A stretch of DNA of 64,000 bases from Gemmatimonadota bacterium (lineage in GTDB: Bacteria; Gemmatimonadota; Gemmatimonadetes; Palauibacterales; Palauibacteraceae), in contig JBDHHR010000005.1 in assembly GCA_039589295.1 (NCBI GenBank), positions 4,919 through 68,918 on the forward strand, written 5' to 3'. Below the pieces are notes generated by a model that saw only the letters and a program-made list of their open reading frames with translations, was not told where the DNA came from and did no database searches. The position numbers and the translations under genes are program-made. Shown in pieces: positions 1-64,000 of the stretch (positions are counted from its first letter, which is position 1; each line of letters opens with the position of its first letter).

Positions 1-571
1 TCCGGGGACCGATGCCTTCCGCGACCCGATTCATCTCTCCTTTGAGCCACTCGGCGGCCTGCGAGAACTCTTCCGACGCGTATTGGCCGATCCAATCCGC
101 GTAGCGCTCGTCGGCTGGCAGTGGAGACGCAGCCAGAGCCCGGGCGACGTAGACGTACCCCCACGCGCACGGGAGGAGCGCTGCCAGCAGGTCTGCCAGA
201 TCGCCGTCCGAGGCCGTGCGGACCAGAAAGTCGGTGTACGCGCGGGTGGTAGGCCACATGGTCTCGTCCTCCAGCTCCTGCGCGGAGATGCCGAAGCGTT
301 GGGCGTACCGGCGATGCAGCTCCATCTCGGTATTCAGCGTGAGGTCCAGGGCGACCGCGAACCAGCTCATGGTCTCGAGTCGATCAGCCTTCGCCGCCCC
401 CCAGGCGAAGATGCGGGAGAACTCGATCAGGTACAGGTAGTCCTGCCGAACCCAGCGCTCGAAGATCGCCGGATCGAGGCTCCCGTCGGAGAGTCCCCTC
501 ACGAACGGATGTGCAAGCTGCGCGTCCCAGATATCGCGGGCCTCGCGATACAACAGGTCCGTGAACTGCAT
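1..571 (-). CDS. TenA/thiaminase-II (heme-oxygenase-like fold) family protein, 3' part cut by window edge
   Basis: The minus-strand ATG (cat at 569-571) opens a reading frame MQFTDLLYREARDIWDAQLAHPFVRGLSDGSLDPAIFERWVRQDYLYLIEFSRIF... The motif pattern HPF..G.L..G.L....F..W..QDY.YL is typical of TenA/THI-4/PqqC-like proteins. It is absent from the ORF track because the + ORF 83..940 is its antisense shadow. The frame runs off the window start. Confidence 0.7.
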   Translation of the reverse strand, partial: MQFTDLLYREARDIWDAQLAHPFVRGLSDGSLDPAIFERWVRQDYLYLIEFSRIFAWGAAKADRLETMSWFAVALDLTLNTEMELHRRYAQRFGISAQELEDETMWPTTRAYTDFLVRTASDGDLADLLAALLPCAWGYVYVARALAASPLPADERYADWIGQYASEEFSQAAEWLKGEMNRVAEGIGPR

Positions 572-572
572 C

Positions 573-1247
573 TCACTCGTCTCCGGCGGCGGATGGAATG
601 CCGGGCCAGTTGTCGCCTGTCATGGCCATCTCCCAGAAGGCGATCTCGTACCGCACGGTCGTTTCGAACGCCTCCACCATCCGGTCCAGCAACTCCGGCC
701 CCGCCTCGGCCGCCAGCCCGTCCAGCTCGGTCTCTAGGTAGGCCACGTAGGCGGAGAACTGCGGGCCGGCCCAGTTCTCGACGAACGGCCACCACGGGGA
801 TGCGCGATCCAGGCCCTGCTTCACGACCTTCCACGAATCGTGATACGCCTTCTCGGCAGCGTACAGAACGGTGTATGCCTCTTCATAGGACGCGTTCTGG
901 GCCGTGGCCAGGAGAAACTGTATGTAAGCATGCGTCGTGAAGGAGGGCTGGGTTCCCTTCAGCCACACGCCGATGGCGGCAGCGCGCTCCTCGAACAGAC
1001 GAAGCTCCCTGATCAGCGCGGCGATGGCCTGGGTCATCGGCTCCCAGTGGCTGGCCGGCCCCTTGGGTATGAGGGCCGCCAGGAACGGAATGGCCGCCTC
1101 GACGAACACGTAGTCCTGGCGCATCCAGCTGGCGAACGTCTCGTGCGGGATCGTCCCGTCGCGCGTTTGTAGCAGGAACGGGTGCTCCAGCATCCGGTCC
1201 CACAGAGGTTCCAGGCGTGCGAGCTGCGTATCGCAGAAACCCATCAT
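573..1247 (-). CDS. TenA/thiaminase-II family protein (second tandem paralog)
   Basis: The 224-aa track ORF contains LEHPFLLQTRDGTIPHETFASWMRQDYVFV, the TenA-family signature. Its stop (573-575) abuts the start of the downstream paralog at 571. Confidence 0.8.
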   Translation of the reverse strand: MMGFCDTQLARLEPLWDRMLEHPFLLQTRDGTIPHETFASWMRQDYVFVEAAIPFLAALIPKGPASHWEPMTQAIAALIRELRLFEERAAAIGVWLKGTQPSFTTHAYIQFLLATAQNASYEEAYTVLYAAEKAYHDSWKVVKQGLDRASPWWPFVENWAGPQFSAYVAYLETELDGLAAEAGPELLDRMVEAFETTVRYEIAFWEMAMTGDNWPGIPSAAGDE

Positions 1248-1295
1248 CAGGCTCCATCTCTTTGGTGTATCCGGAGCGACGAGCTCGGTCGCCTG

Positions 1296-2039
1296 CTAAC
1301 TCACCCGCCGGAAGGAGCGGATATAGTCGCGGTTCAGCATGGCGATGAAGTCCACGCTGATCTCCTTCGGGCAAGCGTTCTCGCAGGCCCCGTGGTTCGT
1401 GCAGTTGCCGAACTTCTCTTCTTCCATCGCCAGAATCATGTTCAGCACTCGATCGTGCCGCTCCGGCTGTCCCTGCGGAAGGAGGTTGAGCTGCGCCACC
1501 TTGGCTGCGGTGAACAACATGGCCGAGGCGTTCGGGCAGGCTGCCACGCAGGCTCCGCAGCCGATGCAGGCGGCGGCGTCCATGGAGCGCTCGGCGTCTT
1601 CCTGGCGTACCGGGATCGCGTTGGCATCCGGCGCGCTGCCCGTGCGAACCGAGATGTAGCCGCCGGCCGCAATGATCCGGTCGAAAGCGCTCCGGTCGAC
1701 AACGAGGTCTCGAACGATCGGGAAGCCCTCCGCCCGCCACGGCTCGATCCAGATCTCGTCGCCTTCCAGATACTCCCTCATATGGAGCTGGCAGGCGCTA
1801 GTTCTCTTCCAAGGCCCGTGGGGCCGTCCGTTTATTACCATCCCGCAGGCGCCGCAGATGCCCTCGCGGCAGTCGGAGTCGAAGGCGATGGGCTCCTCTC
1901 CCTTCTCCTCCAGACCCTCGTTTACGACGTCGAGCATCTCGAGGAAGGACATGTGCTCGTTCGCCTCCGTCTCGTACACCACGAACCGCCCCCGCTCGGA
2001 CGGAGCCGTCTGCCGCCAGACGTGAAGCTTGAGTCTCAT
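1296..2039 (-). CDS. sdhB: Succinate dehydrogenase/fumarate reductase iron-sulfur subunit
   Basis: Three Fe-S cysteine clusters are present: [11 protein letters not shown] (2Fe-2S), [12 protein letters not shown] (4Fe-4S) and [13 protein letters not shown] (3Fe-4S). Length is 247 aa. It is translationally coupled to sdhA (ATGA-type overlap at 2039/2041). Confidence 0.93.
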
Positions 2040-2040
2040 T

Positions 2041-3954
2041 CTACTTGTAGCTCCGCTGAGTCGGAGGAACGTGCTCGAACTCCAGGGGCTCCCGATGCTC
2101 CCGCGGCGTACTGTCGGGCCCCGTGTACTCCCACACCGTAGCGTGCATGAAGCCCTCGTCGTCGCGCTGCGCCTCCCCTTCCGGTGTCTGGTGTTCCTCC
2201 CGGAAGTGGCCGCCGCTCGACTCCTCGCGGATCAGCGCGTCGAGGCACATCAGCTCGCCGAGTTCCAGGAAGTCGGCCACCCGACCGGCTCGCTCGAGGT
2301 TCTGGTTGAGCGATCCGCCGTCGCCGACGACCGTGGCGTTCTCCCAGAATTCCTCCCGCAGGGGCGGGATCTCGTCCAGCGCTTGCCGCAACCCGGTCGC
2401 GTTACGGGACATGCCGCAGTGGTGCCACATGATCCGCCCCAACTCGCGGTGGATCGAATCGACAGTTCGCCCTCCATTCAAAGCAAGAAGCCTCTCGATC
2501 CGACCTTCGACGTCCTCCACGGCGCCTCTTACTTCGACGTGGTCTTCGGGGATCTCGTCCAGCTTCGCCTGGGCCAGGTAGTCGGCGATAGTGTACGGGA
2601 GGACGAAGTACCCGTCCGCGAGGCCCTGCATCAGGGCACTGGCGCCGAGGCGGTTGGCTCCGTGATCGGAGAAGTTCGCCTCGCCGATTGCGTACAGGCC
2701 CGGAACGGTGGTCATCAGATTGTAGTCCACCCACAGGCCGCCCATCGTGTAGTGAGGTGCCGGATAGATGCGCATCGGGACCCGGTAGGGATCATCCCCC
2801 GTGATCCGCTCGTACATCTCGAACAGGTTGCCGTACCGGGTTTCGATCACGTCCTTGCCCAGGCGGCGAATGGCGTCGGCGAAGTCGAGGTAGACTCCCA
2901 ATGCGGACTCGCCCACGCCTCTTCCCTCGTCGGCCATGTCCTTGGCGCGACGTGAGGCGAGGTCGCGAGGAACGAGGTTTCCGAACGCCGGGTACATGCG
3001 CTCCAGATAGTAGTCCCGCTCCTCATCAGGGATCTCCCCAGCCGGTCGCGCGTCGCCGACCTCTCTCGGCACCCAGATGCGTCCGTCGTTCCTCAGCGAC
3101 TCGCTCATCAGGGTGAGCTTCGACTGAAAGTCACCGGCCACCGGGATACAGGTGGGGTGGATCTGGGTGAAGCACGGATTGGCGAAGCCGGCGCCCCGTT
3201 TGTACGCCCTCCACACAGCGGTCACGTTGCACTTCATCGCGTTGGTGGACAGAAAGAAGACCCTCGAGTACCCTCCGGTCCCAAGGGCCACCGCATCCGC
3301 CAGGTGGGTCTCTATCTTCCCCGTCTCGAGGTCGCGCGTCACTATCCCGCGGGCCTGACCGTCCACCACCACCACATCCAGCATCTCGTGCTGGCTGTAC
3401 AGCTTCACCCCGCCCTCATGGACCTGCCGCATGAGGGCTTGGTATGCCCCCAGCAGTAGCTGCTGGCCCGTCTGTCCCCGTGCGTAGAAAGTGCGGGAGA
3501 CCTGAGCGCCACCGAACGATCGGTTGGCCAGCAGGCCTCCGTACTCGCGCGCGAACGGCACGCCCTGGGCAACGCACTGGTCGATGATCGCGAGGCTGAT
3601 CTCCGACAACCGGTACACGTTCGCCTCGCGCGCCCGAAAGTCGCCGCCCTTCACCGTGTCGTAGAACAGGCGGAAGACGCTGTCACCGTCTCCCTGGTAG
3701 TTTTTTGCGGCGTTGATCCCGCCCTGTGCGGCGATGCTGTGAGCTCTTCTCGGGCTGTCATGGTATGTGAAACAGCTCACGTCGTAGCCGAGCTCGCCCA
3801 GGGTGGCGGCCGCGGACGCTCCCGCGAGGCCCGAGCCGACCACGATGACGTTGTATTTCCTCTTGTTCGCGGGGTTCACCAGCTTCATCTCGAAGCGGTG
3901 CTGCTCCCACTTTCCCTCTATCGGGCCGGAGGGGATCTTCGAGCGCAGCTCCAT
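2041..3954 (-). CDS. sdhA: Succinate dehydrogenase flavoprotein subunit
   Basis: An N-terminal FAD-binding Rossmann motif [14 protein letters not shown] is present, along with [12 protein letters not shown] (the covalent-FAD His region) and the fumarate reductase/SDH C-terminal domain. The start was placed at the internal ATG (cat 3952-3954, [10 protein letters not shown]...). The 168-codon upstream extension in the track ORF overlaps sdhC and has Pro/Arg-rich non-protein-like composition. Confidence 0.93.
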
Positions 3955-3968
3955 GTCTCCCTCCCTTA

Positions 3969-4658
3969 TCACTGGACAATCCCGCTGAGCACCGCCACCG
4001 GGAAGGACAGATTCCCCACCAGGACCACCAGGGCGATCCCGAGCGCGATCGACCGTCGTAACCGGTCTCCCGGTGAGCCCTCCCATCCGAGCGTGTGAAA
4101 GGCGCTCCAGGTTCCGTGGTACAGGTGGAAACCGAGGGCGATCATGGCGGCCGTGTACGCGACGGATACCGGCAGTACCTGGAAACCGGCTACGAAGTTG
4201 TGATACGCGTCGCCCGGTACGAAATCGGGGTGCAGGGTGCCGGTGGTGAGGTGGAGGATGTGGTAGGTCAGGAACAGGAGCAGCACCACCCCTCCCCACC
4301 GCATCGTCCGCGAGGCATAGTGGAACTCCAGGTGCTCTCGCTTCCTGTACTTCGACCCGTACACCGAGCCTCGCGCCGTCCAGCTCATGACGCTGAGCTG
4401 GTACGCGAAGTAGACGTGGAGGACGAGGGCGAGGATAAGGACGATGCGGGCGATCCACAGGAACTGGCCGTGCCCGAGAAAGGGGGCGCCGAACTCGCGC
4501 AGACCTTCCGCGTAATGGTTAAATGTCTCGCGCCCCAGGTATACCTTCAAATTGCCCAGCATGTGGGCGATGACATACAGGACGAAGAGCGCCCCCGAGA
4601 CGGCCATCGCGACTTTCTTGCCGACCGAGGTGCTGAAGAGGGAGTAAACCCGTCTCAT
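3969..4658 (-). CDS. sdhC: Succinate dehydrogenase cytochrome b558 membrane anchor (single-subunit anchor)
   Basis: A 229-aa polytopic membrane protein with spaced His residues in TM helices (HMLGN, HVYFAY, HLYHGTW). It sits upstream of sdhA and sdhB on the same strand. A GAGGAG RBS lies upstream of the ATG at 4658. Confidence 0.85.
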
Positions 4659-4707
4659 AGGTCACTCCTCTGAATCGCGAGGTTCAGGTCAGTATAGATA
4701 ACAGCTC

Positions 4708-4736
4708 ATCATATAGCGGTATAGAAACCGGTACAA
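4708..4736 (-). promoter_or_regulatory. Sigma-70-like promoter for sdhCAB (-35 TTGTAC, 17-nt spacer, -10 TATGAT on the minus strand)
   Basis: The reverse complement of 4708-4736 reads TTGTACcggtttctataccgctaTATGAT. It lies in a locally AT-richer 150-bp intergenic stretch, about 50 nt upstream of the sdhC RBS/ATG. Confidence 0.5.
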
Positions 4737-4810
4737 GCCGTGGGAGAAGGTCCCCTGGACACCTCTGTTCGCAGCCCAGCAAGCGCCGAAAACAGGGCCG
4801 ACGCCGCGGA

Positions 4811-5194
4811 TCAGGTCTCCCAGTAGCGCGCCTTGTGCGGAAGGATTCCGCGCAGCCCTCCGGTCGGATCCGGTACGTCGCCCAGGTGACGCGGGATGAT
4901 GTGAACATGGGCATGCAGAATCGTTTGACCCGCGGCGACGCCGTCGTTGATTCCCACCGTGAAGGAGTCAGGACCGTAGCGGCGGCGAAGACGCTCCCTG
5001 ACCACCGCCACGAGCTGCCAGACGGCCTCCCGCTCCTCGCTGGAAAGGTCGAAGATGCTGGCTACGTGGCGCCGCGGCAGGACGAGCGAGTGGCCCTCCG
5101 CCGCGGGGTACATGTCGTGGGTGGCCCAGGCCAGGTCGGCGTCGATCCAGACGCGGTCGGACGGCGCTGTGCAGAATGGGCAGTCGGCGTCCAT
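4811..5194 (-). CDS. HIT-family (histidine triad) nucleotide hydrolase/transferase
   Basis: A 127-aa protein with the canonical HAHVHIIPR histidine-triad motif near the C-terminus. Confidence 0.88.
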   Translation of the reverse strand: MDADCPFCTAPSDRVWIDADLAWATHDMYPAAEGHSLVLPRRHVASIFDLSSEEREAVWQLVAVVRERLRRRYGPDSFTVGINDGVAAGQTILHAHVHIIPRHLGDVPDPTGGLRGILPHKARYWET

Positions 5195-5258
5195 CGAGCT
5201 CCTCGGGGGTTGGCTGAACGAAAGATAGCGCGAGGGATCTCACCGGGCACCCGGGAGA

Positions 5259-5305
5259 GCTTGGTCCGGTGTGGACTCTTGTCCGGTGTGGGCTCTTGTC
5301 CGGCG
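5259..5305. repeat. Imperfect tandem direct repeat (~16-nt unit CTCTTGTCCGGTGTGG, ~2.5 copies) in the HIT/LOG divergent intergenic region
   Basis: The sequence reads cttggtccggtgtggactcttgtccggtgtgggctcttgtccggcg directly. Confidence 0.5.
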
Positions 5306-5339
5306 AGCTTCTGTACGTCGCGGCCTGAGTGAGCTAGAT

Positions 5340-5369
5340 CTGTGGGTGAAGATCGGAGATGACCCACAG
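5340..5369 (+). promoter_or_regulatory. 8-bp inverted repeat CTGTGGGT-N14-ACCCACAG immediately 5' of the LOG RBS; candidate operator or 5'-UTR hairpin
   Basis: The sequence reads ctgtgggtgaagatcggagatgacccacag. The right arm overlaps the AGGAGG Shine-Dalgarno (5368-5373), which sits 13 nt upstream of the ATG at 5387. Confidence 0.4.
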
Positions 5370-5386
5370 GAGGTTTCCAGCGAAAG

Positions 5387-6163
5387 ATGGACGAGTCAGG
5401 CACGCCCCCGGACCAGACGACCAGCATAGTAAGCGGCCACGGCAAGCAGGGAGCGCTGAGAATAGCGACGCCCGCGCTCTCGCAGGAGGATTCACGCCGG
5501 ATGTACAAGGCGATGGAACGGTCACTCAGGGAGCTGTGGGGAGTCGTTGATGGACTGGCGGCGGTGATGCCCCCCCGCCCTACGTACTACCGGGTGACGG
5601 TCTTCGGCTCCTCGCGCATGCATGCCGGTGACGAGCTCTACTCGGAGGTCCGCCGGCTGGCGCAGGAGCTGGCATCCATGGGTTGTGATATCATCACCGG
5701 AGGCGGCCCGGGGCTCATGCAGGCGGCCAACGAGGGAGAGAAGGTCGGTGATGTCCAGAACCGCACGTACTCCATCGGCCTCAACGTGGATCTGCCCCAC
5801 GAACAGGGCGCGAACCCCTTTGTCGAGAAACTGTACCATCACGGGACATTCTTCTCGCGGCTCCACCACTTCGTGCAGCTCTCGAGCGCGTTCGTGGTGA
5901 TGCGAGGCGGAATCGGCACCTCGCTCGAGGCGCTCATGGTGTGGCAGCTTTGTCAGGTCGGTCACCTGCAGAGACGCCCACTCATCATGGTCGGCGGGAT
6001 GTGGCGAGAGCTGGTGGAGTGGGGCAGGCAGCACTGGATCGGCGATGGGGCGAGCCTCGCCAATCCGGAGGACCTTGACATTCCGGTGTGCGTGGACACG
6101 GTCGACCAAGCCGTCAGTGTCATTCGCCGCAACCTGGACGAGTGGGCTATCGAGGGCGCCTGA
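5387..6163 (+). CDS. LOG family protein (cytokinin riboside 5'-monophosphate phosphoribohydrolase-like / TIGR00730 Rossmann protein)
   Basis: Motifs GGGPGLMQAANEG and MRGGIGTSLEAL (the PGGxGTxxE LOG signature) are present. An AGGAGG RBS lies upstream. Length is 258 aa. Confidence 0.85.
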   Translation: MDESGTPPDQTTSIVSGHGKQGALRIATPALSQEDSRRMYKAMERSLRELWGVVDGLAAVMPPRPTYYRVTVFGSSRMHAGDELYSEVRRLAQELASMGCDIITGGGPGLMQAANEGEKVGDVQNRTYSIGLNVDLPHEQGANPFVEKLYHHGTFFSRLHHFVQLSSAFVVMRGGIGTSLEALMVWQLCQVGHLQRRPLIMVGGMWRELVEWGRQHWIGDGASLANPEDLDIPVCVDTVDQAVSVIRRNLDEWAIEGA

Positions 6164-6180
6164 TGAGCGCTGTGAGGTAG

Positions 6181-7584
6181 CTAGAGCTCGAAAGTCTGCC
6201 CCCGCTCCGGTACTACCACCTCGGCCGTTCCGCCCCGCCGGAGGCCGGCTGCGAGAGTCCGTGCGCTGCTCTCCTCGCCGTGCACTATGAAGAAGCGCTG
6301 CACCCGCCCCGCCCGGCGAGTCCGCTCCGCCCACTCCGTGAGTCCCCGGCGGTCGGCGTGGGCGCTGTAGCTGTCGGCCCGCTCGACGCGCGCCCGGACA
6401 TGTACTTCACCCCCGAGGATCGAGACGGGATTCCTCCCTTCGATGAGCCGGCGCCCCAACGTGTGCTGGGCCTGGTACCCCACGAAGAGAACGGTTGTCG
6501 ACGGTTTCCCCAAGTGGTTCCGGAGGTGATGGAGAATCCGTCCCGCCTCGCACATGCCCGAAGCGCTTACGATGACGGCCGGGCCCCGCCTGGTGTTGAG
6601 CGCCTTCGACTCCTCCACTCGTCTTACATACTTGAGGCGCGTGAACCCCAGGGGATCCCCGTCGGAATCCGTCTCCAGCGTCTCGATCATCTCCTCGTCG
6701 AAGCACTCGGGGTGTTTGCCGTACACGTCGGTGATGTTTATCGCCAGGGGGCTGTCCACGAACACGTCGATCGGCGGAAGGCTGCCTTCCTCCCAGAGCT
6801 GGTTCAGGCGGTACACTACCTCCTGCGTTCGCCCGAGCGCGAAGGCGGGGATCAGCAGTTTCCCTCCGGACTCGTAGGTGGAGATGGCACAATCCCGAAG
6901 GTACTCTCGGGCCTTGCTGGCCGGGGCATGGTCCCGGTCCCCGTACGTGCTCTCCATTATGACGAAGTCGGCGCCATCCGCTATCTCCGGATCGCGCAGG
7001 ATCGGAAGGCCCCTCCGACCGATATCTCCGCTGAACACCAGCCGACGAGTGCGGCCAGCCTCTCCGATGTCCAGCACCACCGATGCCGACCCCAGGATAT
7101 GACCGGCATCGCGAAAGTGCGCGCGAACGCCGGGTATCGGTTCGAAGGCCCGACGATAGTCCACGGCTCGGAAGCGGCGAAGCGCCTTGCGCGCATCGCC
7201 GATGAGGTACAGCGGCTCGAAAGACCGTTTCCCCTGTCTGCGGCGACGGCGGTTCACGTACCGGACGTCCGCCTTCTGGATATGAGCCGCGTCCACCAGC
7301 ATGTGCAAGCACAGATCGCGAGTCGCCGAGGTCGCGTAGATCCGTCCACGGAATCCGCTCTTCACCAGGGTGGGCAGGTTGCCGGCATGGTCGATATGAG
7401 CGTGTGAGAGGATCACCGCATCGATCCGGCCGGCGTCGAACGGAAGGGTCCGATTGCGCTCGAACGCTTGTTTGCGTCGGCCCTGATATAGGCCGCAGTC
7501 CAGCAGGAGCTGGCGGCCGCCGACCCGAAGCAGGTGCATCGAGCCCGTGACTTCGCGCGCCGCCCCCCAGAACTCCAGCTGCAT
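6181..7584 (-). CDS. MBL-fold / beta-CASP metallo-hydrolase (RNA-metabolising RNase J/CPSF-like)
   Basis: The HxHxDH motif (LSHAHIDHAGNLP) is present, and the beta-CASP C-terminal region carries conserved His. The start was placed at the internal ATG (cat 7582-7584, MQLEFWGAAREVTGSMHLL) with a GGGAGGA RBS. The overlapping 466-aa ORF 6407..7807 is an Arg/Pro-rich shadow. Confidence 0.85.
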   Translation of the reverse strand: MQLEFWGAAREVTGSMHLLRVGGRQLLLDCGLYQGRRKQAFERNRTLPFDAGRIDAVILSHAHIDHAGNLPTLVKSGFRGRIYATSATRDLCLHMLVDAAHIQKADVRYVNRRRRRQGKRSFEPLYLIGDARKALRRFRAVDYRRAFEPIPGVRAHFRDAGHILGSASVVLDIGEAGRTRRLVFSGDIGRRGLPILRDPEIADGADFVIMESTYGDRDHAPASKAREYLRDCAISTYESGGKLLIPAFALGRTQEVVYRLNQLWEEGSLPPIDVFVDSPLAINITDVYGKHPECFDEEMIETLETDSDGDPLGFTRLKYVRRVEESKALNTRRGPAVIVSASGMCEAGRILHHLRNHLGKPSTTVLFVGYQAQHTLGRRLIEGRNPVSILGGEVHVRARVERADSYSAHADRRGLTEWAERTRRAGRVQRFFIVHGEESSARTLAAGLRRGGTAEVVVPERGQTFEL

Positions 7585-7653
7585 ACGATTCCTCCCTCGG
7601 TGCCGCGGGCGGCTCTCGGCGACCACGACGGCCCGCACGTGTGCGCGTGGGTG

Positions 7654-8862
7654 CTAGCCCCGGGCGTCGCCCCCCGCGGACCACGGCTCGGCTGACACGG
7701 AACGCGCCGCCGCGTTGGCCGCCAGTTTCGCCTTGACGTCGCGCGTCTCCCGGATAACGACCGTTTCCGCCAGCTTGTCCTCCAGGCACTGACGGTTCCG
7801 GTCCCACAGAATCCGGAGGAATCCCTCGAGGCCAGTGAACAGCGAGGCCGCGTAGCCTCCGAAACGCTCGAACGCGACCCAGTAGCTGATCGGACTCCCG
7901 TCCAGGCGCAGGACGCGGATCCCCAACAGCCGCTTGCCGGGAGTCCGCCCCCGAAACAGACCGGTCAGCAACGTGAAGTAGAGTCCCGACCAGCCGATTC
8001 CGAGGCCAAGCTCGTCCAGGAAGCCCAGGATCGTCTGCAGAATCCCCTTGTTGCGCTCCTCCTCCAGTGCCTGCTCGGTACGCTGCAGCTCCGCCACCAG
8101 CCCTTCGTTGCGGGTCGTCAGCCGAATGATCCGGTCCTCCCGCTCCGCCATCTCGTCCCTTGCAAGTCGCACCCCGAGGGTCGGGCCAAGCCCCGCCTCC
8201 GCTGCGCTGTCGCCCGCTAATCGAGCGGCGTTGTAGGCCGACAGAAGAGAGTCGAGTTGCATGGGGACCGGCGCGGCGGCTGCCGTGTCGGCCGCCACGA
8301 TCGCCCGCCGGATGGCGCGGGTGACCGACTCGTCTCCGCTCTCCGTCGCGTCGTCAAGGACGGCCCTCATCTGCTCGGCCGAGATTCCCTGGTCGGCCAG
8401 GCGTCCAACCATCCGCTCGGCCGCCGCGGCCGCTTCGGCGGAATCCGCTGCTCCAAGCAACGCCGTGAAGTCGGATATGCCGCCCAGAGTGACGGCAACC
8501 CCCTGCCCTCCAGCTCCGCCGGTCTCGAAGAGCACCGTCTCCTCATTCATCACGGTCGAGGCCCAGAACACGGTGATGCTCACGAACAGGATCGTCGCGC
8601 CCAAGCAGCCCAGCGTGCCCCGGGCCAGCTTGCTGGTGACATTCGCCTTGCGTCCGCGAAAGGCGATCCAGAAAAGGAAGACGCTGGCAACGACGGCGAA
8701 AAGGATGCCGCGAGCGTTGGCCAGAAGTCCGATGGCGGCGAGGTCGATGAGCATGGCGGCGGCGCGGCGCCATGGCCTCGCCAGCGGCAGTCCGAGGAGG
8801 TCCGGAGCTACCGAGAAGGCGTCCGGTGTGATCGAGTCGCGCGGGTCGTTTCCTCTCGCCAT
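7654..8862 (-). CDS. RDD-family membrane protein with a long internal coiled-coil/Ala-rich insertion
   Basis: An N-terminal RDD-domain start (RRAAAMLIDLAAIGLL) and a C-terminal RDD end (GKRLLGIRVLRLDGSPISYWVAFERFGGYAASL...QCLEDKLAETVVIRE) are separated by ~250 aa of Ala/Glu-rich predicted helix. The start is approximate: M41 is used, but the track ORF extends to 8982. Confidence 0.6.
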   Translation of the reverse strand: MARGNDPRDSITPDAFSVAPDLLGLPLARPWRRAAAMLIDLAAIGLLANARGILFAVVASVFLFWIAFRGRKANVTSKLARGTLGCLGATILFVSITVFWASTVMNEETVLFETGGAGGQGVAVTLGGISDFTALLGAADSAEAAAAAERMVGRLADQGISAEQMRAVLDDATESGDESVTRAIRRAIVAADTAAAAPVPMQLDSLLSAYNAARLAGDSAAEAGLGPTLGVRLARDEMAEREDRIIRLTTRNEGLVAELQRTEQALEEERNKGILQTILGFLDELGLGIGWSGLYFTLLTGLFRGRTPGKRLLGIRVLRLDGSPISYWVAFERFGGYAASLFTGLEGFLRILWDRNRQCLEDKLAETVVIRETRDVKAKLAANAAARSVSAEPWSAGGDARG

Positions 8863-9000
8863 GCGGAGATACTCGGCTCCGCGGTCTGCGCTGGCAACAG
8901 CGACAGGGGCGTTAACGCCGCTGTGACACACACCCGAGCGACAGGCGGGCGGCCGGTCACTCCCGGCCGCCCGCCCCGGCATACAATGCCTGTGGCTCCG

Positions 9001-10032
9001 TCAGATCGAGACGGCGGGAACCTCCTGCACCGCCCTCAGGGTCTCCCATACCGGCTCCAGGTCCGGCATCGGGATACTCAGGTGGAAGTCCGGCAACCCT
9101 TCGATGTCCACGTCCAGGTCCGGGCCGAAGTAGAATCCCTGCACGTCCCCCTCCTCCGACCTCCAGGTGTCGAGCTTCGAGTCGGGGAGTTCCACGGTGA
9201 ACGTCCGCTCGCGCTTGTCACGTAGAACGCGGAGGGCCACGGGCCCCGCCTCTGCCCTGCGCACCAGCCGCATCAGGTCACGGGGGTCCTCGACGTCGTC
9301 GCCGTCGATCGCCAGTACTACGTCGCCGGCCTTCAAGCCCGCCTTCGCCGCGGCTGACTCCTCGGCCACCGATGTCACGAGCACTCCGGTACGGTCGCCG
9401 AGACCGAAGTACTCACCTAGCTGGTCACCGAGACTCTGGATGCTTACCCCGAGGCGGCCCCGCCCGCCGAAGGCCATGAAGGTGTGAACGTCCGGTGCGC
9501 CACGCATCCGGATCCTCATGTCCTGCATGTTGTCCCGCTGCCTCTCGAGCCGCTCGCGCAGTTCCTCGCCGAAATGCTCGCCCCGGTCGGAACGGAAGTC
9601 GTACACTCGGGCAAGGGAGCGGCGCTCACCCAGCTCGAGAGATATCGTCCGCTGGGATCCGTCACGGATGAGGTCCAGGCTCACATCGCGACCGGGCGGC
9701 GTCTCATTGAGGATCCGCCGCAGCTGGGCGGCGCTCTCGATTCTCTCCCCGTTCAAGGAGACGATAACGTCATCCTCCTGAAGGCCCGCGTCTGTGGCCG
9801 GGCCTTCTTCCGCCACGTCCTGAATCAGGACGCCGTGCTCCTCACCCAGTCCGAGCCGCTCGACCACCTCGCGGTCGACATCGGAGATGTAAACGCCCAG
9901 ATAGCCGCCGTGCCCCGAGGCAAGGGCTCGCACACGCGGCTCCGGCTTCTCCTGCGCCCGCAGAGAGCCGGCCACCCCGGCCACCAGGCCTAGCCCGACC
10001 AAGCCGAGAGTCAGTTTCAACGCGGTATTCAT
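9001..10032 (-). CDS. Secreted protein with two PDZ domains
   Basis: A signal peptide (MNTALKLTLGLVGLGLVAGVAGSLRAQ) is followed by two PDZ-like segments (GVLIQDVAEEGPATDAGLQEDDVIVSLNGERI and GVLVTSVAEESAAAKAGLKAGDVVLAIDGDDV). The start was placed at M15 with an AGGAG RBS. Confidence 0.75.
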   Translation of the reverse strand: MNTALKLTLGLVGLGLVAGVAGSLRAQEKPEPRVRALASGHGGYLGVYISDVDREVVERLGLGEEHGVLIQDVAEEGPATDAGLQEDDVIVSLNGERIESAAQLRRILNETPPGRDVSLDLIRDGSQRTISLELGERRSLARVYDFRSDRGEHFGEELRERLERQRDNMQDMRIRMRGAPDVHTFMAFGGRGRLGVSIQSLGDQLGEYFGLGDRTGVLVTSVAEESAAAKAGLKAGDVVLAIDGDDVEDPRDLMRLVRRAEAGPVALRVLRDKRERTFTVELPDSKLDTWRSEEGDVQGFYFGPDLDVDIEGLPDFHLSIPMPDLEPVWETLRAVQEVPAVSI

Positions 10033-10155
10033 TCTCCCATTGCTCCTGTTGCCATTCACTCCCAACCAAACCACACCCGAGGTGCGGCCGGCGCCGACTT
10101 TTCTCGCAGCCGTCTCGTAAGCTTGGACAGCGGAGGGCAGGCACGCGTTGCCCGC

Positions 10156-11052
10156 TCAGGAAGCTATGCACAGGAGCGCTGCGGGCTGTATCCGGAACTT
10201 CGCGGCCCCTTCATGCCACGTCTCTCCGTCCACGTTGAGCCACATTCCCGGAGTGGATTCGACGGTGACTTCCCGGGCCTGACGGTGGAGGACATGACGG
10301 GAATCGGTGTGCCGCCCCACAAGCAGGCGAGGGACGAGAGTCGCCAGATGCGGCCAGGCAACCGCGCGGATCACCACCAGATCCAGAAGACCGTCGTCCA
10401 GTCGGGCGGAGGGAGCGAAGGGAATCCGTCCACCGGCGAAACGGCCGTTGGCCACGATCACCATGTACGCGTCTTCATCCAGGGCTTCTCCCTGATCGAT
10501 CACCAGCCGGGTCCGGTAAGGGCGGATCTCCGCCAGTTCGGAGACGGCGGCACGGATGTAGGCGAGGGCGCGCCAGCGGCGGCGGAGCCCTCCATCCATT
10601 CGCTCGGAGATGCGGCCGCAGAACCCTCCAACGGCGGCGTTCGCCACGAAGGTCGCCGCGCAGCGGACGTCGCCGGCGAGCGTCGTCGCCCTAATCAGGT
10701 CCACCCTGCGAGTCAGGCCGCGGCGCACGACCTTCAGGGCTTCGGTGAGCTCCAGGGGAATCCCCACAGAGCGGGCCAGATCGTTCCCTGTGCCAATGGG
10801 CAGCAGACCGACCTCGACCGACGCCGACGAGGCCGCCAGCCCACCGACAACTTCGTTGACAGTGCCATCGCCACCCGCTACCACGATGCGTTCGTAACCC
10901 GCCTCCACCGCGTCCACCGCCAAGCGCGAGGCATGGCCAGGCGCGGCGGTCGTCTTGATCTCCGCCTGGAGAGCCTTCTCCACACGGGTGCGAAAGGCGG
11001 TCTGGTCAAGCCCGCCTCCGGCAACTGGATTAAGGATGACGAGCGTCCTCAC
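10156..11052 (-). CDS. Diacylglycerol kinase-family lipid kinase (YegS/DgkA catalytic domain family)
   Basis: Motifs VILNPVAGGG, RIVVAGGDGTVNEVV and LLPIGTGNDLARSVG are present, the classic DAGK_cat domain. It uses a GTG start. Confidence 0.85.
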   Translation of the reverse strand: MRTLVILNPVAGGGLDQTAFRTRVEKALQAEIKTTAAPGHASRLAVDAVEAGYERIVVAGGDGTVNEVVGGLAASSASVEVGLLPIGTGNDLARSVGIPLELTEALKVVRRGLTRRVDLIRATTLAGDVRCAATFVANAAVGGFCGRISERMDGGLRRRWRALAYIRAAVSELAEIRPYRTRLVIDQGEALDEDAYMVIVANGRFAGGRIPFAPSARLDDGLLDLVVIRAVAWPHLATLVPRLLVGRHTDSRHVLHRQAREVTVESTPGMWLNVDGETWHEGAAKFRIQPAALLCIAS

Positions 11053-11154
11053 CGCAGGCTACCTTGCCCGGCGGGTGTACGCGGTCGACTCCCCATGACG
11101 GGGCGCAGGCCTCCGGATAGTCCTCCCGGAAGAGGTCGTGATCGGGAGAAAGGG

Positions 11155-11928
11155 ATGCACGAGGGCAGAAGCGAGACGGCCCGGTCGGGCATCGGTCCCC
11201 TCGCCGCGGCAGCGGGCCTTGTCCGGACCGCCAGGAATATCGCCGTGCTCACGGGCGCCGGCGTGTCGGCTGAGAGCGGCGTTCCGACCTTCCGCGGCGC
11301 CGGCGGCCTGTGGCGGGGCCGGCGGGCGGAAGACTTGGCCACTCCTCTGGCGTTCCGGCGGGACCCCGAGCAGGTGTGGGATTTCTACCGCTGGCGCATG
11401 GAGAGGCTTGACGGAGTGGAGCCCAACGCCGGTCATTTCGCCCTCGCGGCGCTGGGCAGGTGGGCCGAGCGCTTCTGGCTGATCACCCAGAACGTGGACG
11501 GACTGCACACGGCGGCCGGGAGCCGTGAGGTGATCGAGCTCCATGGCAGTCTTCGTACCGCTCGCTGCCGGACCTGCCCGTACCGCTGCCCCATGCTCGA
11601 GGCGAGCACCAGCCCGCTGCCGGAATGTCCGCGCTGCGGCGATCTCCTCCGTCCGGCCGTCGTATGGTTCGGGGAGGCGCTGCCGGAAGATGCGCTGGCG
11701 GCGGCCGGGCAGGCGATCGCCGGGTGCAGCCTCATGCTGGTCGTCGGGACGTCGGGGGTGGTGGAGCCTGCCTCTTCCTTCGCTGCTCTGGCTCGCCGCC
11801 GTGGAGCGCGGATCGTAGAGATCAACCTCGAGCCCACGCCCATTTCCAGGGCGGCGAATGTTAGCATCTTCGGCAGGTCCGGCGAGATCCTCCCCGACCT
11901 GGTAGGACTGGTGACCCGCGGCTCCTGA
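11155..11928 (+). CDS. cobB: NAD-dependent protein deacylase, Sir2/CobB family
   Basis: Motifs GAGVSAESGVPTFRG and ITQNVDGLH are present, plus a Zn-ribbon (CRTCPYRC...CPRCG). Length is 257 aa. The start was calculated from the track ORF end. The 343-codon N-terminal extension of the track ORF 10123..11928 is antisense to the DagK gene. By my own nucleotide counting the ATG lands 1 nt earlier; I defer to the ORF track. Confidence 0.85.
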   Translation: MHEGRSETARSGIGPLAAAAGLVRTARNIAVLTGAGVSAESGVPTFRGAGGLWRGRRAEDLATPLAFRRDPEQVWDFYRWRMERLDGVEPNAGHFALAALGRWAERFWLITQNVDGLHTAAGSREVIELHGSLRTARCRTCPYRCPMLEASTSPLPECPRCGDLLRPAVVWFGEALPEDALAAAGQAIAGCSLMLVVGTSGVVEPASSFAALARRRGARIVEINLEPTPISRAANVSIFGRSGEILPDLVGLVTRGS

Positions 11929-11937
11929 TCCGATCGT

Positions 11938-12609
11938 TCACGGAGAGACCCGCTGCACAGACTCGAGAAAGGCGACCAGCTTCGATTTGTCCAGACGGTC
12001 GTCAGTCCGCACGCCTGTGCACGTGTCCACACCGTACGGTCTGACGAGCCTGATCGCGTCGGCCACGTTGTGCGATGTCAACCCGCCGGCGAGAAGCACG
12101 GGCCGATCGAGTTCCTCCACGATCCGCTGACTGATCGTCCAGTCGTGCGTCTGGCCGGTTCCGGAAACCCACCTGTGCGGGACTGCGGGGTTCCCGGAGT
12201 CGAGCACAACGGCGTCTACCCTCGGGGCAATCTCCCGGGCTTCTACCTCGGCCATCGAGTCCCTGACGTGAATCACCTGGACGAGCGAGACGCCCGGAAG
12301 CGCACGGCGCAAGTGATCGTAGTCGTCAGACGCCAGCCGGTCCCACAACTGGAGCGTATTCACCCCCGTGCTCCGCTGCTTCTCCACGAGCGCGGCGACC
12401 TCGGTCCCGCTCGTCAGCAGGAAGGTGCCGACCGCGCTCGGCACGGACGCCACGATTCCCGCGATGCGGTCGAGACCTATCTCGCCCGGCCCGCTGGGCA
12501 TCCCGGACACCATTCCGACCGCGGCGGCGCCGAACTGCAGCGCCAACCGGGCCTCTTCAGGTGACTGCACGCAACAGATCTTGACCTGTATCGGGGAGAT
12601 CACGCTCAT
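11938..12609 (-). CDS. trpF: Phosphoribosylanthranilate isomerase
   Basis: A 223-aa TIM-barrel protein with KICCVQSPEEARLA near the N-terminus and a conserved ...DSG.P... core. The start was placed at the internal ATG (MSVISPIQVKICC). Confidence 0.8.
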   Translation of the reverse strand: MSVISPIQVKICCVQSPEEARLALQFGAAAVGMVSGMPSGPGEIGLDRIAGIVASVPSAVGTFLLTSGTEVAALVEKQRSTGVNTLQLWDRLASDDYDHLRRALPGVSLVQVIHVRDSMAEVEAREIAPRVDAVVLDSGNPAVPHRWVSGTGQTHDWTISQRIVEELDRPVLLAGGLTSHNVADAIRLVRPYGVDTCTGVRTDDRLDKSKLVAFLESVQRVSP

Positions 12610-13040
12610 CTCGATCGCTCCCTGAGTGCTGCGGCGTGTGGCGGCCGAGCGTGGCCGACGGACCATCTCAGCAATATCTGGATACGAGGCCCCGCGGGCC
12701 AGAGTCGGTAGGCGGCCGCCGGAGCCGGGCCCTGCCGGTTCCGGAACGTCCTCGGGGTCTCCAAGAGGAGGCCGTCGAGGTAGATGTGCACTCGCTCGCG
12801 GCGGACGCGGGCCACGCCGAGTCCGACATACAACCTCTCATGGAGCAGCACCTCGTATCCATCGAGGCCCTCCGCCTCGGATCCCCGTGCCGCGCGTGCA
12901 CGTTCGATCAAGCGGTGTGCGCCGGGGTCGGCGTAGGTATCTGCCGGGATGGTGTCGGCACACGCCGACTGATTAGCGCGGACCACGGTTCCGAGCTGGA
13001 GGGCAGCGATGGCAAGGGCTGTGAGCCAGGGCAAAGGCAC
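12606..13040 (-). CDS. Hypothetical secreted protein
   Basis: The 144-aa ORF has a signal-peptide-like N-terminus (MPLPWLTALAIAALQLGTVVRA). Its stop overlaps the trpF start (ATGA-type coupling). No family recognised. Confidence 0.35.
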   Translation of the reverse strand: MPLPWLTALAIAALQLGTVVRANQSACADTIPADTYADPGAHRLIERARAARGSEAEGLDGYEVLLHERLYVGLGVARVRRERVHIYLDGLLLETPRTFRNRQGPAPAAAYRLWPAGPRIQILLRWSVGHARPPHAAALRERSR

Positions 13041-13204
13041 TGTCTCCTCGGTTGCATGGTCCTGTTATCTTTCCCCCGCTCCCGTAAGCCGCCGCCGGAT
13101 GGCTGGTTTCACGGACGAAACCCGAGCCGACGAGGCGGCACGCCGCCGACTGACCAGGAAAACCAGATCGGCCGGGAGACACCCGCCAGCGAGGGAAAGA
13201 GCCG

Positions 13205-14572
13205 ATGCCTATCGTTAGCCGCTATCCGGCCACCGGGGAGCTCATCCAGTCCTACGACGAGCATACCCCCGAGGAGGTCGAACAGGCACTGGAGAGAGCT
13301 GTGGACTCCTACCGCTCGTACCGGCTGAGCCCCGTCGACGAGCGGGCTTCAACCCTGCTGCGCGCCGCCGAGCTACTCGTCCGGAGGAGAGAGGATCTGG
13401 GCGAGCTAATGGCCCGTGAGATGGGCAAACCGATCGGTGCAGCGGTAGCCGAGGTCGAGAAGTGCGCCCTGGTATGCCGTTACTACGCGGAGCACGGACC
13501 CTCCTTTCTGGCGGACGAGCAGGTGGAGACGAGCGCCCGGCGCAGCTGGGTACGGTACGAACCTCTGGGTGTGGTATTCGCCATTATGCCGTGGAACTTC
13601 CCCTTCTGGCAGGTCTTTCGCTTCGCCGCCCCTGCCCTGATGGCCGGTAACGTCGGGCTCCTCAAGCATGCCTCCAACGTGCCGGGGTGTGCGCTCGAGA
13701 TGGAGAGGCTGCTGGCCGACGCCGGGCTCCACCGGGGCGTGTTCCAGACCCTTCTCATCAGTTCCGGGCGGGTCCAGGGTGTGCTGGAGGACCGGCGTGT
13801 GGCCGCGGTCACTCTGACGGGCAGCGAGCCGGCAGGACGCGCGGTCGCCCGCACGGCAGGAGAGAATCTGAAGAAGACGGTGCTGGAACTTGGAGGCAGC
13901 GACCCCTTCATCGTCATGCCCAGCGCCGACCTGGCCGCCGCCGCTCGAACCGCCGTCAGGGCCCGGGTCATCAACAACGGACAGTCGTGCATCGCGGCGA
14001 AGCGTTTCCTCGTCCATGAGGAGGTCGCCGACGTGTTCGAGCGGCTGTTCGTCTCCGGCATGGCGGAGCTTCGGGTGGGCGACCCCCTCGACCCGGCGAC
14101 GGATGTGGGTCCCCTGGCTACGCAGGCGATCCGCGACGAGCTGCACCGGCAGGTGCAGGAAACTGTCCGGGCCGGGGCACGCGTGCTCCTCGGAGGAGTG
14201 CTTCCGGAAGGCCCGGGGTACTTCTATCCACCCACCGTTCTCACGGAGGTGCCAGCCGGATCCCCCGCACACCGGGAGGAGCTCTTCGGTCCGGTGGCGG
14301 CCCTCTTCCGTGTGTCGTCGGCTGAGGACGCCGTACGGGTGGCCAACGACACGGACTTCGGCCTCGGTGCTGCGGCGTGGACCGCCTCGGATGCCGAGTC
14401 GCAGATGTTCGTGGCCGAACTGGAAGCCGGATCGGTCTTCGTCAACGGCATGGTGGCCTCGGATCCGCGCCTTCCGTTCGGTGGGGTGAAATCCTCCGGC
14501 CATGGGCGTGAGCTGGGCATCTTCGGCCTGCGGGAGTTCCTCAACATCAAGACCGTGTGGATCGAGAGTTGA
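13205..14572 (+). CDS. NAD(P)-dependent succinate-semialdehyde dehydrogenase (aldehyde dehydrogenase superfamily, short GabD/Sad-like)
   Basis: The ALDH signatures VLELGGSDP (Glu active site) and INNGQSCIAAKRF (Cys active site) are present. Length is 455 aa. A GAGGGAAAGAG RBS lies upstream. Confidence 0.85.
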   Translation: MPIVSRYPATGELIQSYDEHTPEEVEQALERAVDSYRSYRLSPVDERASTLLRAAELLVRRREDLGELMAREMGKPIGAAVAEVEKCALVCRYYAEHGPSFLADEQVETSARRSWVRYEPLGVVFAIMPWNFPFWQVFRFAAPALMAGNVGLLKHASNVPGCALEMERLLADAGLHRGVFQTLLISSGRVQGVLEDRRVAAVTLTGSEPAGRAVARTAGENLKKTVLELGGSDPFIVMPSADLAAAARTAVRARVINNGQSCIAAKRFLVHEEVADVFERLFVSGMAELRVGDPLDPATDVGPLATQAIRDELHRQVQETVRAGARVLLGGVLPEGPGYFYPPTVLTEVPAGSPAHREELFGPVAALFRVSSAEDAVRVANDTDFGLGAAAWTASDAESQMFVAELEAGSVFVNGMVASDPRLPFGGVKSSGHGRELGIFGLREFLNIKTVWIES

Positions 14573-14712
14573 TTCGCTCGGCCACCGACGGGCCTGGTTG
14601 CCCGACCGTCAATGAGCCTGCAGGTTGTTCAGGTGCCGCGGAAGCGGCGCAAATGGAGGCCGCGACCGCTCCCTCCTGAGCTCGAGAACGGACCACCAGA
14701 TAGCGAAACGTC

Positions 14713-15210
14713 ATGATCACCCAGCGACTTCAAGAAGAGTTCAACGAGCAGATCAAGTACGAGCTGTACTCGGCCTACATGTACATGGCCATGTCCGCCT
14801 ACTGTTCCGACCGCAACCTGTCCGGTTTCGCGCACTGGATGCGAATGCAGGCGGAGGAGGAAGTGGATCACGCCATGCGATTCTACAACTTCCTGCTCGA
14901 AAGGGGCGGCCGGGTGGAGCTGCAGGCCATCGACCGACCGCCCGTCGAGTACGGATCGCCCCTTCAGGTAATGGAGAAGTCTCTGGAACACGAGCGTTTC
15001 GTCACCTCGCGAATCAACCAGCTCTACGACGTCGCGGTGGAGGAAGCAGATCATCCGGCGGCGGTGATGCTCCAGTGGTTCATTACCGAGCAGGTCGAAG
15101 AGGAAGCCACTATCGACGAGATAGTGCAGCGCATGAAGATGTTCGGAGAGGAGGGCCCGGCTCTTCTCATGGTCGACAGCCAGCTCGGCGCCCGGACCAC
15201 TACCGAGTGA
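14713..15210 (+). CDS. ftn: Non-heme ferritin
   Basis: A 165-aa ferritin-like di-iron protein ([15 protein letters not shown]..., [10 protein letters not shown], and the E..H ferroxidase residues). Confidence 0.88.
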
Positions 15211-15220
15211 AGGTGCAACG

Positions 15221-15748
15221 GTGAAAAGGCGGATCGTGCTCATTGCCCTGCCAATGGCGATCGCGTCGTGCGGCCGGGGCGATGCCGGCCGTACGGAATC
15301 CCGCGAGTCCGAGGTTGCCGACGCGGGGGCACGGGCCGGTGTGGCGGAAGTGCACGAATCCGCTGTTCCGGAGGAGTTCGCGGAGGAGCTCGGCATCGAT
15401 TTGAGCGCCATGCGGAGCACCGCATCCGGCCTGTACATCCAGGATCTGGAGGACGGACGAGGGCTGGGGGCCCGAGCGGGGCACGTTCTGTACGTTCACT
15501 ACACCGGCTGGCTGCCCAACGGTGAGAAGTTCGACGGCAGCCTGGACCGCAACCAGCCTTTCGACTTCCAGCTGGGTGCGGAGCAGGTTATCCGTGGGTG
15601 GGAAGAAGGGATCGCGGGCATGCGCATCGGAGGCAAGAGGCGCCTGGTAATCCCGCCGCACCTCGCTTACGGGGCGCGGGGGCGAGGACCCATTCCGCCC
15701 AACGCGACGCTGATCTTCGAGATAGAGCTGCTGGACATCAAGATGTAG
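15221..15748 (+). CDS. FKBP-type peptidyl-prolyl cis-trans isomerase, lipoprotein
   Basis: The lipobox IASCG follows the signal peptide. The FKBP core is present ([63 protein letters not shown]). Confidence 0.88.
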
Positions 15749-16010
15749 GATTGGAGGCCAGAACCAGGGCAGTGGCCAACGTGCCGCCTCCGTACACCAA
15801 TGCCAGCGGCAGCCAGGTCTTCCAGACCACAAGGGCGTACCACGGTGCGGCCGCCAGAGTCAATGGCAGTACGGCCGAGGCCGCCACCACCCCCCACAGG
15901 CCGGCCGCCTGGCGGGCCAGTTCGAGGCCCACCACCAGCGCCGACAGGCCGGCCACTCCCCAGCCGGCGAATCCGGCGTAACGAGCTAGCGATCCCGGCA
16001 CCTGTCTCAT
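15738..16010 (-). CDS. Hypothetical small membrane protein (3 predicted TM helices)
   Basis: The 90-aa ORF is hydrophobic throughout and lies between FKBP and the UbiA gene. No family recognised, and it could be a GC-driven shadow. Confidence 0.3.
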
Positions 16011-16235
16011 ACGTTTCCTCCTGCACAGCGTGCGTCCGGGTCATCTTGTCCCGATGCGGGATTCAATCCGTGCGCATGAGATGGGGCAGGAACACGACCA
16101 CGGGCGCGCGTTTGCGTAAGATGAGTACCTGTCTCTAGTTACTCGGTTTTCCACATTTGCCCGGGGGAGCCCCCGGGCGTGACTCTTTGCAGGAATGCGA
16201 CTCGAATTGCCCGGCCTGAGCGAAGAGCGGGCCGA

Positions 16236-17135
16236 CTAGAGCCCCAGCCAAGCCCCCGCAGCCAGGCCCGCCGCCAGCAGGAAGCCTGTGGACAGGTTCC
16301 ATTGGACGTTGGCCGCCAGGGCCGGCACCGGAACCCGCTCTGCGGGGGATCTAAACACCCAGCCCAGAGGCCTTCGCAGCGCCATCGACGGGAGCACTCC
16401 CAGCAGCGCACTCGGGGGAAAGACCTCTACCAGAACCGCCGCTACTATCCAAACGGGCGTGGCCAGCGCCGCGACAGCGTAGAGAGATGCCGCCCGCTGT
16501 CGTCCCAACCGGATCACCAGGTGGCGCCTGCCGCCGTGTCGATCCGCCTCTTCGTCCGGAAACTCGTTGAGGAGAAGGAGGTCGAAGGTCATAAGGGTGG
16601 CGGGAACGGCGGCTGCGGCGGCCGCCAGGCCGAGCCCGCCGCCCTGCACCAGCGCCGTGCCCAGAACCGGCAGACCACCCAGACCCAGGCCGGCCGAGAC
16701 CTCACCCACGCCCAGGCGCGTGAGCACGTCAGTGTACAGCAGGACGCAGAGTGCGCCCAGCACCAGGATGGGGAGCAGTTGCAGCCCCACCGTGGCAAGG
16801 AAGTAGACCCCAATGACGGCTCCCGTCACCGCCGAACCGGCTGCGAGTCCCTTCGCGGCCCGCACCGTCAGCTCACCGCCCGGAAGCGTGCCCGAGCCTC
16901 CGCTGAAAGGAGTCCGCCGGGTCCTGAGGTCGATCCCCGTGTGCAGGTCGCTTATCTCGTTGAGCGCGTTGACCGCCACGTGCATCGCCAGCAGCCCGAT
17001 GAGCGCCAGGCCGGTTGCACGCCAGTCGAAGGATCCGTCGTACGCCGCGGCTGAGGCACCGGCCGCCACCAGGGCCACCGGGAGGGCTAGAAACGGTGCA
17101 CGCGCAACCGCGAGCACAGCGCTCAATCGACTCAT
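16236..17135 (-). CDS. UbiA-family aromatic prenyltransferase (MenA/1,4-dihydroxy-2-naphthoate prenyltransferase-like)
   Basis: A 299-aa polytopic protein with the first Asp-rich motif NEISDLHTGID and a second FPDEEADRHGG. Its size and motifs are as in MenA/UbiA. Confidence 0.8.
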   Translation of the reverse strand: MSRLSAVLAVARAPFLALPVALVAAGASAAAYDGSFDWRATGLALIGLLAMHVAVNALNEISDLHTGIDLRTRRTPFSGGSGTLPGGELTVRAAKGLAAGSAVTGAVIGVYFLATVGLQLLPILVLGALCVLLYTDVLTRLGVGEVSAGLGLGGLPVLGTALVQGGGLGLAAAAAAVPATLMTFDLLLLNEFPDEEADRHGGRRHLVIRLGRQRAASLYAVAALATPVWIVAAVLVEVFPPSALLGVLPSMALRRPLGWVFRSPAERVPVPALAANVQWNLSTGFLLAAGLAAGAWLGL

Positions 17136-17247
17136 CGATCAGCCTCCTTGAGCATACCCTCCCCTTCCCCTCACCGAACGAAGATTCTAAGGTGGCGGGG
17201 TAGGCCGGCGTCGGCCAGCGCCCCGGTACTCTGCGCGAGGACAGAAC

Positions 17248-17661
17248 ATGCATCGGACGGGCCCGAGATCTAAGAAAGCCGGCCTCTCGGACGCCTATTG
17301 GCGTGAGAGGCTGACACCTGAGCAGTACCGCATCACGCGGCGAAAGGGGACCGAGGCTCCGTTTACGGGACGCTACCTGCACGTGATGGAAGAGGGCGTG
17401 TACTGCTGCGTATGCTGCCACAGCGAGCTTTTCCACTCAGATGCCAAGTTCGATTCAAGGAGCGGATGGCCGAGCTTCTTCCGACCCGTGGAAGCCGGCA
17501 GCGTGCGCACCGAGACAGACCGGAACCTTTCCATGGTACGAACCGAGGTGCTGTGCTCCAATTGCGACGCGCACCTCGGCCACGTATTCGAGGATGGACC
17601 GAAACCCACAGGGCAGCGTTATTGCATAAACTCGGCGGCTCTCGAACTGGACGAAGGTTGA
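17248..17661 (+). CDS. msrB: Peptide-methionine (R)-S-oxide reductase
   Basis: Two CxxC Zn pairs (CCVCC...CSNC) are present, along with the catalytic RYCINSAAL C-terminus. Length is 137 aa. Confidence 0.92.
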   Translation: MHRTGPRSKKAGLSDAYWRERLTPEQYRITRRKGTEAPFTGRYLHVMEEGVYCCVCCHSELFHSDAKFDSRSGWPSFFRPVEAGSVRTETDRNLSMVRTEVLCSNCDAHLGHVFEDGPKPTGQRYCINSAALELDEG

Positions 17662-17724
17662 CGGGGCGCTGCGAGGAGCCCCGCCGGACCGGGCAGCCGG
17701 CTTACCAACTGACGAGGAGAACCG

Positions 17725-18099
17725 ATGCTATCACCTGCCGTCTACAAGGTAGTACACCTGTTCGGCGTGCTCGTCGTATTCGTCTCCCTCGGAGCTCTAA
17801 GCCTGCACGCGATGAACGGAGGCACGAAGGAAAGCAACTCGGCACGCCGCCTGGTGAGCGCTTCATACGGTATCGGGTTGCTGCTCATCATCGTTGCCGG
17901 ATTCGGCTGGCTCGCCCAATCGGAGGCCCTGGCAGGAGGGGTTCCGGGTTGGGCCTGGGCGAAACTGGGAATCTGGCTGCTGGTGGGGGCCAGCCTGGCG
18001 CTCCCGTACCGCAGACCGCATCTGGCCCGCGCGCTGTGGGTTGTCGGCCCGCTGCTGGGAGCCGCGGCCGCGCTGCTGGCCATCACCAAGCCGTTCTGA
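17725..18099 (+). CDS. Hypothetical membrane protein (4 TM)
   Basis: The 124-aa ORF has four hydrophobic helices and a GAGGAG-like RBS (cgaggagaaccg atg). Confidence 0.5.
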   Translation: MLSPAVYKVVHLFGVLVVFVSLGALSLHAMNGGTKESNSARRLVSASYGIGLLLIIVAGFGWLAQSEALAGGVPGWAWAKLGIWLLVGASLALPYRRPHLARALWVVGPLLGAAAALLAITKPF

Positions 18100-18180
18100 G
18101 GGGCAGGAAAAGCCGGATGAAGCTGTCCGCACCCCCGGACGGCCGACATCACGACGGCCGGCGGGGCACATCGCCGTACT

Positions 18181-18969
18181 CTAGATGCAGGCCTGCTCCG
18201 GAAGTTCCACCGGGCGGAGGTTGTAGTTGCGGTCCAGAAGGGTGGCGCGGGTGGCCTCGAAGTACTCGTCCCAGAATCCCTTAACGCGCTGCGAGGCGTC
18301 CGTGTCCACCCGGGCGCCAACCACTACCACACACATGCCCGTGAGATCGGGCAGCGTCCCCTTGGCGCTCTCCGCCTGCACCCACCCGGCCGGCGGCATA
18401 CGGCGAAGACCCTCCATGTCGATGGTCCGGTTCGACTGAAGCATGTCGGAGAACATGTACAGAGTGGCGTCACGGCCGGGCACCGCCCTCACGTCTGCCG
18501 CCACGTCGTGCAGTGTCGAGAGAATGTCCGTTCCGTCGATGTTCTCGCGGTCCATCGTATCGGCGAAGGAGACCAGGAAATCCTGAGCATCCTTCAGGAA
18601 TCGCGCCCTCAGGATCGAGTCGCGAGACACCGACTGGTCGGTCCACTGTCGGTTGGGTACCGTCTCTGACCACCGCAGGGGCGGTTCTTCCAGCGAGAGC
18701 TGGAGAAGCTGATGCGCCGCGATTCGATCGCCATGATTCAGCTTGCGGATCCGGTCGTTGGTGAGCTGCCGGGCGATCTCGAGCTGGTGATTGGAGATGC
18801 TGGTCGAGCGATCGTAAACGAAGACCACGAGCTGCGGACGAGACCTCTTCAGTACCCCACCCTCGCCCTCCCCTCCTGCGGCGGTTCCCTCCTGTGTATC
18901 ACAAGCCGTGGTGAGGAACAGGGGGACTGTCAGCGTCAAGGCCGCCACCCTCATCGCGAACCTCACCAT
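18181..18969 (-). CDS. vWA (von Willebrand factor A, MIDAS-containing) domain lipoprotein
   Basis: The signal peptide carries the lipobox LTTAC. A vWA beta-strand with the MIDAS D-x-S-x-S motif (LVVFVYDRSTSIS) is present, together with GTDILSTL (MIDAS Thr loop) and LYMFSDML (MIDAS Asp loop). Its start overlaps the stop of the upstream 644-aa gene by 7 nt. Confidence 0.7.
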   Translation of the reverse strand: MVRFAMRVAALTLTVPLFLTTACDTQEGTAAGGEGEGGVLKRSRPQLVVFVYDRSTSISNHQLEIARQLTNDRIRKLNHGDRIAAHQLLQLSLEEPPLRWSETVPNRQWTDQSVSRDSILRARFLKDAQDFLVSFADTMDRENIDGTDILSTLHDVAADVRAVPGRDATLYMFSDMLQSNRTIDMEGLRRMPPAGWVQAESAKGTLPDLTGMCVVVVGARVDTDASQRVKGFWDEYFEATRATLLDRNYNLRPVELPEQACI

Positions 18970-20897
18970 GCCGTGGCCTCTCCGGTGAAGTTGGCCCGTG
19001 TGTCCTCGAATCTCTCCGCCAGGCGCTGCCGTTCAGCCTCGTAGTCTCCTGGTGCCCGCATCAGCAGCTCTCGCGTTTCCTCTTCCGCCACCTCGAGCGT
19101 CAGCGACACCGGCTCGCGGAACGCCGCTATCTGCCTTGGATCCAGCTCGCGCAGACGGCCGTTCTCCGCCCGGTAAGCGGCGAGGGTGGCTTCCAGTTGG
19201 TGTGCCAAGGCGGGCGCCTCCTTGAGGGGACGCTCTCCAAGCAGGCTTTTCAGATCCCTGACATGGCGAACGACCGAACCCATCGCGTCGGTCACCCTCT
19301 CCTGCGCAGCGTCGCCCATCTCCACCAGGGTTCTTCGCTGCGCCTCATAGGGTCTCTCGTTGAACCTGTCACGCCTTCGATCCCGCTGGTGGAAGTAGGC
19401 CGCAGTGAGCGCCACCAGCACCAGCGTGGTGTTGAGCAGGAGGATAGGGAAGCTCAGGCCGCTCATCGAGGCGGCATACTCGCGCTGTTCCGTGGCCAGG
19501 GCTTCCATGTCATCCGCCCGGTTGGCCTGCTCGTTGGCGGCCACGAGATTTCCGTCCACCCGGAGCCAGCTCGCCGTGCGCCGCAGTTCCTCGATCTTAA
19601 CACTGTCCTGCGCGAACCGCTGGGACGAGACCTCTCCAAGCGTAACGCGCGCCTCGAACAGGACCCCGAGAACCAGGGCCAGACCTATCCCGGAAAGGAT
19701 CATCGGCACAACGAACTCCAGCGGCGATCGCTGGCCGACGGTCTCGCCGGCCCGGCTCGTCGAATTGGTCACCAGCAGGGAACGGAGCGAATGCCCGAAG
19801 AAGTGGGCCAGCACGCAGAGGAAGGTCACAACGCCCGCCGCCAGCAGGGCGGCGTCCGGCCGCAGTATGAACTGCGACACCACCCTCATCCCTCCGGCCA
19901 GCCAGCCCTCGCTCGTCTCGGAGACGAAACGCAGCTGCTGCTCGGTAAGCGGATCGCGGGGAAGGAGCGCGCCGAACACCGGGGCGTTGGCCAGAAACTC
20001 CACCAGTCCGAGGAATCCGATGGCCAGAGCGTACCACCGGGTCTTGAACGATCGTGACCCGTCCTGCTCCTCCTCCTCCTCTTCCTTCGACTGCTCATCC
20101 AGCGCCGCCTGGACCATGCTGCGGCTGGCTTCCCATCGCTTCTTCAGGCGATACAGCTCGCTGGTGATCCGCTCGAACCTATCCACATCCAGGGCGATGC
20201 CGCCGAGCGTACGCGTTACCTTACTCTCGGTCTCCGAAACGAGGTCGTTCAGCCGGCTCCTTTCCCGGCCCTGCCAGTTCCCGAATAGCGCCGCGCAGCG
20301 ATCGCGCAACTCCCGTTCGGACTCCGAGAGGCCCTCTGCATCCTGCACCGGGAGGCCTGCCTGCGCGTCACGTCGAGCCATCTGCAGGGCGGCTGCTCGG
20401 AGCTGTTCGACCGAGAGGCCCACGTTCTCCTCCAGACCCCTTCCCTCGGCCTCCGGAAGTCGGGCTGGATGGGGAGCATCTGCGGCCAAGTGCTTTTCCC
20501 CGGCGATCGGCGCCATGGTCGGTCCGGCGTCCGCCTGTCCATCGAGATCGAAGGTGGCGAACGGGCTGTCCATTCCCTCGCCGTCCCACCCCCGGGGCCG
20601 AGAAGTACGTTCCGGTTCCCAGACCGGCTCCGCCTGCTGCGCCCGTTCCGTCTCAGCCTGTTCCTTGACTCTGTCGAGCCAGGTCGGCTGGCCTTTCGAC
20701 TCCTCCTGCATGCGAGGCTCCGTCGGGATTAGTGAACTGCCGTTCCCGGAAAACGGGATCCGCTTCTCCGCCTGCGGCGCGCCGCCTCCACCCACCTTGC
20801 TGCCTTGCCGCCCGCGCCGGGCGGTCTCGTCTTCCTCCTGCATACAACCACTGTGCCCAGAGTGTAGCCTGACGCCGGACCGGAGAATCGCGTCCAC
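18963..20897 (-). CDS. Large coiled-coil polytopic membrane protein, no recognised family
   Basis: An acidic/low-complexity N-terminus is followed by coiled-coil heptads, 3-4 TM helices (YALAIGFLGLVEFLANAPVFGALL, ALLAAGVVTFLCVLAHFFGHSL, VVPMILSGIGLALVLGVLF, FPILLLNTTLVLVALTAAYF) and a C-terminal coiled coil. The opposite-strand ORF 19405..21003 is a Ser/Arg/Cys-rich shadow. The true start is uncertain; internal candidates are MQEESKGQ and MDSPFATF. Confidence 0.65.
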   Translation of the reverse strand: MDAILRSGVRLHSGHSGCMQEEDETARRGRQGSKVGGGGAPQAEKRIPFSGNGSSLIPTEPRMQEESKGQPTWLDRVKEQAETERAQQAEPVWEPERTSRPRGWDGEGMDSPFATFDLDGQADAGPTMAPIAGEKHLAADAPHPARLPEAEGRGLEENVGLSVEQLRAAALQMARRDAQAGLPVQDAEGLSESERELRDRCAALFGNWQGRERSRLNDLVSETESKVTRTLGGIALDVDRFERITSELYRLKKRWEASRSMVQAALDEQSKEEEEEEQDGSRSFKTRWYALAIGFLGLVEFLANAPVFGALLPRDPLTEQQLRFVSETSEGWLAGGMRVVSQFILRPDAALLAAGVVTFLCVLAHFFGHSLRSLLVTNSTSRAGETVGQRSPLEFVVPMILSGIGLALVLGVLFEARVTLGEVSSQRFAQDSVKIEELRRTASWLRVDGNLVAANEQANRADDMEALATEQREYAASMSGLSFPILLLNTTLVLVALTAAYFHQRDRRRDRFNERPYEAQRRTLVEMGDAAQERVTDAMGSVVRHVRDLKSLLGERPLKEAPALAHQLEATLAAYRAENGRLRELDPRQIAAFREPVSLTLEVAEEETRELLMRAPGDYEAERQRLAERFEDTRANFTGEATAW

Positions 20898-21164
20898 CGA
20901 CCCGTCCGTCCCGCGCCGGTCAGACGCCCTCGATGGTCTATGCAGGAAGGCAAAATCGCTGCCACACCCAAGTAATCTGCCGAATCGTGCGCAAGTCCAT
21001 TAGTGATAATATGTTGACTCCGTCGGAATCGTCGTGACGGGCGCGCGAACTCGAAAAACATTTCGCTCTTGGAGAAATGCTTCGTTTCGAGCCACCGCCG
21101 CGGACGGAGCGACACCGACGTAAGATCATCGATAACACCGGCGGACAACAAGATCAATGCGCGC

Positions 21165-21389
21165 CTAAGCCGTTCGCTCCCGGTGAATCTCCCGTGCCAT
21201 GGCACGCGCCGCCTCGGTCAAGGTCTCCTCCACCCTGAGCAGAGCCTGTTCGAGGACCTGATCGACTTCGGCCTCGGAAGACAGCATCGTTACGGCCCGC
21301 TCCGCGTAGTCGACGATCGCGTCAACCCGCTTGCGCACGTCGCTCTTTATGGCTTGCAGCAGGGCTTCGGTTGTGGCGCTGTACTGCAT
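21165..21389 (-). CDS. Hypothetical 74-aa helical protein
   Basis: The ATG (cat 21387-21389) is preceded by AGGAG at 9-nt spacing. The protein is MQYSATTEALLQAIKSDVRKRVDAIVDYAERAVTMLSSEAEVDQVLEQALLRVEETLTEAARAMAREIHRERTA, with sensible composition. The longer track ORF extension is Arg/Ser/Cys-rich and discarded. Confidence 0.55.
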   Translation of the reverse strand: MQYSATTEALLQAIKSDVRKRVDAIVDYAERAVTMLSSEAEVDQVLEQALLRVEETLTEAARAMAREIHRERTA

Positions 21390-21733
21390 CGGCCCCCAGC
21401 TCCTTTCCAGCCGCGCCTCCTCGGCAACGGACGACCTCCCGACTCTTCCTCTCCCCCGGCCGTAAAGGGCAAGGCGGCTGCCAGCAACCGCAGCGACGCC
21501 GTCGTTGATAGTGTATTTTCTGTTGTGACAGGCAGTTAACTCGTCGGTACTGCATCGGACAGGTTCAGGCGTGAGCGTTGTCCGGCCGGAACTCGCGTCG
21601 CAAATATCCCAGCCGGCTGGCAAAAGGTCTGCGGCGGCAGTTGAGGCCTCGATGAGCGGCCTGGGCGAGCATTCGACCGGTGACCGACGGGCGTCACAGG
21701 AGGCGGCCGGCAGCCGGTTCAAGGAGGAGAGTC

Positions 21734-22186
21734 GTGAGCGCAAGCCGCCAGGGTGCGGGGCGGGAGGTGGACTCGGGATTCGCGCTGCTCGCCAGCCTGG
21801 TGGTTCTGGCCGCCCTCTTCCTTCTGGCTACGGGTACCTTTCTCGCCGCCCGCTTCGAGCTGGCCGTAGGACGGAGCCACCTGACCTCCGTGCGGGCCCT
21901 GTATCTGGCGGAGGCCGGTCTGGCGACTCTCCTCGCCGACACGGGAGGAGCTTCGCCGCCCACGAGCCGCATCTACAGCCTGGAAGCCGGCGCTGCGGTC
22001 GTTACCGTGGATCTCCTGCTGCGTGTCGACAGCCTGACCGACCTCTTCCGGGTCGAGGTCGAAGGGCGTCCCACCAGGCCGTCGGGACGGGGGAGGGCCA
22101 GGCGCACCGTCGGAATCCTGGTCGTTCGCCGTGACGACGGCCGCCTTGTCGCGCGCAGCGGAAGCTGGCAGGAAGCGTTCCGGTAG
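21734..22186 (+). CDS. PilX N-terminal domain protein (type IV pilus minor-pilin-associated family, PF14341-like), orphan
   Basis: The GTG start has AAGGAGGA just upstream. An N-terminal hydrophobic helix (FALLASLVVLAALFLLATGTFLAA) is followed by RFELAVGRSHLTSVRALYLAEAGLATLL, matching the PilX_N pattern (...leermagn.rd.qqAfqaAEAGl...). No other pilus genes are nearby. Confidence 0.6.
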   Translation: MSASRQGAGREVDSGFALLASLVVLAALFLLATGTFLAARFELAVGRSHLTSVRALYLAEAGLATLLADTGGASPPTSRIYSLEAGAAVVTVDLLLRVDSLTDLFRVEVEGRPTRPSGRGRARRTVGILVVRRDDGRLVARSGSWQEAFR

Positions 22187-22219
22187 GGACGCTGCCGCCC
22201 TGTTCGCTGGAGGTACGGG

Positions 22220-23053
22220 TCACATGCGCGGAAGTCCGGTGCGCAGGAGATCCAGGAGCCCCTTCGGATTATCCATGTTCAGCCAGTGGCCTCCGGGCAG
22301 GGTTACCAGGCGAACGCGGCGGTCGGAGCGTTGCATCCGCGCGAGGCGGGATGCCGATCGGTCGTCGAGAATCGAGTCGCGTCCCGCACGGATGAAGATG
22401 AGCTCCAGACCGGGTGGGGGGGCCTCCACGACCGGCCATTCGTCATCACGAAAGTAATCGGCCAGCAACTCCTCCATGTCGGTTATGGAGAACCGCCACC
22501 CATAGCCATCCGGCGTGCGCGTGAGATTGGTGGCCATCCACTCGGCGACTGTCCGGTCGAAGCCACCTTCCTGAAGCCGGTGTACGGCTGCACGCCGATC
22601 ACGAAACTGGCGCGGCAACCGCCGCAGGAGCGCAAGAATATCGCTGGCACCGGCGGCTGTGCGCCCGGGTGCGGGAGTGCTGTCGATCGCCCAGACCTGT
22701 CGGAGCCCGGCCGGCGAGATACGGGCCGACGACAGGGCTACCTTTCCGCCGAAGGAATGACCCAGGATGACGTGCCGGGCGGGATCCATGGCCCGGACGA
22801 GAGCGGAGACGTCGCGGCCGCAGTTGGCTACCGTGTGAGGCCTCCGAAAGCCCTCCGAGAGTCCGTGAAGCCTCAGATCCACCAGCACGGCTCCCCAGTC
22901 GGAACGACTTCGAACCATGCCCCGAGCGACCGACGCCCAGTTCCGGCCGGCTCCCAGAAACCCGTGCAGGAAGAACACCCAGCCGGTCGGCTCGGTCTCC
23001 GCGCCGGACACCGTCCGGTGACTCAGTAGCTGGGCCGGTGGCGCCTCATCCAT
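22220..23053 (-). CDS. Alpha/beta-fold hydrolase
   Basis: The nucleophile elbow GHSFGG is present, along with an N-terminal FLHGFLGAG oxyanion region and a C-terminal His. Start at M14. Confidence 0.8.
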   Translation of the reverse strand: MDEAPPAQLLSHRTVSGAETEPTGWVFFLHGFLGAGRNWASVARGMVRSRSDWGAVLVDLRLHGLSEGFRRPHTVANCGRDVSALVRAMDPARHVILGHSFGGKVALSSARISPAGLRQVWAIDSTPAPGRTAAGASDILALLRRLPRQFRDRRAAVHRLQEGGFDRTVAEWMATNLTRTPDGYGWRFSITDMEELLADYFRDDEWPVVEAPPPGLELIFIRAGRDSILDDRSASRLARMQRSDRRVRLVTLPGGHWLNMDNPKGLLDLLRTGLPRM

Positions 23054-23144
23054 GTCCAGGGAATCCTCTCTCCTTGCCCGTCGTACCCTCATGGCAGCAG
23101 CTTCCGCCGCTCGTAGTCCCGGTCACGGCACGTTGAGGCAACGG

Positions 23145-24266
23145 ATGAGAGCACGCAACACATCCGCACGACCTGGGGGATTCCCGGCGGAGGTGGGGGG
23201 ATTCAGCCCTCCGTGGTGGCTTCGCGGAGCGAACGTCCAGACGATCGCGGGACGTCTGCTGCGCAGCCGAGCGACTTGCCCGTACCGGCGAGAGCGGATC
23301 GAGTTGCCTGACGGCGACTTTCTCGACCTGGATTTCGCTCTGCCGGCCGCGAATGAGACCGAGGCCAGGCACGACTCGACGACCGGCATCCTGCCGGCCA
23401 GACCGTTCGTGCTGCTCCTGCACGGCCTGGAGGGTAGCTCGTCTTCTGGGTACATGCTGCAAGCCGCCCGCTCACTGGCCGCCCGTGATGTAGTGGCGGT
23501 GGCCCTCAACTTCCGCTCCTGCAGCGGCGAGCTCAACCGCCTACCCCGATCATACCACTCGGGCGAGACCGGCGACCTGGCCTTCGTCCTCCGGAAGCTG
23601 GAGGGGCGATTCCCGGACGCCCCGTACGGAATCATCGGCTTCTCGATCGGGGGGAACGTGTTGCTGAAGTTTCTCGGAGAGCGGGCGGCTGACCCGCCCG
23701 TCCGGCTGGAGGCGGCCGCGGCGGTGTCCGTACCTTTCGACCTTTCGGCCAGCGCCCGCCGACTGGAGGCAGGGCTGGGACGGCTGTATGGCCTCTACTT
23801 CCTGCGCTCGTTGCGGGCCAAGGCACAGGCCAAGGCACGGCTGTTCCCCGAAGACATCGAGGTCTCTGCGGTGCGGCGGTCAACCACCCTCCGCGAATTT
23901 GACGAGGCTGTGACGGCTCCCCTCCATGGCTTCGACGGCGCCGATGACTACTACCGCCGATGCAGCTCGGCCGGTTTTCTGAGGGACGTGGGAGTGCCCA
24001 CCCTTCTGGTGCAGTCGGCGGACGATCCCTTCCTGCCGGAGGGCTCGCTCCCCAGCAGGGATGTGGCGCAGAACCAGCACCTCGTCCCGGCGTTCACCTC
24101 CCGGGGCGGGCACGTGGGCTACGTTGCGGGGAAACCGCCGCTCAGGCACCTGTTCTGGGCCGAGTCCGAGGCTGTCCGATTCGTGGTGAGCGCACTGCGC
24201 AAATCGAGGGGGCGGCGCTCGGGCACACCGGGGACCGCGGGGAGTAATTCGGTGGGGATTCAGTGA
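23145..24266 (+). CDS. Alpha/beta hydrolase, YheT/ABHD1-3-like
   Basis: An N-terminal F.PPWWLRGANVQTI is present, then LLLHGLEGSSSSGYM, the GFSIGGN nucleophile elbow, and a C-terminal SADDPFLP...GGHVGY. The start is approximate (M32 of the track ORF 23052..24266). Confidence 0.8.
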   Translation: MRARNTSARPGGFPAEVGGFSPPWWLRGANVQTIAGRLLRSRATCPYRRERIELPDGDFLDLDFALPAANETEARHDSTTGILPARPFVLLLHGLEGSSSSGYMLQAARSLAARDVVAVALNFRSCSGELNRLPRSYHSGETGDLAFVLRKLEGRFPDAPYGIIGFSIGGNVLLKFLGERAADPPVRLEAAAAVSVPFDLSASARRLEAGLGRLYGLYFLRSLRAKAQAKARLFPEDIEVSAVRRSTTLREFDEAVTAPLHGFDGADDYYRRCSSAGFLRDVGVPTLLVQSADDPFLPEGSLPSRDVAQNQHLVPAFTSRGGHVGYVAGKPPLRHLFWAESEAVRFVVSALRKSRGRRSGTPGTAGSNSVGIQ

Positions 24267-24273
24267 CGGGCAC

Positions 24274-24750
24274 ATGGCCGTAAGAGCATATCGCATGAAC
24301 GAACGAGAAACGAGCTCGGAAGACAGGTTCATTACGCTTCGCTGTGCTTTCTGCCTCACTCTCAACAGGCTGGGCGCCAGCCGGGCGGCGGATCGGCCGA
24401 AGTGTGGTGAATGCGGCCGGCCTTTCCTCCTGGACAGACCGGTGAAGATCACGGGCGAGGACCTGGATCGGATCGTGACGGATGCGGAAGTTCAGGTGCT
24501 GGTGGATTTCTACGCCGACTGGTGCGGCCCGTGCAAGATCATGGCACCGCTCCTGGACGAGTTCGCGAGCGACCATGTCGGGGAGGCCCTGGTGGCGAAA
24601 CTGGATACGGATGCGCATCCGGGCGTTTCGGCACGTCTCGGAATCCGGGGGATTCCAACGCTGATAGTCTTCCGAGGCGGTGAGGAGGTCGCGCGGCAGA
24701 CTGGTGCGGTACCCAGGGACCGGCTCGAGACGCTCCTGGCCGGGCCGTGA
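24274..24750 (+). CDS. trxC: Thioredoxin 2-type (N-terminal Zn-finger + thioredoxin fold)
   Basis: Two CxxC pairs (CAFC...CGEC) lie ahead of the thioredoxin domain, which has the WCGPC active site. Confidence 0.9.
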   Translation: MAVRAYRMNERETSSEDRFITLRCAFCLTLNRLGASRAADRPKCGECGRPFLLDRPVKITGEDLDRIVTDAEVQVLVDFYADWCGPCKIMAPLLDEFASDHVGEALVAKLDTDAHPGVSARLGIRGIPTLIVFRGGEEVARQTGAVPRDRLETLLAGP

Positions 24751-25928
24751 GACAAGGTAGGGGAGGTGACGTGGACGTCGTTGCACTCGTGCTGGCACTG
24801 GTGGTGTGGGCCTGCGGCGGTTCTCCCGAATCGGCCAGCGGCCCGGGGACGCAACCCGATGAGGGATCGGAACCCGTAGCGTTACAGCTCACGCTGGTGG
24901 CCAGCGGGCTCGAGAGTCCCGTGCACGCTACTTCGCCGGTCGGCGACCCGCGCCTGTTCGTGGCGGAGCAGGCAGGGGTCATCCGCATCGTCCGGGCGGG
25001 GAACGTCCTCGGCGTGCCATTCCTCGATATCCGCGACCGAGTTCGGACCGGCAGCGAGAGAGGTCTGCTGAGCCTCGCATTTCACCCCGGATACGCCTCG
25101 AACGGAACCTTCTTCGTCAACTACACCGCGGCGAACGGTGCGACCCGGGTCGAGCGCTACTCGATCATGGCCGACGGCGACGTAGCGGATCCGGGATCGG
25201 GCCACCTCATCCTCGAGGTGCAGCAGCCGTTCTCCAACCACAATGGCGGTCACATCCTCTTCGGCGCCGACGGAATGCTGTACGTCGCCATGGGAGACGG
25301 CGGAAGCGGAGGCGATCCGCAGGGCCACGGTCAGAACCGCGAAACCATGCTGGGCGCGTTGCTGCGGCTGGACGTGGACGGCGGGGACCCCTACGCCATC
25401 CCCCCGGACAATCCATACGCCGGGAGCGCTTCGTTCAGGCCGGAGATCTGGGCCTGGGGCTTACGTAATCCCTGGCGCATCGCTTTCGACCGGACCCGGG
25501 GACTGCTCTACGTGGCCGATGTGGGCCAGGATCGGATCGAGGAGGTGGATGTCGTGCCCGCCGGCGAGGGGGGCCTCAACTTCGGGTGGGCCATCATGGA
25601 GGGCTCGGAGTGCTTCGGCGGCGGCGCCTGCGAAGGGCAAGATCTGGTTCTCCCTGTGCTGGAGTACGACCACTCCGAGGGCTGCTCGGTGACCGGGGGC
25701 CTGGTATACCGGGGAAGCGCGATTCCGGAGGTCCGCGGGCACTATTTCTATTCGGACCATTGCCAGGGGTGGCTGCGGAGCTTCCTGTACGAGAACGGGG
25801 CGGCCACCGCCCGGCGGCAGTGGAACGTCCGCGCCATCGGGGACGTGACCTCGTTCGGCGAGGATTCCGACGGAGAGCTGTACGTCCTTTCCGCCGACGG
25901 GCGCCTCTACCGCCTGCAGGCATCCTGA
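24747..25928 (+). CDS. PQQ-dependent soluble aldose sugar dehydrogenase (YliI/GSDH beta-propeller family), lipoprotein
   Basis: The lipobox VVWACGG is present. Motifs SGLESPV, GLLSLAFHPGY, HNGGHILFGADGMLYVAMGDGG, GLRNPWRIAFD and GGLVYRG are as in sorbosone/glucose dehydrogenases. The GTG start is GTGA-coupled to the trxC stop; an alternative GTG lies at 24771. Confidence 0.82.
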   Translation: MRQGRGGDVDVVALVLALVVWACGGSPESASGPGTQPDEGSEPVALQLTLVASGLESPVHATSPVGDPRLFVAEQAGVIRIVRAGNVLGVPFLDIRDRVRTGSERGLLSLAFHPGYASNGTFFVNYTAANGATRVERYSIMADGDVADPGSGHLILEVQQPFSNHNGGHILFGADGMLYVAMGDGGSGGDPQGHGQNRETMLGALLRLDVDGGDPYAIPPDNPYAGSASFRPEIWAWGLRNPWRIAFDRTRGLLYVADVGQDRIEEVDVVPAGEGGLNFGWAIMEGSECFGGGACEGQDLVLPVLEYDHSEGCSVTGGLVYRGSAIPEVRGHYFYSDHCQGWLRSFLYENGAATARRQWNVRAIGDVTSFGEDSDGELYVLSADGRLYRLQAS

Positions 25929-25949
25929 GCGGACGCAGGAGATCGACTC

Positions 25950-26372
25950 TTGAGCGATTCCGTCCTCGCGCCTGTCCGCGCTCCCTTCCGGGCGCTCACC
26001 GTGACCTTCGTTCCGGAAGCGAAGGAACTGGACGAAGGATCGTGGGCTGAAGTCGAGAGTCTGGTGGAGGGTATGCTCGACCATCGGCCGAGGGCGGTCC
26101 GACGACAGGTACGGCTTCTCCTGCGAGCGCTGGACCTTTTCAGCCTTCTCCGCTTCGGCCGCCGTCTATCTGCCCTGGAGGCGGACGCCCGCCATCGTAT
26201 CGTGTCGCGACTGCAGGACTCCCCGATCCTCATCCTGCGCCGCGGCGTCTGGGGTCTGCGCACTCTGGCCTTCCTCGGCATCTACGGGCGGGCGACCGCC
26301 TCCCGGGAGATAGGCTATCGGGCTGACCGGCGCGGTTGGGAGGCTCGCCGGACAGGGCGGAAACTGTCGTGA
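25950..26372 (+). CDS. Small subunit-like protein paired with GMC oxidoreductase (gluconate 2-dehydrogenase subunit 3-like)
   Basis: The 140-aa protein sits directly upstream of, and is translationally coupled (GTGA-type overlap) to, a GMC oxidoreductase. This is the arrangement typical of the gluconate 2-dehydrogenase subunit 3 family (PF13618). It is Arg/Leu-rich and helical. Family assignment is by context only. Confidence 0.5.
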   Translation: MSDSVLAPVRAPFRALTVTFVPEAKELDEGSWAEVESLVEGMLDHRPRAVRRQVRLLLRALDLFSLLRFGRRLSALEADARHRIVSRLQDSPILILRRGVWGLRTLAFLGIYGRATASREIGYRADRRGWEARRTGRKLS

Positions 26373-27898
26373 TCGAAACGCGCTGCGACGTGGCCATCGT
26401 GGGCTCCGGGGCCGGTGGAGGGACCGCGGCTCGCGAACTGGCGCCGCTGGCAGCCCAGGGTCGGCGGGTGGTCGTGCTCGAGCAGGGAGCTCGCCTGAGC
26501 GATGACGAGTTCACGGGGCGCGAGGTGGAGATGGCGGAGGCGCTGTATGAGAGCGGTGGCGGCTTCCTCACGGAGGAGGGCACGCTGACCCTGGCTCTCG
26601 GCCGTGCCTACGGCGGCTCCACCGCCGTGTATACGGGCACGTCTCTGATTGCCCCCGCGCGCATCATCGAGAGGTGGAGCGTTCCGGGACTGGAGCATGC
26701 CGACATCGAGCGACGGAGTCGGAAGTACGCCGGCCAGAACAATGTCCACCTCCTGGATCCAGACGAGATCAACGACAACAACCGGCTCTTCGTCGAGGGC
26801 TGTGAGCGGTCGGGGCTCTGCGCACGACAGTTCCCGGTGAACGTCCGGGGCTGCCGTGGATCGAGCCTGTGCAACCTGGGTTGCCCGAACCAGGCCAAAC
26901 AGGGAACGGACAGGGTGCAGCTCCCGGAGGCGGAACGGCTCGGCGTCGAGGTGGTCACCCGGGCTGAGGTGCTGCGGGTAGAGAACAGAGCTCTGGTGGT
27001 GCGCGTCACCGAGCCGGAGCCTGGCGAGAAGGGCGCGAGCGGTCCATGGCCGCCAGGCGAGTACCGATTGAGCGCGGGGATCGTCGTCGCGGCGGGCGGC
27101 GCCATTGGCAGCCCGGCGCTTCTCCTCCGATCGGGTTACGGGCGCACTCTTCCCAGGCTGGGGGAAGCCTTCACGTGTCACCCCGCCCTCATCCTGGTGG
27201 CCGAGCACGAGCGGGAGATCAGCAACGACGTAGGCCACCCGAAGAGCTTCTACTGCGACCGGGCCTCCGAGGAGGGCTTCGTCCTGGAAACCTGCATGTA
27301 CTTCCCGTTCGTGACGGCGAAGAGCTTGACGGGCTTCGGCGCGGACCACAGCCGATTCATGCGGGCTTTCACCCGCCTCCAGATGATACTGGTCCTCGCC
27401 TGCGACAGGGCGGTACCGGGAAACCGGATTACCGTCGACCGCGGTGGACGGCCGCGGGTCCATTACCGGTTCACCGAAGAGGTCCGCGGCTCCCTGGCGG
27501 CGGCGACCCGTGCGGCCGCCCGCGTCTTCTTCGCCGCGGGAGCGGTCCGCGTCCACGCGCCACTGGCCGATCCACCTCTTCTGAACCGAGATGAGGCTCA
27601 CCTCCTCGACCAACGGGTCGGCCCGGGCCATTTCAAGCCGGGCAAGACCTCCATATCAGCGGCGCACCTCATGGGAGGCTGCGCGATGGGATCAGCGCCC
27701 GCAAACTCCGTAACGGACGCCTGGGGGCGGGTGCACGGCGTCCCGTGGCTCCGGGTGGCCGACTCCAGCCTGTTCCCGGACAGTCTGGAGATCAATCCAT
27801 ACCTGACGGTCATGGCGCTCTCCGGCCGGGCCGCTGAAGCCGTCCTTCACGATGCAGGGGAGCTGCTGGAGACAGCGGCAGGATCGAGCTCCGCATGA
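26369..27898 (+). CDS. GMC-family FAD-dependent oxidoreductase
   Basis: The N-terminal DVAIVGSGAGGGTAARELA Rossmann motif is present, and the C-terminal GMC region (HLMGGCAMG...VHGVPWLRVADSSLFP) carries the catalytic His. The GTG start is at 26369. Confidence 0.85.
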   Translation: MIETRCDVAIVGSGAGGGTAARELAPLAAQGRRVVVLEQGARLSDDEFTGREVEMAEALYESGGGFLTEEGTLTLALGRAYGGSTAVYTGTSLIAPARIIERWSVPGLEHADIERRSRKYAGQNNVHLLDPDEINDNNRLFVEGCERSGLCARQFPVNVRGCRGSSLCNLGCPNQAKQGTDRVQLPEAERLGVEVVTRAEVLRVENRALVVRVTEPEPGEKGASGPWPPGEYRLSAGIVVAAGGAIGSPALLLRSGYGRTLPRLGEAFTCHPALILVAEHEREISNDVGHPKSFYCDRASEEGFVLETCMYFPFVTAKSLTGFGADHSRFMRAFTRLQMILVLACDRAVPGNRITVDRGGRPRVHYRFTEEVRGSLAAATRAAARVFFAAGAVRVHAPLADPPLLNRDEAHLLDQRVGPGHFKPGKTSISAAHLMGGCAMGSAPANSVTDAWGRVHGVPWLRVADSSLFPDSLEINPYLTVMALSGRAAEAVLHDAGELLETAAGSSSA

Positions 27899-29658
27899 GC
27901 CCGGCGGGCGACTTCACAGGAGCGGATGCGGTTGTCCGCGCCCTGGAAGACGAAGCCATTCCGTATGCCTTCGGAATCCCCGGCACTCACAACATCGAGT
28001 TGTACGACCGCCTCGCGTCGGCGGAGGAGGTCGAGCCGGTGCTCGTCACTGACGAGCAGAGCGCGTCGTTCATGGCGGACGGCCTGTGGAGGGCGTCGGG
28101 AAGGCTCGGATGTGTCAATGTCGTTCCCGGGGCGGGCCTGACCCACGCGATGTCGGGCATCGCCGAGGCGTTCATGGACAACGTGCCGATGCTGGTACTC
28201 GGGTGCGGGATCCGGCGGGACATCGGGATGGGCTACCAGCTTCACGACGTGGACCAGCTGGCCATGGCACGGCCGATCACCAAGGGAACATTCCGGCCGA
28301 CCCGCGGGGAGGACATCTATCCGCTCATCCGACGGGCCTGTGCGCTGGCGCGCTCCGGTGCCCCGGGCCCGGTGATGGTCGAGATCCCCGCCAACCTTTA
28401 CCTGCGACCGCGCCACGATCCGGGGGAGGCGCCAGCCGCAGGTCCAACGGGCGTTCCAGGTCCTCCGCCACCGGCCACCTGGGAGCCCGACCTCGAGCGA
28501 GCGGTGGCCCTCCTCCTGCGAACCCCGCGCCCTCTGCTCTACCTCGGCTTCGGAGCGGCCGGCGCCGGCCCGGACCTGGTGAGGCTCGCGGAGCTGCTGG
28601 AGTCGCCCGTTACGACGACGCTTCAAGGCAAGGGCGTGTTTCCCGAATCACATCCTCTGGCCCTGTGGCCGGGATTCGGCGAAGCCGCGCCACGGTTCGC
28701 GCGACGGATCGCGAACGAATGCGGGGCCACTCTGGCCATTGGCTGCCGCTTCAGCGAGGTCGGCACCGGAAGTTACGGCGCCCGACCGCCGGACCCTCTG
28801 GTGCACGTCGATATCGATCCGGCTGTCGTCGGGCGGAACTATCCGGCGGTGGTGGGAGTCGTCGCCGATGCCAGCGCTCTGGTGGCCAAGCTCGTGGAGC
28901 AGCTAGAGGTCGCCGGAAGGGACGCCGGATCGCCGGACCTGGAGCTACGCCGAGCCATTTGTGAGGGACGGGAGCGCGTTCGGGCGGAGGCGCTCCAGCC
29001 GACGGGCGCCGGCGGGGTCACTCCGGCGCGACTGCTGGAGGCGCTGCAGGAGCGACTGGGTCCCGAGGCCGTGTTCGCGACGGACAGCGGCAACGGGACG
29101 TTTCTGGCCGCCGAGTCGCTTCGACTCGAGAGGCCGAACCGTTTCCTGGCTCCGGTCGATTTCTCTTGCATGGGCTACGCGGTGCCGGCCGGTATCGGAG
29201 CTGCCCTCGGGTGCCCGGAAGCGCCGGTGGCCGCCCTGGTGGGCGACGGAGCCTTTCTCATGACGGGCTTGGAGATGCTGACGGCGCGCCAGCTGGGCCT
29301 GCGGGTGGCTTTCCTTGTTCTGCGGGATCGCGAGCTGGCTCAGATCTCGCAGTTCCAGGACACCGTGTTCGCCCGCAGGGTGTGCAGCATGCTGCCCGAC
29401 TACGAGCTGGAGGCGCTGTGTCGGGGGATGGGGCTCGAGTGTCTCGAGCTCGGCGCTGACGAGCACATCGAGAGGGTGGTGGAGACGGTCGGCTGCCGAC
29501 TTGAGGAGGGAACGCCGGTAGCCGTCGACGTGACCATCGACTACTCCCGCAAGACTCACTTCACGAGGGGCGTAGTGCGTACGAACCTCGGCCGCCTCCC
29601 GTGGTCCGACAGGCTCCGGGTAATCGCCCGGGCGGTGGGACGTCGACTCACCGGTTGA
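27895..29658 (+). CDS. Thiamine-pyrophosphate-dependent enzyme (acetolactate synthase / sulfoacetaldehyde acetyltransferase-like)
   Basis: Three-domain TPP enzyme layout: an N-terminal Pyr domain (GIPGTHNIELYD...VTDEQSASFMADG), a middle domain, and a C-terminal PP domain with the LVGDGAFLMTGLE TPP-binding motif. ATGA overlap with the GMC gene. Confidence 0.82.
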   Translation: MSPAGDFTGADAVVRALEDEAIPYAFGIPGTHNIELYDRLASAEEVEPVLVTDEQSASFMADGLWRASGRLGCVNVVPGAGLTHAMSGIAEAFMDNVPMLVLGCGIRRDIGMGYQLHDVDQLAMARPITKGTFRPTRGEDIYPLIRRACALARSGAPGPVMVEIPANLYLRPRHDPGEAPAAGPTGVPGPPPPATWEPDLERAVALLLRTPRPLLYLGFGAAGAGPDLVRLAELLESPVTTTLQGKGVFPESHPLALWPGFGEAAPRFARRIANECGATLAIGCRFSEVGTGSYGARPPDPLVHVDIDPAVVGRNYPAVVGVVADASALVAKLVEQLEVAGRDAGSPDLELRRAICEGRERVRAEALQPTGAGGVTPARLLEALQERLGPEAVFATDSGNGTFLAAESLRLERPNRFLAPVDFSCMGYAVPAGIGAALGCPEAPVAALVGDGAFLMTGLEMLTARQLGLRVAFLVLRDRELAQISQFQDTVFARRVCSMLPDYELEALCRGMGLECLELGADEHIERVVETVGCRLEEGTPVAVDVTIDYSRKTHFTRGVVRTNLGRLPWSDRLRVIARAVGRRLTG

Positions 29659-29744
29659 CGGCTTCGGCGACCCGCTTTACACCGGTCGGAGGCACGTCTA
29701 TTCTGCGACGGTGAAGCTGCACAGACCCTTTCCGGGAGGGTGCC

Positions 29745-30305
29745 TTGAGCTGGTTCCTCATCATCCTGATCGTCCTGGCCGTCGGCGCCATCGTCATGTA
29801 CAACTCGCTGGTCAAGCTGCGGGTGCGGGCCGAGGGCGCGTGGGCGGACGTCGATGTCCAGTTGAAACGGCGCTACGACCTCATTCCCAACATAGTGGAG
29901 ACGGTAAAGGGTTACGCCGGCCACGAAAGGGAAACCCTGGAGGCCGTCGTCGAGGCGAGAAACCGGGCCATGTCGGCATCGGGCCCGGTAGAGAAGGCAC
30001 AGGCCGAAGGCATCCTGACGGGGGCGTTGAAATCCCTCTTCGCTCTGTCCGAGGCTTACCCGCAGCTGCGGGCGGTGGAGAGCTTCACGCAGCTGCAGGG
30101 TACCCTCAACGAGATCGAAACGGCCATTCAGAACGCCCGCCGCTACTACAATGCGGTCGTGCGGGATTACAACACCAAGGTCGACCAGTTCCCATCCAAC
30201 CTCGTCGCCAACGCCTTCCGCTTCCAGAAGGAAGAGTTCTTCGAGCTGGTCGAGGAGGCGGAGCGGGAGGCGCCGAAGGTCAGCTTCGGCGACGAGGCCA
30301 CCTGA
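29745..30305 (+). CDS. lemA: LemA-family protein
   Basis: An N-terminal TM (MSWFLIILIVLAVGAIVMY) is followed by NSLVKLR...VDVQLKRRYDLIPN...EAYPQLRA, the LemA signature. Length is 186 aa. Confidence 0.88.
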   Translation: MSWFLIILIVLAVGAIVMYNSLVKLRVRAEGAWADVDVQLKRRYDLIPNIVETVKGYAGHERETLEAVVEARNRAMSASGPVEKAQAEGILTGALKSLFALSEAYPQLRAVESFTQLQGTLNEIETAIQNARRYYNAVVRDYNTKVDQFPSNLVANAFRFQKEEFFELVEEAEREAPKVSFGDEAT

Positions 30306-32083
30306 AGAAGGGGGCCCTCGCAGCTGTTGCCTCGCTTGGCCTCGCCGGCCTTCTTCCGGCAGCCGCGGGTGGGGCTTACCCAGCGCGCTCCTGGGTGATA
30401 GAGAGCTTTCACAGCGACATCCGGGTGTACCGAAGCGGAACCGTCGACGTAGCCGAGACGATCAGGGTGCGGTTCACCGGGTCTTACAACGGGATCTTCC
30501 GCGAGATACCGGTCCAGTACCGCACCCGAGCCGACCTCAACTACACGCTGCGGCTAGAGGTGCAGGGCGTCGAGGACGGGAGCGGGAGGCCGCTTCGTCA
30601 CGAGGTGAGCCGGTCGGGTCATTACCGGAAGATCAAGATCTGGGTGCCCGGCGCCAGCGATACCACGCGTACCGTCGTGATCCGGTACCGTGCGCGCAAC
30701 GCCCTGCGCTTCTTCGAGGAAGACGACGTCGAGTGGGATGAGCTGTACTGGAATGTGACCGGAGACGAGTGGCCGGTAAGCATCGAGGCGAGCGGCGCCC
30801 GCGTCCGGCTTCCGGCGATCGTGACCGGCGTACGTGCCAGGGCCTTCACAGGCGCGTACGGCTCGGCTGAGGAAGCAGTCGAGGTTACCGCTCGCGACCA
30901 CGTAGTCGAAGTGCGATCGCGCCGTGGGCTGGGGATCCACGAGGGACTGACCATCGCCGTGGCCTGGGACTCGTGGACGAGCGGCGCGGAACCCGAACAT
31001 GTGATCCGCAGGCCCTCCATGGCCAGGAAGATCGGCTGGTTCCTGGGCGCCAACTGGCCCCTGTTGCTGCCGGTCCTGGCCTTCCTGGTGATGTACCGGG
31101 TGTGGTCAGCCAGCGGACGTGACCCCGAGCGGCGGCCTGTCGCGGCCCGGTACGAGCCGCCGGATGGCATGACGCCTTCCGAAGTCGGGGTTCTCGTGGA
31201 CAACCGGCCCGATATGCGCGATGTCACGGCGATGATCGTCGACCTGGCGGTCCGAGGCTATCTGATCATCGAGGAAACGGAGGAGGAGAAGCTCTTCGGG
31301 TTGATCAAGGAGAAGGACTACGTGTTCGAGCTCCAGCGGGATCGCTCTCAGTGGCAGGATCTCAAGCGCCACGAGGTCCGGTTGCTCGACGGCATGTTCT
31401 CGGGCTTCAAGGGTGAGCGAGTCCCGACCTCGGACCTGGAGAACAGCTTCTACAAGGAGCTCCCAGGAATCAAGAAAGGGATCTTTCAGGAGCTGATGGG
31501 AAGTCGCCACTACCGCAAGCGACCGGACAAGGTGATGCAGCGGTGGATAGGGTTCGGTGTAGTCCTGGCGCCGATCATCATCGTTCCCGGAACCTTCATG
31601 GCCGCCGGGGCAGGCACATCTCAGGTACCCGTGGTCCTCGCGGGGATTCTGAGCGCTGCCGTGGTCATCGGCTTCGGGATAGTGATGCCGGCACGGACCA
31701 TCTCGGGCACGCGTGTCCTGGAGGAGGTGCTGGGTTTCGAAGAGTTCCTGCAACGTGTGGAATCCGACCGTTACAGGCGAATGGTCACCGGACCGGAGAT
31801 GTTCGAGCGCTTCCTACCGTACGCCATGGCCCTCGGGGTCGAGAAGACATGGGCCGACGCTTTCGCGGGCGTCTACACGGAAGCGCCCGCCTGGTACCGG
31901 GGCACGACCTACCACGGTTTCCACCCGACCAGCTTCGTAGGCGACCTGTCCGGGATGACCGGCAGGGCGACGGCCGCGATGTCATCCTCTCCGAGGAGCT
32001 CGGGAGGATCCGGGTTCGGCGGCGGAGGGGGCGGAGGCTTCTCCGGCGGTGGTTTCGGCGGGGGCGGGGGCGGGGCGTTCTGA
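30302..32083 (+). CDS. DUF2207-domain membrane protein with Gly-rich C-terminus (LemA partner)
   Basis: A signal-peptide-like N-terminus (KKGALAAVASLGLAGLLPAAAGG) is followed by a large extracytoplasmic domain, TM helices (WPLLLPVLAFLVMY, GFGVVLAPIIIVPGTFMAAG, AGILSAAVVIGFGIVM) and a C-terminal GGSGFGGGGGGGFSGGGFGGGGGGAF tail. LemA/DUF2207 gene pairs are a well-known conserved duo. The start codon is uncertain: the only in-frame candidate immediately after the lemA stop is CTG at 30302. The track ORF begins at 29711 but overlaps lemA. Confidence 0.75.
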   Translation: MKKGALAAVASLGLAGLLPAAAGGAYPARSWVIESFHSDIRVYRSGTVDVAETIRVRFTGSYNGIFREIPVQYRTRADLNYTLRLEVQGVEDGSGRPLRHEVSRSGHYRKIKIWVPGASDTTRTVVIRYRARNALRFFEEDDVEWDELYWNVTGDEWPVSIEASGARVRLPAIVTGVRARAFTGAYGSAEEAVEVTARDHVVEVRSRRGLGIHEGLTIAVAWDSWTSGAEPEHVIRRPSMARKIGWFLGANWPLLLPVLAFLVMYRVWSASGRDPERRPVAARYEPPDGMTPSEVGVLVDNRPDMRDVTAMIVDLAVRGYLIIEETEEEKLFGLIKEKDYVFELQRDRSQWQDLKRHEVRLLDGMFSGFKGERVPTSDLENSFYKELPGIKKGIFQELMGSRHYRKRPDKVMQRWIGFGVVLAPIIIVPGTFMAAGAGTSQVPVVLAGILSAAVVIGFGIVMPARTISGTRVLEEVLGFEEFLQRVESDRYRRMVTGPEMFERFLPYAMALGVEKTWADAFAGVYTEAPAWYRGTTYHGFHPTSFVGDLSGMTGRATAAMSSSPRSSGGSGFGGGGGGGFSGGGFGGGGGGAF

Positions 32084-32144
32084 GAACGCGAGCCGGACGC
32101 GCCGTTGACGGTCAAGTGTCTTCAACCGCTCAACAAGCGGAGGA

Positions 32145-32618
32145 ATGAGCATGTCACTCATGGTTGGCGATAGGGCGCCGGGGTTCACGCTGCCCAGCGA
32201 ACCCGGCAATCAAGTCGATGTCGGAGCGCTGATCGGCAAGGAGAAAGTAGTGCTTCTCTTCTTCCCCCTCGCATTCAGCCCGGTGTGCACAACGGAGATG
32301 TGCACGATCGGCGGCGCCTGGGGGGAGTGGAGCGAGCTGCAGGCGAACGTGTTCGCGATCTCGGTCGACAGCCCGTTCGTCACCGAAAAGTTCCGAACGG
32401 AGGAGAACATCCCCTTCCTCATTCTCTCGGATTTCAACCGACGGGTGGCCAGTCAGTACGACGTCCTCTGCCGGAGCCTATCCGGCCTGGAGGGCGTCGC
32501 CAAGCGCTCGGTCTTCGTTATCGACGAAACAGGCACGATCGTGTACAGCTGGGTTACCGAGGATCCGGGTGTCGAGCCGGATTATGAGGCGGTCAAGGCA
32601 GCGGTGAGGTCTTCATGA
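32145..32618 (+). CDS. Peroxiredoxin (AhpC/TSA / redoxin family)
   Basis: Contains VLLFFPLAFSPVCTTE with the peroxidatic Cys in a PVCT context. Length is 157 aa. A GGAGGA RBS lies upstream. Confidence 0.85.
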   Translation: MSMSLMVGDRAPGFTLPSEPGNQVDVGALIGKEKVVLLFFPLAFSPVCTTEMCTIGGAWGEWSELQANVFAISVDSPFVTEKFRTEENIPFLILSDFNRRVASQYDVLCRSLSGLEGVAKRSVFVIDETGTIVYSWVTEDPGVEPDYEAVKAAVRSS

Positions 32619-33970
32619 GGCGAGTGACATGGGAGTCGGACGGGCGTGGCACACTCCGGGGGCTGACCTTGTCGGTCGCGGGCCTGGCGCTGGGACTACT
32701 GCTCGCCTCGGAAGCGCGAGCCCAGCGCGCCGATGAAGGCGGGTCCATCGCCGGCACGGTCGCCGTGGCGGCGGAACGATACCGGCAAGACGTCGGGTGG
32801 CTGGCAGCGGACGAACGGGAGGGCCGCGGCCTTGGTTCCGATGGTCTCGCGCAGGCCGGAGCCTGGCTCGAGGCCCGTTTCGAGGCCATCGGTCTGGAGC
32901 CTGCGGGCCGGGACGGCGGCTACCGGTACGTATTCGCCGTGCCGGTCAGCGGATCGAAGGACAATCCGCATGCGGAGCCAAGGTGGCACTACGCCTTCAA
33001 CGTGGTGGGCAGGGTGTCGGGGGAAGCGCCCGACAGGCTTCCGGGAGCGGTCGTCATCGGGGCCCACTACGATCATCTGGGGTACGGCGGCGAGGGCTCA
33101 CTGGAACCGGACGTCAGAGCGATCCACAACGGAGCCGATGACAACGGGTCGGGAACTGCGGCCCTGCTGGAAGTAAGTCGTGTTCTGGAAGCACGACGAC
33201 ACGAACTCCGGAGAGACGTTTATCTCATAGCGTTCTCGGCCGAGGAGAGGGGACTGATAGGCTCGCGGGCCTTCGTGCGCTCTCCGTCCGGAGTCGGATC
33301 GATCGAGGATGTGGTGGCCATGCTGAACATGGACATGGTGGGGAGGCTGCGCGACGAACGGCTGCAGGTGCTCGGCGGTGACTCCGCGGAAGAATGGAAG
33401 GACCTGGTCGCGCCCTTGTGCGGGCGCTACGGGCTCGAGTGCGTAATCGGCGGGGACGGCTTCGGATCGTCGGACCAGAGCGCCTTCTTCGAGGTAGACA
33501 TCCCGGTTCTGCACTTCTTCACGGGCGCCCACGAGGACTACCATCGCCCGGGCGACGACGCCCGCTCGATCGATGCCGAGGGAGCGGTGCGCATCGCCTG
33601 GCTGGTCTCGGATGCGGCGACCGAGCTCGCCTCACGTGAAGCGGGTCTGACTCTGGTGAAGACCGCCGAGGCTCCGCCGCCACGTCGCATGGGAGGACGC
33701 GCCCGGCTCGGGACCATTCCCGACTACGCGGGCTCGCCGGAGGGGAAGCCGGGCCTGCTTCTCTCTGCCGTGCGGCCGGGCAGCCCGGCCGAGCAGGGCG
33801 GGCTGCGGAGGGGAGACCTCATAGTCCAGATCGACGACATGGAAATCCGCGACATCAACGACTTCATGACCGTTCTGCAGGAAGCGGAGCCGGGCCAGAC
33901 GGCCGCGGTCGTCGTCGTGCGCGACGAGGAGCGGGTGGAGCTACAGGTAACCTATGGGTCCCGGGAGTAG
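32615..33970 (+). CDS. M28-family aminopeptidase with C-terminal PDZ domain, secreted
   Basis: A signal peptide is followed by the M28 metal ligands (HYDHLGYG, NGADDNGSGTAALLE, FSAEERGLIGS, NMDMVG, HEDYHRPGDD) and a C-terminal PDZ (GLLLSAVRPGSPAEQGGLRRGDLIVQIDD). ATGA-coupled to the upstream peroxiredoxin. Confidence 0.82.
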   Translation: MRRVTWESDGRGTLRGLTLSVAGLALGLLLASEARAQRADEGGSIAGTVAVAAERYRQDVGWLAADEREGRGLGSDGLAQAGAWLEARFEAIGLEPAGRDGGYRYVFAVPVSGSKDNPHAEPRWHYAFNVVGRVSGEAPDRLPGAVVIGAHYDHLGYGGEGSLEPDVRAIHNGADDNGSGTAALLEVSRVLEARRHELRRDVYLIAFSAEERGLIGSRAFVRSPSGVGSIEDVVAMLNMDMVGRLRDERLQVLGGDSAEEWKDLVAPLCGRYGLECVIGGDGFGSSDQSAFFEVDIPVLHFFTGAHEDYHRPGDDARSIDAEGAVRIAWLVSDAATELASREAGLTLVKTAEAPPPRRMGGRARLGTIPDYAGSPEGKPGLLLSAVRPGSPAEQGGLRRGDLIVQIDDMEIRDINDFMTVLQEAEPGQTAAVVVVRDEERVELQVTYGSRE

Positions 33971-33974
33971 TACC

Positions 33975-34898
33975 ATGCTCCAACTGCAGAGGATCCTGCT
34001 CCCGACCGACTTCTCCCCGTTGGCCGACGTGGCGCTGGACACGGCCCTCAAGGTGGCGGAGAAGCACCGGGCGACTCTGCACATGCTCCACGCGGTGGTG
34101 TTGCACGCCGATGATCCGAACGACCCGGCGCACCATTTCCCAGACGCCGAGGAGGTGCGGCAGCGGCTCGAGGAAATAGCGGAGAGCCGCATGTCTAGCC
34201 GACTGGAGGAGCGAGAGGCGACAGACATCGAGGTAGTGCGGGCGCAGCGCAGGGGCATATCGGCGGCACCGACGATCCTGGAGTACGCGGAGGAAGTGGA
34301 CGCCGACCTCGTCGTCATGAGCACTCACGGACGGCGAGGTCTCGGGCACGCACTCCTTGGAAGCGTGACCGAGGAGGTCGTACGCCTTTCCCGGGCCCCC
34401 GTTCTCACGATTCGAGGCCACTCGGGAGACGTGCCGGTGCCTCCGCTCACGGACGTACTGGTTCCGGTGGACTTCTCCGCGCATGCCCGGCAGGCAGTCT
34501 CGCATGCCAAAGAGATCTGCGCCGCCTACGGAGCCCGGCTGAACGTGCTGCACGTCTTCGAGCGTCCGATCCACCCGGAGATCTACATCGGTGACGCGAC
34601 CCTGGACTTCCCCGGTTTCAAGGCGGTGGAGGGAAACGTCAGGGAGGCGCTCGACGCCTTCGCCAGCGAGGCGCCCGGTCCCGAAGCGGAGCTCACGGTG
34701 CACCTGCGGGAGGGTCACGCGGTGACTGGCATACTCGAGCTCGCGAGCGAACTCGAGTGCGGCCTTCTGGTCATCGCTACGCATGGCCTGACAGGGGTAG
34801 CGCACATGCTTCTGGGCAGCGTTACGGAGAAGGTGGTCAGAAGGGCGACCTGCCCCGTACTCACGGTCAAGGCGTTCGGCAAGTCGTTGGTAGCATGA
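33975..34898 (+). CDS. Universal stress protein with tandem UspA domains
   Basis: Two Usp repeats each end in a ...LLGSVTE.VVR....PVLTV motif (HALLGSVTEEVVRLSRAPVLTIR and HMLLGSVTEKVVRRATCPVLTVK). Confidence 0.85.
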   Translation: MLQLQRILLPTDFSPLADVALDTALKVAEKHRATLHMLHAVVLHADDPNDPAHHFPDAEEVRQRLEEIAESRMSSRLEEREATDIEVVRAQRRGISAAPTILEYAEEVDADLVVMSTHGRRGLGHALLGSVTEEVVRLSRAPVLTIRGHSGDVPVPPLTDVLVPVDFSAHARQAVSHAKEICAAYGARLNVLHVFERPIHPEIYIGDATLDFPGFKAVEGNVREALDAFASEAPGPEAELTVHLREGHAVTGILELASELECGLLVIATHGLTGVAHMLLGSVTEKVVRRATCPVLTVKAFGKSLVA

Positions 34899-36487
34899 AC
34901 GATGACAAGCCTGGTCAGGTGAGCGGTCTGGGGTACCTGTACGAAGGCACCCGGGCCATCGGGCTGCAGGGAAGCCTCACCGAACTCCTGCGGGAGGTGG
35001 TGAACCGGGCACAGCGGCTGATCGGGTTCGAGCATTGCGCCCTTATGCTCCTGGACGAGCGGACGGAGCGACTCACGATAGAGTACCTGAAGGGCTACGG
35101 AGACCGGGCGGATGCGATGCGCGGGATCTCCCTGGGACTGGGAGAGGGAATCTCGGGCTGGGCGGCGCTGCACCGGCAGTCGGTCCGGGTCGGTGACGTC
35201 TCCCTTGACCCGCGCTACCGGGAAGGGCTGGCCGAGGCGCGATCGAACCTGGCTGTGCCGCTCATAGTCGGCAACCAGGTGGCCGGTGTCATCAACGTCG
35301 AATCCGAGCGGCCGGACGCCTTCACCGCCGAGCACGAGATGTTCCTGACCGTCCTGGGCGCTCAGGCCGCCTTGGCGATCCTGGCCTTTCGCACCCGCGT
35401 GGCGCTGAAGCAGCGACTCGACCAGCTGGGCGCTCTGTACAGGATCAGCAGCCTTGCCAGCGAGGGTGGCAACCTAGGCGTCACGCTCAATTCCATGCTC
35501 GAGATAGCCGGCGAGGTCATCCCGCAGGGTCAGTCGGCAGTTCTACTGATCGACGAGGAGAGAGGGGTTCTTCGGGTGGAAGCGGGGCAGGGCTACGGGG
35601 TCGCCGCGCGGTATCTGGAGATCCCGCTGGGGCACGGGGTGACCGGACGGTGTGCCCAGACCGGCGAGACTCAGGTGGTAAGCGATATTCGTGAGCTCGC
35701 GGAGGATGAGTACATCCCTGGAGTCCCCGGCGCCAGAAGCGAGGTCGCCGTCCCGCTGATCGCCGACGGCGGCATCATCGGCGTGCTGAACGCGGAGGCG
35801 GTGGAACCCGATGCCTTCGGCCGGGAGGACATCCAGACGCTGACGGTGATCGCACGTCAGGCCGCCCAGGTCATACGAAGCGAGCAGCTTCTGCAGGAGA
35901 CCCGACGGCTGGCCATCATGGACTCGCTCACCGGCCTCCACAACAGGCGGCACTTCACGCAGCAGCTGGACGAAGCTGTGGTCCGGGCCCGGCGATACGG
36001 CGAGCGTCTGGCGTTGTTCTTACTGGACCTGGACCACTTCAAGTCCGTGAACGACCGGTTCGGGCACCAGGTGGGCGACCGCTGCCTCCAGCTCGTCGCC
36101 GACGTTCTGCAAGAGGCGGTGCGGGAGAGTGATCACACGGCGCGAATCGGAGGGGAGGAGTTCGCGATCCTGCTGCTCAAGCCGGGCCGTGAGCTGGCTC
36201 TCACCATCGCCGAGCGACTGCGGGATCGCATTCAGGGCCTGGTCCTCAGCGAAGACCCGACTCTGCCCTTCGGTCTGACCGCGTCCATTGGAATCGCCTT
36301 CTTCCCCGACGAGGGTGAAGACCCCAAGTCGCTCATGCGGCTGGCGGACCTGGCGCTCTACGCGGCCAAACAAATGGGGCGCAACCAGGTGGCGCTTGTT
36401 CCCGGCGGGGGAAAGGAGCGAACGATGGTGGCCGGCGATCAGCGCGACGACGACCCGGGCGCCGGAACGACGCCTGCGGACTCGTGA
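34895..36487 (+). CDS. GAF-GAF-GGDEF diguanylate cyclase
   Basis: Two GAF-like sensor domains are followed by a canonical GGDEF domain (LTGLHNRRHF, LFLLDLDHFKSVNDRFGHQVGD, RIGGEEFAILL). The ATG at 34895 overlaps the Usp stop (ATGA). Confidence 0.88.
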   Translation: MNDDKPGQVSGLGYLYEGTRAIGLQGSLTELLREVVNRAQRLIGFEHCALMLLDERTERLTIEYLKGYGDRADAMRGISLGLGEGISGWAALHRQSVRVGDVSLDPRYREGLAEARSNLAVPLIVGNQVAGVINVESERPDAFTAEHEMFLTVLGAQAALAILAFRTRVALKQRLDQLGALYRISSLASEGGNLGVTLNSMLEIAGEVIPQGQSAVLLIDEERGVLRVEAGQGYGVAARYLEIPLGHGVTGRCAQTGETQVVSDIRELAEDEYIPGVPGARSEVAVPLIADGGIIGVLNAEAVEPDAFGREDIQTLTVIARQAAQVIRSEQLLQETRRLAIMDSLTGLHNRRHFTQQLDEAVVRARRYGERLALFLLDLDHFKSVNDRFGHQVGDRCLQLVADVLQEAVRESDHTARIGGEEFAILLLKPGRELALTIAERLRDRIQGLVLSEDPTLPFGLTASIGIAFFPDEGEDPKSLMRLADLALYAAKQMGRNQVALVPGGGKERTMVAGDQRDDDPGAGTTPADS

Positions 36488-36554
36488 GCGAGAGTGAGGT
36501 CGAGAAGTCAGGCAGCGGCACGCCGGGCTTCCGGCAGCGCGGAAGGAGGAAGTC

Positions 36555-36887
36555 TTGAGCGAGGGAAGACTGGCGGACGGACACTGCGTACCGTGCCGCG
36601 GCGGCGTCCCTCCGCTGCACGGGTCGGAGCTCGCTGAGCTCCACGACGAGCTCGGGGGTGGCTGGGACGTCGTTGACGGGCACCACCTCGTGAAGAGTTT
36701 CGACTTCCGCGACTTCCGCGCCGCGCTCGACTTCACGAACCGGGTGGGCGAACTGGCGGAGCAGGAAGGACACCACCCGGACATTGCACTCACCTGGGGG
36801 AAGGTCCGCATCGAGATCTGGACGCACAAGATAGACGGCCTCACCGAGAGCGATTTCATCCTCGCTGCGAAGATCGACAGGCTGTAG
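36555..36887 (+). CDS. phhB: 4a-hydroxytetrahydrobiopterin (pterin-4a-carbinolamine) dehydratase
   Basis: The 110-aa protein carries the PCD motif EGHHPDIALTWGKVRIEIWTHKIDGLTESDFILAAKID. Confidence 0.88.
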   Translation: MSEGRLADGHCVPCRGGVPPLHGSELAELHDELGGGWDVVDGHHLVKSFDFRDFRAALDFTNRVGELAEQEGHHPDIALTWGKVRIEIWTHKIDGLTESDFILAAKIDRL

Positions 36888-36893
36888 AGGTCG

Positions 36894-38018
36894 TTGACAG
36901 GACTGCAGGGGCCGTTGAATCAGCGCAGTGCTCAGAGCCCGGGGGGCCTGGAGATCCTGTTTCTCGACTCCTGGCTCACCGACCGGCCCCGGGGTAGTGG
37001 ATCGGCGGTGGCCATCGCCGGCCTGGTCACAGGTCTGGCGGCGCTGGGACACCAGGTGAGAACCGTCCGCCCCCGCTGGACGACGCCGTTCCTCGACCTT
37101 ACCCGCGTGCTCTTCAACCTCGGCCTCGGCCGGCGCCTCGACGGGCGTCACGCCGACCTGCTGGTGGGATTCGACTACGATGGGTGCTTTCTCGGCCGCT
37201 CCCCGGACCGTCGATATGTGGTTGCGCTCAAGGGCGTCATGGCCGACGAGCTGAGCGTTGAGGCCGGCTGGAACAAGGCGCGCTTCGCTTTTCTCTCCCG
37301 GCTGGAGCAGCGCAATGCCAGGCGGGCCGATCGGGTGCTGGTAACCAGCGAGCACAGTCGACGGGCCGCCGTTCGCCGGTACGACCTTCAGGCCGAGAAG
37401 GTCCGCATCGTTCCCGAGGGCATAGACGTAGATGCCTGGGAACGGCTGCCGCAACCGCGTCCGAAGGCCGGACCGGTCATCCTCAGCGTCGCTCGTCAGT
37501 ACCGGCGGAAGAACACCCGCGCCCTTCTTCGAGCCGTGGCCCTCGTACGGTCAGAGATTCCCGGGGTGACCCTGAGGGTGGTTGGAGATGGCCCCGAGCT
37601 TCCAACCCTCAGGCGGCTGGCCTCCAGCCTCGGCCTGAAAGGCAACGGCGCCGTGTTCCTGGGGTCTCTGGAGAGCCGCGAGGAGTTGCAGCGGGAGTAC
37701 TCCTCGGCGGACCTGTTCTGCCTTCCGTCACGCCAGGAGGGATTCGGCATCGTGTTACTCGAGGCGATGGCGGCGGGACTGCCGATCGTCGCAGCCGACG
37801 CGGCCGCCGTCCCGGAAGTTGCACCGCACGGGGAGGTGGCACTGCTGGTTTCCCCGGATGATCCGGAGGCGCTGGCGTCAGCCATCCTGAGCGTCCTGCG
37901 CGACGAGGTCCTTCGGGAGAGGCTGTCGCTGGGCGGGCGGCGACGCTGGCGCCGGTACGACTGGCCGTCTGTGGCGGAGCGCTTTCTCGAAGCCGCCGAG
38001 GTGCCCTCACCGCCGTAG
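36894..38018 (+). CDS. Glycosyltransferase family 4 (GT-B fold, retaining)
   Basis: The C-terminal GT4 motif region is present (LFCLPSRQEGFGIVLLEAMAAGLPIVAAD, the E-x7-E motif). It uses a TTG start; the true start is uncertain. Confidence 0.8.
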   Translation: MTGLQGPLNQRSAQSPGGLEILFLDSWLTDRPRGSGSAVAIAGLVTGLAALGHQVRTVRPRWTTPFLDLTRVLFNLGLGRRLDGRHADLLVGFDYDGCFLGRSPDRRYVVALKGVMADELSVEAGWNKARFAFLSRLEQRNARRADRVLVTSEHSRRAAVRRYDLQAEKVRIVPEGIDVDAWERLPQPRPKAGPVILSVARQYRRKNTRALLRAVALVRSEIPGVTLRVVGDGPELPTLRRLASSLGLKGNGAVFLGSLESREELQREYSSADLFCLPSRQEGFGIVLLEAMAAGLPIVAADAAAVPEVAPHGEVALLVSPDDPEALASAILSVLRDEVLRERLSLGGRRRWRRYDWPSVAERFLEAAEVPSPP

Positions 38019-38169
38019 ACGACGGCCGGCCCCGAGAACTGCCGAGAACTGCCGCCTTGCTCGGGTGTGCCGCGGCGGCCGATATTGTGAGCTTCGTTTC
38101 GCGGGGCCCGGCGGGTGAGGTCTGCTCCCGTCGTGGGCCGCTCCGACCCGACAGCAAGGCTGAGACCAA

Positions 38170-39684
38170 ATGAGCGACTCGTCAGGGACTCCTCCACCCT
38201 CACCGGCCTCCATCCAACCGAGCGACAAGAGCTTCTTCGGCCATCCGCGGGGTCTGGCCACCCTCTTCTTCACCGAGATGTGGGAACGGTTCAGCTTCTA
38301 CGGCGGTCGGGGAATCCTCATCCTCTTCATGACCGCGGCCGTCGCGACCGGCGGGCTCGGCATGACGACCGCCACCGCGGCGGCCATATACGGACTGTAC
38401 ACGGCATCTGTGTACCTCTTCGCTCTCCCGGGTGGCTGGGTAGCCGACCGGCTGATGGGTCAGCGGAATTCGGTCGTCGCCGGCGGCGTCCTCATAGCGG
38501 CGGGGAACTTCAGCATCGCCACGCCGGGGATGGCGACCTTTTACCTCGGTCTCATCCTGATCGTGCTCGGCACCGGGTTGCTCAAGCCCAACGTGAGCAC
38601 CATCGTCGGCGAGTTATATCCCGAGGGTGGCGCGCGGCGTGATGCCGGTTTCTCGATCTTCTATATGGGGATCAACGTCGGCGCCTTAGTCGCGCCTCTC
38701 ATCTGCGGCTACCTGGGCGAGAACATTAACTGGCACCTCGGGTTCGCGGCGGCGGGCGTGGGCATGGTACTGGGGCTGATCCAGTACAGGCTCGGCTGGG
38801 GCTTCCTGGGAGAGGCCGGCAAATTCCGGGAGGAGGCCCGGGCTACCCGCGGACAGGCGGTCCGCCAGGCCATGCTGGGGGTCCTGCTGGCAGTGATCAT
38901 CGCCCTCGTCCTGTACCTGCTCGGCAGCCGCGGCGTGCTCAACATCACCCTAGAAGGCGCGGCGCAGGCAACCGGCGTGATCATTCTGGCCATAGCCGTG
39001 CTGTTCTTTGCCTCGGTCCTGGCCTTCGGTCACATGGTGTCCGTGGAGAAGCGGCGGGTCGTGTTGATCTTCCTGCTGTTCCTCGGTGCGGCCATATTCT
39101 GGGCCGGTTTCGAGCAGGCCGCGTCGTCACTGAACCTGTTCGCCGAACGGCTGACGGACCGGACGGTGCTCGGGTGGGAGGCGCCGGCGAGTTGGCTTCA
39201 GGCGATCAACCCCCTGTTCATCATCGCCCTCGCGCCGGTGTTCGGCTGGTTGTGGGTCGCCACGAACAACATCGGGCGGGAGCCGTCATTGCCGGTGAAG
39301 TTCGGGCTGGGTCTGGTTCTTCTGGGCGTGGGCTTCCTGGTTATCGCGTGGGGCGCCACGTACGCGACCGACGGCAACTTGGTGAGCCCGGGTTGGTTGG
39401 TTTCCACCTACTTCCTGCATACCTGCGGCGAGCTGTGCCTCAGCCCCGTAGGCCTGAGCAGCATCACCAAGCTCTCGCCGCCGCGGTTCGTCGGACAGAT
39501 GATGGGCACCTGGTTCATGGGTACCGCCCTGGGCAACCTGGTGGCGGGCCTGGTGGCCGGACAGTTCGAGCGCATGCCGCTGCCGCAGCTCTTCTTCACC
39601 GTCGCCATCACGGTGGGTGTGGCCGGAGTGCTGTTCTTCCTGGCCGCGCGGTGGATCAGGAAGATGATGGGGGGCGTGCACTGA
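38170..39684 (+). CDS. Proton-dependent oligopeptide transporter (POT/PTR2 family, DtpT-like)
   Basis: The PTR2 signature FTEMWERFSFYGGRGILILFM is present, followed by 12-14 TM helices. Length is 504 aa. Confidence 0.88.
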   Translation: MSDSSGTPPPSPASIQPSDKSFFGHPRGLATLFFTEMWERFSFYGGRGILILFMTAAVATGGLGMTTATAAAIYGLYTASVYLFALPGGWVADRLMGQRNSVVAGGVLIAAGNFSIATPGMATFYLGLILIVLGTGLLKPNVSTIVGELYPEGGARRDAGFSIFYMGINVGALVAPLICGYLGENINWHLGFAAAGVGMVLGLIQYRLGWGFLGEAGKFREEARATRGQAVRQAMLGVLLAVIIALVLYLLGSRGVLNITLEGAAQATGVIILAIAVLFFASVLAFGHMVSVEKRRVVLIFLLFLGAAIFWAGFEQAASSLNLFAERLTDRTVLGWEAPASWLQAINPLFIIALAPVFGWLWVATNNIGREPSLPVKFGLGLVLLGVGFLVIAWGATYATDGNLVSPGWLVSTYFLHTCGELCLSPVGLSSITKLSPPRFVGQMMGTWFMGTALGNLVAGLVAGQFERMPLPQLFFTVAITVGVAGVLFFLAARWIRKMMGGVH

Positions 39685-39746
39685 GCCGCGTTCCGGAGGA
39701 CGGGCCGGCCTGGTGTTCGTTGGCTGCGGCCGTGTAGATAAGCCAC

Positions 39747-39782
39747 GACGACACGGCCGTCCCGCGGGCCGGCCGGGTCGTC
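39747..39782 (+). terminator. GC-rich stem-loop (13-bp stem with 1 mismatch, 10-nt palindromic loop); candidate intrinsic terminator without U-tract, or regulatory hairpin
   Basis: The sequence reads gacgacacggccg-tcccgcgggc-cggccgggtcgtc, about 60 nt downstream of the POT transporter stop and about 70 nt upstream of the KaiC-like gene start. Confidence 0.35.
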
Positions 39783-39851
39783 TGTAGTGGCACGTCGATT
39801 GCCCCATCGGGGTAACGGTAAGCTACGTCTACTGCGGAGCGGGATCGGCAA

Positions 39852-41315
39852 GTGAGTACATGCACCGGAATCGGCCCGTTCGACGAGCGCCTGGGCGACC
39901 TTCGCTCAGGCGGAGTGTATCTCCTCGCGGGAATGCCCGGCTCGGGCAAGCTCGCCTTCATTCTGCAGTACCTCGCCGAGGGAGTGGGGCACGGCGAACG
40001 GGTGGCCCTGCTCAGCGGCTACGAGCCGGCGGAGGTCTTCGAGCAGGCCGACCACTGGGGACTGGAACTCGAGAAGGCCTGGAAGAGCGACGCGCTGGTA
40101 CTGGCCGGGTTCCGCGGCGAGTATCCGCGGCGGATCCTGCACGCCCCGGATCCCGGAGAGGCGTTCGCCGAGCTCGATCGACTGCTGGACGGGGAGGTGA
40201 CGCGCCTCGGCGTCGATCCGGGCATGCTGCTGTGGGAAACGCGGGCGGGTACGGCCATGGCGCACCAGTTTCTCCAGTGGGCCGACGGTCTGGGCGCCAC
40301 CACCATGGCCACGCTGGTTGGCGACCTGAAGGAGTCCCCCGGACCCTCTACCGAGTGGGTGCTGCAGCGCGCGACAGGCGTGTTTCACTTGGCTCGACTG
40401 GCGGGCGGGCTGCACGAGCTGGCTATCTACCGGATTCACCCGCCGTTGGAGAGCACCGGGCCCATTACGCTGGAGCTGATGCCGGGCGCCGGCTTCGTAG
40501 CTCCTACGGGCCGGATCGGCCGGCGCCGTGGCGACACGGCGGCGGCAGCCGAGGACAGGCTCCTGCTGATGCGGCTGGCAGCCGGACCACCACCCGACGT
40601 CGAGGGCTGGCTCCGCCGGACGTATACGGTGACGGAGGCAAAGGACCCTCTGGAGATGGTCTCTCGCCTGCAGGGTGAGCCGTTCGGCATGCTATGCATT
40701 TCCATCGATCGCGCCCGAACGGAAGAAGCTCTGCAGATCTGCCAAACCGTCCGTCCCATGACCAGCGCGGCTCTCGTCCTGGTGTCCGGCGAACGATTGC
40801 GCTCGGTCGATCGGGCCCGCGCCATAGAAGCCGGCGCCGACGACGTCCTGACGAACGAAGTGAACATCCGGGAGATGGAGTCGAGAATCCGGCGGGCGGC
40901 GACGTGCGCAGGTGAGCGACCGCGGGCCGTTGATCAAGACGGGGGGAGTATCCGGACGCCGGATCCCGTCGATGAGCTCCTGTCGCGAAAAGCCTTCGCG
41001 GCGATCGTGAACGAACGGCTGGCATCGAAGGAGTTCGGTTTCTTCACGTTTGTCGGGCTGGCCGGCGCTCTTCCGCAGGGGACGAGCGAGGCCCTGCGCG
41101 AGAGCATCCGGGTGGAGGCGGGCGATGTGGTCGGGGCGCTGGACGATGGATTCGGAATCGTGCTCCAGGAGGCCCGAGCCGGGCACGCTGAAGGGTTCCT
41201 CGGACGGGTGCGTGCGGCTCTGGCCGAACAACTGGGCGAGGGCGTGGAGCTCGAGACCGAGATCCTGGCCAGCCCAGACGACGCAGAGCGGATTCGGGCG
41301 CTCCTCCCCGGGTAG
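39852..41315 (+). CDS. KaiC/RecA-like ATPase fused to a receiver-like domain and a degenerate GGDEF-like domain
   Basis: The N-terminus (GIGPFDERLGDLRSGGVYLLAGMPGSGKLAFILQYL, Walker A) has the KaiC/RadA-type P-loop. A mid region resembles a CheY-like receiver (MLCISIDRARTEEALQICQTVRPMTSAALVLVSGE...AIEAGADDVLTNEVNIREMESRIRRA). The C-terminus aligns to GGDEF topology but with GGDEF replaced (RKAFAAIVNERL...FGFFTFVGLAG...DVVGALDDGFGIVLQE). It is the first gene of the polysaccharide locus. Confidence 0.7.
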   Translation: MSTCTGIGPFDERLGDLRSGGVYLLAGMPGSGKLAFILQYLAEGVGHGERVALLSGYEPAEVFEQADHWGLELEKAWKSDALVLAGFRGEYPRRILHAPDPGEAFAELDRLLDGEVTRLGVDPGMLLWETRAGTAMAHQFLQWADGLGATTMATLVGDLKESPGPSTEWVLQRATGVFHLARLAGGLHELAIYRIHPPLESTGPITLELMPGAGFVAPTGRIGRRRGDTAAAAEDRLLLMRLAAGPPPDVEGWLRRTYTVTEAKDPLEMVSRLQGEPFGMLCISIDRARTEEALQICQTVRPMTSAALVLVSGERLRSVDRARAIEAGADDVLTNEVNIREMESRIRRAATCAGERPRAVDQDGGSIRTPDPVDELLSRKAFAAIVNERLASKEFGFFTFVGLAGALPQGTSEALRESIRVEAGDVVGALDDGFGIVLQEARAGHAEGFLGRVRAALAEQLGEGVELETEILASPDDAERIRALLPG

Positions 41316-41354
41316 GCGGGCCGGGGACCGCGCAGCGTAGAGGGCACGCCCCGC

Positions 41355-43574
41355 ATGGAGAGATCGACGGTCAGGAGGCGAAGGAGATTCCCCTACTGGG
41401 TCGTGTACACCGGCATCACGACCCTGCTCCTGGCTCTGACGGGGTTTCTGGTTCTCATCGTCCTGCCGGAGCGCTTCGTCCTCCAGGCCGGCCTTCGCGA
41501 ATCCGGTATCTCCTTCCCGGCGTCCACCCTCGGGTTCGGGCCTCCGGCGCGCTCGCCGGTGGTGGAGCCTCCTCCTCCGCCGCCGCGTCCCGTCGCGCCA
41601 GCGATCGGCCCGGCCGAAGCGTTATGGAGTGAACTCACGCCCCTTCTGCGTGTCGGCCGCTATCACGAGGCACTGGCCCGCATGGAGGATTACCTGGCCG
41701 TCCACCCGGGAGACCTCGGAGTCCGGCGGGAACGAGCCAGGACCCTGGCCGGGACCGGCGACCGGCAGCGGGCGAGCGAGGCCCTCGGGCGGCTGGCCGA
41801 CGAACCTGGCGAGCTCCAGGACGGCCTGGCTCTCGCCCGCTTCATTCGTGATGCGGGCGAGTTGAGCGAGGCGGTCGAGATCTACCGGACGCTTGTCGAC
41901 AGGTACCCGGACGATGCGGATCTCAGGTACGAGTTGGCGCAGGCGCTCATGTGGTCGGAGCGCTACCGGGAGGCGGAGGCCGAGTTCCGCGCGCTAATCC
42001 GGCTGCGGCCGACGGAGGATGTGTACCGCCTCGAGCTGGCGCGGGTCCTGTACTGGACCGACAGGCTCGAGGAAGCGCGATCCGTTCTGGCTGCTATCTC
42101 CCCCGAGGCCGAGAGCCGGATGGAAGCCGACGCGCTCGACGCCGAGCTGGTGACTCTGCTTGCTCCTGTCGAGCCGGAACCCGAGCCGGTGGACCAATCA
42201 CCGCTGGCTCGAGCGAGGCGTGCGGCGGCAGCCGGCGAGCTGCAGTTGGCCGCCGAGCTCTACCGGGAAGCCCTGCAGGCGGATTCAGGAGACGCCGTAC
42301 TGTGGCTGGAATGGATAGACTTTCAGCAGCGGCGGCTCGGGGACCTGGAGGGCGCCAGGGACGAGCTCATCGCGTACGATGGGCGCTTCGGTCTTTCCCC
42401 CGAGCTGGAGTACCGGCTGGCGCTGCTGCACACGTGGACCGAGCGGAACGAGGAGGCCCGGCTCATCCTCCTCAGGCTCCTGGAGACCAGTCCGAACCGG
42501 GCAGAGGCCTGGAGCCTGCTCGGCGATGTTTATCGCTGGAGCGGGGAAAGACCCGCCGCGGCCGGTGCCTACCGCCGGGCCCTCGTCCTGGATCCGGCAG
42601 ACCCGCGGGCGCTGGCGGGTGCCGCGGACCTCGGATTGCAGCGGGAGCGCATCGTCGCGGCTCGCGAGCGGCGGGGCTACGGGCCACGGGCGAGCGCCTA
42701 CGGCGACTCGGATGAGTATCGGAGATTCGAGCTGGAGGCGGACGCGAGGTTAGCCTTCCCACGCAGCAGTTCGGCTCTCCGGGTGGCAACCGGCTACCGG
42801 TGGCTGGAGGGACTGGATGTTTCCGGCGTCGAGACCACCGACGATGGCCCTTACACAGAGGCCGAGCTCATCCACTGGTGGCGTGAGGCGACCATCCGCA
42901 CGGCCCTTCGAGCCGGAGTACAGTACCTGCGAGGATTCGGCCTCGAGCCGAGTTTCGGCCTGGACGTCGAAGTGCCCGATGCGGGGGGATTCGGCCTCCT
43001 CGGAACGCTGGAGCACGCACCCGCGTACCCGCTCACGGCCACCCTGGAGAGCGTGCAGCAGCCGGTACGAGCCGACCGACTCTTCGTGTCCCTGTTCCGC
43101 TCGCTGGGCGAGCGATGGAGCGTGGGCGGTACCGCGGATGTGGCCGTTCTGACCCATACGGAGGCGAACAACATACGGTGGGGCGGGCGGCTCACGCTGG
43201 GATGGAATGTCTCGCGCCGGGTCGTCGGAGAGCTGAGCTCAAGCTACCTGTCATACACCGACGCGGCCCCTCGCAGCGCGCTGCGAGGGATCTACTGGGA
43301 CCCGGCTTCCTTCTGGGCGACGACGTTGTCGCTGGGCCTGCGGGAACGGCCCGAACTGGGCTGGGGGTACGGCGTCATGCTGACGGGAGGCGCTGCCCTG
43401 ATGGACGAACGCAGCGCGACCGGTACGGTGTGGCTGCCACAGTTTGCGGTCGAGGGGAAGCTGTCGCAAACTGGCCGGAGGCAGGACTTCGAGCTGAGAG
43501 CCTTCTACCGCCGGGGACGGGAGAGGGATTACAGCTCGCTCGGGCTCGACCTGAAGCTGCTCGTGAGGCCGTAG
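41355..43574 (+). CDS. TPR-repeat protein with beta-rich C-terminal domain, PgaA/BcsC-like polysaccharide export candidate
   Basis: An N-terminal TM/signal anchor is followed by a Pro-rich linker, ~8 TPR-like repeats (many W..LG/A..Y...G motifs), and a ~280-aa C-terminal region with alternating hydrophobic patterns ending LGLDLKLLVRP, which is beta-barrel-like. It sits immediately upstream of the PgaC-like synthase. Confidence 0.65.
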   Translation: MERSTVRRRRRFPYWVVYTGITTLLLALTGFLVLIVLPERFVLQAGLRESGISFPASTLGFGPPARSPVVEPPPPPPRPVAPAIGPAEALWSELTPLLRVGRYHEALARMEDYLAVHPGDLGVRRERARTLAGTGDRQRASEALGRLADEPGELQDGLALARFIRDAGELSEAVEIYRTLVDRYPDDADLRYELAQALMWSERYREAEAEFRALIRLRPTEDVYRLELARVLYWTDRLEEARSVLAAISPEAESRMEADALDAELVTLLAPVEPEPEPVDQSPLARARRAAAAGELQLAAELYREALQADSGDAVLWLEWIDFQQRRLGDLEGARDELIAYDGRFGLSPELEYRLALLHTWTERNEEARLILLRLLETSPNRAEAWSLLGDVYRWSGERPAAAGAYRRALVLDPADPRALAGAADLGLQRERIVAARERRGYGPRASAYGDSDEYRRFELEADARLAFPRSSSALRVATGYRWLEGLDVSGVETTDDGPYTEAELIHWWREATIRTALRAGVQYLRGFGLEPSFGLDVEVPDAGGFGLLGTLEHAPAYPLTATLESVQQPVRADRLFVSLFRSLGERWSVGGTADVAVLTHTEANNIRWGGRLTLGWNVSRRVVGELSSSYLSYTDAAPRSALRGIYWDPASFWATTLSLGLRERPELGWGYGVMLTGGAALMDERSATGTVWLPQFAVEGKLSQTGRRQDFELRAFYRRGRERDYSSLGLDLKLLVRP

Positions 43575-43577
43575 AAG

Positions 43578-44918
43578 ATGGCGAGCCGACTGAGGCACCT
43601 GGGCCCCCTGCTGGTGATCGCAACCGCGATCGCGCTCACATCTCTGTTCTTCATTTGGCTGGTGCGTTCGCCGGACCGGCTACGGGTGTTCGTCATCCAG
43701 CTTCTCCTGATTTCCCTGGTGATCTTCCTCGGGATCCTGCTGATCCGTTACTTCACCCTCCTGTGGTTCGGATACCTGCAGCACCAGGAGAGGGGGATCC
43801 GGGGAGATGTGTCTGATGTCGAGCTGCCGCCGGTCTCGGTGGTAGTACCGGCTTACAACGAGGCCACGGTCATCGGCCGCGCCATCGACAGCCTTCTGCG
43901 GCTGGACTACCCGCTGTACGAGGTGATCGTGGTGGACGACGGTTCGGGCGACGGGACGCTCGCGATAGCGGGCGCCAAGGAGGGCCTCCACGAGGGAGTG
44001 GAGGTGCGGGTCTTCTCCAAGCCCAACGGGGGAAAGGCGACTGCCCTGAACCTGGGCATCCACAACGCCCGTTACCCGTTCATCCTGTGCATGGATGCCG
44101 ATTCGATAGTAGAACCGCAGCTTCTGCGAACGTCCGTTCCACACTTCCGCGATCCGTCGGTCGGCGCCGTGGCGGGAAACGTCAAGGTGGAGAACCGCCA
44201 CGGGCTGCTGACCCGACTGCAGGCGCTGGAGTACATCGAGGGACTCAACATGCCGCGCCGCGCCCAGGGCTTCATAGCCGCGGTGAACATAGTGCCGGGA
44301 CCGGTGGGCGTTTTCCGTCGCGAGGCGCTGACCGACGTCGGCGACTACGATACCGACACCTTTGCGGAGGACGCGGACCTGACGCTGAAGCTGATCACCG
44401 AAGGGTGGAAGATAGTCTACGAGGATCAGGCGATCGCCTGGACGCAGGCGCCCGAACGTTTCATCGACCTGGTTCAGCAACGCTACCGCTGGACCCGAGG
44501 TATCCTGCAGGCTGTCCGGAAGCGCAAAGGGCTCCTGTGGCGCCCTGTCCCCGACTTCCCGCTGTGGCTGTCGGGCACGGAGATGGTGTTCGAGGCAATC
44601 ATCTGGCCGATAATGAACGTCTACGCTCACCTGTTCTTCGCCTTAGTCGCGCTTCTGTTCGGCCGCGGGGAGCTCCTGTTGTACTGGTGGATCCTCCTCA
44701 CCCTGCTGGACCTGGTGGCGGCGCTGGTGACCGTCTCGATGGAGGAGGAGTCTCTGTCGCTCGTTCCGCTGGCCATCGTTTACCGCTTCTTTTTCATTCT
44801 GTTTCTGGACGTGACCAAGGCGTTCGCCTCGGTCGAGGAGTTCTTCCGCTTCGGCATGGAGTGGGACAAGCTGCGGCGCGTCCCCGTGGGGAGCGGCGTT
44901 GAGGAGAGTGCCATATGA
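43578..44918 (+). CDS. pgaC: GT2 processive beta-glycan synthase, PgaC/IcaA-like (poly-beta-1,6-GlcNAc synthase family)
   Basis: Motifs VIVVDDGSGDGT, CMDADS and QQRYRWTRG (QxxRW) are present, plus two N-terminal and three C-terminal TM helices. Length is 446 aa, as in PgaC. Confidence 0.85.
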   Translation: MASRLRHLGPLLVIATAIALTSLFFIWLVRSPDRLRVFVIQLLLISLVIFLGILLIRYFTLLWFGYLQHQERGIRGDVSDVELPPVSVVVPAYNEATVIGRAIDSLLRLDYPLYEVIVVDDGSGDGTLAIAGAKEGLHEGVEVRVFSKPNGGKATALNLGIHNARYPFILCMDADSIVEPQLLRTSVPHFRDPSVGAVAGNVKVENRHGLLTRLQALEYIEGLNMPRRAQGFIAAVNIVPGPVGVFRREALTDVGDYDTDTFAEDADLTLKLITEGWKIVYEDQAIAWTQAPERFIDLVQQRYRWTRGILQAVRKRKGLLWRPVPDFPLWLSGTEMVFEAIIWPIMNVYAHLFFALVALLFGRGELLLYWWILLTLLDLVAALVTVSMEEESLSLVPLAIVYRFFFILFLDVTKAFASVEEFFRFGMEWDKLRRVPVGSGVEESAI

Positions 44919-45106
44919 GCATCGTCGACCTGTTGATCATGATCATCGTGGTGACGATCCTGGTTACCATCGTGCTGGGTGTCATCACCTATCTGGCGTA
45001 CAAGCTGCGGAGGTCGCGGCGGCCGGAATCAGAGGTGGAGGAGGCGTTCGGAACGTGGTACTTCGTGCGGCATCTGCCCGAGCGGGGGCGGGCTGAGGAG
45101 GTCTGA
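44915..45106 (+). CDS. Small single-TM membrane protein, candidate PgaD/IcaD-like synthase partner
   Basis: The 63-aa protein is MSIVDLLIMIIVVTILVTIVLGVITYLAYKLRRSRR... It is ATGA-coupled to the pgaC-like stop and precedes the deacetylase. Assigned by position only. Confidence 0.45.
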   Translation: MSIVDLLIMIIVVTILVTIVLGVITYLAYKLRRSRRPESEVEEAFGTWYFVRHLPERGRAEEV

Positions 45107-45111
45107 CCGTA

Positions 45112-47052
45112 ATGCCGCCGAGATCGGAGCCGGTACCGCGCGCCCGCGCTGCAGTTCACTGGCTGAGCGGCCTGGCGCTGCTGGGTATCCTGGCAGGCGG
45201 CGTGATAGCCGCCGCGGTGGCCCTGTGGGAGAACGTCGACGTCCGCAGTCTAGCGCGGCAGGCGGCCGGCGTGACCGAGTCGCCGCCGCTTCCGGGGGAG
45301 CAGACCGGTCCGATGGCAGTGAGTCCCGCAGGCACGGTTTCCGCGCTCCTCGTCTCCCGGGCAAGCGCCGGCTTCTTCCCGGATAGTTCATTCTACCCGG
45401 CGACAATCCGGAGGTGGGAGACCATGCTGGAGGAACTTGGCAGCGTGCGACGCATAGCGTCAGCCGCGGAAATGGCGGAGCTGCCCCCAGGCGCTCTTCT
45501 GGTCGCCCCCGACGCGATCTGCCTGGCTCAGATGGAGGTCGACGCTCTGAGCAGCCATGTCGAAGCGGGGGGCAGCCTGGTGATCGACCGGGCGACGGGC
45601 GCCCGCGACGAGAAGTGTGAGTGGCGGGGCTGGAACGTAGTTCAATCGCTTACCGGGTCCATCGATGTGCTGGAGCGGCCGGCGGAGCAGTCCCTGTTCT
45701 TCACACTCCCCGCGGGGCTGCCGCTATCGGCCGGACTGGCGCCCGGTACCCGGGTGGAGCTGCACCCGGACGCCCGCCTGGGCTTGCTGACGACAGGGCC
45801 GCGCGCCTACTGGTCGGATTGGGCCCTGAATCCAGTCTCGCCCGAGGGGAAGCCCTCGCCTGACGCGGCTGCGGTGCTGCGAAAGGCCGACGGTGAAGGC
45901 CGAGGCCGGGTGGCGTGGTTCGGCTTCCGCACGGGACAGGGCGCAGGCGATCGCAACGAAGCTCTCCTCAGTCAGGTTCTGCGCAACGGCACGCGATGGG
46001 CCGCCGGCGTGCTCATGGCCGAGGTGTCCCCGTGGCCGGCGGGAAGACAGGCCGCGCTGCTCATAGGCCAGGACGTCGAGTCCGGATTCGCCAACGCGGC
46101 TTACCTCGCCGCTTTGCTGCGAGAGAAGGCCGCTCGGGCCTCGTTCTTTGTCGTATCAGAGCTAGCTCAGGAGAATCCCGACGTTGCGGACTCTCTGCTC
46201 GGAGCCGGGGAGATCGGCAGCCAGACCGCGGATCACTATCCCACCGCGGGGCTCCCTCTGGGCGAGCAGACGCTGAGGCTGCGCCGGAGCTGGAGCCAGC
46301 TGCGCCGCTGGTCCGGCCGGCCGCCGGTAGGACTGCGCCCGCCGGAGGAACGGTTCGATGAGAACACGCTTCGGGCATGGCGCGAGGTGGGTGGCGAGTA
46401 CATCGCCGCGGTCAACGACGCTCGCTCCGCGGCTCCGGAGGTTTACACGACGCCGGCCGGGCCCGTGGTTCTCCTCCCGCGTCTTGTCGATGACGATTAC
46501 AACGTCCTGGTGCAGGAAGGAGCCCGCCGCACCCGCCGACTCCGGGACGCGTACCTGCAGGGGATGCGTAAGCTAGGTCCCCTCGGAGGAATAGCTTACC
46601 TCGCCCTGCACACGCAGATCGGCGGAACACCGGATCGGGTGGGCGTCGTCGGGGAGGTAATCGACAGCGCGCGCAGCCAGCCGGGGAACTGGTGGCTGGC
46701 CACGGGCGAGGAAATCGCGCGATGGTGGCTGGCCCGTGACGGGGTCGTGCTGAACCTGCCGGAGTCGGATCCCGACTCGTTGCAGGTTCGGGTGCTGAGC
46801 GGAGACGGGTTGGCCGGGGGCTGGATCGAAGTGTACGGCGACGCCCTGGCGTCGCTCGTGCCGTTCGACAGCGAGCGGCAGCTGCCCTATGCCCGAACCG
46901 AATGGGGACTGCGATTCGCCATGCCCGAGCTTCCCGGCGGCGAAACCAGGACGTTCATCCTGAGACCAGAGCCGGAGGTATCCGGGGAAACCCACGAACC
47001 GGACCGAGACGCTTCGGCAGAGGATACGGCACTTGTCCCCTCCCCCTCGTGA
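45112..47052 (+). CDS. Polysaccharide deacetylase-family protein (PgaB-like, membrane-anchored)
   Basis: An N-terminal TM anchor and a central NodB-like region (ALLIGQDVESGFANAAYLAALLREKAARASFFVVSE...) are present, plus C-terminal extra domains. Length is 646 aa and it sits immediately after the synthase genes. Confidence 0.7.
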   Translation: MPPRSEPVPRARAAVHWLSGLALLGILAGGVIAAAVALWENVDVRSLARQAAGVTESPPLPGEQTGPMAVSPAGTVSALLVSRASAGFFPDSSFYPATIRRWETMLEELGSVRRIASAAEMAELPPGALLVAPDAICLAQMEVDALSSHVEAGGSLVIDRATGARDEKCEWRGWNVVQSLTGSIDVLERPAEQSLFFTLPAGLPLSAGLAPGTRVELHPDARLGLLTTGPRAYWSDWALNPVSPEGKPSPDAAAVLRKADGEGRGRVAWFGFRTGQGAGDRNEALLSQVLRNGTRWAAGVLMAEVSPWPAGRQAALLIGQDVESGFANAAYLAALLREKAARASFFVVSELAQENPDVADSLLGAGEIGSQTADHYPTAGLPLGEQTLRLRRSWSQLRRWSGRPPVGLRPPEERFDENTLRAWREVGGEYIAAVNDARSAAPEVYTTPAGPVVLLPRLVDDDYNVLVQEGARRTRRLRDAYLQGMRKLGPLGGIAYLALHTQIGGTPDRVGVVGEVIDSARSQPGNWWLATGEEIARWWLARDGVVLNLPESDPDSLQVRVLSGDGLAGGWIEVYGDALASLVPFDSERQLPYARTEWGLRFAMPELPGGETRTFILRPEPEVSGETHEPDRDASAEDTALVPSPS

Positions 47053-47129
47053 GGCAACCTTATTCCCTTATTCATTTGGATTCCCTCCGGCGCGGCCGAT
47101 TAGAGTGAGATCACCTTCCGGGAGGCATC

Positions 47130-49043
47130 TTGGGTGAGAAGGAAGTACGCCTGGAAGTGGACGGGGCGGGACTCCGCCTCTTCACGCAGGCTCTCCTTCG
47201 CGACGTGCGCGCTCTGGAGCAGTTGCTGGCCACAGGCGCCATCGAGTCCGGGGTGCGGCGCGTAGGTCTCGAGCAGGAACTCTTCCTGGTAGACGACATG
47301 TGGCGGGCGGCCCCTGTGGCGGTCGAGGCGCTCGAGCTCGTCGACGATCCTCGCGTCACCAGTGAGATCGGCCGGTTCAACCTCGAGTGCAACCTCGATC
47401 CGCTCATCTTCGGCGGTGACTGCCTCCGGCGCATGGAGCAGGATGTGGACGCTCTGCTGGAGACTGTGCGCGAGGCGGTGGCTCAGCTCGGGGCGAACAT
47501 CGTCCTGATCGGTATCCTCCCGACGTTGCGGAAATCAGACCTGAGTATAGACAACATCTTCCCGGCGAACAGGTATTACGCGCTGAACGACGCGCTGACC
47601 CGTTTGCGGGGAGGTCCGTACGATCTCCGCATCAAGGGGACCGACGATCTGCGCGTCACGCACGATTCGGTTATGCTTGAGGCAGCTAACGCCAGCTTCC
47701 AGGCTCATTTCCAGGTCGGCCCCGAAGAGTTCGCCAATCTTTACAACATCGCGATGACGGCCAGCGCGCCGGTCCTCGCCGCAGCCGTCAACTCACCGCT
47801 CATGCTGGGACGCCGCCTGTGGCACGAGACCCGGATCGCTGTGTTCCAGCAATCCATCGACACGCGAGCCGCCATGCCGGAGGTGCGTGACCTGTCGCCG
47901 CGGGTGAGCTTCGGGCGGGAGTGGGTCGACGAATCGGTTCTGGAGGTGTTCAAGGCCGACATCTCGCGTTTCAAGGTGTTGCTGGGACGGGAGATCGACG
48001 AGGATCCCTTCGAGGCCATGGAGGAGGGACGGGTCCCGACCCTGCAGGCTCTTCAGCTCTTCAACAGCACTGTCTACCGCTGGAATCGAGCGTGTTACGG
48101 TGTTGCGGACGGAGTAGCGCACCTGCGAATCGAGAACCGGGTGCTGCCATCGGGACCTACGGTACTGGACGAGATCTCGAACGCGGCCTTCTGGTTCGGT
48201 GTGGTGGCCGGGCTGGCGAACGAAGTGGACGACGTGCGGGAGACGATAGCCTTCCACACGGTGCGCACCAACTTCGTCGCGGCCGCGCGCCACGGCCTGG
48301 ACGCCCAGATGACGTGGCTGGACGGCGAGACTCTCACTGCGCAGGAATTGATTTGCCGGCGGCTCTTGCCGTTCGCCCGGAGAGGTCTGGAAGCGAGCGC
48401 CATAGACGGCCAGGATATCGACCGCTATCTGGGGACCATCGAGGCGCGGGTCGGCTCGCGTCGCACCGGTGCTCACTGGCAGCTGGGCTCGCTCGCTTCG
48501 ATGGGGGAGGATGGGACGCTGGAGGAGCGGATGGCGGCGCTGGTAGCCGCCACCGTCAGCCGCCAGGCCGAGGGTCAGCCCGTGCACCATTGGAGCGAGG
48601 CCGGGTTGGACGAGTCCGGGGGCTGGAAGCCCAGCTTTCAGCGCGTCGAGCAGTACATGTGTACCGACCTGGTCACGGTGAACGAGGAGGAGCCCATCGA
48701 TCTGGTCGCCAACTTGATGGACTGGCATAGGATTCACCATGTGCCTGTCGAAGACCACGAGCACCGGCTCGTGGGGCTGATGTCCCAGAGGCCTCTCATG
48801 CGCTTCCTGGCCAGCGACGAGGCGCGCCGGGCGGAGGGCCCGATCCCGGTGAGCGATCTCATGCAGCGTGAGCTCATAACCGCCTCACCAGAGACGTCGA
48901 CCATCGAAGCCATCGAGAAGATGAGACAGCACGGCATTAGCTGCCTGCCGGTGGTGCGGGAGGGAAGGCTGGTCGGAATCGTGACCGAGCATGACTTCAT
49001 GCGCATCGCGGGCCAACTGCTGGAGGAGAAGCTTCGGGAGTGA
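47130..49043 (+). CDS. GCS2-family carboxylate-amine ligase (YbdK/EgtA-like glutamate-cysteine ligase family 2) fused to a C-terminal CBS-domain pair
   Basis: The N-terminal ~370 aa carry GCS2 hallmarks (VGLEQELFLVD, GTDDLRVTHDSVMLEAANASFQAHFQV, STVYRWNR). The C-terminal ~130 aa have two CBS motifs (VTVNEEEPIDLVANLMDWHRIHHVPVEDHEHRLVGLMS and ITASPETSTIEAIEKMRQHGISCLPVVREGRLVGIVTEHD). TTG start. Confidence 0.75.
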   Translation: MGEKEVRLEVDGAGLRLFTQALLRDVRALEQLLATGAIESGVRRVGLEQELFLVDDMWRAAPVAVEALELVDDPRVTSEIGRFNLECNLDPLIFGGDCLRRMEQDVDALLETVREAVAQLGANIVLIGILPTLRKSDLSIDNIFPANRYYALNDALTRLRGGPYDLRIKGTDDLRVTHDSVMLEAANASFQAHFQVGPEEFANLYNIAMTASAPVLAAAVNSPLMLGRRLWHETRIAVFQQSIDTRAAMPEVRDLSPRVSFGREWVDESVLEVFKADISRFKVLLGREIDEDPFEAMEEGRVPTLQALQLFNSTVYRWNRACYGVADGVAHLRIENRVLPSGPTVLDEISNAAFWFGVVAGLANEVDDVRETIAFHTVRTNFVAAARHGLDAQMTWLDGETLTAQELICRRLLPFARRGLEASAIDGQDIDRYLGTIEARVGSRRTGAHWQLGSLASMGEDGTLEERMAALVAATVSRQAEGQPVHHWSEAGLDESGGWKPSFQRVEQYMCTDLVTVNEEEPIDLVANLMDWHRIHHVPVEDHEHRLVGLMSQRPLMRFLASDEARRAEGPIPVSDLMQRELITASPETSTIEAIEKMRQHGISCLPVVREGRLVGIVTEHDFMRIAGQLLEEKLRE

Positions 49044-50248
49044 GCCACAGCGTCCGTGCCGTCGCCGATGCGCAGGCGCCCCTGAGAGGCGCCCGGGAGG
49101 GGCCCAAACGCCTGATCGGGCTCTTCGGCGGGTACGCGCCGGGCCCGACGCTGGTGTGTGTGGGCGGACTTCACGGCAACGAGCCGGCCGGCGTTCTGGC
49201 CCTGCGCCGCCTGCTGGCCAGGCTCGAAGACTCCCACCCGCCATTCCGGGGGGAGTTGCTGGCCCTGGCGGGGAATCTCGAAGCGCTGAGGCTCGGCCGG
49301 CGCTTCGTCGACCGCGACCTCAACCGCGCGTGGACCCGGCGACAGATAGCGCGCGCGAGATCCGCCTCGAGACCGGGGACCGAGGACCGCGAGCAGCTGG
49401 AGTTGATGGCGGTCATGGCAGATACTCTCGATCGGAATGGCGACGAGATCTACGTAGTGGATCTGCACACCACCTCTGCCGACAGCGCCCCGTTTGTCAC
49501 CCTGGGAGACACCCTGCACAACAGAGCCTTCGCCCGGCGCATAGGCCTCCCGCTCGTCCTGGGGATCGAGGAGCAGATAGAAGGAGCGCTCCTGGAGTTC
49601 GTCAACGAGAGAGGTCCGGTCACCCTGGGAATCGAGGCCGGACAGCACGAGGATCCGGCCTCCATCGATAACCATGAGCGGGCGCTGTGGATGGCCCTGA
49701 TGGCGTCCGGCAACGTGCGGGAGCGGGATGTCCCCTGGGTGCGAGCCATGCGGAGGGAGCTCAGGCAAGCGTACGGAGCGTTGCCAGGCGTCTTCGAGGT
49801 GCGTTATCGCAGGGGAGTCAACGAAACGGACGGATTCCGCATGCGCCCGGGTTACCGGAATCTTCAACCCGTGCTCGAGGGCGAGATCCTGGCCACCGAC
49901 AGGGATGGGCCGGTGAGGGCCCCGGAGGCGGGACGCGTCTTCTTGCCGTTGTACCAGGAACTGGGAGACGACGGCTTCTTCATCGTGCGAGAGATAAGCG
50001 CGGCTTGGCTGCGCGTCTCGTCGGTCCTGCGACGCCTGCGCATGGACGCCATCGCCCACTGGCTCCCCGGTATTCATCGCGCCCGCCGGCGTCCGGAAAC
50101 CCTCATCGTCGACCGCCGCGTGGCCCGCTGGCTGGCTATCGAGTTGTTGCACCTCCTGGGGTTCCGCAAGAAGAGAGTTGCCCGTGGCGCGTTCGTCTTC
50201 AGCCGTCGCCCGCACGATCGACTGCCGCGACGCGGCCATCGCCGGTAG
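49040..50248 (+). CDS. Succinylglutamate desuccinylase/aspartoacylase (AstE/AspA) family Zn-dependent deacylase
   Basis: Motifs VCVGGLHGNEPAG, VDLHT and GIEAGQHEDPASIDNHE are the Zn-ligand and catalytic Glu pattern of this M14-like family. ATGA-coupled to the GCS2 gene. Confidence 0.78.
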   Translation: MSHSVRAVADAQAPLRGAREGPKRLIGLFGGYAPGPTLVCVGGLHGNEPAGVLALRRLLARLEDSHPPFRGELLALAGNLEALRLGRRFVDRDLNRAWTRRQIARARSASRPGTEDREQLELMAVMADTLDRNGDEIYVVDLHTTSADSAPFVTLGDTLHNRAFARRIGLPLVLGIEEQIEGALLEFVNERGPVTLGIEAGQHEDPASIDNHERALWMALMASGNVRERDVPWVRAMRRELRQAYGALPGVFEVRYRRGVNETDGFRMRPGYRNLQPVLEGEILATDRDGPVRAPEAGRVFLPLYQELGDDGFFIVREISAAWLRVSSVLRRLRMDAIAHWLPGIHRARRRPETLIVDRRVARWLAIELLHLLGFRKKRVARGAFVFSRRPHDRLPRRGHRR

Positions 50249-51857
50249 CATCAGGCCCGCGCAGCCCGGCGGTTAATATGGCTGCTGCAGCGGACAGCGC
50301 GCTGAGCCAACCGACCACGTCACCCAGGCGCGTGAACAGTGTGAGGCGGTCCGTCGTCTGCACCCTTACCGGGACGGCCGTGGCCTCGAAGAGTCGCGTC
50401 GATCGCTGCCAACGCCCGAGAGGATCTATGACGCCTGAGATGCCGGTATTCGCCGCGCGGGCTATGCCCACCCGATTCTCGATAGCCCGCATAACCAGGT
50501 GTGAGGGATGCTGGACCAGACCGGCTGTCCGACTCCACCACGGCTCCGCCCGCCCGAACCATGCATCGTTGCTTATATTGACGAGGAAGTCCGCCCCCGC
50601 CGCCCGGTGGCGACGGGAGAGCTGCTGATAGATGGCCTCGTAGCAGATCAGAACTCCGAACCGCGCCTCCGCCAGCTCGAACGGCTCCGTCCAGACGCCG
50701 ACCGCGAATCCCCCCGAAGAACCCGGCTGCCGCATCCAGCCGGGCATGGTAAGCGGTGCCCTCTCGACCCCGGGCACGAGGCGGCGCTTGTCGTACCGTC
50801 CGAGGCCAGCTCCCGCGGGCGAGAAGAACAGCGCCGAGTTGAACGTGCGGGGCGTCCCGTCGCCGCGGTCCTCCAATCCCCAAGCCCCTATCAGCAGGGC
50901 GGCCCCCAGGCGCCGAGCAAGCGACTCGACCCAGGGACCGTACGTAGGGTGGCCAGGCCATCCCAGCGAGGGGACGGGCTCGATCCAGGCCTGCAGCGTC
51001 GTTTCGGGAAGCAGGATCAGGTCGGCGGTCGCGTCTCCGGCGGCACCCGGGCGCAGAAGCAGCTCCACCCTCGTCACGACGCGACGGTTTGCCTCGTCGA
51101 CCTGCAGCTTGAGGTCCTCCGGGATGTTGGGCTGTACGAGGATCACCTCGGCCGCGCTCCGGATATCCAGGGCGCGCCACCGGTATAGCGAGTATGCCGG
51201 TGGAAGAAGAAGGACCACCGCCCCGGTGGCAGTCCACTTACATGCCAGCCGGCCGATCCGGCGCCTGGCGGTGCGTGCGGACAGGAGCGCGAGAGTCCCC
51301 GCCGCCAGGAGGCCGTTGGACAATGCCAGCCAGAAGGTCAGACCGCGGGAGCCGACTATATCCGCGGCACCGACAAGCCAGGGAAAGGAGGTCAGAGTGT
51401 TTCCCAGGCCCATCCACGGAAACGACAACGGACCGAGGTGGGCCGGCACCCACTCGGCCGCCGTCCAGAAGACGGGAAGCGCCAGCCACAGTGGCCACCG
51501 GAGCCGGATGCGAGCCTGGTGCATCGCGACTGTTCCCAACGCGACAAGTACGGCCAGACTCAGCACTGGTACGAGAAACGCGAAGATCGCCCACCACGTG
51601 TAGAAAAGCAGGCTCACCAAGAGCCAGTGGAGGACCAGGGACTGGTATATCAATCCCAGAAGGAACCCGCCGCGCAGGGCTTCGGCCTGCCCTCCCGCGT
51701 CGGGCGGGAGCCTCCCGAGCCACACGCCGAACGGAACGAGAGCGGTGAAGGAAGGAAAGAGGAGATGAAACGGTGGGTGGGCGAGTCCGAGGAGAAGAGC
51801 GCTGGCCAGGATCCAGCCTCGTCCGCGCCGGACCCCGACGACCTGCGGAAGGCTCAC
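50199..51857 (-). CDS. lnt: Apolipoprotein N-acyltransferase
   Basis: An N-terminal polytopic region is followed by a CN-hydrolase domain with catalytic E/K/C context (LLPETT, YDKRRLVPGVE, VLICYEAIY). The start was placed at the GTG that forms a GTGA overlap with the upstream Gfo/Idh/MocA stop. The track ORF extends to 51896. Confidence 0.85.
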   Translation of the reverse strand: MSLPQVVGVRRGRGWILASALLLGLAHPPFHLLFPSFTALVPFGVWLGRLPPDAGGQAEALRGGFLLGLIYQSLVLHWLLVSLLFYTWWAIFAFLVPVLSLAVLVALGTVAMHQARIRLRWPLWLALPVFWTAAEWVPAHLGPLSFPWMGLGNTLTSFPWLVGAADIVGSRGLTFWLALSNGLLAAGTLALLSARTARRRIGRLACKWTATGAVVLLLPPAYSLYRWRALDIRSAAEVILVQPNIPEDLKLQVDEANRRVVTRVELLLRPGAAGDATADLILLPETTLQAWIEPVPSLGWPGHPTYGPWVESLARRLGAALLIGAWGLEDRGDGTPRTFNSALFFSPAGAGLGRYDKRRLVPGVERAPLTMPGWMRQPGSSGGFAVGVWTEPFELAEARFGVLICYEAIYQQLSRRHRAAGADFLVNISNDAWFGRAEPWWSRTAGLVQHPSHLVMRAIENRVGIARAANTGISGVIDPLGRWQRSTRLFEATAVPVRVQTTDRLTLFTRLGDVVGWLSALSAAAAILTAGLRGPDATGDGRVAAVDRAGDG

Positions 51858-52864
51858 GTCTCCATTTCGCGCCCTTCGGAAGCCGAGCGGTAGCACGCTT
51901 CGACTACCCGAATCAGCCGGACCTGATCATCCGGCACCTCCGGTGGCTTCTCGCCGCGTGCGTGGCGGAGGAATTCGGCCCATTCCTGCCGGTACGAGTC
52001 CGCATACAGCTCTGCCGGCGGCCAGTCCATGTCAGGGGTAACGTCCACGATCCCCGATTCCGTGGTCCGCTGCACCTGGAACGGGGTCGAGCGAGCGGAC
52101 CCTTCCGTGCCCAGGGCGTAAAGCACGTGACGATCCCGCTCGTGGACGAGCTCCCAGGTAACTTCGACTGTGGCCGTCGCACCGGTCGCCAGGGCAAGCT
52201 GGACCGCCGCGGATGCCTCCACGTCCCCGGCACCGTGAAGGCGGGCACTGACCCTCTCCACCTCCGGATAGTCGAGGATCCACAGAGCCGTGTCTATCGC
52301 CTGCGCTCCCAGGTCCATCAGAACCCCCCCACCCGACAGTTGCGCGTCACGTCGCCACCCGCGGCGCGGCCGGCGCGCCCGCCTGTTCAGCCACGTGCTC
52401 CGCACGTAGAAGACGTCACCCAGCTCCCCGCTGGCTACGAAATGCTTTATGGCGCGCAGGTCATAGCGGAATCGCTGGTTCATGGCGACCATGAGGTGGC
52501 GCTGGGCCCGGCGGGCGGCTTCGACAACGCGAGCGGCCGAATCGCTGGACGTGGTGAGCGGCCTCTCACACAGAACGTGGCAGCCGTGCTCCAGCGCCCC
52601 CAGCACGCCCTCCTCGTGTGCGTGGTTCGGTGAACAGACGAGCACGGCCTCCAGGTCTGTCTCAGCCGCCAGCTCGTCCAGCGAACCGGCCACCCTGGGA
52701 ACGCCGAAGCGCTCGGCGATGGTCTGAGCCTTCTCCCGTTGTGGATCGACCAGCCCTACCACTTCGACGTCTGACAGGCGGTTCAGGATGGGGAGGTGTA
52801 TGACCTGGCCTACGCTTCCGACGCCCAGCACCGCTATGCGAACGGTCCTCGCCATCCGGCTCAC
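51854..52864 (-). CDS. Gfo/Idh/MocA-family NAD(P)-dependent oxidoreductase
   Basis: An N-terminal Rossmann fold (IAVLGVGSVGQVIHLPIL) is present, with a C-terminal alpha/beta domain. Length is 336 aa. Confidence 0.85.
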   Translation of the reverse strand: MSRMARTVRIAVLGVGSVGQVIHLPILNRLSDVEVVGLVDPQREKAQTIAERFGVPRVAGSLDELAAETDLEAVLVCSPNHAHEEGVLGALEHGCHVLCERPLTTSSDSAARVVEAARRAQRHLMVAMNQRFRYDLRAIKHFVASGELGDVFYVRSTWLNRRARRPRRGWRRDAQLSGGGVLMDLGAQAIDTALWILDYPEVERVSARLHGAGDVEASAAVQLALATGATATVEVTWELVHERDRHVLYALGTEGSARSTPFQVQRTTESGIVDVTPDMDWPPAELYADSYRQEWAEFLRHARGEKPPEVPDDQVRLIRVVEACYRSASEGREMET

Positions 52865-53484
52865 AGGCGACCACCCAGCCGGTAGGCGACGCCGAGAGAG
52901 AACGCCAGGTTGCTGGCATCGGTGACCAGCGCGCCCCGCACATCGCCGTAGACCCGCCAGACGCTGCTGAAATCGATCTCCAGGCCCGCCACGCCGGAAA
53001 GACCGGCGGTGATCACCGCATCATCGAGAAACGTCCCCTGGGTAGCCGTGCCGGAGTCGTCCAGTATGTAGACGTCCACCCCCAGCCCGATGTAGGGCCT
53101 TATGTACGAGTCCGGCAGGGTCCACTGGAGGTCCGTCGCGAGCACCCAGTAATCGCGCTCGATGCTCCCCAAGTTCACGGATCCTTCCGCGAGGCCCGAG
53201 ACCGTTTCGATCTGGCGCTCGAGCTCGTCCACTGCGTTCTCATCGACGTCGGCGTTCCAGAAGGCGAAACGGGGAACGACCCTGATATACGGCCCCAGAA
53301 ACCCCAGGTCGATGCGGGCGCCGATGCCTACCGCTCCCTCGCCCTGCGATGCATCCGCGTACAACACGTCTACGCCGATGGCCCTGAAGCCGAGGTTGGC
53401 GTAGTCGTACTCCTCCAGGCCCTGGGCGGCCGCGCCACGAGTGCCGGTGGTCAGCACGGCCAGCGCGGCCAGCAGCGACAGCAT
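52861..53484 (-). CDS. Outer-membrane beta-barrel protein (OmpA-like/OmpW-like beta-barrel domain)
   Basis: A signal peptide (MLSLLAALAVLTTGTRGAAAQG) is followed by alternating-hydrophobic beta-strand patterns and a C-terminal aromatic-terminal motif (SLGVAYRLGGRL). ATGA-coupled to the Gfo gene. Confidence 0.7.
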   Translation of the reverse strand: MLSLLAALAVLTTGTRGAAAQGLEEYDYANLGFRAIGVDVLYADASQGEGAVGIGARIDLGFLGPYIRVVPRFAFWNADVDENAVDELERQIETVSGLAEGSVNLGSIERDYWVLATDLQWTLPDSYIRPYIGLGVDVYILDDSGTATQGTFLDDAVITAGLSGVAGLEIDFSSVWRVYGDVRGALVTDASNLAFSLGVAYRLGGRL

Positions 53485-53575
53485 CCAGCGTGACGCGTCT
53501 CGTCCGCAGGCAAAACGGCGGTTGCTGGTTCCCCTGTCGAGCATCCTCATCCCACTGCCTCCCTATAGAGTATCC

Positions 53576-54901
53576 CTAGTACACGCGGACCAGCTCGGTT
53601 CCCGGATAGTAGACTTGCAGGATCCGATCGTAACTGTGGCCGGCCCGGGCCCTTCCGATGGCGCCCCACTGACACATCCCGGCCCCGTGACCATAGCCTC
53701 GCCCCACGAGCTCGACCAGACCGTCGGGGGACCTGGTCACCTCGAATCGCGTCGAGTTCAGGATGCGACCGTCGGCGTCCCGCAGCGCGAGCCTGATGTC
53801 CAGCCGCGACAGGACGAGCTCGAAGCTGGATCCGTGGAAGGCGAGCTCCCGCACGCGACCGCTCTCCGTGCGTTCCACGACCTCCAGGTCCTCCAGTTCT
53901 CCCAGCTCCGACCCTTGAACCCCGAACTTGCGTCCCAGCTCCTCCCGCACCCGTCCGTTCAGCTCCTCGGGTCCGAACGTGGCCGTCCAGCGGTAGCGCG
54001 GCGACGTCGAGCAGAAGTCAGTGCCGTCAGGCGCACGGTCGGAAACCGAGCGGAGATACGGAGCTGGCTGGCGATCCAGCACTTCATCCACGGCGGCCGT
54101 TCGTCCGCCACACGTCGAGTGGTAGAAGGCTCGGATCGGTCTCCCTTCATGGACCAGGATGTGCCCCGCCGTCTCACGGATAGCCCTCGTCGCCTGATCC
54201 CTCTCGGCCAGCATGCCCCCGTATACCTGATCTTCCACGCTGCCGTACAGATCGAAGCCCATCTCCCGATGGCCTCCCAGGTGAGCGATGGTATACGTGC
54301 GGGCGGCGACCGCCTGGGCCTTGACGGCCGCCAACTCCGCCGGATCGCGCGGACCTATTTCCAGCGGCACGACGCCCAGCAGGTATTCTTCCAGCGGGAG
54401 CGCGTTGATGGCGGTCACGCCCGAACTCTCGACGGCCCGGACCTCCACTGAACCCCGGTATGGCCTCCCGTCGATGAACACCGGTGCCTCCTCCCGCGCC
54501 TCGAAGCGCACCCCGGCAGCGGGCGGCACCGTGTCGTCGGCGCCCCCTACTTTCACCGACCAACCGTGTCGTCCCACCGGGAGCACCCGCGGTCCATCGG
54601 CAACGCCAAGGAGTCCTCCAGTTACTGCATCCCTGATCCGCAGGCCCGCCGGTGAGGAGACGGTTACCGTGTCAACGCCCACCAGGATACCGACGAGTAT
54701 CTCCGGCTCCCTAAAGCGATCGGGTAGCGCCCGCTCCTCAGAATCCTCTCCGGAGAAAGGCGGAAGCCGACCCTCGGAAGAGGCAGCCGGTCGGGCAGGT
54801 GTCCTGCTGGTGGAAACCGCGTGGCATGCGCTGAAGGCCACCGCCACCGTCAACAAGAGCCCGGGGCAGGGTCTCGGGAGGCGGACGATCATGGCAGGCA
54901 T
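53576..54901 (-). CDS. SpoIID/LytB-domain protein (lytic transglycosylase/amidase-enhancer family)
   Basis: A signal peptide is present, and the central and C-terminal region matches the SpoIID pattern (AVKAQAVAARTY...FDLYGSVEDQVYGG...HSTCGGRTA...YLRSV, C-terminal GRGYGHGAGMCQWGA). Confidence 0.75.
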   Translation of the reverse strand: MPAMIVRLPRPCPGLLLTVAVAFSACHAVSTSRTPARPAASSEGRLPPFSGEDSEERALPDRFREPEILVGILVGVDTVTVSSPAGLRIRDAVTGGLLGVADGPRVLPVGRHGWSVKVGGADDTVPPAAGVRFEAREEAPVFIDGRPYRGSVEVRAVESSGVTAINALPLEEYLLGVVPLEIGPRDPAELAAVKAQAVAARTYTIAHLGGHREMGFDLYGSVEDQVYGGMLAERDQATRAIRETAGHILVHEGRPIRAFYHSTCGGRTAAVDEVLDRQPAPYLRSVSDRAPDGTDFCSTSPRYRWTATFGPEELNGRVREELGRKFGVQGSELGELEDLEVVERTESGRVRELAFHGSSFELVLSRLDIRLALRDADGRILNSTRFEVTRSPDGLVELVGRGYGHGAGMCQWGAIGRARAGHSYDRILQVYYPGTELVRVY

Positions 54902-54905
54902 TCGA

Positions 54906-56363
54906 TCACCGGCCCCAGCCCGTGTCGAGACCGAGCGGAGCCACGGGCAGCGAGCGACGCATACGAGATGGGGTCGGAACCTGGGCTGCAGTCGCTCGGG
55001 GAGGCGCCCGCAGCTCGCGCAGCACGGTCGCCTCCAGGTCGTAGTCGTGCGAGGTCGTTATCTCGGCCTCCACGAGCATGCCCGGGGCAAGAGGCAGGCT
55101 CGAACCAAGTTGCGTCTCTCCGTCGACGTCGTCGGCCTGACCGCGGGTGCGGCCGCTGGGATGGCTTCCGATCCGCTCGACGAGTATATCGTGCCGACGG
55201 CCCACCTCTCGCCCCAGCCGCTCGGCGCTGATGGCCCGCTGCACCTCGATAAGCTCTTCCAGGCGCTCCTCGGCCAAACCCGCCGGAAGCCTGCCATGCT
55301 CCATGGCGGCCGCAGGCGTACCCTCCTGCGGCGAGAAGGCGAAGGCGCCCAACCGATCGAAGGTCACCTCCTCGAGGAAGTCTAGCAGGGCGCGGTAATC
55401 CTCCTCCGTCTCACCGGGGAAGCCCACCAGAACAGTCGTGCGCAAGGTGAGATCCGGAATCGACTCGCGAAGCCCGCGGATCCTGGCCCGGAGCGTGTGC
55501 TGTCTCTCCGGACGCCTCATGAGCTCCAGCACCGGATCGGCGGCGTGCTGGATGGGCATGTCGATGTAAGGGACTATGCGGGGCTCACTGGCCATGAGCG
55601 CCACCAGCGGTTGCCGGAGGCCGGCGGAATAAATGTACAGAAGTCGGAACCACGGAATGTCCGTTTCCTGCAGGAGGCGCCCGAGCAGGGTCACCAGATC
55701 GGTGCCGTCTCTGAACTCGCGGCCGTAATGGGCCAGGTCCTGGGCGACGAGGTTCAGTTCGACGACCCCCTGGGCCTCCAGCCGCTGCGCCTCCGCAACG
55801 AGGGGGTCAACCTCGAATGAGCGGTGCCGGCCCCGCCACAGGGGGATCGCACAGAACGCGCAGCCGTGATCGCAACCCTCGCTGACCTTCAGGTACCTGA
55901 CGTGACGCCGATCGGACAGGGGCAGCCGGACCCCGGGGTGCTCCCGCATACCGCTCCCGATCAGGCCGCGCCTCTCCAGCTCGGGCAGCAGGCGGTGAAC
56001 GTCCCGAAGTCCCACGAACAGATCCACTTCGGGTAGCGCGGGCTCGAGCTCGGCGCGGTACTGCTCGACCAGGCAACCCAGCGCTACCACGGCCCGGCAG
56101 TGACCTTCCTTCTTGAGACGGGCCACCTGCAGGAGCGTCTCGATGGACTCCTCCTTGGCGGCGTCGATGAACCCGCAGGTATTGACGATGATGACATCGG
56201 CCGCCGCCAGATCGCCGGTACGCGCGGCGCCGCGGGCGGCGAGCGTGGCCAGAAGACGTTCCGAGTCGACCGTGTTCTTATCGCAGCCAAGGCTGACGAG
56301 TCCGAGCCTCACCTCGCCCGGTTCGTCAGGGATGGGTGTGGCAGGCTTAGCCCTCGAAGACAT
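54906..56363 (-). CDS. rimO: Ribosomal protein S12 methylthiotransferase (radical-SAM MTTase)
   Basis: An N-terminal MTTase domain (LVSLGCDKNTVDSE...NTCGFI), a radical-SAM CDHGCAFC box and a C-terminal TRAM-like domain are present. The start is uncertain; it overlaps the lolA-like stop by 17 nt if the first ATG is used. Confidence 0.82.
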   Translation of the reverse strand: MSSRAKPATPIPDEPGEVRLGLVSLGCDKNTVDSERLLATLAARGAARTGDLAAADVIIVNTCGFIDAAKEESIETLLQVARLKKEGHCRAVVALGCLVEQYRAELEPALPEVDLFVGLRDVHRLLPELERRGLIGSGMREHPGVRLPLSDRRHVRYLKVSEGCDHGCAFCAIPLWRGRHRSFEVDPLVAEAQRLEAQGVVELNLVAQDLAHYGREFRDGTDLVTLLGRLLQETDIPWFRLLYIYSAGLRQPLVALMASEPRIVPYIDMPIQHAADPVLELMRRPERQHTLRARIRGLRESIPDLTLRTTVLVGFPGETEEDYRALLDFLEEVTFDRLGAFAFSPQEGTPAAAMEHGRLPAGLAEERLEELIEVQRAISAERLGREVGRRHDILVERIGSHPSGRTRGQADDVDGETQLGSSLPLAPGMLVEAEITTSHDYDLEATVLRELRAPPRATAAQVPTPSRMRRSLPVAPLGLDTGWGR

Positions 56364-57093
56364 CTGCGCCGGGCGGTGGGACGAATCGGAATACGGAATC
56401 GGCTATCGATCCGTTCGGTACCAGGTTCCACAGCACGACGGTCCGCACCGTCTCGTTGTCCTCTACGATCTCGAACTTCCTGACCAGGTAACTCTCGGCG
56501 TCGATCCAAACACGCACCTGTCGGTAGGGCGAGTCCCCGATAGGGGTCAGCGAGACCAGCCACGCGGACTGTCCCTTGACCTCCTCGGAGCCTTCGAGCT
56601 GCGACGCGTATCCCTCGCTGGCCTCCTCGAAGATGCGTCCCTGCAAGTCCACCATGCCGGACCCGGTGACGCTGGCCTCGATCGCCGATCGTATGACCTG
56701 GCCGGGGTGCGTGCTGGGATAGTACAGCCACAGGTGCGTTCCGTCCGCCACGATCACGTCGCCGGCGGGATCGGCGAAGTCCATCTTGAAACGCCCTCGG
56801 CCCTTGTGGTACCAGGCGCCCGTGCCGGTGCGGCTGCGAGCCAGCAGCGGCACCTCGATGGTCTGCTCGAACTCCGCCCGCAGCGAGCCCAGGCCGCTAT
56901 ATACCTGCCGCGCCCTGCTCAAAAGTTCCTCTACATCCGGCGGGCTCGCGGGGTTCTCCTGCGCAGCGACCGGCGGCGGGAGGGCGAGGATGCAAGGGAC
57001 GAGGGCCCGAAGGGCCAGGCTGCAGACGTGTCTCAAATGCACCCCGATCTTGTTACAGAGGACGCGGGAAGCCGGTCTAGCCTGCCAATACAC
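56347..57093 (-). CDS. lolA: LolA-like outer-membrane lipoprotein carrier protein
   Basis: A signal peptide is present, then the LolA-type unclosed beta-barrel pattern (FEQTIEVP...GTGAWYHKGRGRFKMDFADPAGDVIVADGTHLWLYYP...WLVSLTP). Confidence 0.7.
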   Translation of the reverse strand: MYWQARPASRVLCNKIGVHLRHVCSLALRALVPCILALPPPVAAQENPASPPDVEELLSRARQVYSGLGSLRAEFEQTIEVPLLARSRTGTGAWYHKGRGRFKMDFADPAGDVIVADGTHLWLYYPSTHPGQVIRSAIEASVTGSGMVDLQGRIFEEASEGYASQLEGSEEVKGQSAWLVSLTPIGDSPYRQVRVWIDAESYLVRKFEIVEDNETVRTVVLWNLVPNGSIADSVFRFVPPPGADVFEG

Positions 57094-57153
57094 GCCTTGC
57101 CTGGGCTCGTTCCTGATCGGCCGCGCGGCGCGGCTGGCTGGATTCAGGCTCGC

Positions 57154-59388
57154 CTAGAGCTCCTCACCGTGCAGGAGGCCGTCGACCTGCTCGTGCGTCA
57201 TCAGCACTTCGCGCGGACGTGACCCGTCCGGCGGACCCAGGACTCCGGCCGTGTGCAGCTGGTCTATTATGCGGGCCGCGCGGCCGTATCCGATCTTGAG
57301 CCGGCGCTGGAGAAGGCTGGTCGAGCCCGAGCTGTTATTGATCACTATCTCGGCCGCCTTCAGGAAGTAGGGATCCCAGTCGGCAAGCGCCTGATCGACC
57401 AGGTCGACCTGGGTATCCTCCAGCTCCAGCGCGCGGACTTCATCCAGGATATCCGCTTCCCGCGCCGCCTCCGTCTCCCTACGCCTCTCCGCCTGTTCCC
57501 GGTACCACTCGATCAGGCGCTCGGTCTCCGCGGTGGCGATGAACGCGCCCTGTACTCGGTGCGGATCCGACTCGGCGGGCGGCAGGAACAGCATGTCGCC
57601 GTTACCCAGCAGGCTCTCGGCCCCGTTCTGGTCCAGGATTGTGCGGCTGTCGATCTTGGAGGCGACGCGAAACGCCATCCGGCTCGGGAAGTTGGCCTTG
57701 ATGAGGCCGGTTACGACGTTGACCGAGGGCCTCTGGGTGGCCACCACCATGTGCATGCCTACCGCCCGGGCCTTCTGAGCCAGGAGAGCCAAAGGTGTCT
57801 CCACCTCCGATTGCACCGTCATAATCAGGTCGGCCAGCTCGTCGATCACCAGTACGATGAACGGGATCCGCCCCTGCGTGTATTCCCCACCGCCGCGGGC
57901 CGCAGGCATCACCACCCCGTCGCTGCGGTCGATCCGTGCGTTGAGCTCGTGGAGGTTACGGCAGGAGTTGGCTGACAGGAGACTGTAGCGCCGGCTCATC
58001 TCGAACACGGCCCAGCGTAGTACGGCTGCCGCGTCTTGGTTGTCGGTCACCACCGGGTGCCGCAGGTGAGGCAGGTCGTTATACACCACCAGCTCCACCA
58101 TCTTGGGATCCACCATCAACAGACGCAGGTCCCGCGGCGGGTAACGGTAGATGAGGCTGGTGACGATCGTGTTGATACAGACCGACTTCCCAGAGCCGGT
58201 GGCACCGGCGATCAGCAGGTGGGGCATGCTGGCCAGATCCGCGCAGTACGGATTGCCGTCCAGGTCTCTTCCGAGGGCCAGCGGCAGGACCGCGCGTGAC
58301 CGCTCGTATTCCGGCGCTTCCAGGATCTCCCGGAGATGGACGATCTCGGGCTCAGGGTTTGGCACTTCCACACCCACCGCTCCCTTGCCCGGGAGGGGAG
58401 CCACGATCCGCACCGAGGGCGCTTTGAGGGCCAGTGCCAGATCGTCCGCGAGGGCCGCTATCTGGCCTACTTTTACCCCCTCGGCGGGGATGACCTCGAA
58501 TTGGGTGACTACGGGCCCGGTGGTCCATCCTCCGATGCGACCCTCCACCCTGAAGGTGCGCAGCTTGTCGACCACGATCTGACCAAGGCGCTCCAGCTCC
58601 CGGCTGCCGAGGCCCGGTCCGGTATGAGCGGGAAGCGTGAGCAGCTGCAGCGGAGGGAGAGCGTCCTGCGATGTGTCACCGCTGTCGGGGAGGTCGTCCG
58701 GCGATCTGTCCTCAGCCTTCGCCGTCTCCTTCTCTGCGAAGTCGTCCAGCTTGGCTTCCCGTTCCTCGATCGTCTCTGCCCTAGGCTCCTGCTCGTCGGC
58801 CTTTCGCTCCCACAGAGAGAGTTCCGATTCCTCGCCGACGGCCCGGCCGTTAGGCAGAACCGACCGAACCCGCTCGAAGGCGGGGCGAAGCCACCTGCTC
58901 AAGGCTGAGAAGGCCCGGCCCAGTCCCATGAGCGCGCCCCCGGCCGTGCGAGCCGGTGACCAGCCGAGCGTCAGCACAGCCAGACTCAGTACGAGCGCAA
59001 CCACTATCAGCTGCGACCCCAAGGAACCGAAGGCTGAGTGCAGGAGGCCTCCCGCGGACCTGCCCAGCCAACCCGCGGCGCTTCTGCCTCCGGACACCGA
59101 GGTGCTCAGAAGCCACCATGCTGCAGGAACCAGCAGGAGAGCCCCGCCGGAGAGGATCGACCAGCGAATTGCTGTCTGCCGGTCCACCATTCCGAAACAT
59201 CGGACTCCCCAGACAAAGGCCGGCACTCCTACCAGCACAGCGGTCACCCCGAAGATGGTCGAGAGACCGAGGTGGAGAACTTCGCCCGCCGGCCCGATGA
59301 GATTGCCAGCCGCGCCGGCGCCCTGAATGGTCGGCGGAATGACCGCCAGCGAGATCAGGGTTCCGAGGGCGATGAGCCCGACGCCCAT
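57154..59388 (-). CDS. ftsK: DNA translocase FtsK/SpoIIIE
   Basis: N-terminal TM helices and a Pro/Glu-rich linker are followed by the motor domain with Walker A (GATGSGKSVCINT) and Walker B (LLMVDPKMVEL), then a C-terminal winged-helix gamma domain (IVINNSSGSTSLLQRRLKIGYGRAARIIDQL). Start at ATG (cat 59386-59388); approximate. Confidence 0.88.
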   Translation of the reverse strand: MGVGLIALGTLISLAVIPPTIQGAGAAGNLIGPAGEVLHLGLSTIFGVTAVLVGVPAFVWGVRCFGMVDRQTAIRWSILSGGALLLVPAAWWLLSTSVSGGRSAAGWLGRSAGGLLHSAFGSLGSQLIVVALVLSLAVLTLGWSPARTAGGALMGLGRAFSALSRWLRPAFERVRSVLPNGRAVGEESELSLWERKADEQEPRAETIEEREAKLDDFAEKETAKAEDRSPDDLPDSGDTSQDALPPLQLLTLPAHTGPGLGSRELERLGQIVVDKLRTFRVEGRIGGWTTGPVVTQFEVIPAEGVKVGQIAALADDLALALKAPSVRIVAPLPGKGAVGVEVPNPEPEIVHLREILEAPEYERSRAVLPLALGRDLDGNPYCADLASMPHLLIAGATGSGKSVCINTIVTSLIYRYPPRDLRLLMVDPKMVELVVYNDLPHLRHPVVTDNQDAAAVLRWAVFEMSRRYSLLSANSCRNLHELNARIDRSDGVVMPAARGGGEYTQGRIPFIVLVIDELADLIMTVQSEVETPLALLAQKARAVGMHMVVATQRPSVNVVTGLIKANFPSRMAFRVASKIDSRTILDQNGAESLLGNGDMLFLPPAESDPHRVQGAFIATAETERLIEWYREQAERRRETEAAREADILDEVRALELEDTQVDLVDQALADWDPYFLKAAEIVINNSSGSTSLLQRRLKIGYGRAARIIDQLHTAGVLGPPDGSRPREVLMTHEQVDGLLHGEEL

Positions 59389-59446
59389 GGCCTCGACCCG
59401 CTGCCGCTCTTTCAAAACGCGCTCCGTCCGACGGCCGAAGCCATGA

Positions 59447-60787
59447 TCACTCGCCCCGCAGCCGTTCCAGAAATTGGGTGTCGAACTCCCCTGCCACGAA
59501 GTCCGGATGGTGTAACACCTGCCGCAGGAACGGGATGGTGGTGTGTACACCCTCGATGATGAACTCCTCCAGCCCCTGGTATGCTCTCCCCAGCGCCTCC
59601 TCTCGCGTGTTCCCGTGCGCCACCAGCTTGCCGAGCAGCGAATCGTAGTGGGGGGGGACCGTGTACCCGGCGTACACGTGCGTGTCTATGCGTATCCCGG
59701 GCCCGCCGGGAGCGTGGAAGGCGGTGATGGTGCCCGGAGACGGCCGGAAATCGTGCTCCGGATCCTCGGCGTTCACCCGACACTCGATGGCGTGACCCAA
59801 CAGCTCCGGCGGCCCGTTGATCCTGAGCCGCTCCCCGGCTGCGGAACGGATCTGTTCCTTCACCAGGTCCATGTGCGTCACGGCCTCGGTGACGGGATGC
59901 TCCACCTGGATCCGGGTGTTCATTTCCATGAAGTAGAAACTGTGATCATCCGCCAGCAGGAACTCCACGGTGCCCGCGTTCGAGTACCCGATAGCCTTTC
60001 CCGCCTTGATGGCGGCTGCCCCCATGGCGGCCCTCGTCCCGGCGTCGATTGCCGGGCTCGGCGCCTCCTCGATCAACTTCTGGTGCCGTCGCTGGATGGA
60101 GCAGTCGCGTTCGCCCAGATGGCTCAGGTTACCGTGCTGGTCGCCCAGTACCTGAACCTCCACGTGCCGCGGCCGCTGCACGTATCGCTCCAGATACACG
60201 CGGGGGTCGTTGAACGCGGCGGCCGCTTCGTTGCGGGCCATGGTGAAAGTGGAGGCCAGCTCGTCCTCCGAGCCGGCCACACGCATGCCCTTCCCCCCGC
60301 CGCCGGCGGCGGCCTTGATCATCACCGGGTAGCCGATCCGTGCAGCCTCGGAGCGCGCCTCCTCCTCGGACTCCACGGCGCCCGCCGATCCCGGCACAAC
60401 GGGCACCCCGGCCTCGATCATCGTCCGGCGAGCTTCCGCTTTGTCGCCCATGCGGCGGATCTGCTCCGCCGTCGGGCCGATGAAGACGATGCCCGACCGC
60501 TCGCAGATCTCCGCGAAATCGGCGTTCTCAGCCAGAAACCCGTAACCTGGATGGATGGCCGTGGCCCCCGTGATTTCGGCGGCGGCGATGATGCGCGGGA
60601 TGTTCAGGTAGCTCTCGCGGCTGGGAGCGGCACCGACGCAGATGTCCTCGTCCGAGAAGCGAACGTGAAGGGAGTCCCTGTCCGCCTGGGAGTAAACGGC
60701 CACAGTGCGGATACCCAGTTCGCGGCACGCGCGAATGACCCGCAGCGCTATCTCGCCGCGGTTGGCGATGAGGATCTTCTCGAACAC
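59447..60787 (-). CDS. accC: Acetyl-CoA carboxylase biotin carboxylase subunit
   Basis: The 446-aa protein starts [26 protein letters not shown]. An ATP-grasp fold is present, with the C-terminal [14 protein letters not shown] motif. Confidence 0.95.
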
Positions 60788-60799
60788 AGTCGCGCGAGG

Positions 60800-61282
60800 T
60801 CAGTCGGGTTCGACGCGGTAGAGTACCTGTCCGTACTCCACCGGCTCGGCGTTCTCCACGCAGATCTCGCGGATCTTACCCGACACTTCGGACTCCAACT
60901 CGTTCATGAGCTTCATTGCCTCGAGAATGCACACGGTCTGGCCCTTCTGCACCTGATCGCCGATTTCCACGTAGGGTGGAGCATCCGGCGCCGGCGCCCG
61001 ATAGAATGTGCCGACCATGGGAGAGGTGATCAGAGAGAGCCCTGCTGCGTGTTCGGGCTCCTCCACAACCCCTGCTTCCGACGGGACCGCCATCGGATTA
61101 TCCGGCACCAGGCCCAGCGAGGCGGTCGTGCCGGACGCCGCCGGAGCGGCTCCCTGCACGATGTTGACTATGGGAGACTTCGAAACTCGAACCCGGGTAC
61201 CTAACCGCGAGATCTCCAGCGAGTCGATCTCCGACTCGTTAACCATGTCTATGAGACGCCGTACCCACTCGAGATCGATCAT
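60800..61282 (-). CDS. accB: Acetyl-CoA carboxylase biotin carboxyl carrier protein
   Basis: The biotinyl-lysine motif EAMKLMNEL is present in a C-terminal lipoyl-like domain. Length is 160 aa. It sits directly upstream of accC. Confidence 0.92.
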   Translation of the reverse strand: MIDLEWVRRLIDMVNESEIDSLEISRLGTRVRVSKSPIVNIVQGAAPAASGTTASLGLVPDNPMAVPSEAGVVEEPEHAAGLSLITSPMVGTFYRAPAPDAPPYVEIGDQVQKGQTVCILEAMKLMNELESEVSGKIREICVENAEPVEYGQVLYRVEPD

Positions 61283-61845
61283 CTGTTCACTCGCTCGAGG
61301 TATTTGTCGATCGTCCTGTCCACCTTGATTACTTCACCTGTCTCGATGAACAGGGGAACTTGGACGACCGCTCCGGGGGCAAGTTTCGCGGGCTTGGTGC
61401 CGCCCTGTGCCGTGTCGCCCCGGACTCCCGGATCCGTTTCAACAACCTCCAGCTCTACAAACTGCGGCAGTTCCACCGCCAGCACTTCTCCCTCACGGGT
61501 GAGGCCTTCGCACTCCAGGTTCTCCTGCAGATATGCGAGCTGATCCGCGCCCACCACCTGCGCGGAGAGCGGGATCATCTCGTACGACTCCATGTCCATG
61601 AAATAGTACAGGTGGCCGTCCGTGTAGGAATACTGGATCGGCCGCCGGACCACGCGGACCTCCGTGACCTTCTCGCCGGCCCGGAACGTCTTGTCGATCA
61701 CGGCCCCGCCGAGGACGGACTTGAGCTTGGTACGTACGAAGGCGCCGCCCTTCCCGGGCTTGACGTGCTGGAAATAGGTGATCGCGTACAGGGTCCGATT
61801 GATCTCGATCACCATTCCGTTGCGAAAATCAGAGGTGTCTGCCAT
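61279..61845 (-). CDS. efp: Elongation factor P
   Basis: The 188-aa protein carries the KPGKGGAFVRTKLK motif (the conserved modifiable Lys loop) and three OB/KOW domains. Confidence 0.93.
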   Translation of the reverse strand: MADTSDFRNGMVIEINRTLYAITYFQHVKPGKGGAFVRTKLKSVLGGAVIDKTFRAGEKVTEVRVVRRPIQYSYTDGHLYYFMDMESYEMIPLSAQVVGADQLAYLQENLECEGLTREGEVLAVELPQFVELEVVETDPGVRGDTAQGGTKPAKLAPGAVVQVPLFIETGEVIKVDRTIDKYLERVNR

Positions 61846-61896
61846 CGCTCCTCGGGTACAAGGGGGCTGCCGGATACGGGTAACGCCACCCGCCGC

Positions 61897-63003
61897 TTAC
61901 AGCGGTGCCAGCTCTCGGGAAAAGCTCGAGAGGACTCGATGGCCACCGTTCTCCACGAGAACGACCTCCTCCAGCCGAACTCCACCCCGGCCGGGAAGAT
62001 ACACACCGGGCTCTATCGTGACCACGTTTCCGACCTTCAGCTCCTCCCGCGACCTGCGGTTGATGCGCGGCATCTCATGCACCTCGAGGCCCACGCCGTG
62101 ACCCGTTCCGTGTCCGAAACAGGCGCCGAAACCGGCCTCTTCGAGAACGTCCCGGGCAGCACGGTCGACTTCGCGCGCCGGAACGCCCGGCCCCACGGCC
62201 CGGATCGCCAGCTCCGCCGCCTCTCTTACTGCCGCGTGCATGTCCCGCTGCCACGGGGCTGCCCGGCCCACCGTGAACGTACGTGTGATATCCGAGCAGT
62301 AGCCATCGACCGTGGCACCGAAGTCGAACAGCACGAGGTCACCGCCCTCGAGCTGGTGCTCCCCGGGACGGGCGTGTGGCAGCGCGCTTCGCGGTCCTGA
62401 AGCCACTATCGTATCGAAGGGAGACGACTCCGAGCCCGCCAGGCGCAGGTGGTAGTCCAGTTCGGCCGCGAGAACGAGCTCGGTGATCCCTGTCCGGACG
62501 TTTGGCAGAACCCGGGATAGGGCCTCCTCCGCCACCCCGACCGCCCACTCGATGCAGCCGGCCTCGACCGGATCCTTTTCCGCCCGCAAGGAATCCACTA
62601 GACCGCCTGCCGGTTCCCAGACCACTCCACCACACGCTTCGCCGAGCTCTCGCCGCTCACGGACGGTGAGGTTGCCCTCCTCGAAGCCCAACCGCCGCCC
62701 GCCTCCCGTTTCCCTGAGGAGAACCGCCAGCTCCGCGAACAGGTCCTCGGCGGCTATGGAGACGGAGATCCCTTCCCTCACCTCCATCGCCACCTGAGTC
62801 TGGTAGCGAAAATCCGTGATGAGGGTGGCCGCTCCCGGCTCGACGAGAAGCAGGCCGCTGGAGCCGCTGAAGCCGCACAGGTACCTGAGGTTGGCCAGAT
62901 TACTCACCAGGAGGCCGTCCAGGCGATCGTCGTGCAGACGGTCCCTGACCCGGCGGAGCCGTGATACGTGGAACTCCCCTGTGCCGCCCGCGGGCTCGGT
63001 CAC
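61897..63003 (-). CDS. pepP: Xaa-Pro aminopeptidase (M24B family)
   Basis: An N-terminal creatinase-like domain and a C-terminal pita-bread domain with metal ligands ([38 protein letters not shown]) are present. Confidence 0.85.
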
Positions 63004-63488
63004 CGGCTGGGGCGGAGGTGCTCGACGAGAGCGTGAAGGCCCAGAAGGTAGCTGCTGCTCCCGAAGCCCGAGATGACCCCGATCGCGACGTCAGCCAGCA
63101 GGGATCGGCGCCGGAAAGGCTCCCGGGCATGCACGTTCGTCAGGTGGATTTCCACGAAGGGAAGGCCGCTACCGGTGAGTGCGTCCCGCAGCGCCACGCT
63201 GGTGTGCGTGTAGGCGCCCGCGTTCACTACCCATCCGTCGACCGAAGAGGTGGTGCCCTGGATCCAATCGACGAGTTCCCCTTCGCGATTGGACTGGAAG
63301 CTCAGGGTGTCCGCCCCGAGGTCGGCGGCCGCCTCCGAGACCATCAGATCGATCTCCGGCAGGGAGGCACGGCCGTACAGCTCGGGCTCGCGCTCCCCCA
63401 ACCGGTTGAGATTCGGCCCGTGCAATACCCCTATTCTCAGGGCCGGCTCCGATGCTCGCTTATTCACTTCTTGAGCCGCCTGAGCCAT
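63000..63488 (-). CDS. aroQ: 3-dehydroquinate dehydratase type II
   Basis: Motifs [23 protein letters not shown] and [15 protein letters not shown] are present (type II DHQase). Start placed at the internal ATG (cat 63486-63488). Confidence 0.88.
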
Positions 63489-63985
63489 GTTTCCAGGACA
63501 TTTCCGGTCTCCGCAGGACCGGCTGTGCCCTCCGGCGCCGCCGCGGCGAGTTCCTCTCCCGCACGGAGGATCTGGCGGAGCTCTTCCACCATGGCCGTCT
63601 CGGGCTCGTCCGGCTCGATGTCGCGCTCGATCGTCTCGTCCCACTCGAGCTCGGCCTCAGCCGCAGCCGGCGCTGCTCGGCGCTCGGACACCTCTTCCCT
63701 GAGGGCCCGCAGGCCTGCGAGAAGTTGGCTGTCATCGGGGCGATCCGTGAGCAACTCCTCGTATATCGCCACAGCCTGGTCGTAAAGCCCCTGTCGCGCG
63801 TACAGATCCGCCATGGTACGGGTCATCAGATCGGCGTCCTCGTTTCCGTCGTCCGCGCCGGCCGTCGGTCGCTCTTCGTGCCACCGGAAGCGGTCCTCCG
63901 GTCCGGCCTCGCCAGCCTGCTCTCGATCTGGCTCGGCTCCGGCTGCCGATGACGGCTCGCTGGCTACCGATTCCTCGGCAGCCAC
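63464..63985 (-). CDS. Hypothetical acidic protein with TPR-like helix pair
   Basis: The 173-aa ORF contains [38 protein letters not shown] (TPR-like) in a Glu/Asp/Ala-rich context. Its stop overlaps the aroQ start. The start lies close to the window edge. Confidence 0.4.
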
Positions 63986-64000
63986 GGACTCCGTTTCGAC

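Follow-up and report, generated by a model that had tools for sequence, protein, structure and literature searches.

A CBS-fused ligase of the glutamate–cysteine ligase superfamily and an AstE-type amidase form a conserved, translationally coupled two-enzyme module

By combining profile searches, predicted structures and gene neighbourhoods across phyla, our work here shows that a CBS-fused ligase and an AstE-type amidase, encoded side by side in a 64-kb stretch of Gemmatimonadota DNA (the window, that is, the whole stretch analysed), make up an autonomous, widely conserved and translationally coupled two-enzyme module with no specific connection to polysaccharide genes. Both open reading frames lie where the first-pass annotation had placed them; NCBI's gene calls for this MAG contig, made independently, set the boundaries of the two genes at identical positions. 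The ligase starts with a TTG codon at 47130, and GGAGG at its Shine–Dalgarno position is invariant among 20 aligned relatives. The locus comprises the following features:

47032..47061, forward strand: bipartite upstream element CTTGTC-N16-GCAACCTT, candidate promoter or operator of the ligase–amidase unit
47120..47125, forward strand: Shine–Dalgarno-like GGGAGG, 4 nt 5′ of the ligase TTG start, read off the sequence
47130–49043, forward strand: ligase, 637 aa, a glutamate–cysteine-ligase-fold core with a C-terminal CBS pair; stop TGA at 49041–49043
47130..48614, forward strand: ligase core, residues 1–495, a divergent glutamate–cysteine ligase/YbdK fold
48636..49025, forward strand: CBS pair (Bateman module), residues ~503–632 at the C-terminus of the ligase, two PF00571 matches
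49040–50248, forward strand: AstE/AspA-family Zn amidohydrolase (PF24827), 402 aa, GTG start at 49040–49042
about 49139–49648, forward strand: catalytic domain of the amidase, PF24827 AstE_AspA_cat
about 49997–50224, forward strand: family-specific C-terminal extension of the amidase, residues ~320–395

Of 78 informative species-level loci, drawn from about eight phyla, 60 have a co-directional AstE-type gene directly downstream of the ligase gene. This pairing holds in 26/27 Gemmatimonadota and 22/23 Planctomycetota loci, extends to Eisenbacteria, Dadabacteria, Thermodesulfobacteriota and Limnocylindria, and is far beyond chance, while the 18 informative loci that lack the partner make it clear that AstE is not obligatory. 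In the window, the ligase stop and the amidase start overlap by 4 nt; the overlap reported in the first-pass annotation is thus real, although its letters are GTGA and not ATGA, and a 4-nt overlap recurs in several phyla. The two enzymes are moreover joined in at least five distinct protein clusters from independent data sets, either as GCS2–CBS–AstE (P0141, P0186) or as GCS2–AstE (P0235, P0244, P0245), and no third gene is conserved beside the pair across phyla. Adjacency and translational coupling, both conserved, together with the existence of natural fusions uphold the earlier proposal that ligase and deacylase form a functional pair.

The same comparison separates the pair from the polysaccharide (EPS) genes to which the first-pass annotation had considered it appended. 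On that view, the pair is an accessory of a PNAG-like operon and could put an acidic acyl or aminoacyl group on amines freed by the deacetylase, or take it off again. Such a role is favoured by the shared direction of the genes, by a gap between the deacetylase and ligase genes that is indeed 77 nt long (47053–47129) and in which no terminator is predicted, and by the recurrence of the arrangement in five relatives (L001, L017, L018, L020, L021). However, among 28 Gemmatimonadota loci, only 5 have the TPR–GT2–deacetylase cassette next to the pair, and none of the 52 loci elsewhere has it. The cassette, and with it a PgaC-like glycosyltransferase, is absent in 55 of the 60 loci having the pair, just the kind of occurrence without glycosyltransferases that the first-pass annotation had named as speaking against its own proposal. 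The GT2 of the window scores 202 against a PgaC equivalog cut-off of 422, and the pair shows no conserved co-occurrence with a synthase, deacetylase and TPR protein of the kind that would mark an accessory of a PNAG/Pga operon. PNAG-type deacetylation by PgaB is periplasmic, but signal peptides are absent from both enzymes, and the alternative partners of the ligase (gamma-glutamyltransferase, hereafter GGT, carbon–nitrogen hydrolase, ATP-grasp ligase) include no sugar enzymes.

The DNA upstream of the ligase points in the same direction. In each of 21 Gemmatimonadota loci, the bipartite element (family pattern CTTGTC-N14-19-GCRACYTT) is found once, always about 58–98 nt before the ligase gene begins; in the window, the pattern matches once in 64 kb, against 0 matches expected, with its first half still within the last part of the deacetylase gene (stop 47050–47052). 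It is kept with or without the EPS cassette and whatever the preceding gene, in close relatives either KaiC/REC-like or encoding a POT transporter. The spacing of its halves does not fit sigma-70. Close relatives thus differ in the cassette, yet carry the same ligase-specific motif, and the suggested decoration of a deacetylated polymer finds no support. Synteny largely refutes the EPS-accessory role, to which we attach almost no credence. The EPS cassette is a variable insert beside an older, independent unit, and read-through from the EPS genes in the source genome, if any, would be incidental. The locus illustrates how misleading single-genome adjacency can be.

The ligase itself meets PF04107 (GCS2) as a weak match over residues 45–305 (38.5 bits, cut-off 21, E = 1.1e-9), and profile, fold and conserved residues agree in placing it in the GCS2/glutamate–cysteine ligase (GCL) superfamily. 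Its AlphaFold2 model (pLDDT 89.7) has YbdK (1r8g) as top Foldseek match, with E = 1e-13, TM 0.78–0.80 and probability 1.0, and yeast GCL (3ig5) and plant GCL (2gwc) next; the fold is shared with all three (TM 0.7–0.8 on the target), whereas identity to the top hits is 13–16%. Invariant residues include E48, E50, E86, Q191, H193, R235, R333, E335 and R337, with E48, E50, E86, H193, R235, E335 and R337 scored over 39–72 family members. Low-probability local alignments by hhalign place E48/E50/E86 on E27/E29/E67 of E. coli GshA, which we take to form its Mg2+/ATP/acyl-phosphate site, and E335/R337 on the ExR motif of YbdK, so that on these low-probability alignments the invariant E-x-E, E, H and E-x-R positions may correspond to the Mg/ATP site. 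Unlike YbdK and GCL, the ligase has a C-terminal CBS pair and a dedicated amidase partner, and its core spans ~490 aa against 372 aa in YbdK.

Within the superfamily, the “YbdK/EgtA-family” label given earlier proved too specific. Curated YbdK, EgtA and GshA models reach 20–27 bits against cut-offs of 370–409, with 27.2 against 370.8 for EgtA (TIGR03444) and 20.5 against 409 for GshA (NF010043), and the YbdK models TIGR02050 and NF010039 are absent from the best 25 of 29 matches. Identification of the ligase as YbdK or EgtA was rejected on these scores. Failure against the GshA model does not exclude glutamate–cysteine ligase activity. A CBS-less relative scores 40.8 against 176.4 on a YbdK-type model, and a CBS-less GCS2–AstE fusion 17.7 against 463 on the plant-type GshA model TIGR01436. 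The first-pass annotation was correct that this is not an Egt cluster: the window neighbours of the pair (POT, KaiC/REC-like, TPR, GT2, deacetylase, Lnt, GFO oxidoreductase, OMP) include none of egtB–E. A PDB search with the ligase family profile found no sequence (best E = 0.2), and we found no paper on the clade. The ligase belongs to a deep clade lacking both a curated model and a sequence-detectable solved structure, with at least 748 representatives (50% identity) at E <= 1e-30 and ~8,000 clusters at 90% identity matching the profile.

The annotated fusion to a CBS pair is confirmed by two tandem PF00571 stretches, 94 bits together, over residues ~505–626. CBS2 carries a ribose-binding-type motif, G-I-V-T-E-H-D, read directly; CBS1 reads GLMSQRP and is missing the Asp of the G-h-h-T/S-x-x-D motif. 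The nearest solved structures are adenine-nucleotide complexes, including AcuB with AMP/ADP/ATP/Ap4A and MJ0100. The fusion had been called uncommon, which holds for PF04107 overall but not within the ligase clade, where it is the majority architecture (72/130 near-full-length 50%-identity representatives). One lineage carries a HIT domain fused 3′ of the CBS pair, and a 331-aa member of its cluster bears the JGI name Ap4A HIT-family hydrolase/CBS protein. A tandem CBS pair appended to a catalytic domain recalls IMPDH, AcuB and CBS-pyrophosphatase, whereas the accessible literature yielded no GCL-superfamily enzyme with a CBS pair.

The partner enzyme was correctly recognized as a member of the AstE/AspA family. 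PF24827 AstE_AspA_cat matches residues 34–203 with 74.4 bits (cut-off 25), and the AlphaFold2 model (pLDDT 89.3) has E. coli AstE (1yw6, E = 8.5e-17) as its top Foldseek match, with DoeB/EutE (6twm), aspartoacylase, aminoacylase-3 and the cyanophycin dipeptide hydrolase CphZ among the further top structures and MpaA-type and other M14 peptidases as weaker matches. Invariant in 35 sequences are H45, E48 and H143, in a zinc-ligand pattern, R88, N95 and R96, and the further acidic residues E177, E178 and E199. The amidase thus shares with the family its catalytic domain, its fold, the H-x-x-E...H zinc ligands and the carboxypeptidase-like Arg/Asn/Arg triad, and its metal site is intact. The assignment stops at the family level, with scores of 42.3 against 305.65 for AstE proper (TIGR03242) and 51.5 against 180 for aspartoacylase (NF002601). 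The amidase differs from solved members in an identity of at most 23% and in a C-terminal mini-domain of ~80 aa, and it does not lie in an arginine-succinyltransferase, ectoine or cyanophycin gene context, with no astA–D genes among the window neighbours. The bonds cut by its nearest structures are all of the type acyl-NH-CH(R)-COO- (succinyl-Glu, acetyl-DABA, acetyl-Asp, acetyl-aromatic amino acids, beta-Asp-Arg), and, as CphZ demonstrates, isopeptide (omega-amide) dipeptidases also belong to the family.

Where AstE is absent or joined by another gene, the neighbours are other hydrolases or ligases. A bona fide GGT takes its place in three loci and lies just 3′ of it in a fourth: L044, where a GGT over the TIGR00066 cut-off overlaps the ligase stop by 4 nt; L095 and L097, where a GGT (PF01019) follows the ligase by 22–42 nt and pntAB lies upstream; and L048, with the order ligase–AstE–GGT and a GGT again over the TIGR00066 cut-off. 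The gammaproteobacterial loci L050 and L068 have a carbon–nitrogen hydrolase in AstE's position, and in Actinomycetota and Chloroflexota, CBS-less forms included, a divergent ATP-grasp ligase and PF00756 esterases lie directly 5′ of the ligase. A POT-family peptide transporter is found directly 5′ of the ligase, at a distance of 13–50 nt, in L002 and L023–L025; in the window, as in most Gemmatimonadota loci, it is conserved two genes 5′. The GCL fold and the four loci with GGT fit the fallback suggestion of the first-pass annotation, a gamma-glutamyl small molecule. We also note that GGT commonly works in the periplasm, while the ligase and AstE look like cytosolic enzymes.

We propose, at about even confidence, that the pair is a nucleotide-gated, autonomous module that makes and cleaves a gamma-glutamyl-amino-acid conjugate. 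Using ATP, the ligase would activate a carboxylate group, most likely the gamma-carboxylate on the side chain of glutamate, and couple it to an amino acid, through its alpha-amino group, or to a related amine. The product would be a gamma-glutamyl-X conjugate with its alpha-carboxylate free; cysteine is a serious candidate for X, which would yield a gamma-Glu-Cys-type thiol. The donor may be glutamate or another carboxylate, and the acceptor a small molecule or a peptide. The CBS pair would bind an adenine nucleotide (AMP, ADP, ATP or an Ap4A-type ligand) and so gate the ligase by energy or stress state. The AstE-type partner would hydrolyse an N-acyl-amino-acid amide bond, the chemical class to which the ligase product would belong, and would probably dock on the ligase through its extra C-terminal domain. 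This extension is kept in stand-alone partners and missing in fused forms, a distribution that we count in favour of the module. Most economically, the partner would cleave the ligase's own product, the pair thereby setting the size of the conjugate pool, much as glutathionylspermidine synthetase/amidase (E. coli Gss) does. In this enzyme and in trypanothione synthetase-amidase, regulation decides between net synthesis and hydrolysis of a gamma-glutamyl-related conjugate. The likeness lies in a ligase and an amidase for the same bond class that are encoded together or fused; however, the folds are unrelated (ATP-grasp and CHAP there, GCL-like and AstE/M14-like here), and the pair is not a member of that family. 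Regulation there acts through the redox state of the amidase cysteine, whereas here a CBS pair sits on the ligase and the opposing activities are our proposal.

A ligase that shares a polypeptide with the enzyme degrading its product is at risk of futile cycling. Gene fusions more commonly unite consecutive steps, which favours sequential salvage, in which the AstE-type enzyme deacylates an N-acyl amino acid (for example, an N-acetyl or N-succinyl one derived from imported peptides or conjugates) and the freed amino acid is handed straight to the ligase for gamma-glutamylation. The POT transporter 5′ of the ligase and the release of free amino acids by AstE-family deacylases agree with such an order, but the POT linkage is restricted to Gemmatimonadota and may be plain lineage synteny, and GGT, the substitute for AstE, cleaves gamma-glutamyl bonds, which fits product turnover better than supply; we regard salvage as rather improbable. 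Tagging of proteins or peptides seems very improbable to us: the ligase would join a glutamate-type carboxylate of a peptide or protein to an amine as PafA does, and the M14-like partner would trim or remove the tag like Dop or the deglutamylases that oppose RimK/TTL. The Pup ligase PafA and the depupylase Dop have a GS/GCL-like fold in common, and M14-clan peptidases are frequent partners of ATP-dependent amidoligases; M14 peptidases are among the weaker structural matches of the amidase. Yet in no phylum is a small tag-like ORF or candidate substrate protein conserved beside the pair, the nearest structural relatives of ligase and amidase alike are small-molecule enzymes, and the replacement of AstE by GGT or a CN-hydrolase points to metabolites.

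The ligase could instead be a true gamma-glutamylcysteine ligase, a fourth, CBS-gated GshA-like lineage that supplies a glutathione-type or gamma-Glu-Cys thiol, with AstE as an accessory hydrolase in thiol turnover. The GCL fold lends itself to this account, as do the neighbouring GGT and NAD(P) transhydrogenase (pntAB) genes, both linked to glutathione or NADPH economy; the adjoining ATP-grasp ligase of Actinomycetota and Chloroflexota parallels GshA with GshB, and the PF00756 esterases have S-formylglutathione hydrolase among their family members. Mercapturates are deacetylated by aminoacylase-3, which belongs to the AstE/AspA family and is one of the structures that the amidase matched. Against these stand the low scores on the curated GshA and EgtA models, an esterase match to S-formylglutathione hydrolase that is not significant (E 0.04), and the lack of gshB, GST and glutaredoxin genes in the neighbourhoods examined. 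Gemmatimonadetes and Acidobacteria are, moreover, predicted bacillithiol producers (PMC6282198). We judge a true glutamate–cysteine ligase unlikely, and still less likely the extended claim that a so far overlooked, nucleotide-gated gamma-glutamylcysteine or gamma-glutamyl-thiol ligase lineage, with its AstE-type hydrolase or, in other phyla, a GGT or ATP-grasp partner, makes and regulates the low-molecular-weight redox thiol of Planctomycetota and related phyla.

The ligase core represents a large, unstudied clade of the glutamate–cysteine ligase superfamily. The CBS sensor, and an amidase that nearly always accompanies the ligase or is fused to it, suggest that Gemmatimonadota, Planctomycetota, Acidobacteriota and other phyla keep a regulated pool of a gamma-glutamyl conjugate. 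Since no low-molecular-weight thiol is known or predicted for Planctomycetes (PMC6282198), the module is a concrete, testable candidate for filling this gap.

Our analysis shows an autonomous ligase–amidase module, its catalytic sites intact and its ligase carrying a CBS sensor, encoded by two adjacent genes of the window:

47130–49043, plus strand: ligase ORF, 637 aa
49040–50248, plus strand: AstE-type ORF, 402 aa

The boundaries of both ORFs agree with NCBI gene calls (Gemmatimonadota MAG GCA_039589975.1, JBDHGG010000007.1), and Pfam bears out their description in the first-pass annotation as a GCS2 ligase with a CBS pair and an AstE/AspA-type partner: GCS2 scores 38.5 bits (cut-off 21) over residues 45–305, the two CBS repeats 94 bits, and AstE_AspA_cat in the second protein 74.4 bits against a cut-off of 25. 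The ligase starts at a TTG codon (47130) with GGGAGG on its 5′ side, and its N-terminal M-G agrees with the family consensus. The 77-nt gap between the deacetylase gene and the ligase is confirmed, as is the 4-nt overlap of the ligase stop with the AstE-type start, although its sequence is GTGA and not the ATGA first reported. At the other end, the AstE-type gene overlaps by 50 nt (50199–50248) a convergent lnt gene (apolipoprotein N-acyltransferase, 50199–51896, minus strand). Only the window and two loci of our species-level scan, L023 and L025, have lnt at this position; other relatives have a minus-strand ORF of roughly 395 aa with no known function.

No curated NCBIfam model claims the ligase. 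EgtA reaches 27 where 371 is required and a GshA model 20 where 409 is required, and YbdK models are absent from the matches listed for it (the best 25 of 29); its CBS-less relatives behave in the same way. The ligase is not an orthologue of YbdK or EgtA, the family in which it was first placed. With a profile of the core (residues 1–495) no PDB sequence was found, the best being yeast GCL at E = 0.2. Its AlphaFold2 model, built from a diverse alignment, is confident (pLDDT 89.7), and the Foldseek neighbours of the core are YbdK (1r8g, TM 0.78–0.80), yeast GCL (3ig5) and plant GCL (2gwc), at 13–16% identity. Across 39–72 family members, E48, E50, E86, Q191, H193, R235, R333, E335 and R337 are invariant; in local hhalign alignments, of low probability and sensible in position, E48/E50/E86 fall on the Mg2+ ligands E27/E29/E67 of E. 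coli GshA, while E335/R337 coincide with the E-x-R motif of YbdK. Because of the predicted fold, the invariant residues and these aligned positions, we assign the ligase to the glutamate–cysteine ligase superfamily as a very divergent member whose catalytic residues are predicted to be intact.

An exhaustive core search over 1.84 billion 50%-identity representatives matched 2,805 at E ≤ 1e-3, of which 748 also passed E ≤ 1e-30, and the 90%-identity collection holds at least 8,000 candidates for the ligase profile. Among the 130 near-full-length proteins within the best 150 representatives, 72 have a CBS pair; the CBS-less remainder, about 490 aa long, comes mostly from Actinomycetota. The CBS fusion, initially thought an uncommon architecture, is therefore normal within this clade. 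The CBS pair is closest to nucleotide-bound CBS pairs, e.g. AcuB with AMP/ADP/ATP/Ap4A, and GIVTEHD in CBS2 is the canonical G-h-h-T-x-x-D motif. One 800-aa protein (P0124, with cluster members P0511 and P0512) is a GCS2–CBS–HIT fusion, in which HIT takes the place that AstE has in other fusions. Hydrolases of Ap4A and of nucleotide phosphoramidates belong to the HIT family, and the fusion may be a clue to which nucleotide the CBS pair senses.

In the AstE-type partner, the zinc-ligand pattern H45, E48, H143 is invariant over 35 homologues, as are R88, N95, R96 and the acidic E177, E178 and E199; the Arg/Asn/Arg triad matches residues that bind the oxyanion and the α-carboxylate in aspartoacylase and carboxypeptidases. 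The confident model (pLDDT 89.3) matches E. coli AstE, DoeB/EutE, aspartoacylase, aminoacylase-3 and the cyanophycin dipeptide hydrolase CphZ, all of which cleave an acyl group off the α-amino of a free-carboxylate amino acid; the protein reaches neither the AstE nor the aspartoacylase equivalog cut-off. C-terminal to the canonical AstE fold lies a conserved mini-domain of ~80 aa (residues ~320–395). Since three fused forms (P0141, P0186 and P0244) lack it and stop right after the canonical fold, we infer that the mini-domain may dock the free-standing amidase onto the ligase.

That the two genes work as a pair, as first proposed, is upheld by their conservation. Scanning one genome per species gave 80 loci with full-length ligase homologues (47–78% identity) in Gemmatimonadota, Planctomycetota (among them two cultured species, Saltatorellus ferox Poly30 at L058 and Rohdeia mirabilis Pla163 at L079), Acidobacteriota, Eisenbacteria, Actinomycetota, Proteobacteria, Dadabacteria, Thermodesulfobacteriota, Calditrichota and Chloroflexota. 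Of the 78 informative loci, 60 have an AstE homologue as the next gene downstream, in the same orientation.

Loci with an adjacent AstE homologue, by phylum
Gemmatimonadota: 26/27
Planctomycetota: 22/23
Acidobacteriota: 2/10
Proteobacteria: 0/4
Actinomycetota: 0/3

A start codon at the same 4-nt overlap is available in all Gemmatimonadota pairs but one, the exception being a locus whose AstE match runs into the end of the ligase; the overlap is seen again in other phyla. Five distinct 50%-identity clusters, from independent assemblies, join the two on a single polypeptide, as GCS2–CBS–AstE (P0141, P0186) or GCS2–AstE (P0235, P0244, P0245), with continuous linkers in the sequences read (P0141, P0235, P0244). 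Comparison of the neighbourhoods revealed no third gene conserved across phyla beside the pair. In L001, the closest genome-collection relative having the EPS cassette, the AstE gene (11911–12417) is shortened to 168 aa, with a match limited to residues ~24–142, and this lineage appears to be losing the partner.

The pair had also been read as appended to an EPS operon, and this link fails. The three-gene, synthase-type EPS cassette of the window (41355–47052) comprises:

41355–43574: TPR gene
43578–44918: GT2 gene
45112–47052: deacetylase gene, 646 aa

The GT2 is PgaC-like yet below the equivalog cut-off (202 versus 422 bits), and the extra N-terminal region of the deacetylase has sub-threshold DUF4350 and GH42M-like matches only. 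Homologues of the cassette lie beside the pair in just 5 of 28 Gemmatimonadota loci (L001, L017, L018, L020, L021) and in no locus outside this phylum; the other Gemmatimonadota loci have a KaiC/REC-like gene (about 330–390 nt) or a POT transporter gene (13–50 nt) upstream. Because the cassette is present or absent among close relatives, it is a variable insert that separates the KaiC/REC-like gene from the ligase unit, and we are highly confident that the pair is independent of the EPS genes. Consistent with this independence, 21 Gemmatimonadota loci (within L001–L026 and L076) have a bipartite motif, CTTGTC-N14–19-GCRACYTT (N16 in the window), about 58–98 nt 5′ of the ligase start. The motif occurs once in the 64-kb window (47032–47061; expected 0), where its first half falls within the last part of the deacetylase gene. 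Since the motif is found upstream of the ligase both with and without the cassette, the pair has its own conserved cis-element, a candidate promoter or operator. No terminator is predicted in the deacetylase–ligase gap, so read-through from the EPS genes is possible in the window genome.

A GC-rich hairpin region lies 3′ of the CTTGTC motif (the two together at 47032–47129 of the window). GCGACCUU could base-pair with the GGAGGUYGC ribosome-binding site in many relatives; the folding energies lack significance, and most of this helix is missing from the window copy. Farther upstream, a 487-aa protein (39852–41315, plus strand) has weak similarity to a KaiC ATPase (N-terminal) and a receiver domain; 20 Gemmatimonadota loci keep its gene 5′ of the ligase, and the protein could be a lineage-specific regulator. 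A POT-family di/tripeptide transporter gene (38170–39684, plus strand) is near the pair throughout Gemmatimonadota and abuts the ligase (13–50 nt) in four loci (L002, L023–L025), an adjacency that hints at a link to peptide or amino-acid supply.

Elsewhere, other enzymes replace or join AstE. In L044 (Acidobacteriota; 2452–4182) a gamma-glutamyltransferase (GGT) above the TIGR00066 equivalog cut-off overlaps the ligase stop by 4 nt. The metagenomic loci L095 (GGT 7048–8751) and L097 (GGT 6960–8681) have the order pntAB, ligase-CBS, GGT, spaced by 22–42 nt, the NAD(P) transhydrogenase genes pntAB being immediately upstream, and L048 (Phycisphaerales; GGT 8525–10264) has ligase, AstE and GGT in succession. 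These GGT genes point to γ-glutamyl chemistry specifically. In Gammaproteobacteria, L049 (6170–6640) and L068 encode, 3′ of the ligase, a 156-aa lipoprotein-like protein whose hydrophobic N-terminal segment ends in Cys. A formamidase/aliphatic-amidase-like carbon–nitrogen hydrolase stands downstream instead of AstE in L050 (4548–5528) and L068, the L068 genes together occupying 6412–7859. In Actinomycetota and Chloroflexota, CBS-bearing and CBS-less ligases alike have directly upstream one or two PF00756 esterases and a divergent ATP-grasp protein (418 aa) that no Pfam family matches above its cut-off:

L037, 7953–9936
L038, 6056–8124
L055, 6352–9928
L057
L059
L081
L085, 4751–6001
L087, 3904–5919

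ATP-grasp, esterase, ligase and AstE genes are consecutive in L037 and L038. By analogy with GshA plus GshB, the ATP-grasp protein suggests a two-ligase pathway. What recurs is an amide ligase accompanied by a hydrolase of amides or esters, at times plus a second ligase.

We propose that the ligase would form a γ-glutamyl-X conjugate with a free α-carboxylate, that the CBS pair would gate this synthesis by adenine-nucleotide status, and that the AstE partner would hydrolyse a bond of exactly the conjugate's class, most simply in the ligase's own product; we give this picture as a whole an even chance of being right. The module would then set the size of the conjugate pool, much as the comparable ligase and amidase system, glutathionylspermidine synthetase/amidase, does with different folds.

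We also weighed four rival readings. A true γ-Glu-Cys ligase for a glutathione-like thiol, favoured by the GCL-like fold and the ATP-grasp neighbours and disfavoured by a GshA score far below cut-off, is possible but doubtful. One survey found a low-molecular-weight thiol neither documented nor predicted in Planctomycetes and some other phyla, and a recognised gshA missing from 21% of gshB-encoding genomes (PMC6282198); that our module fills this gap we put forward with little confidence. Sequential salvage, in which deacylation would precede ligation, seems unlikely to us, and protein or peptide tagging is very improbable. Decoration of the EPS, suggested by the window's gene order and set against a cassette at five loci, is hardly credible.

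Both folds of the module are already known; our literature search found no description of the ligase clade, its proposed CBS gating or its amidase coupling and fusion, which are new as far as we found. Although the link to EPS fails, the pair is solid, widespread and open to experiment.
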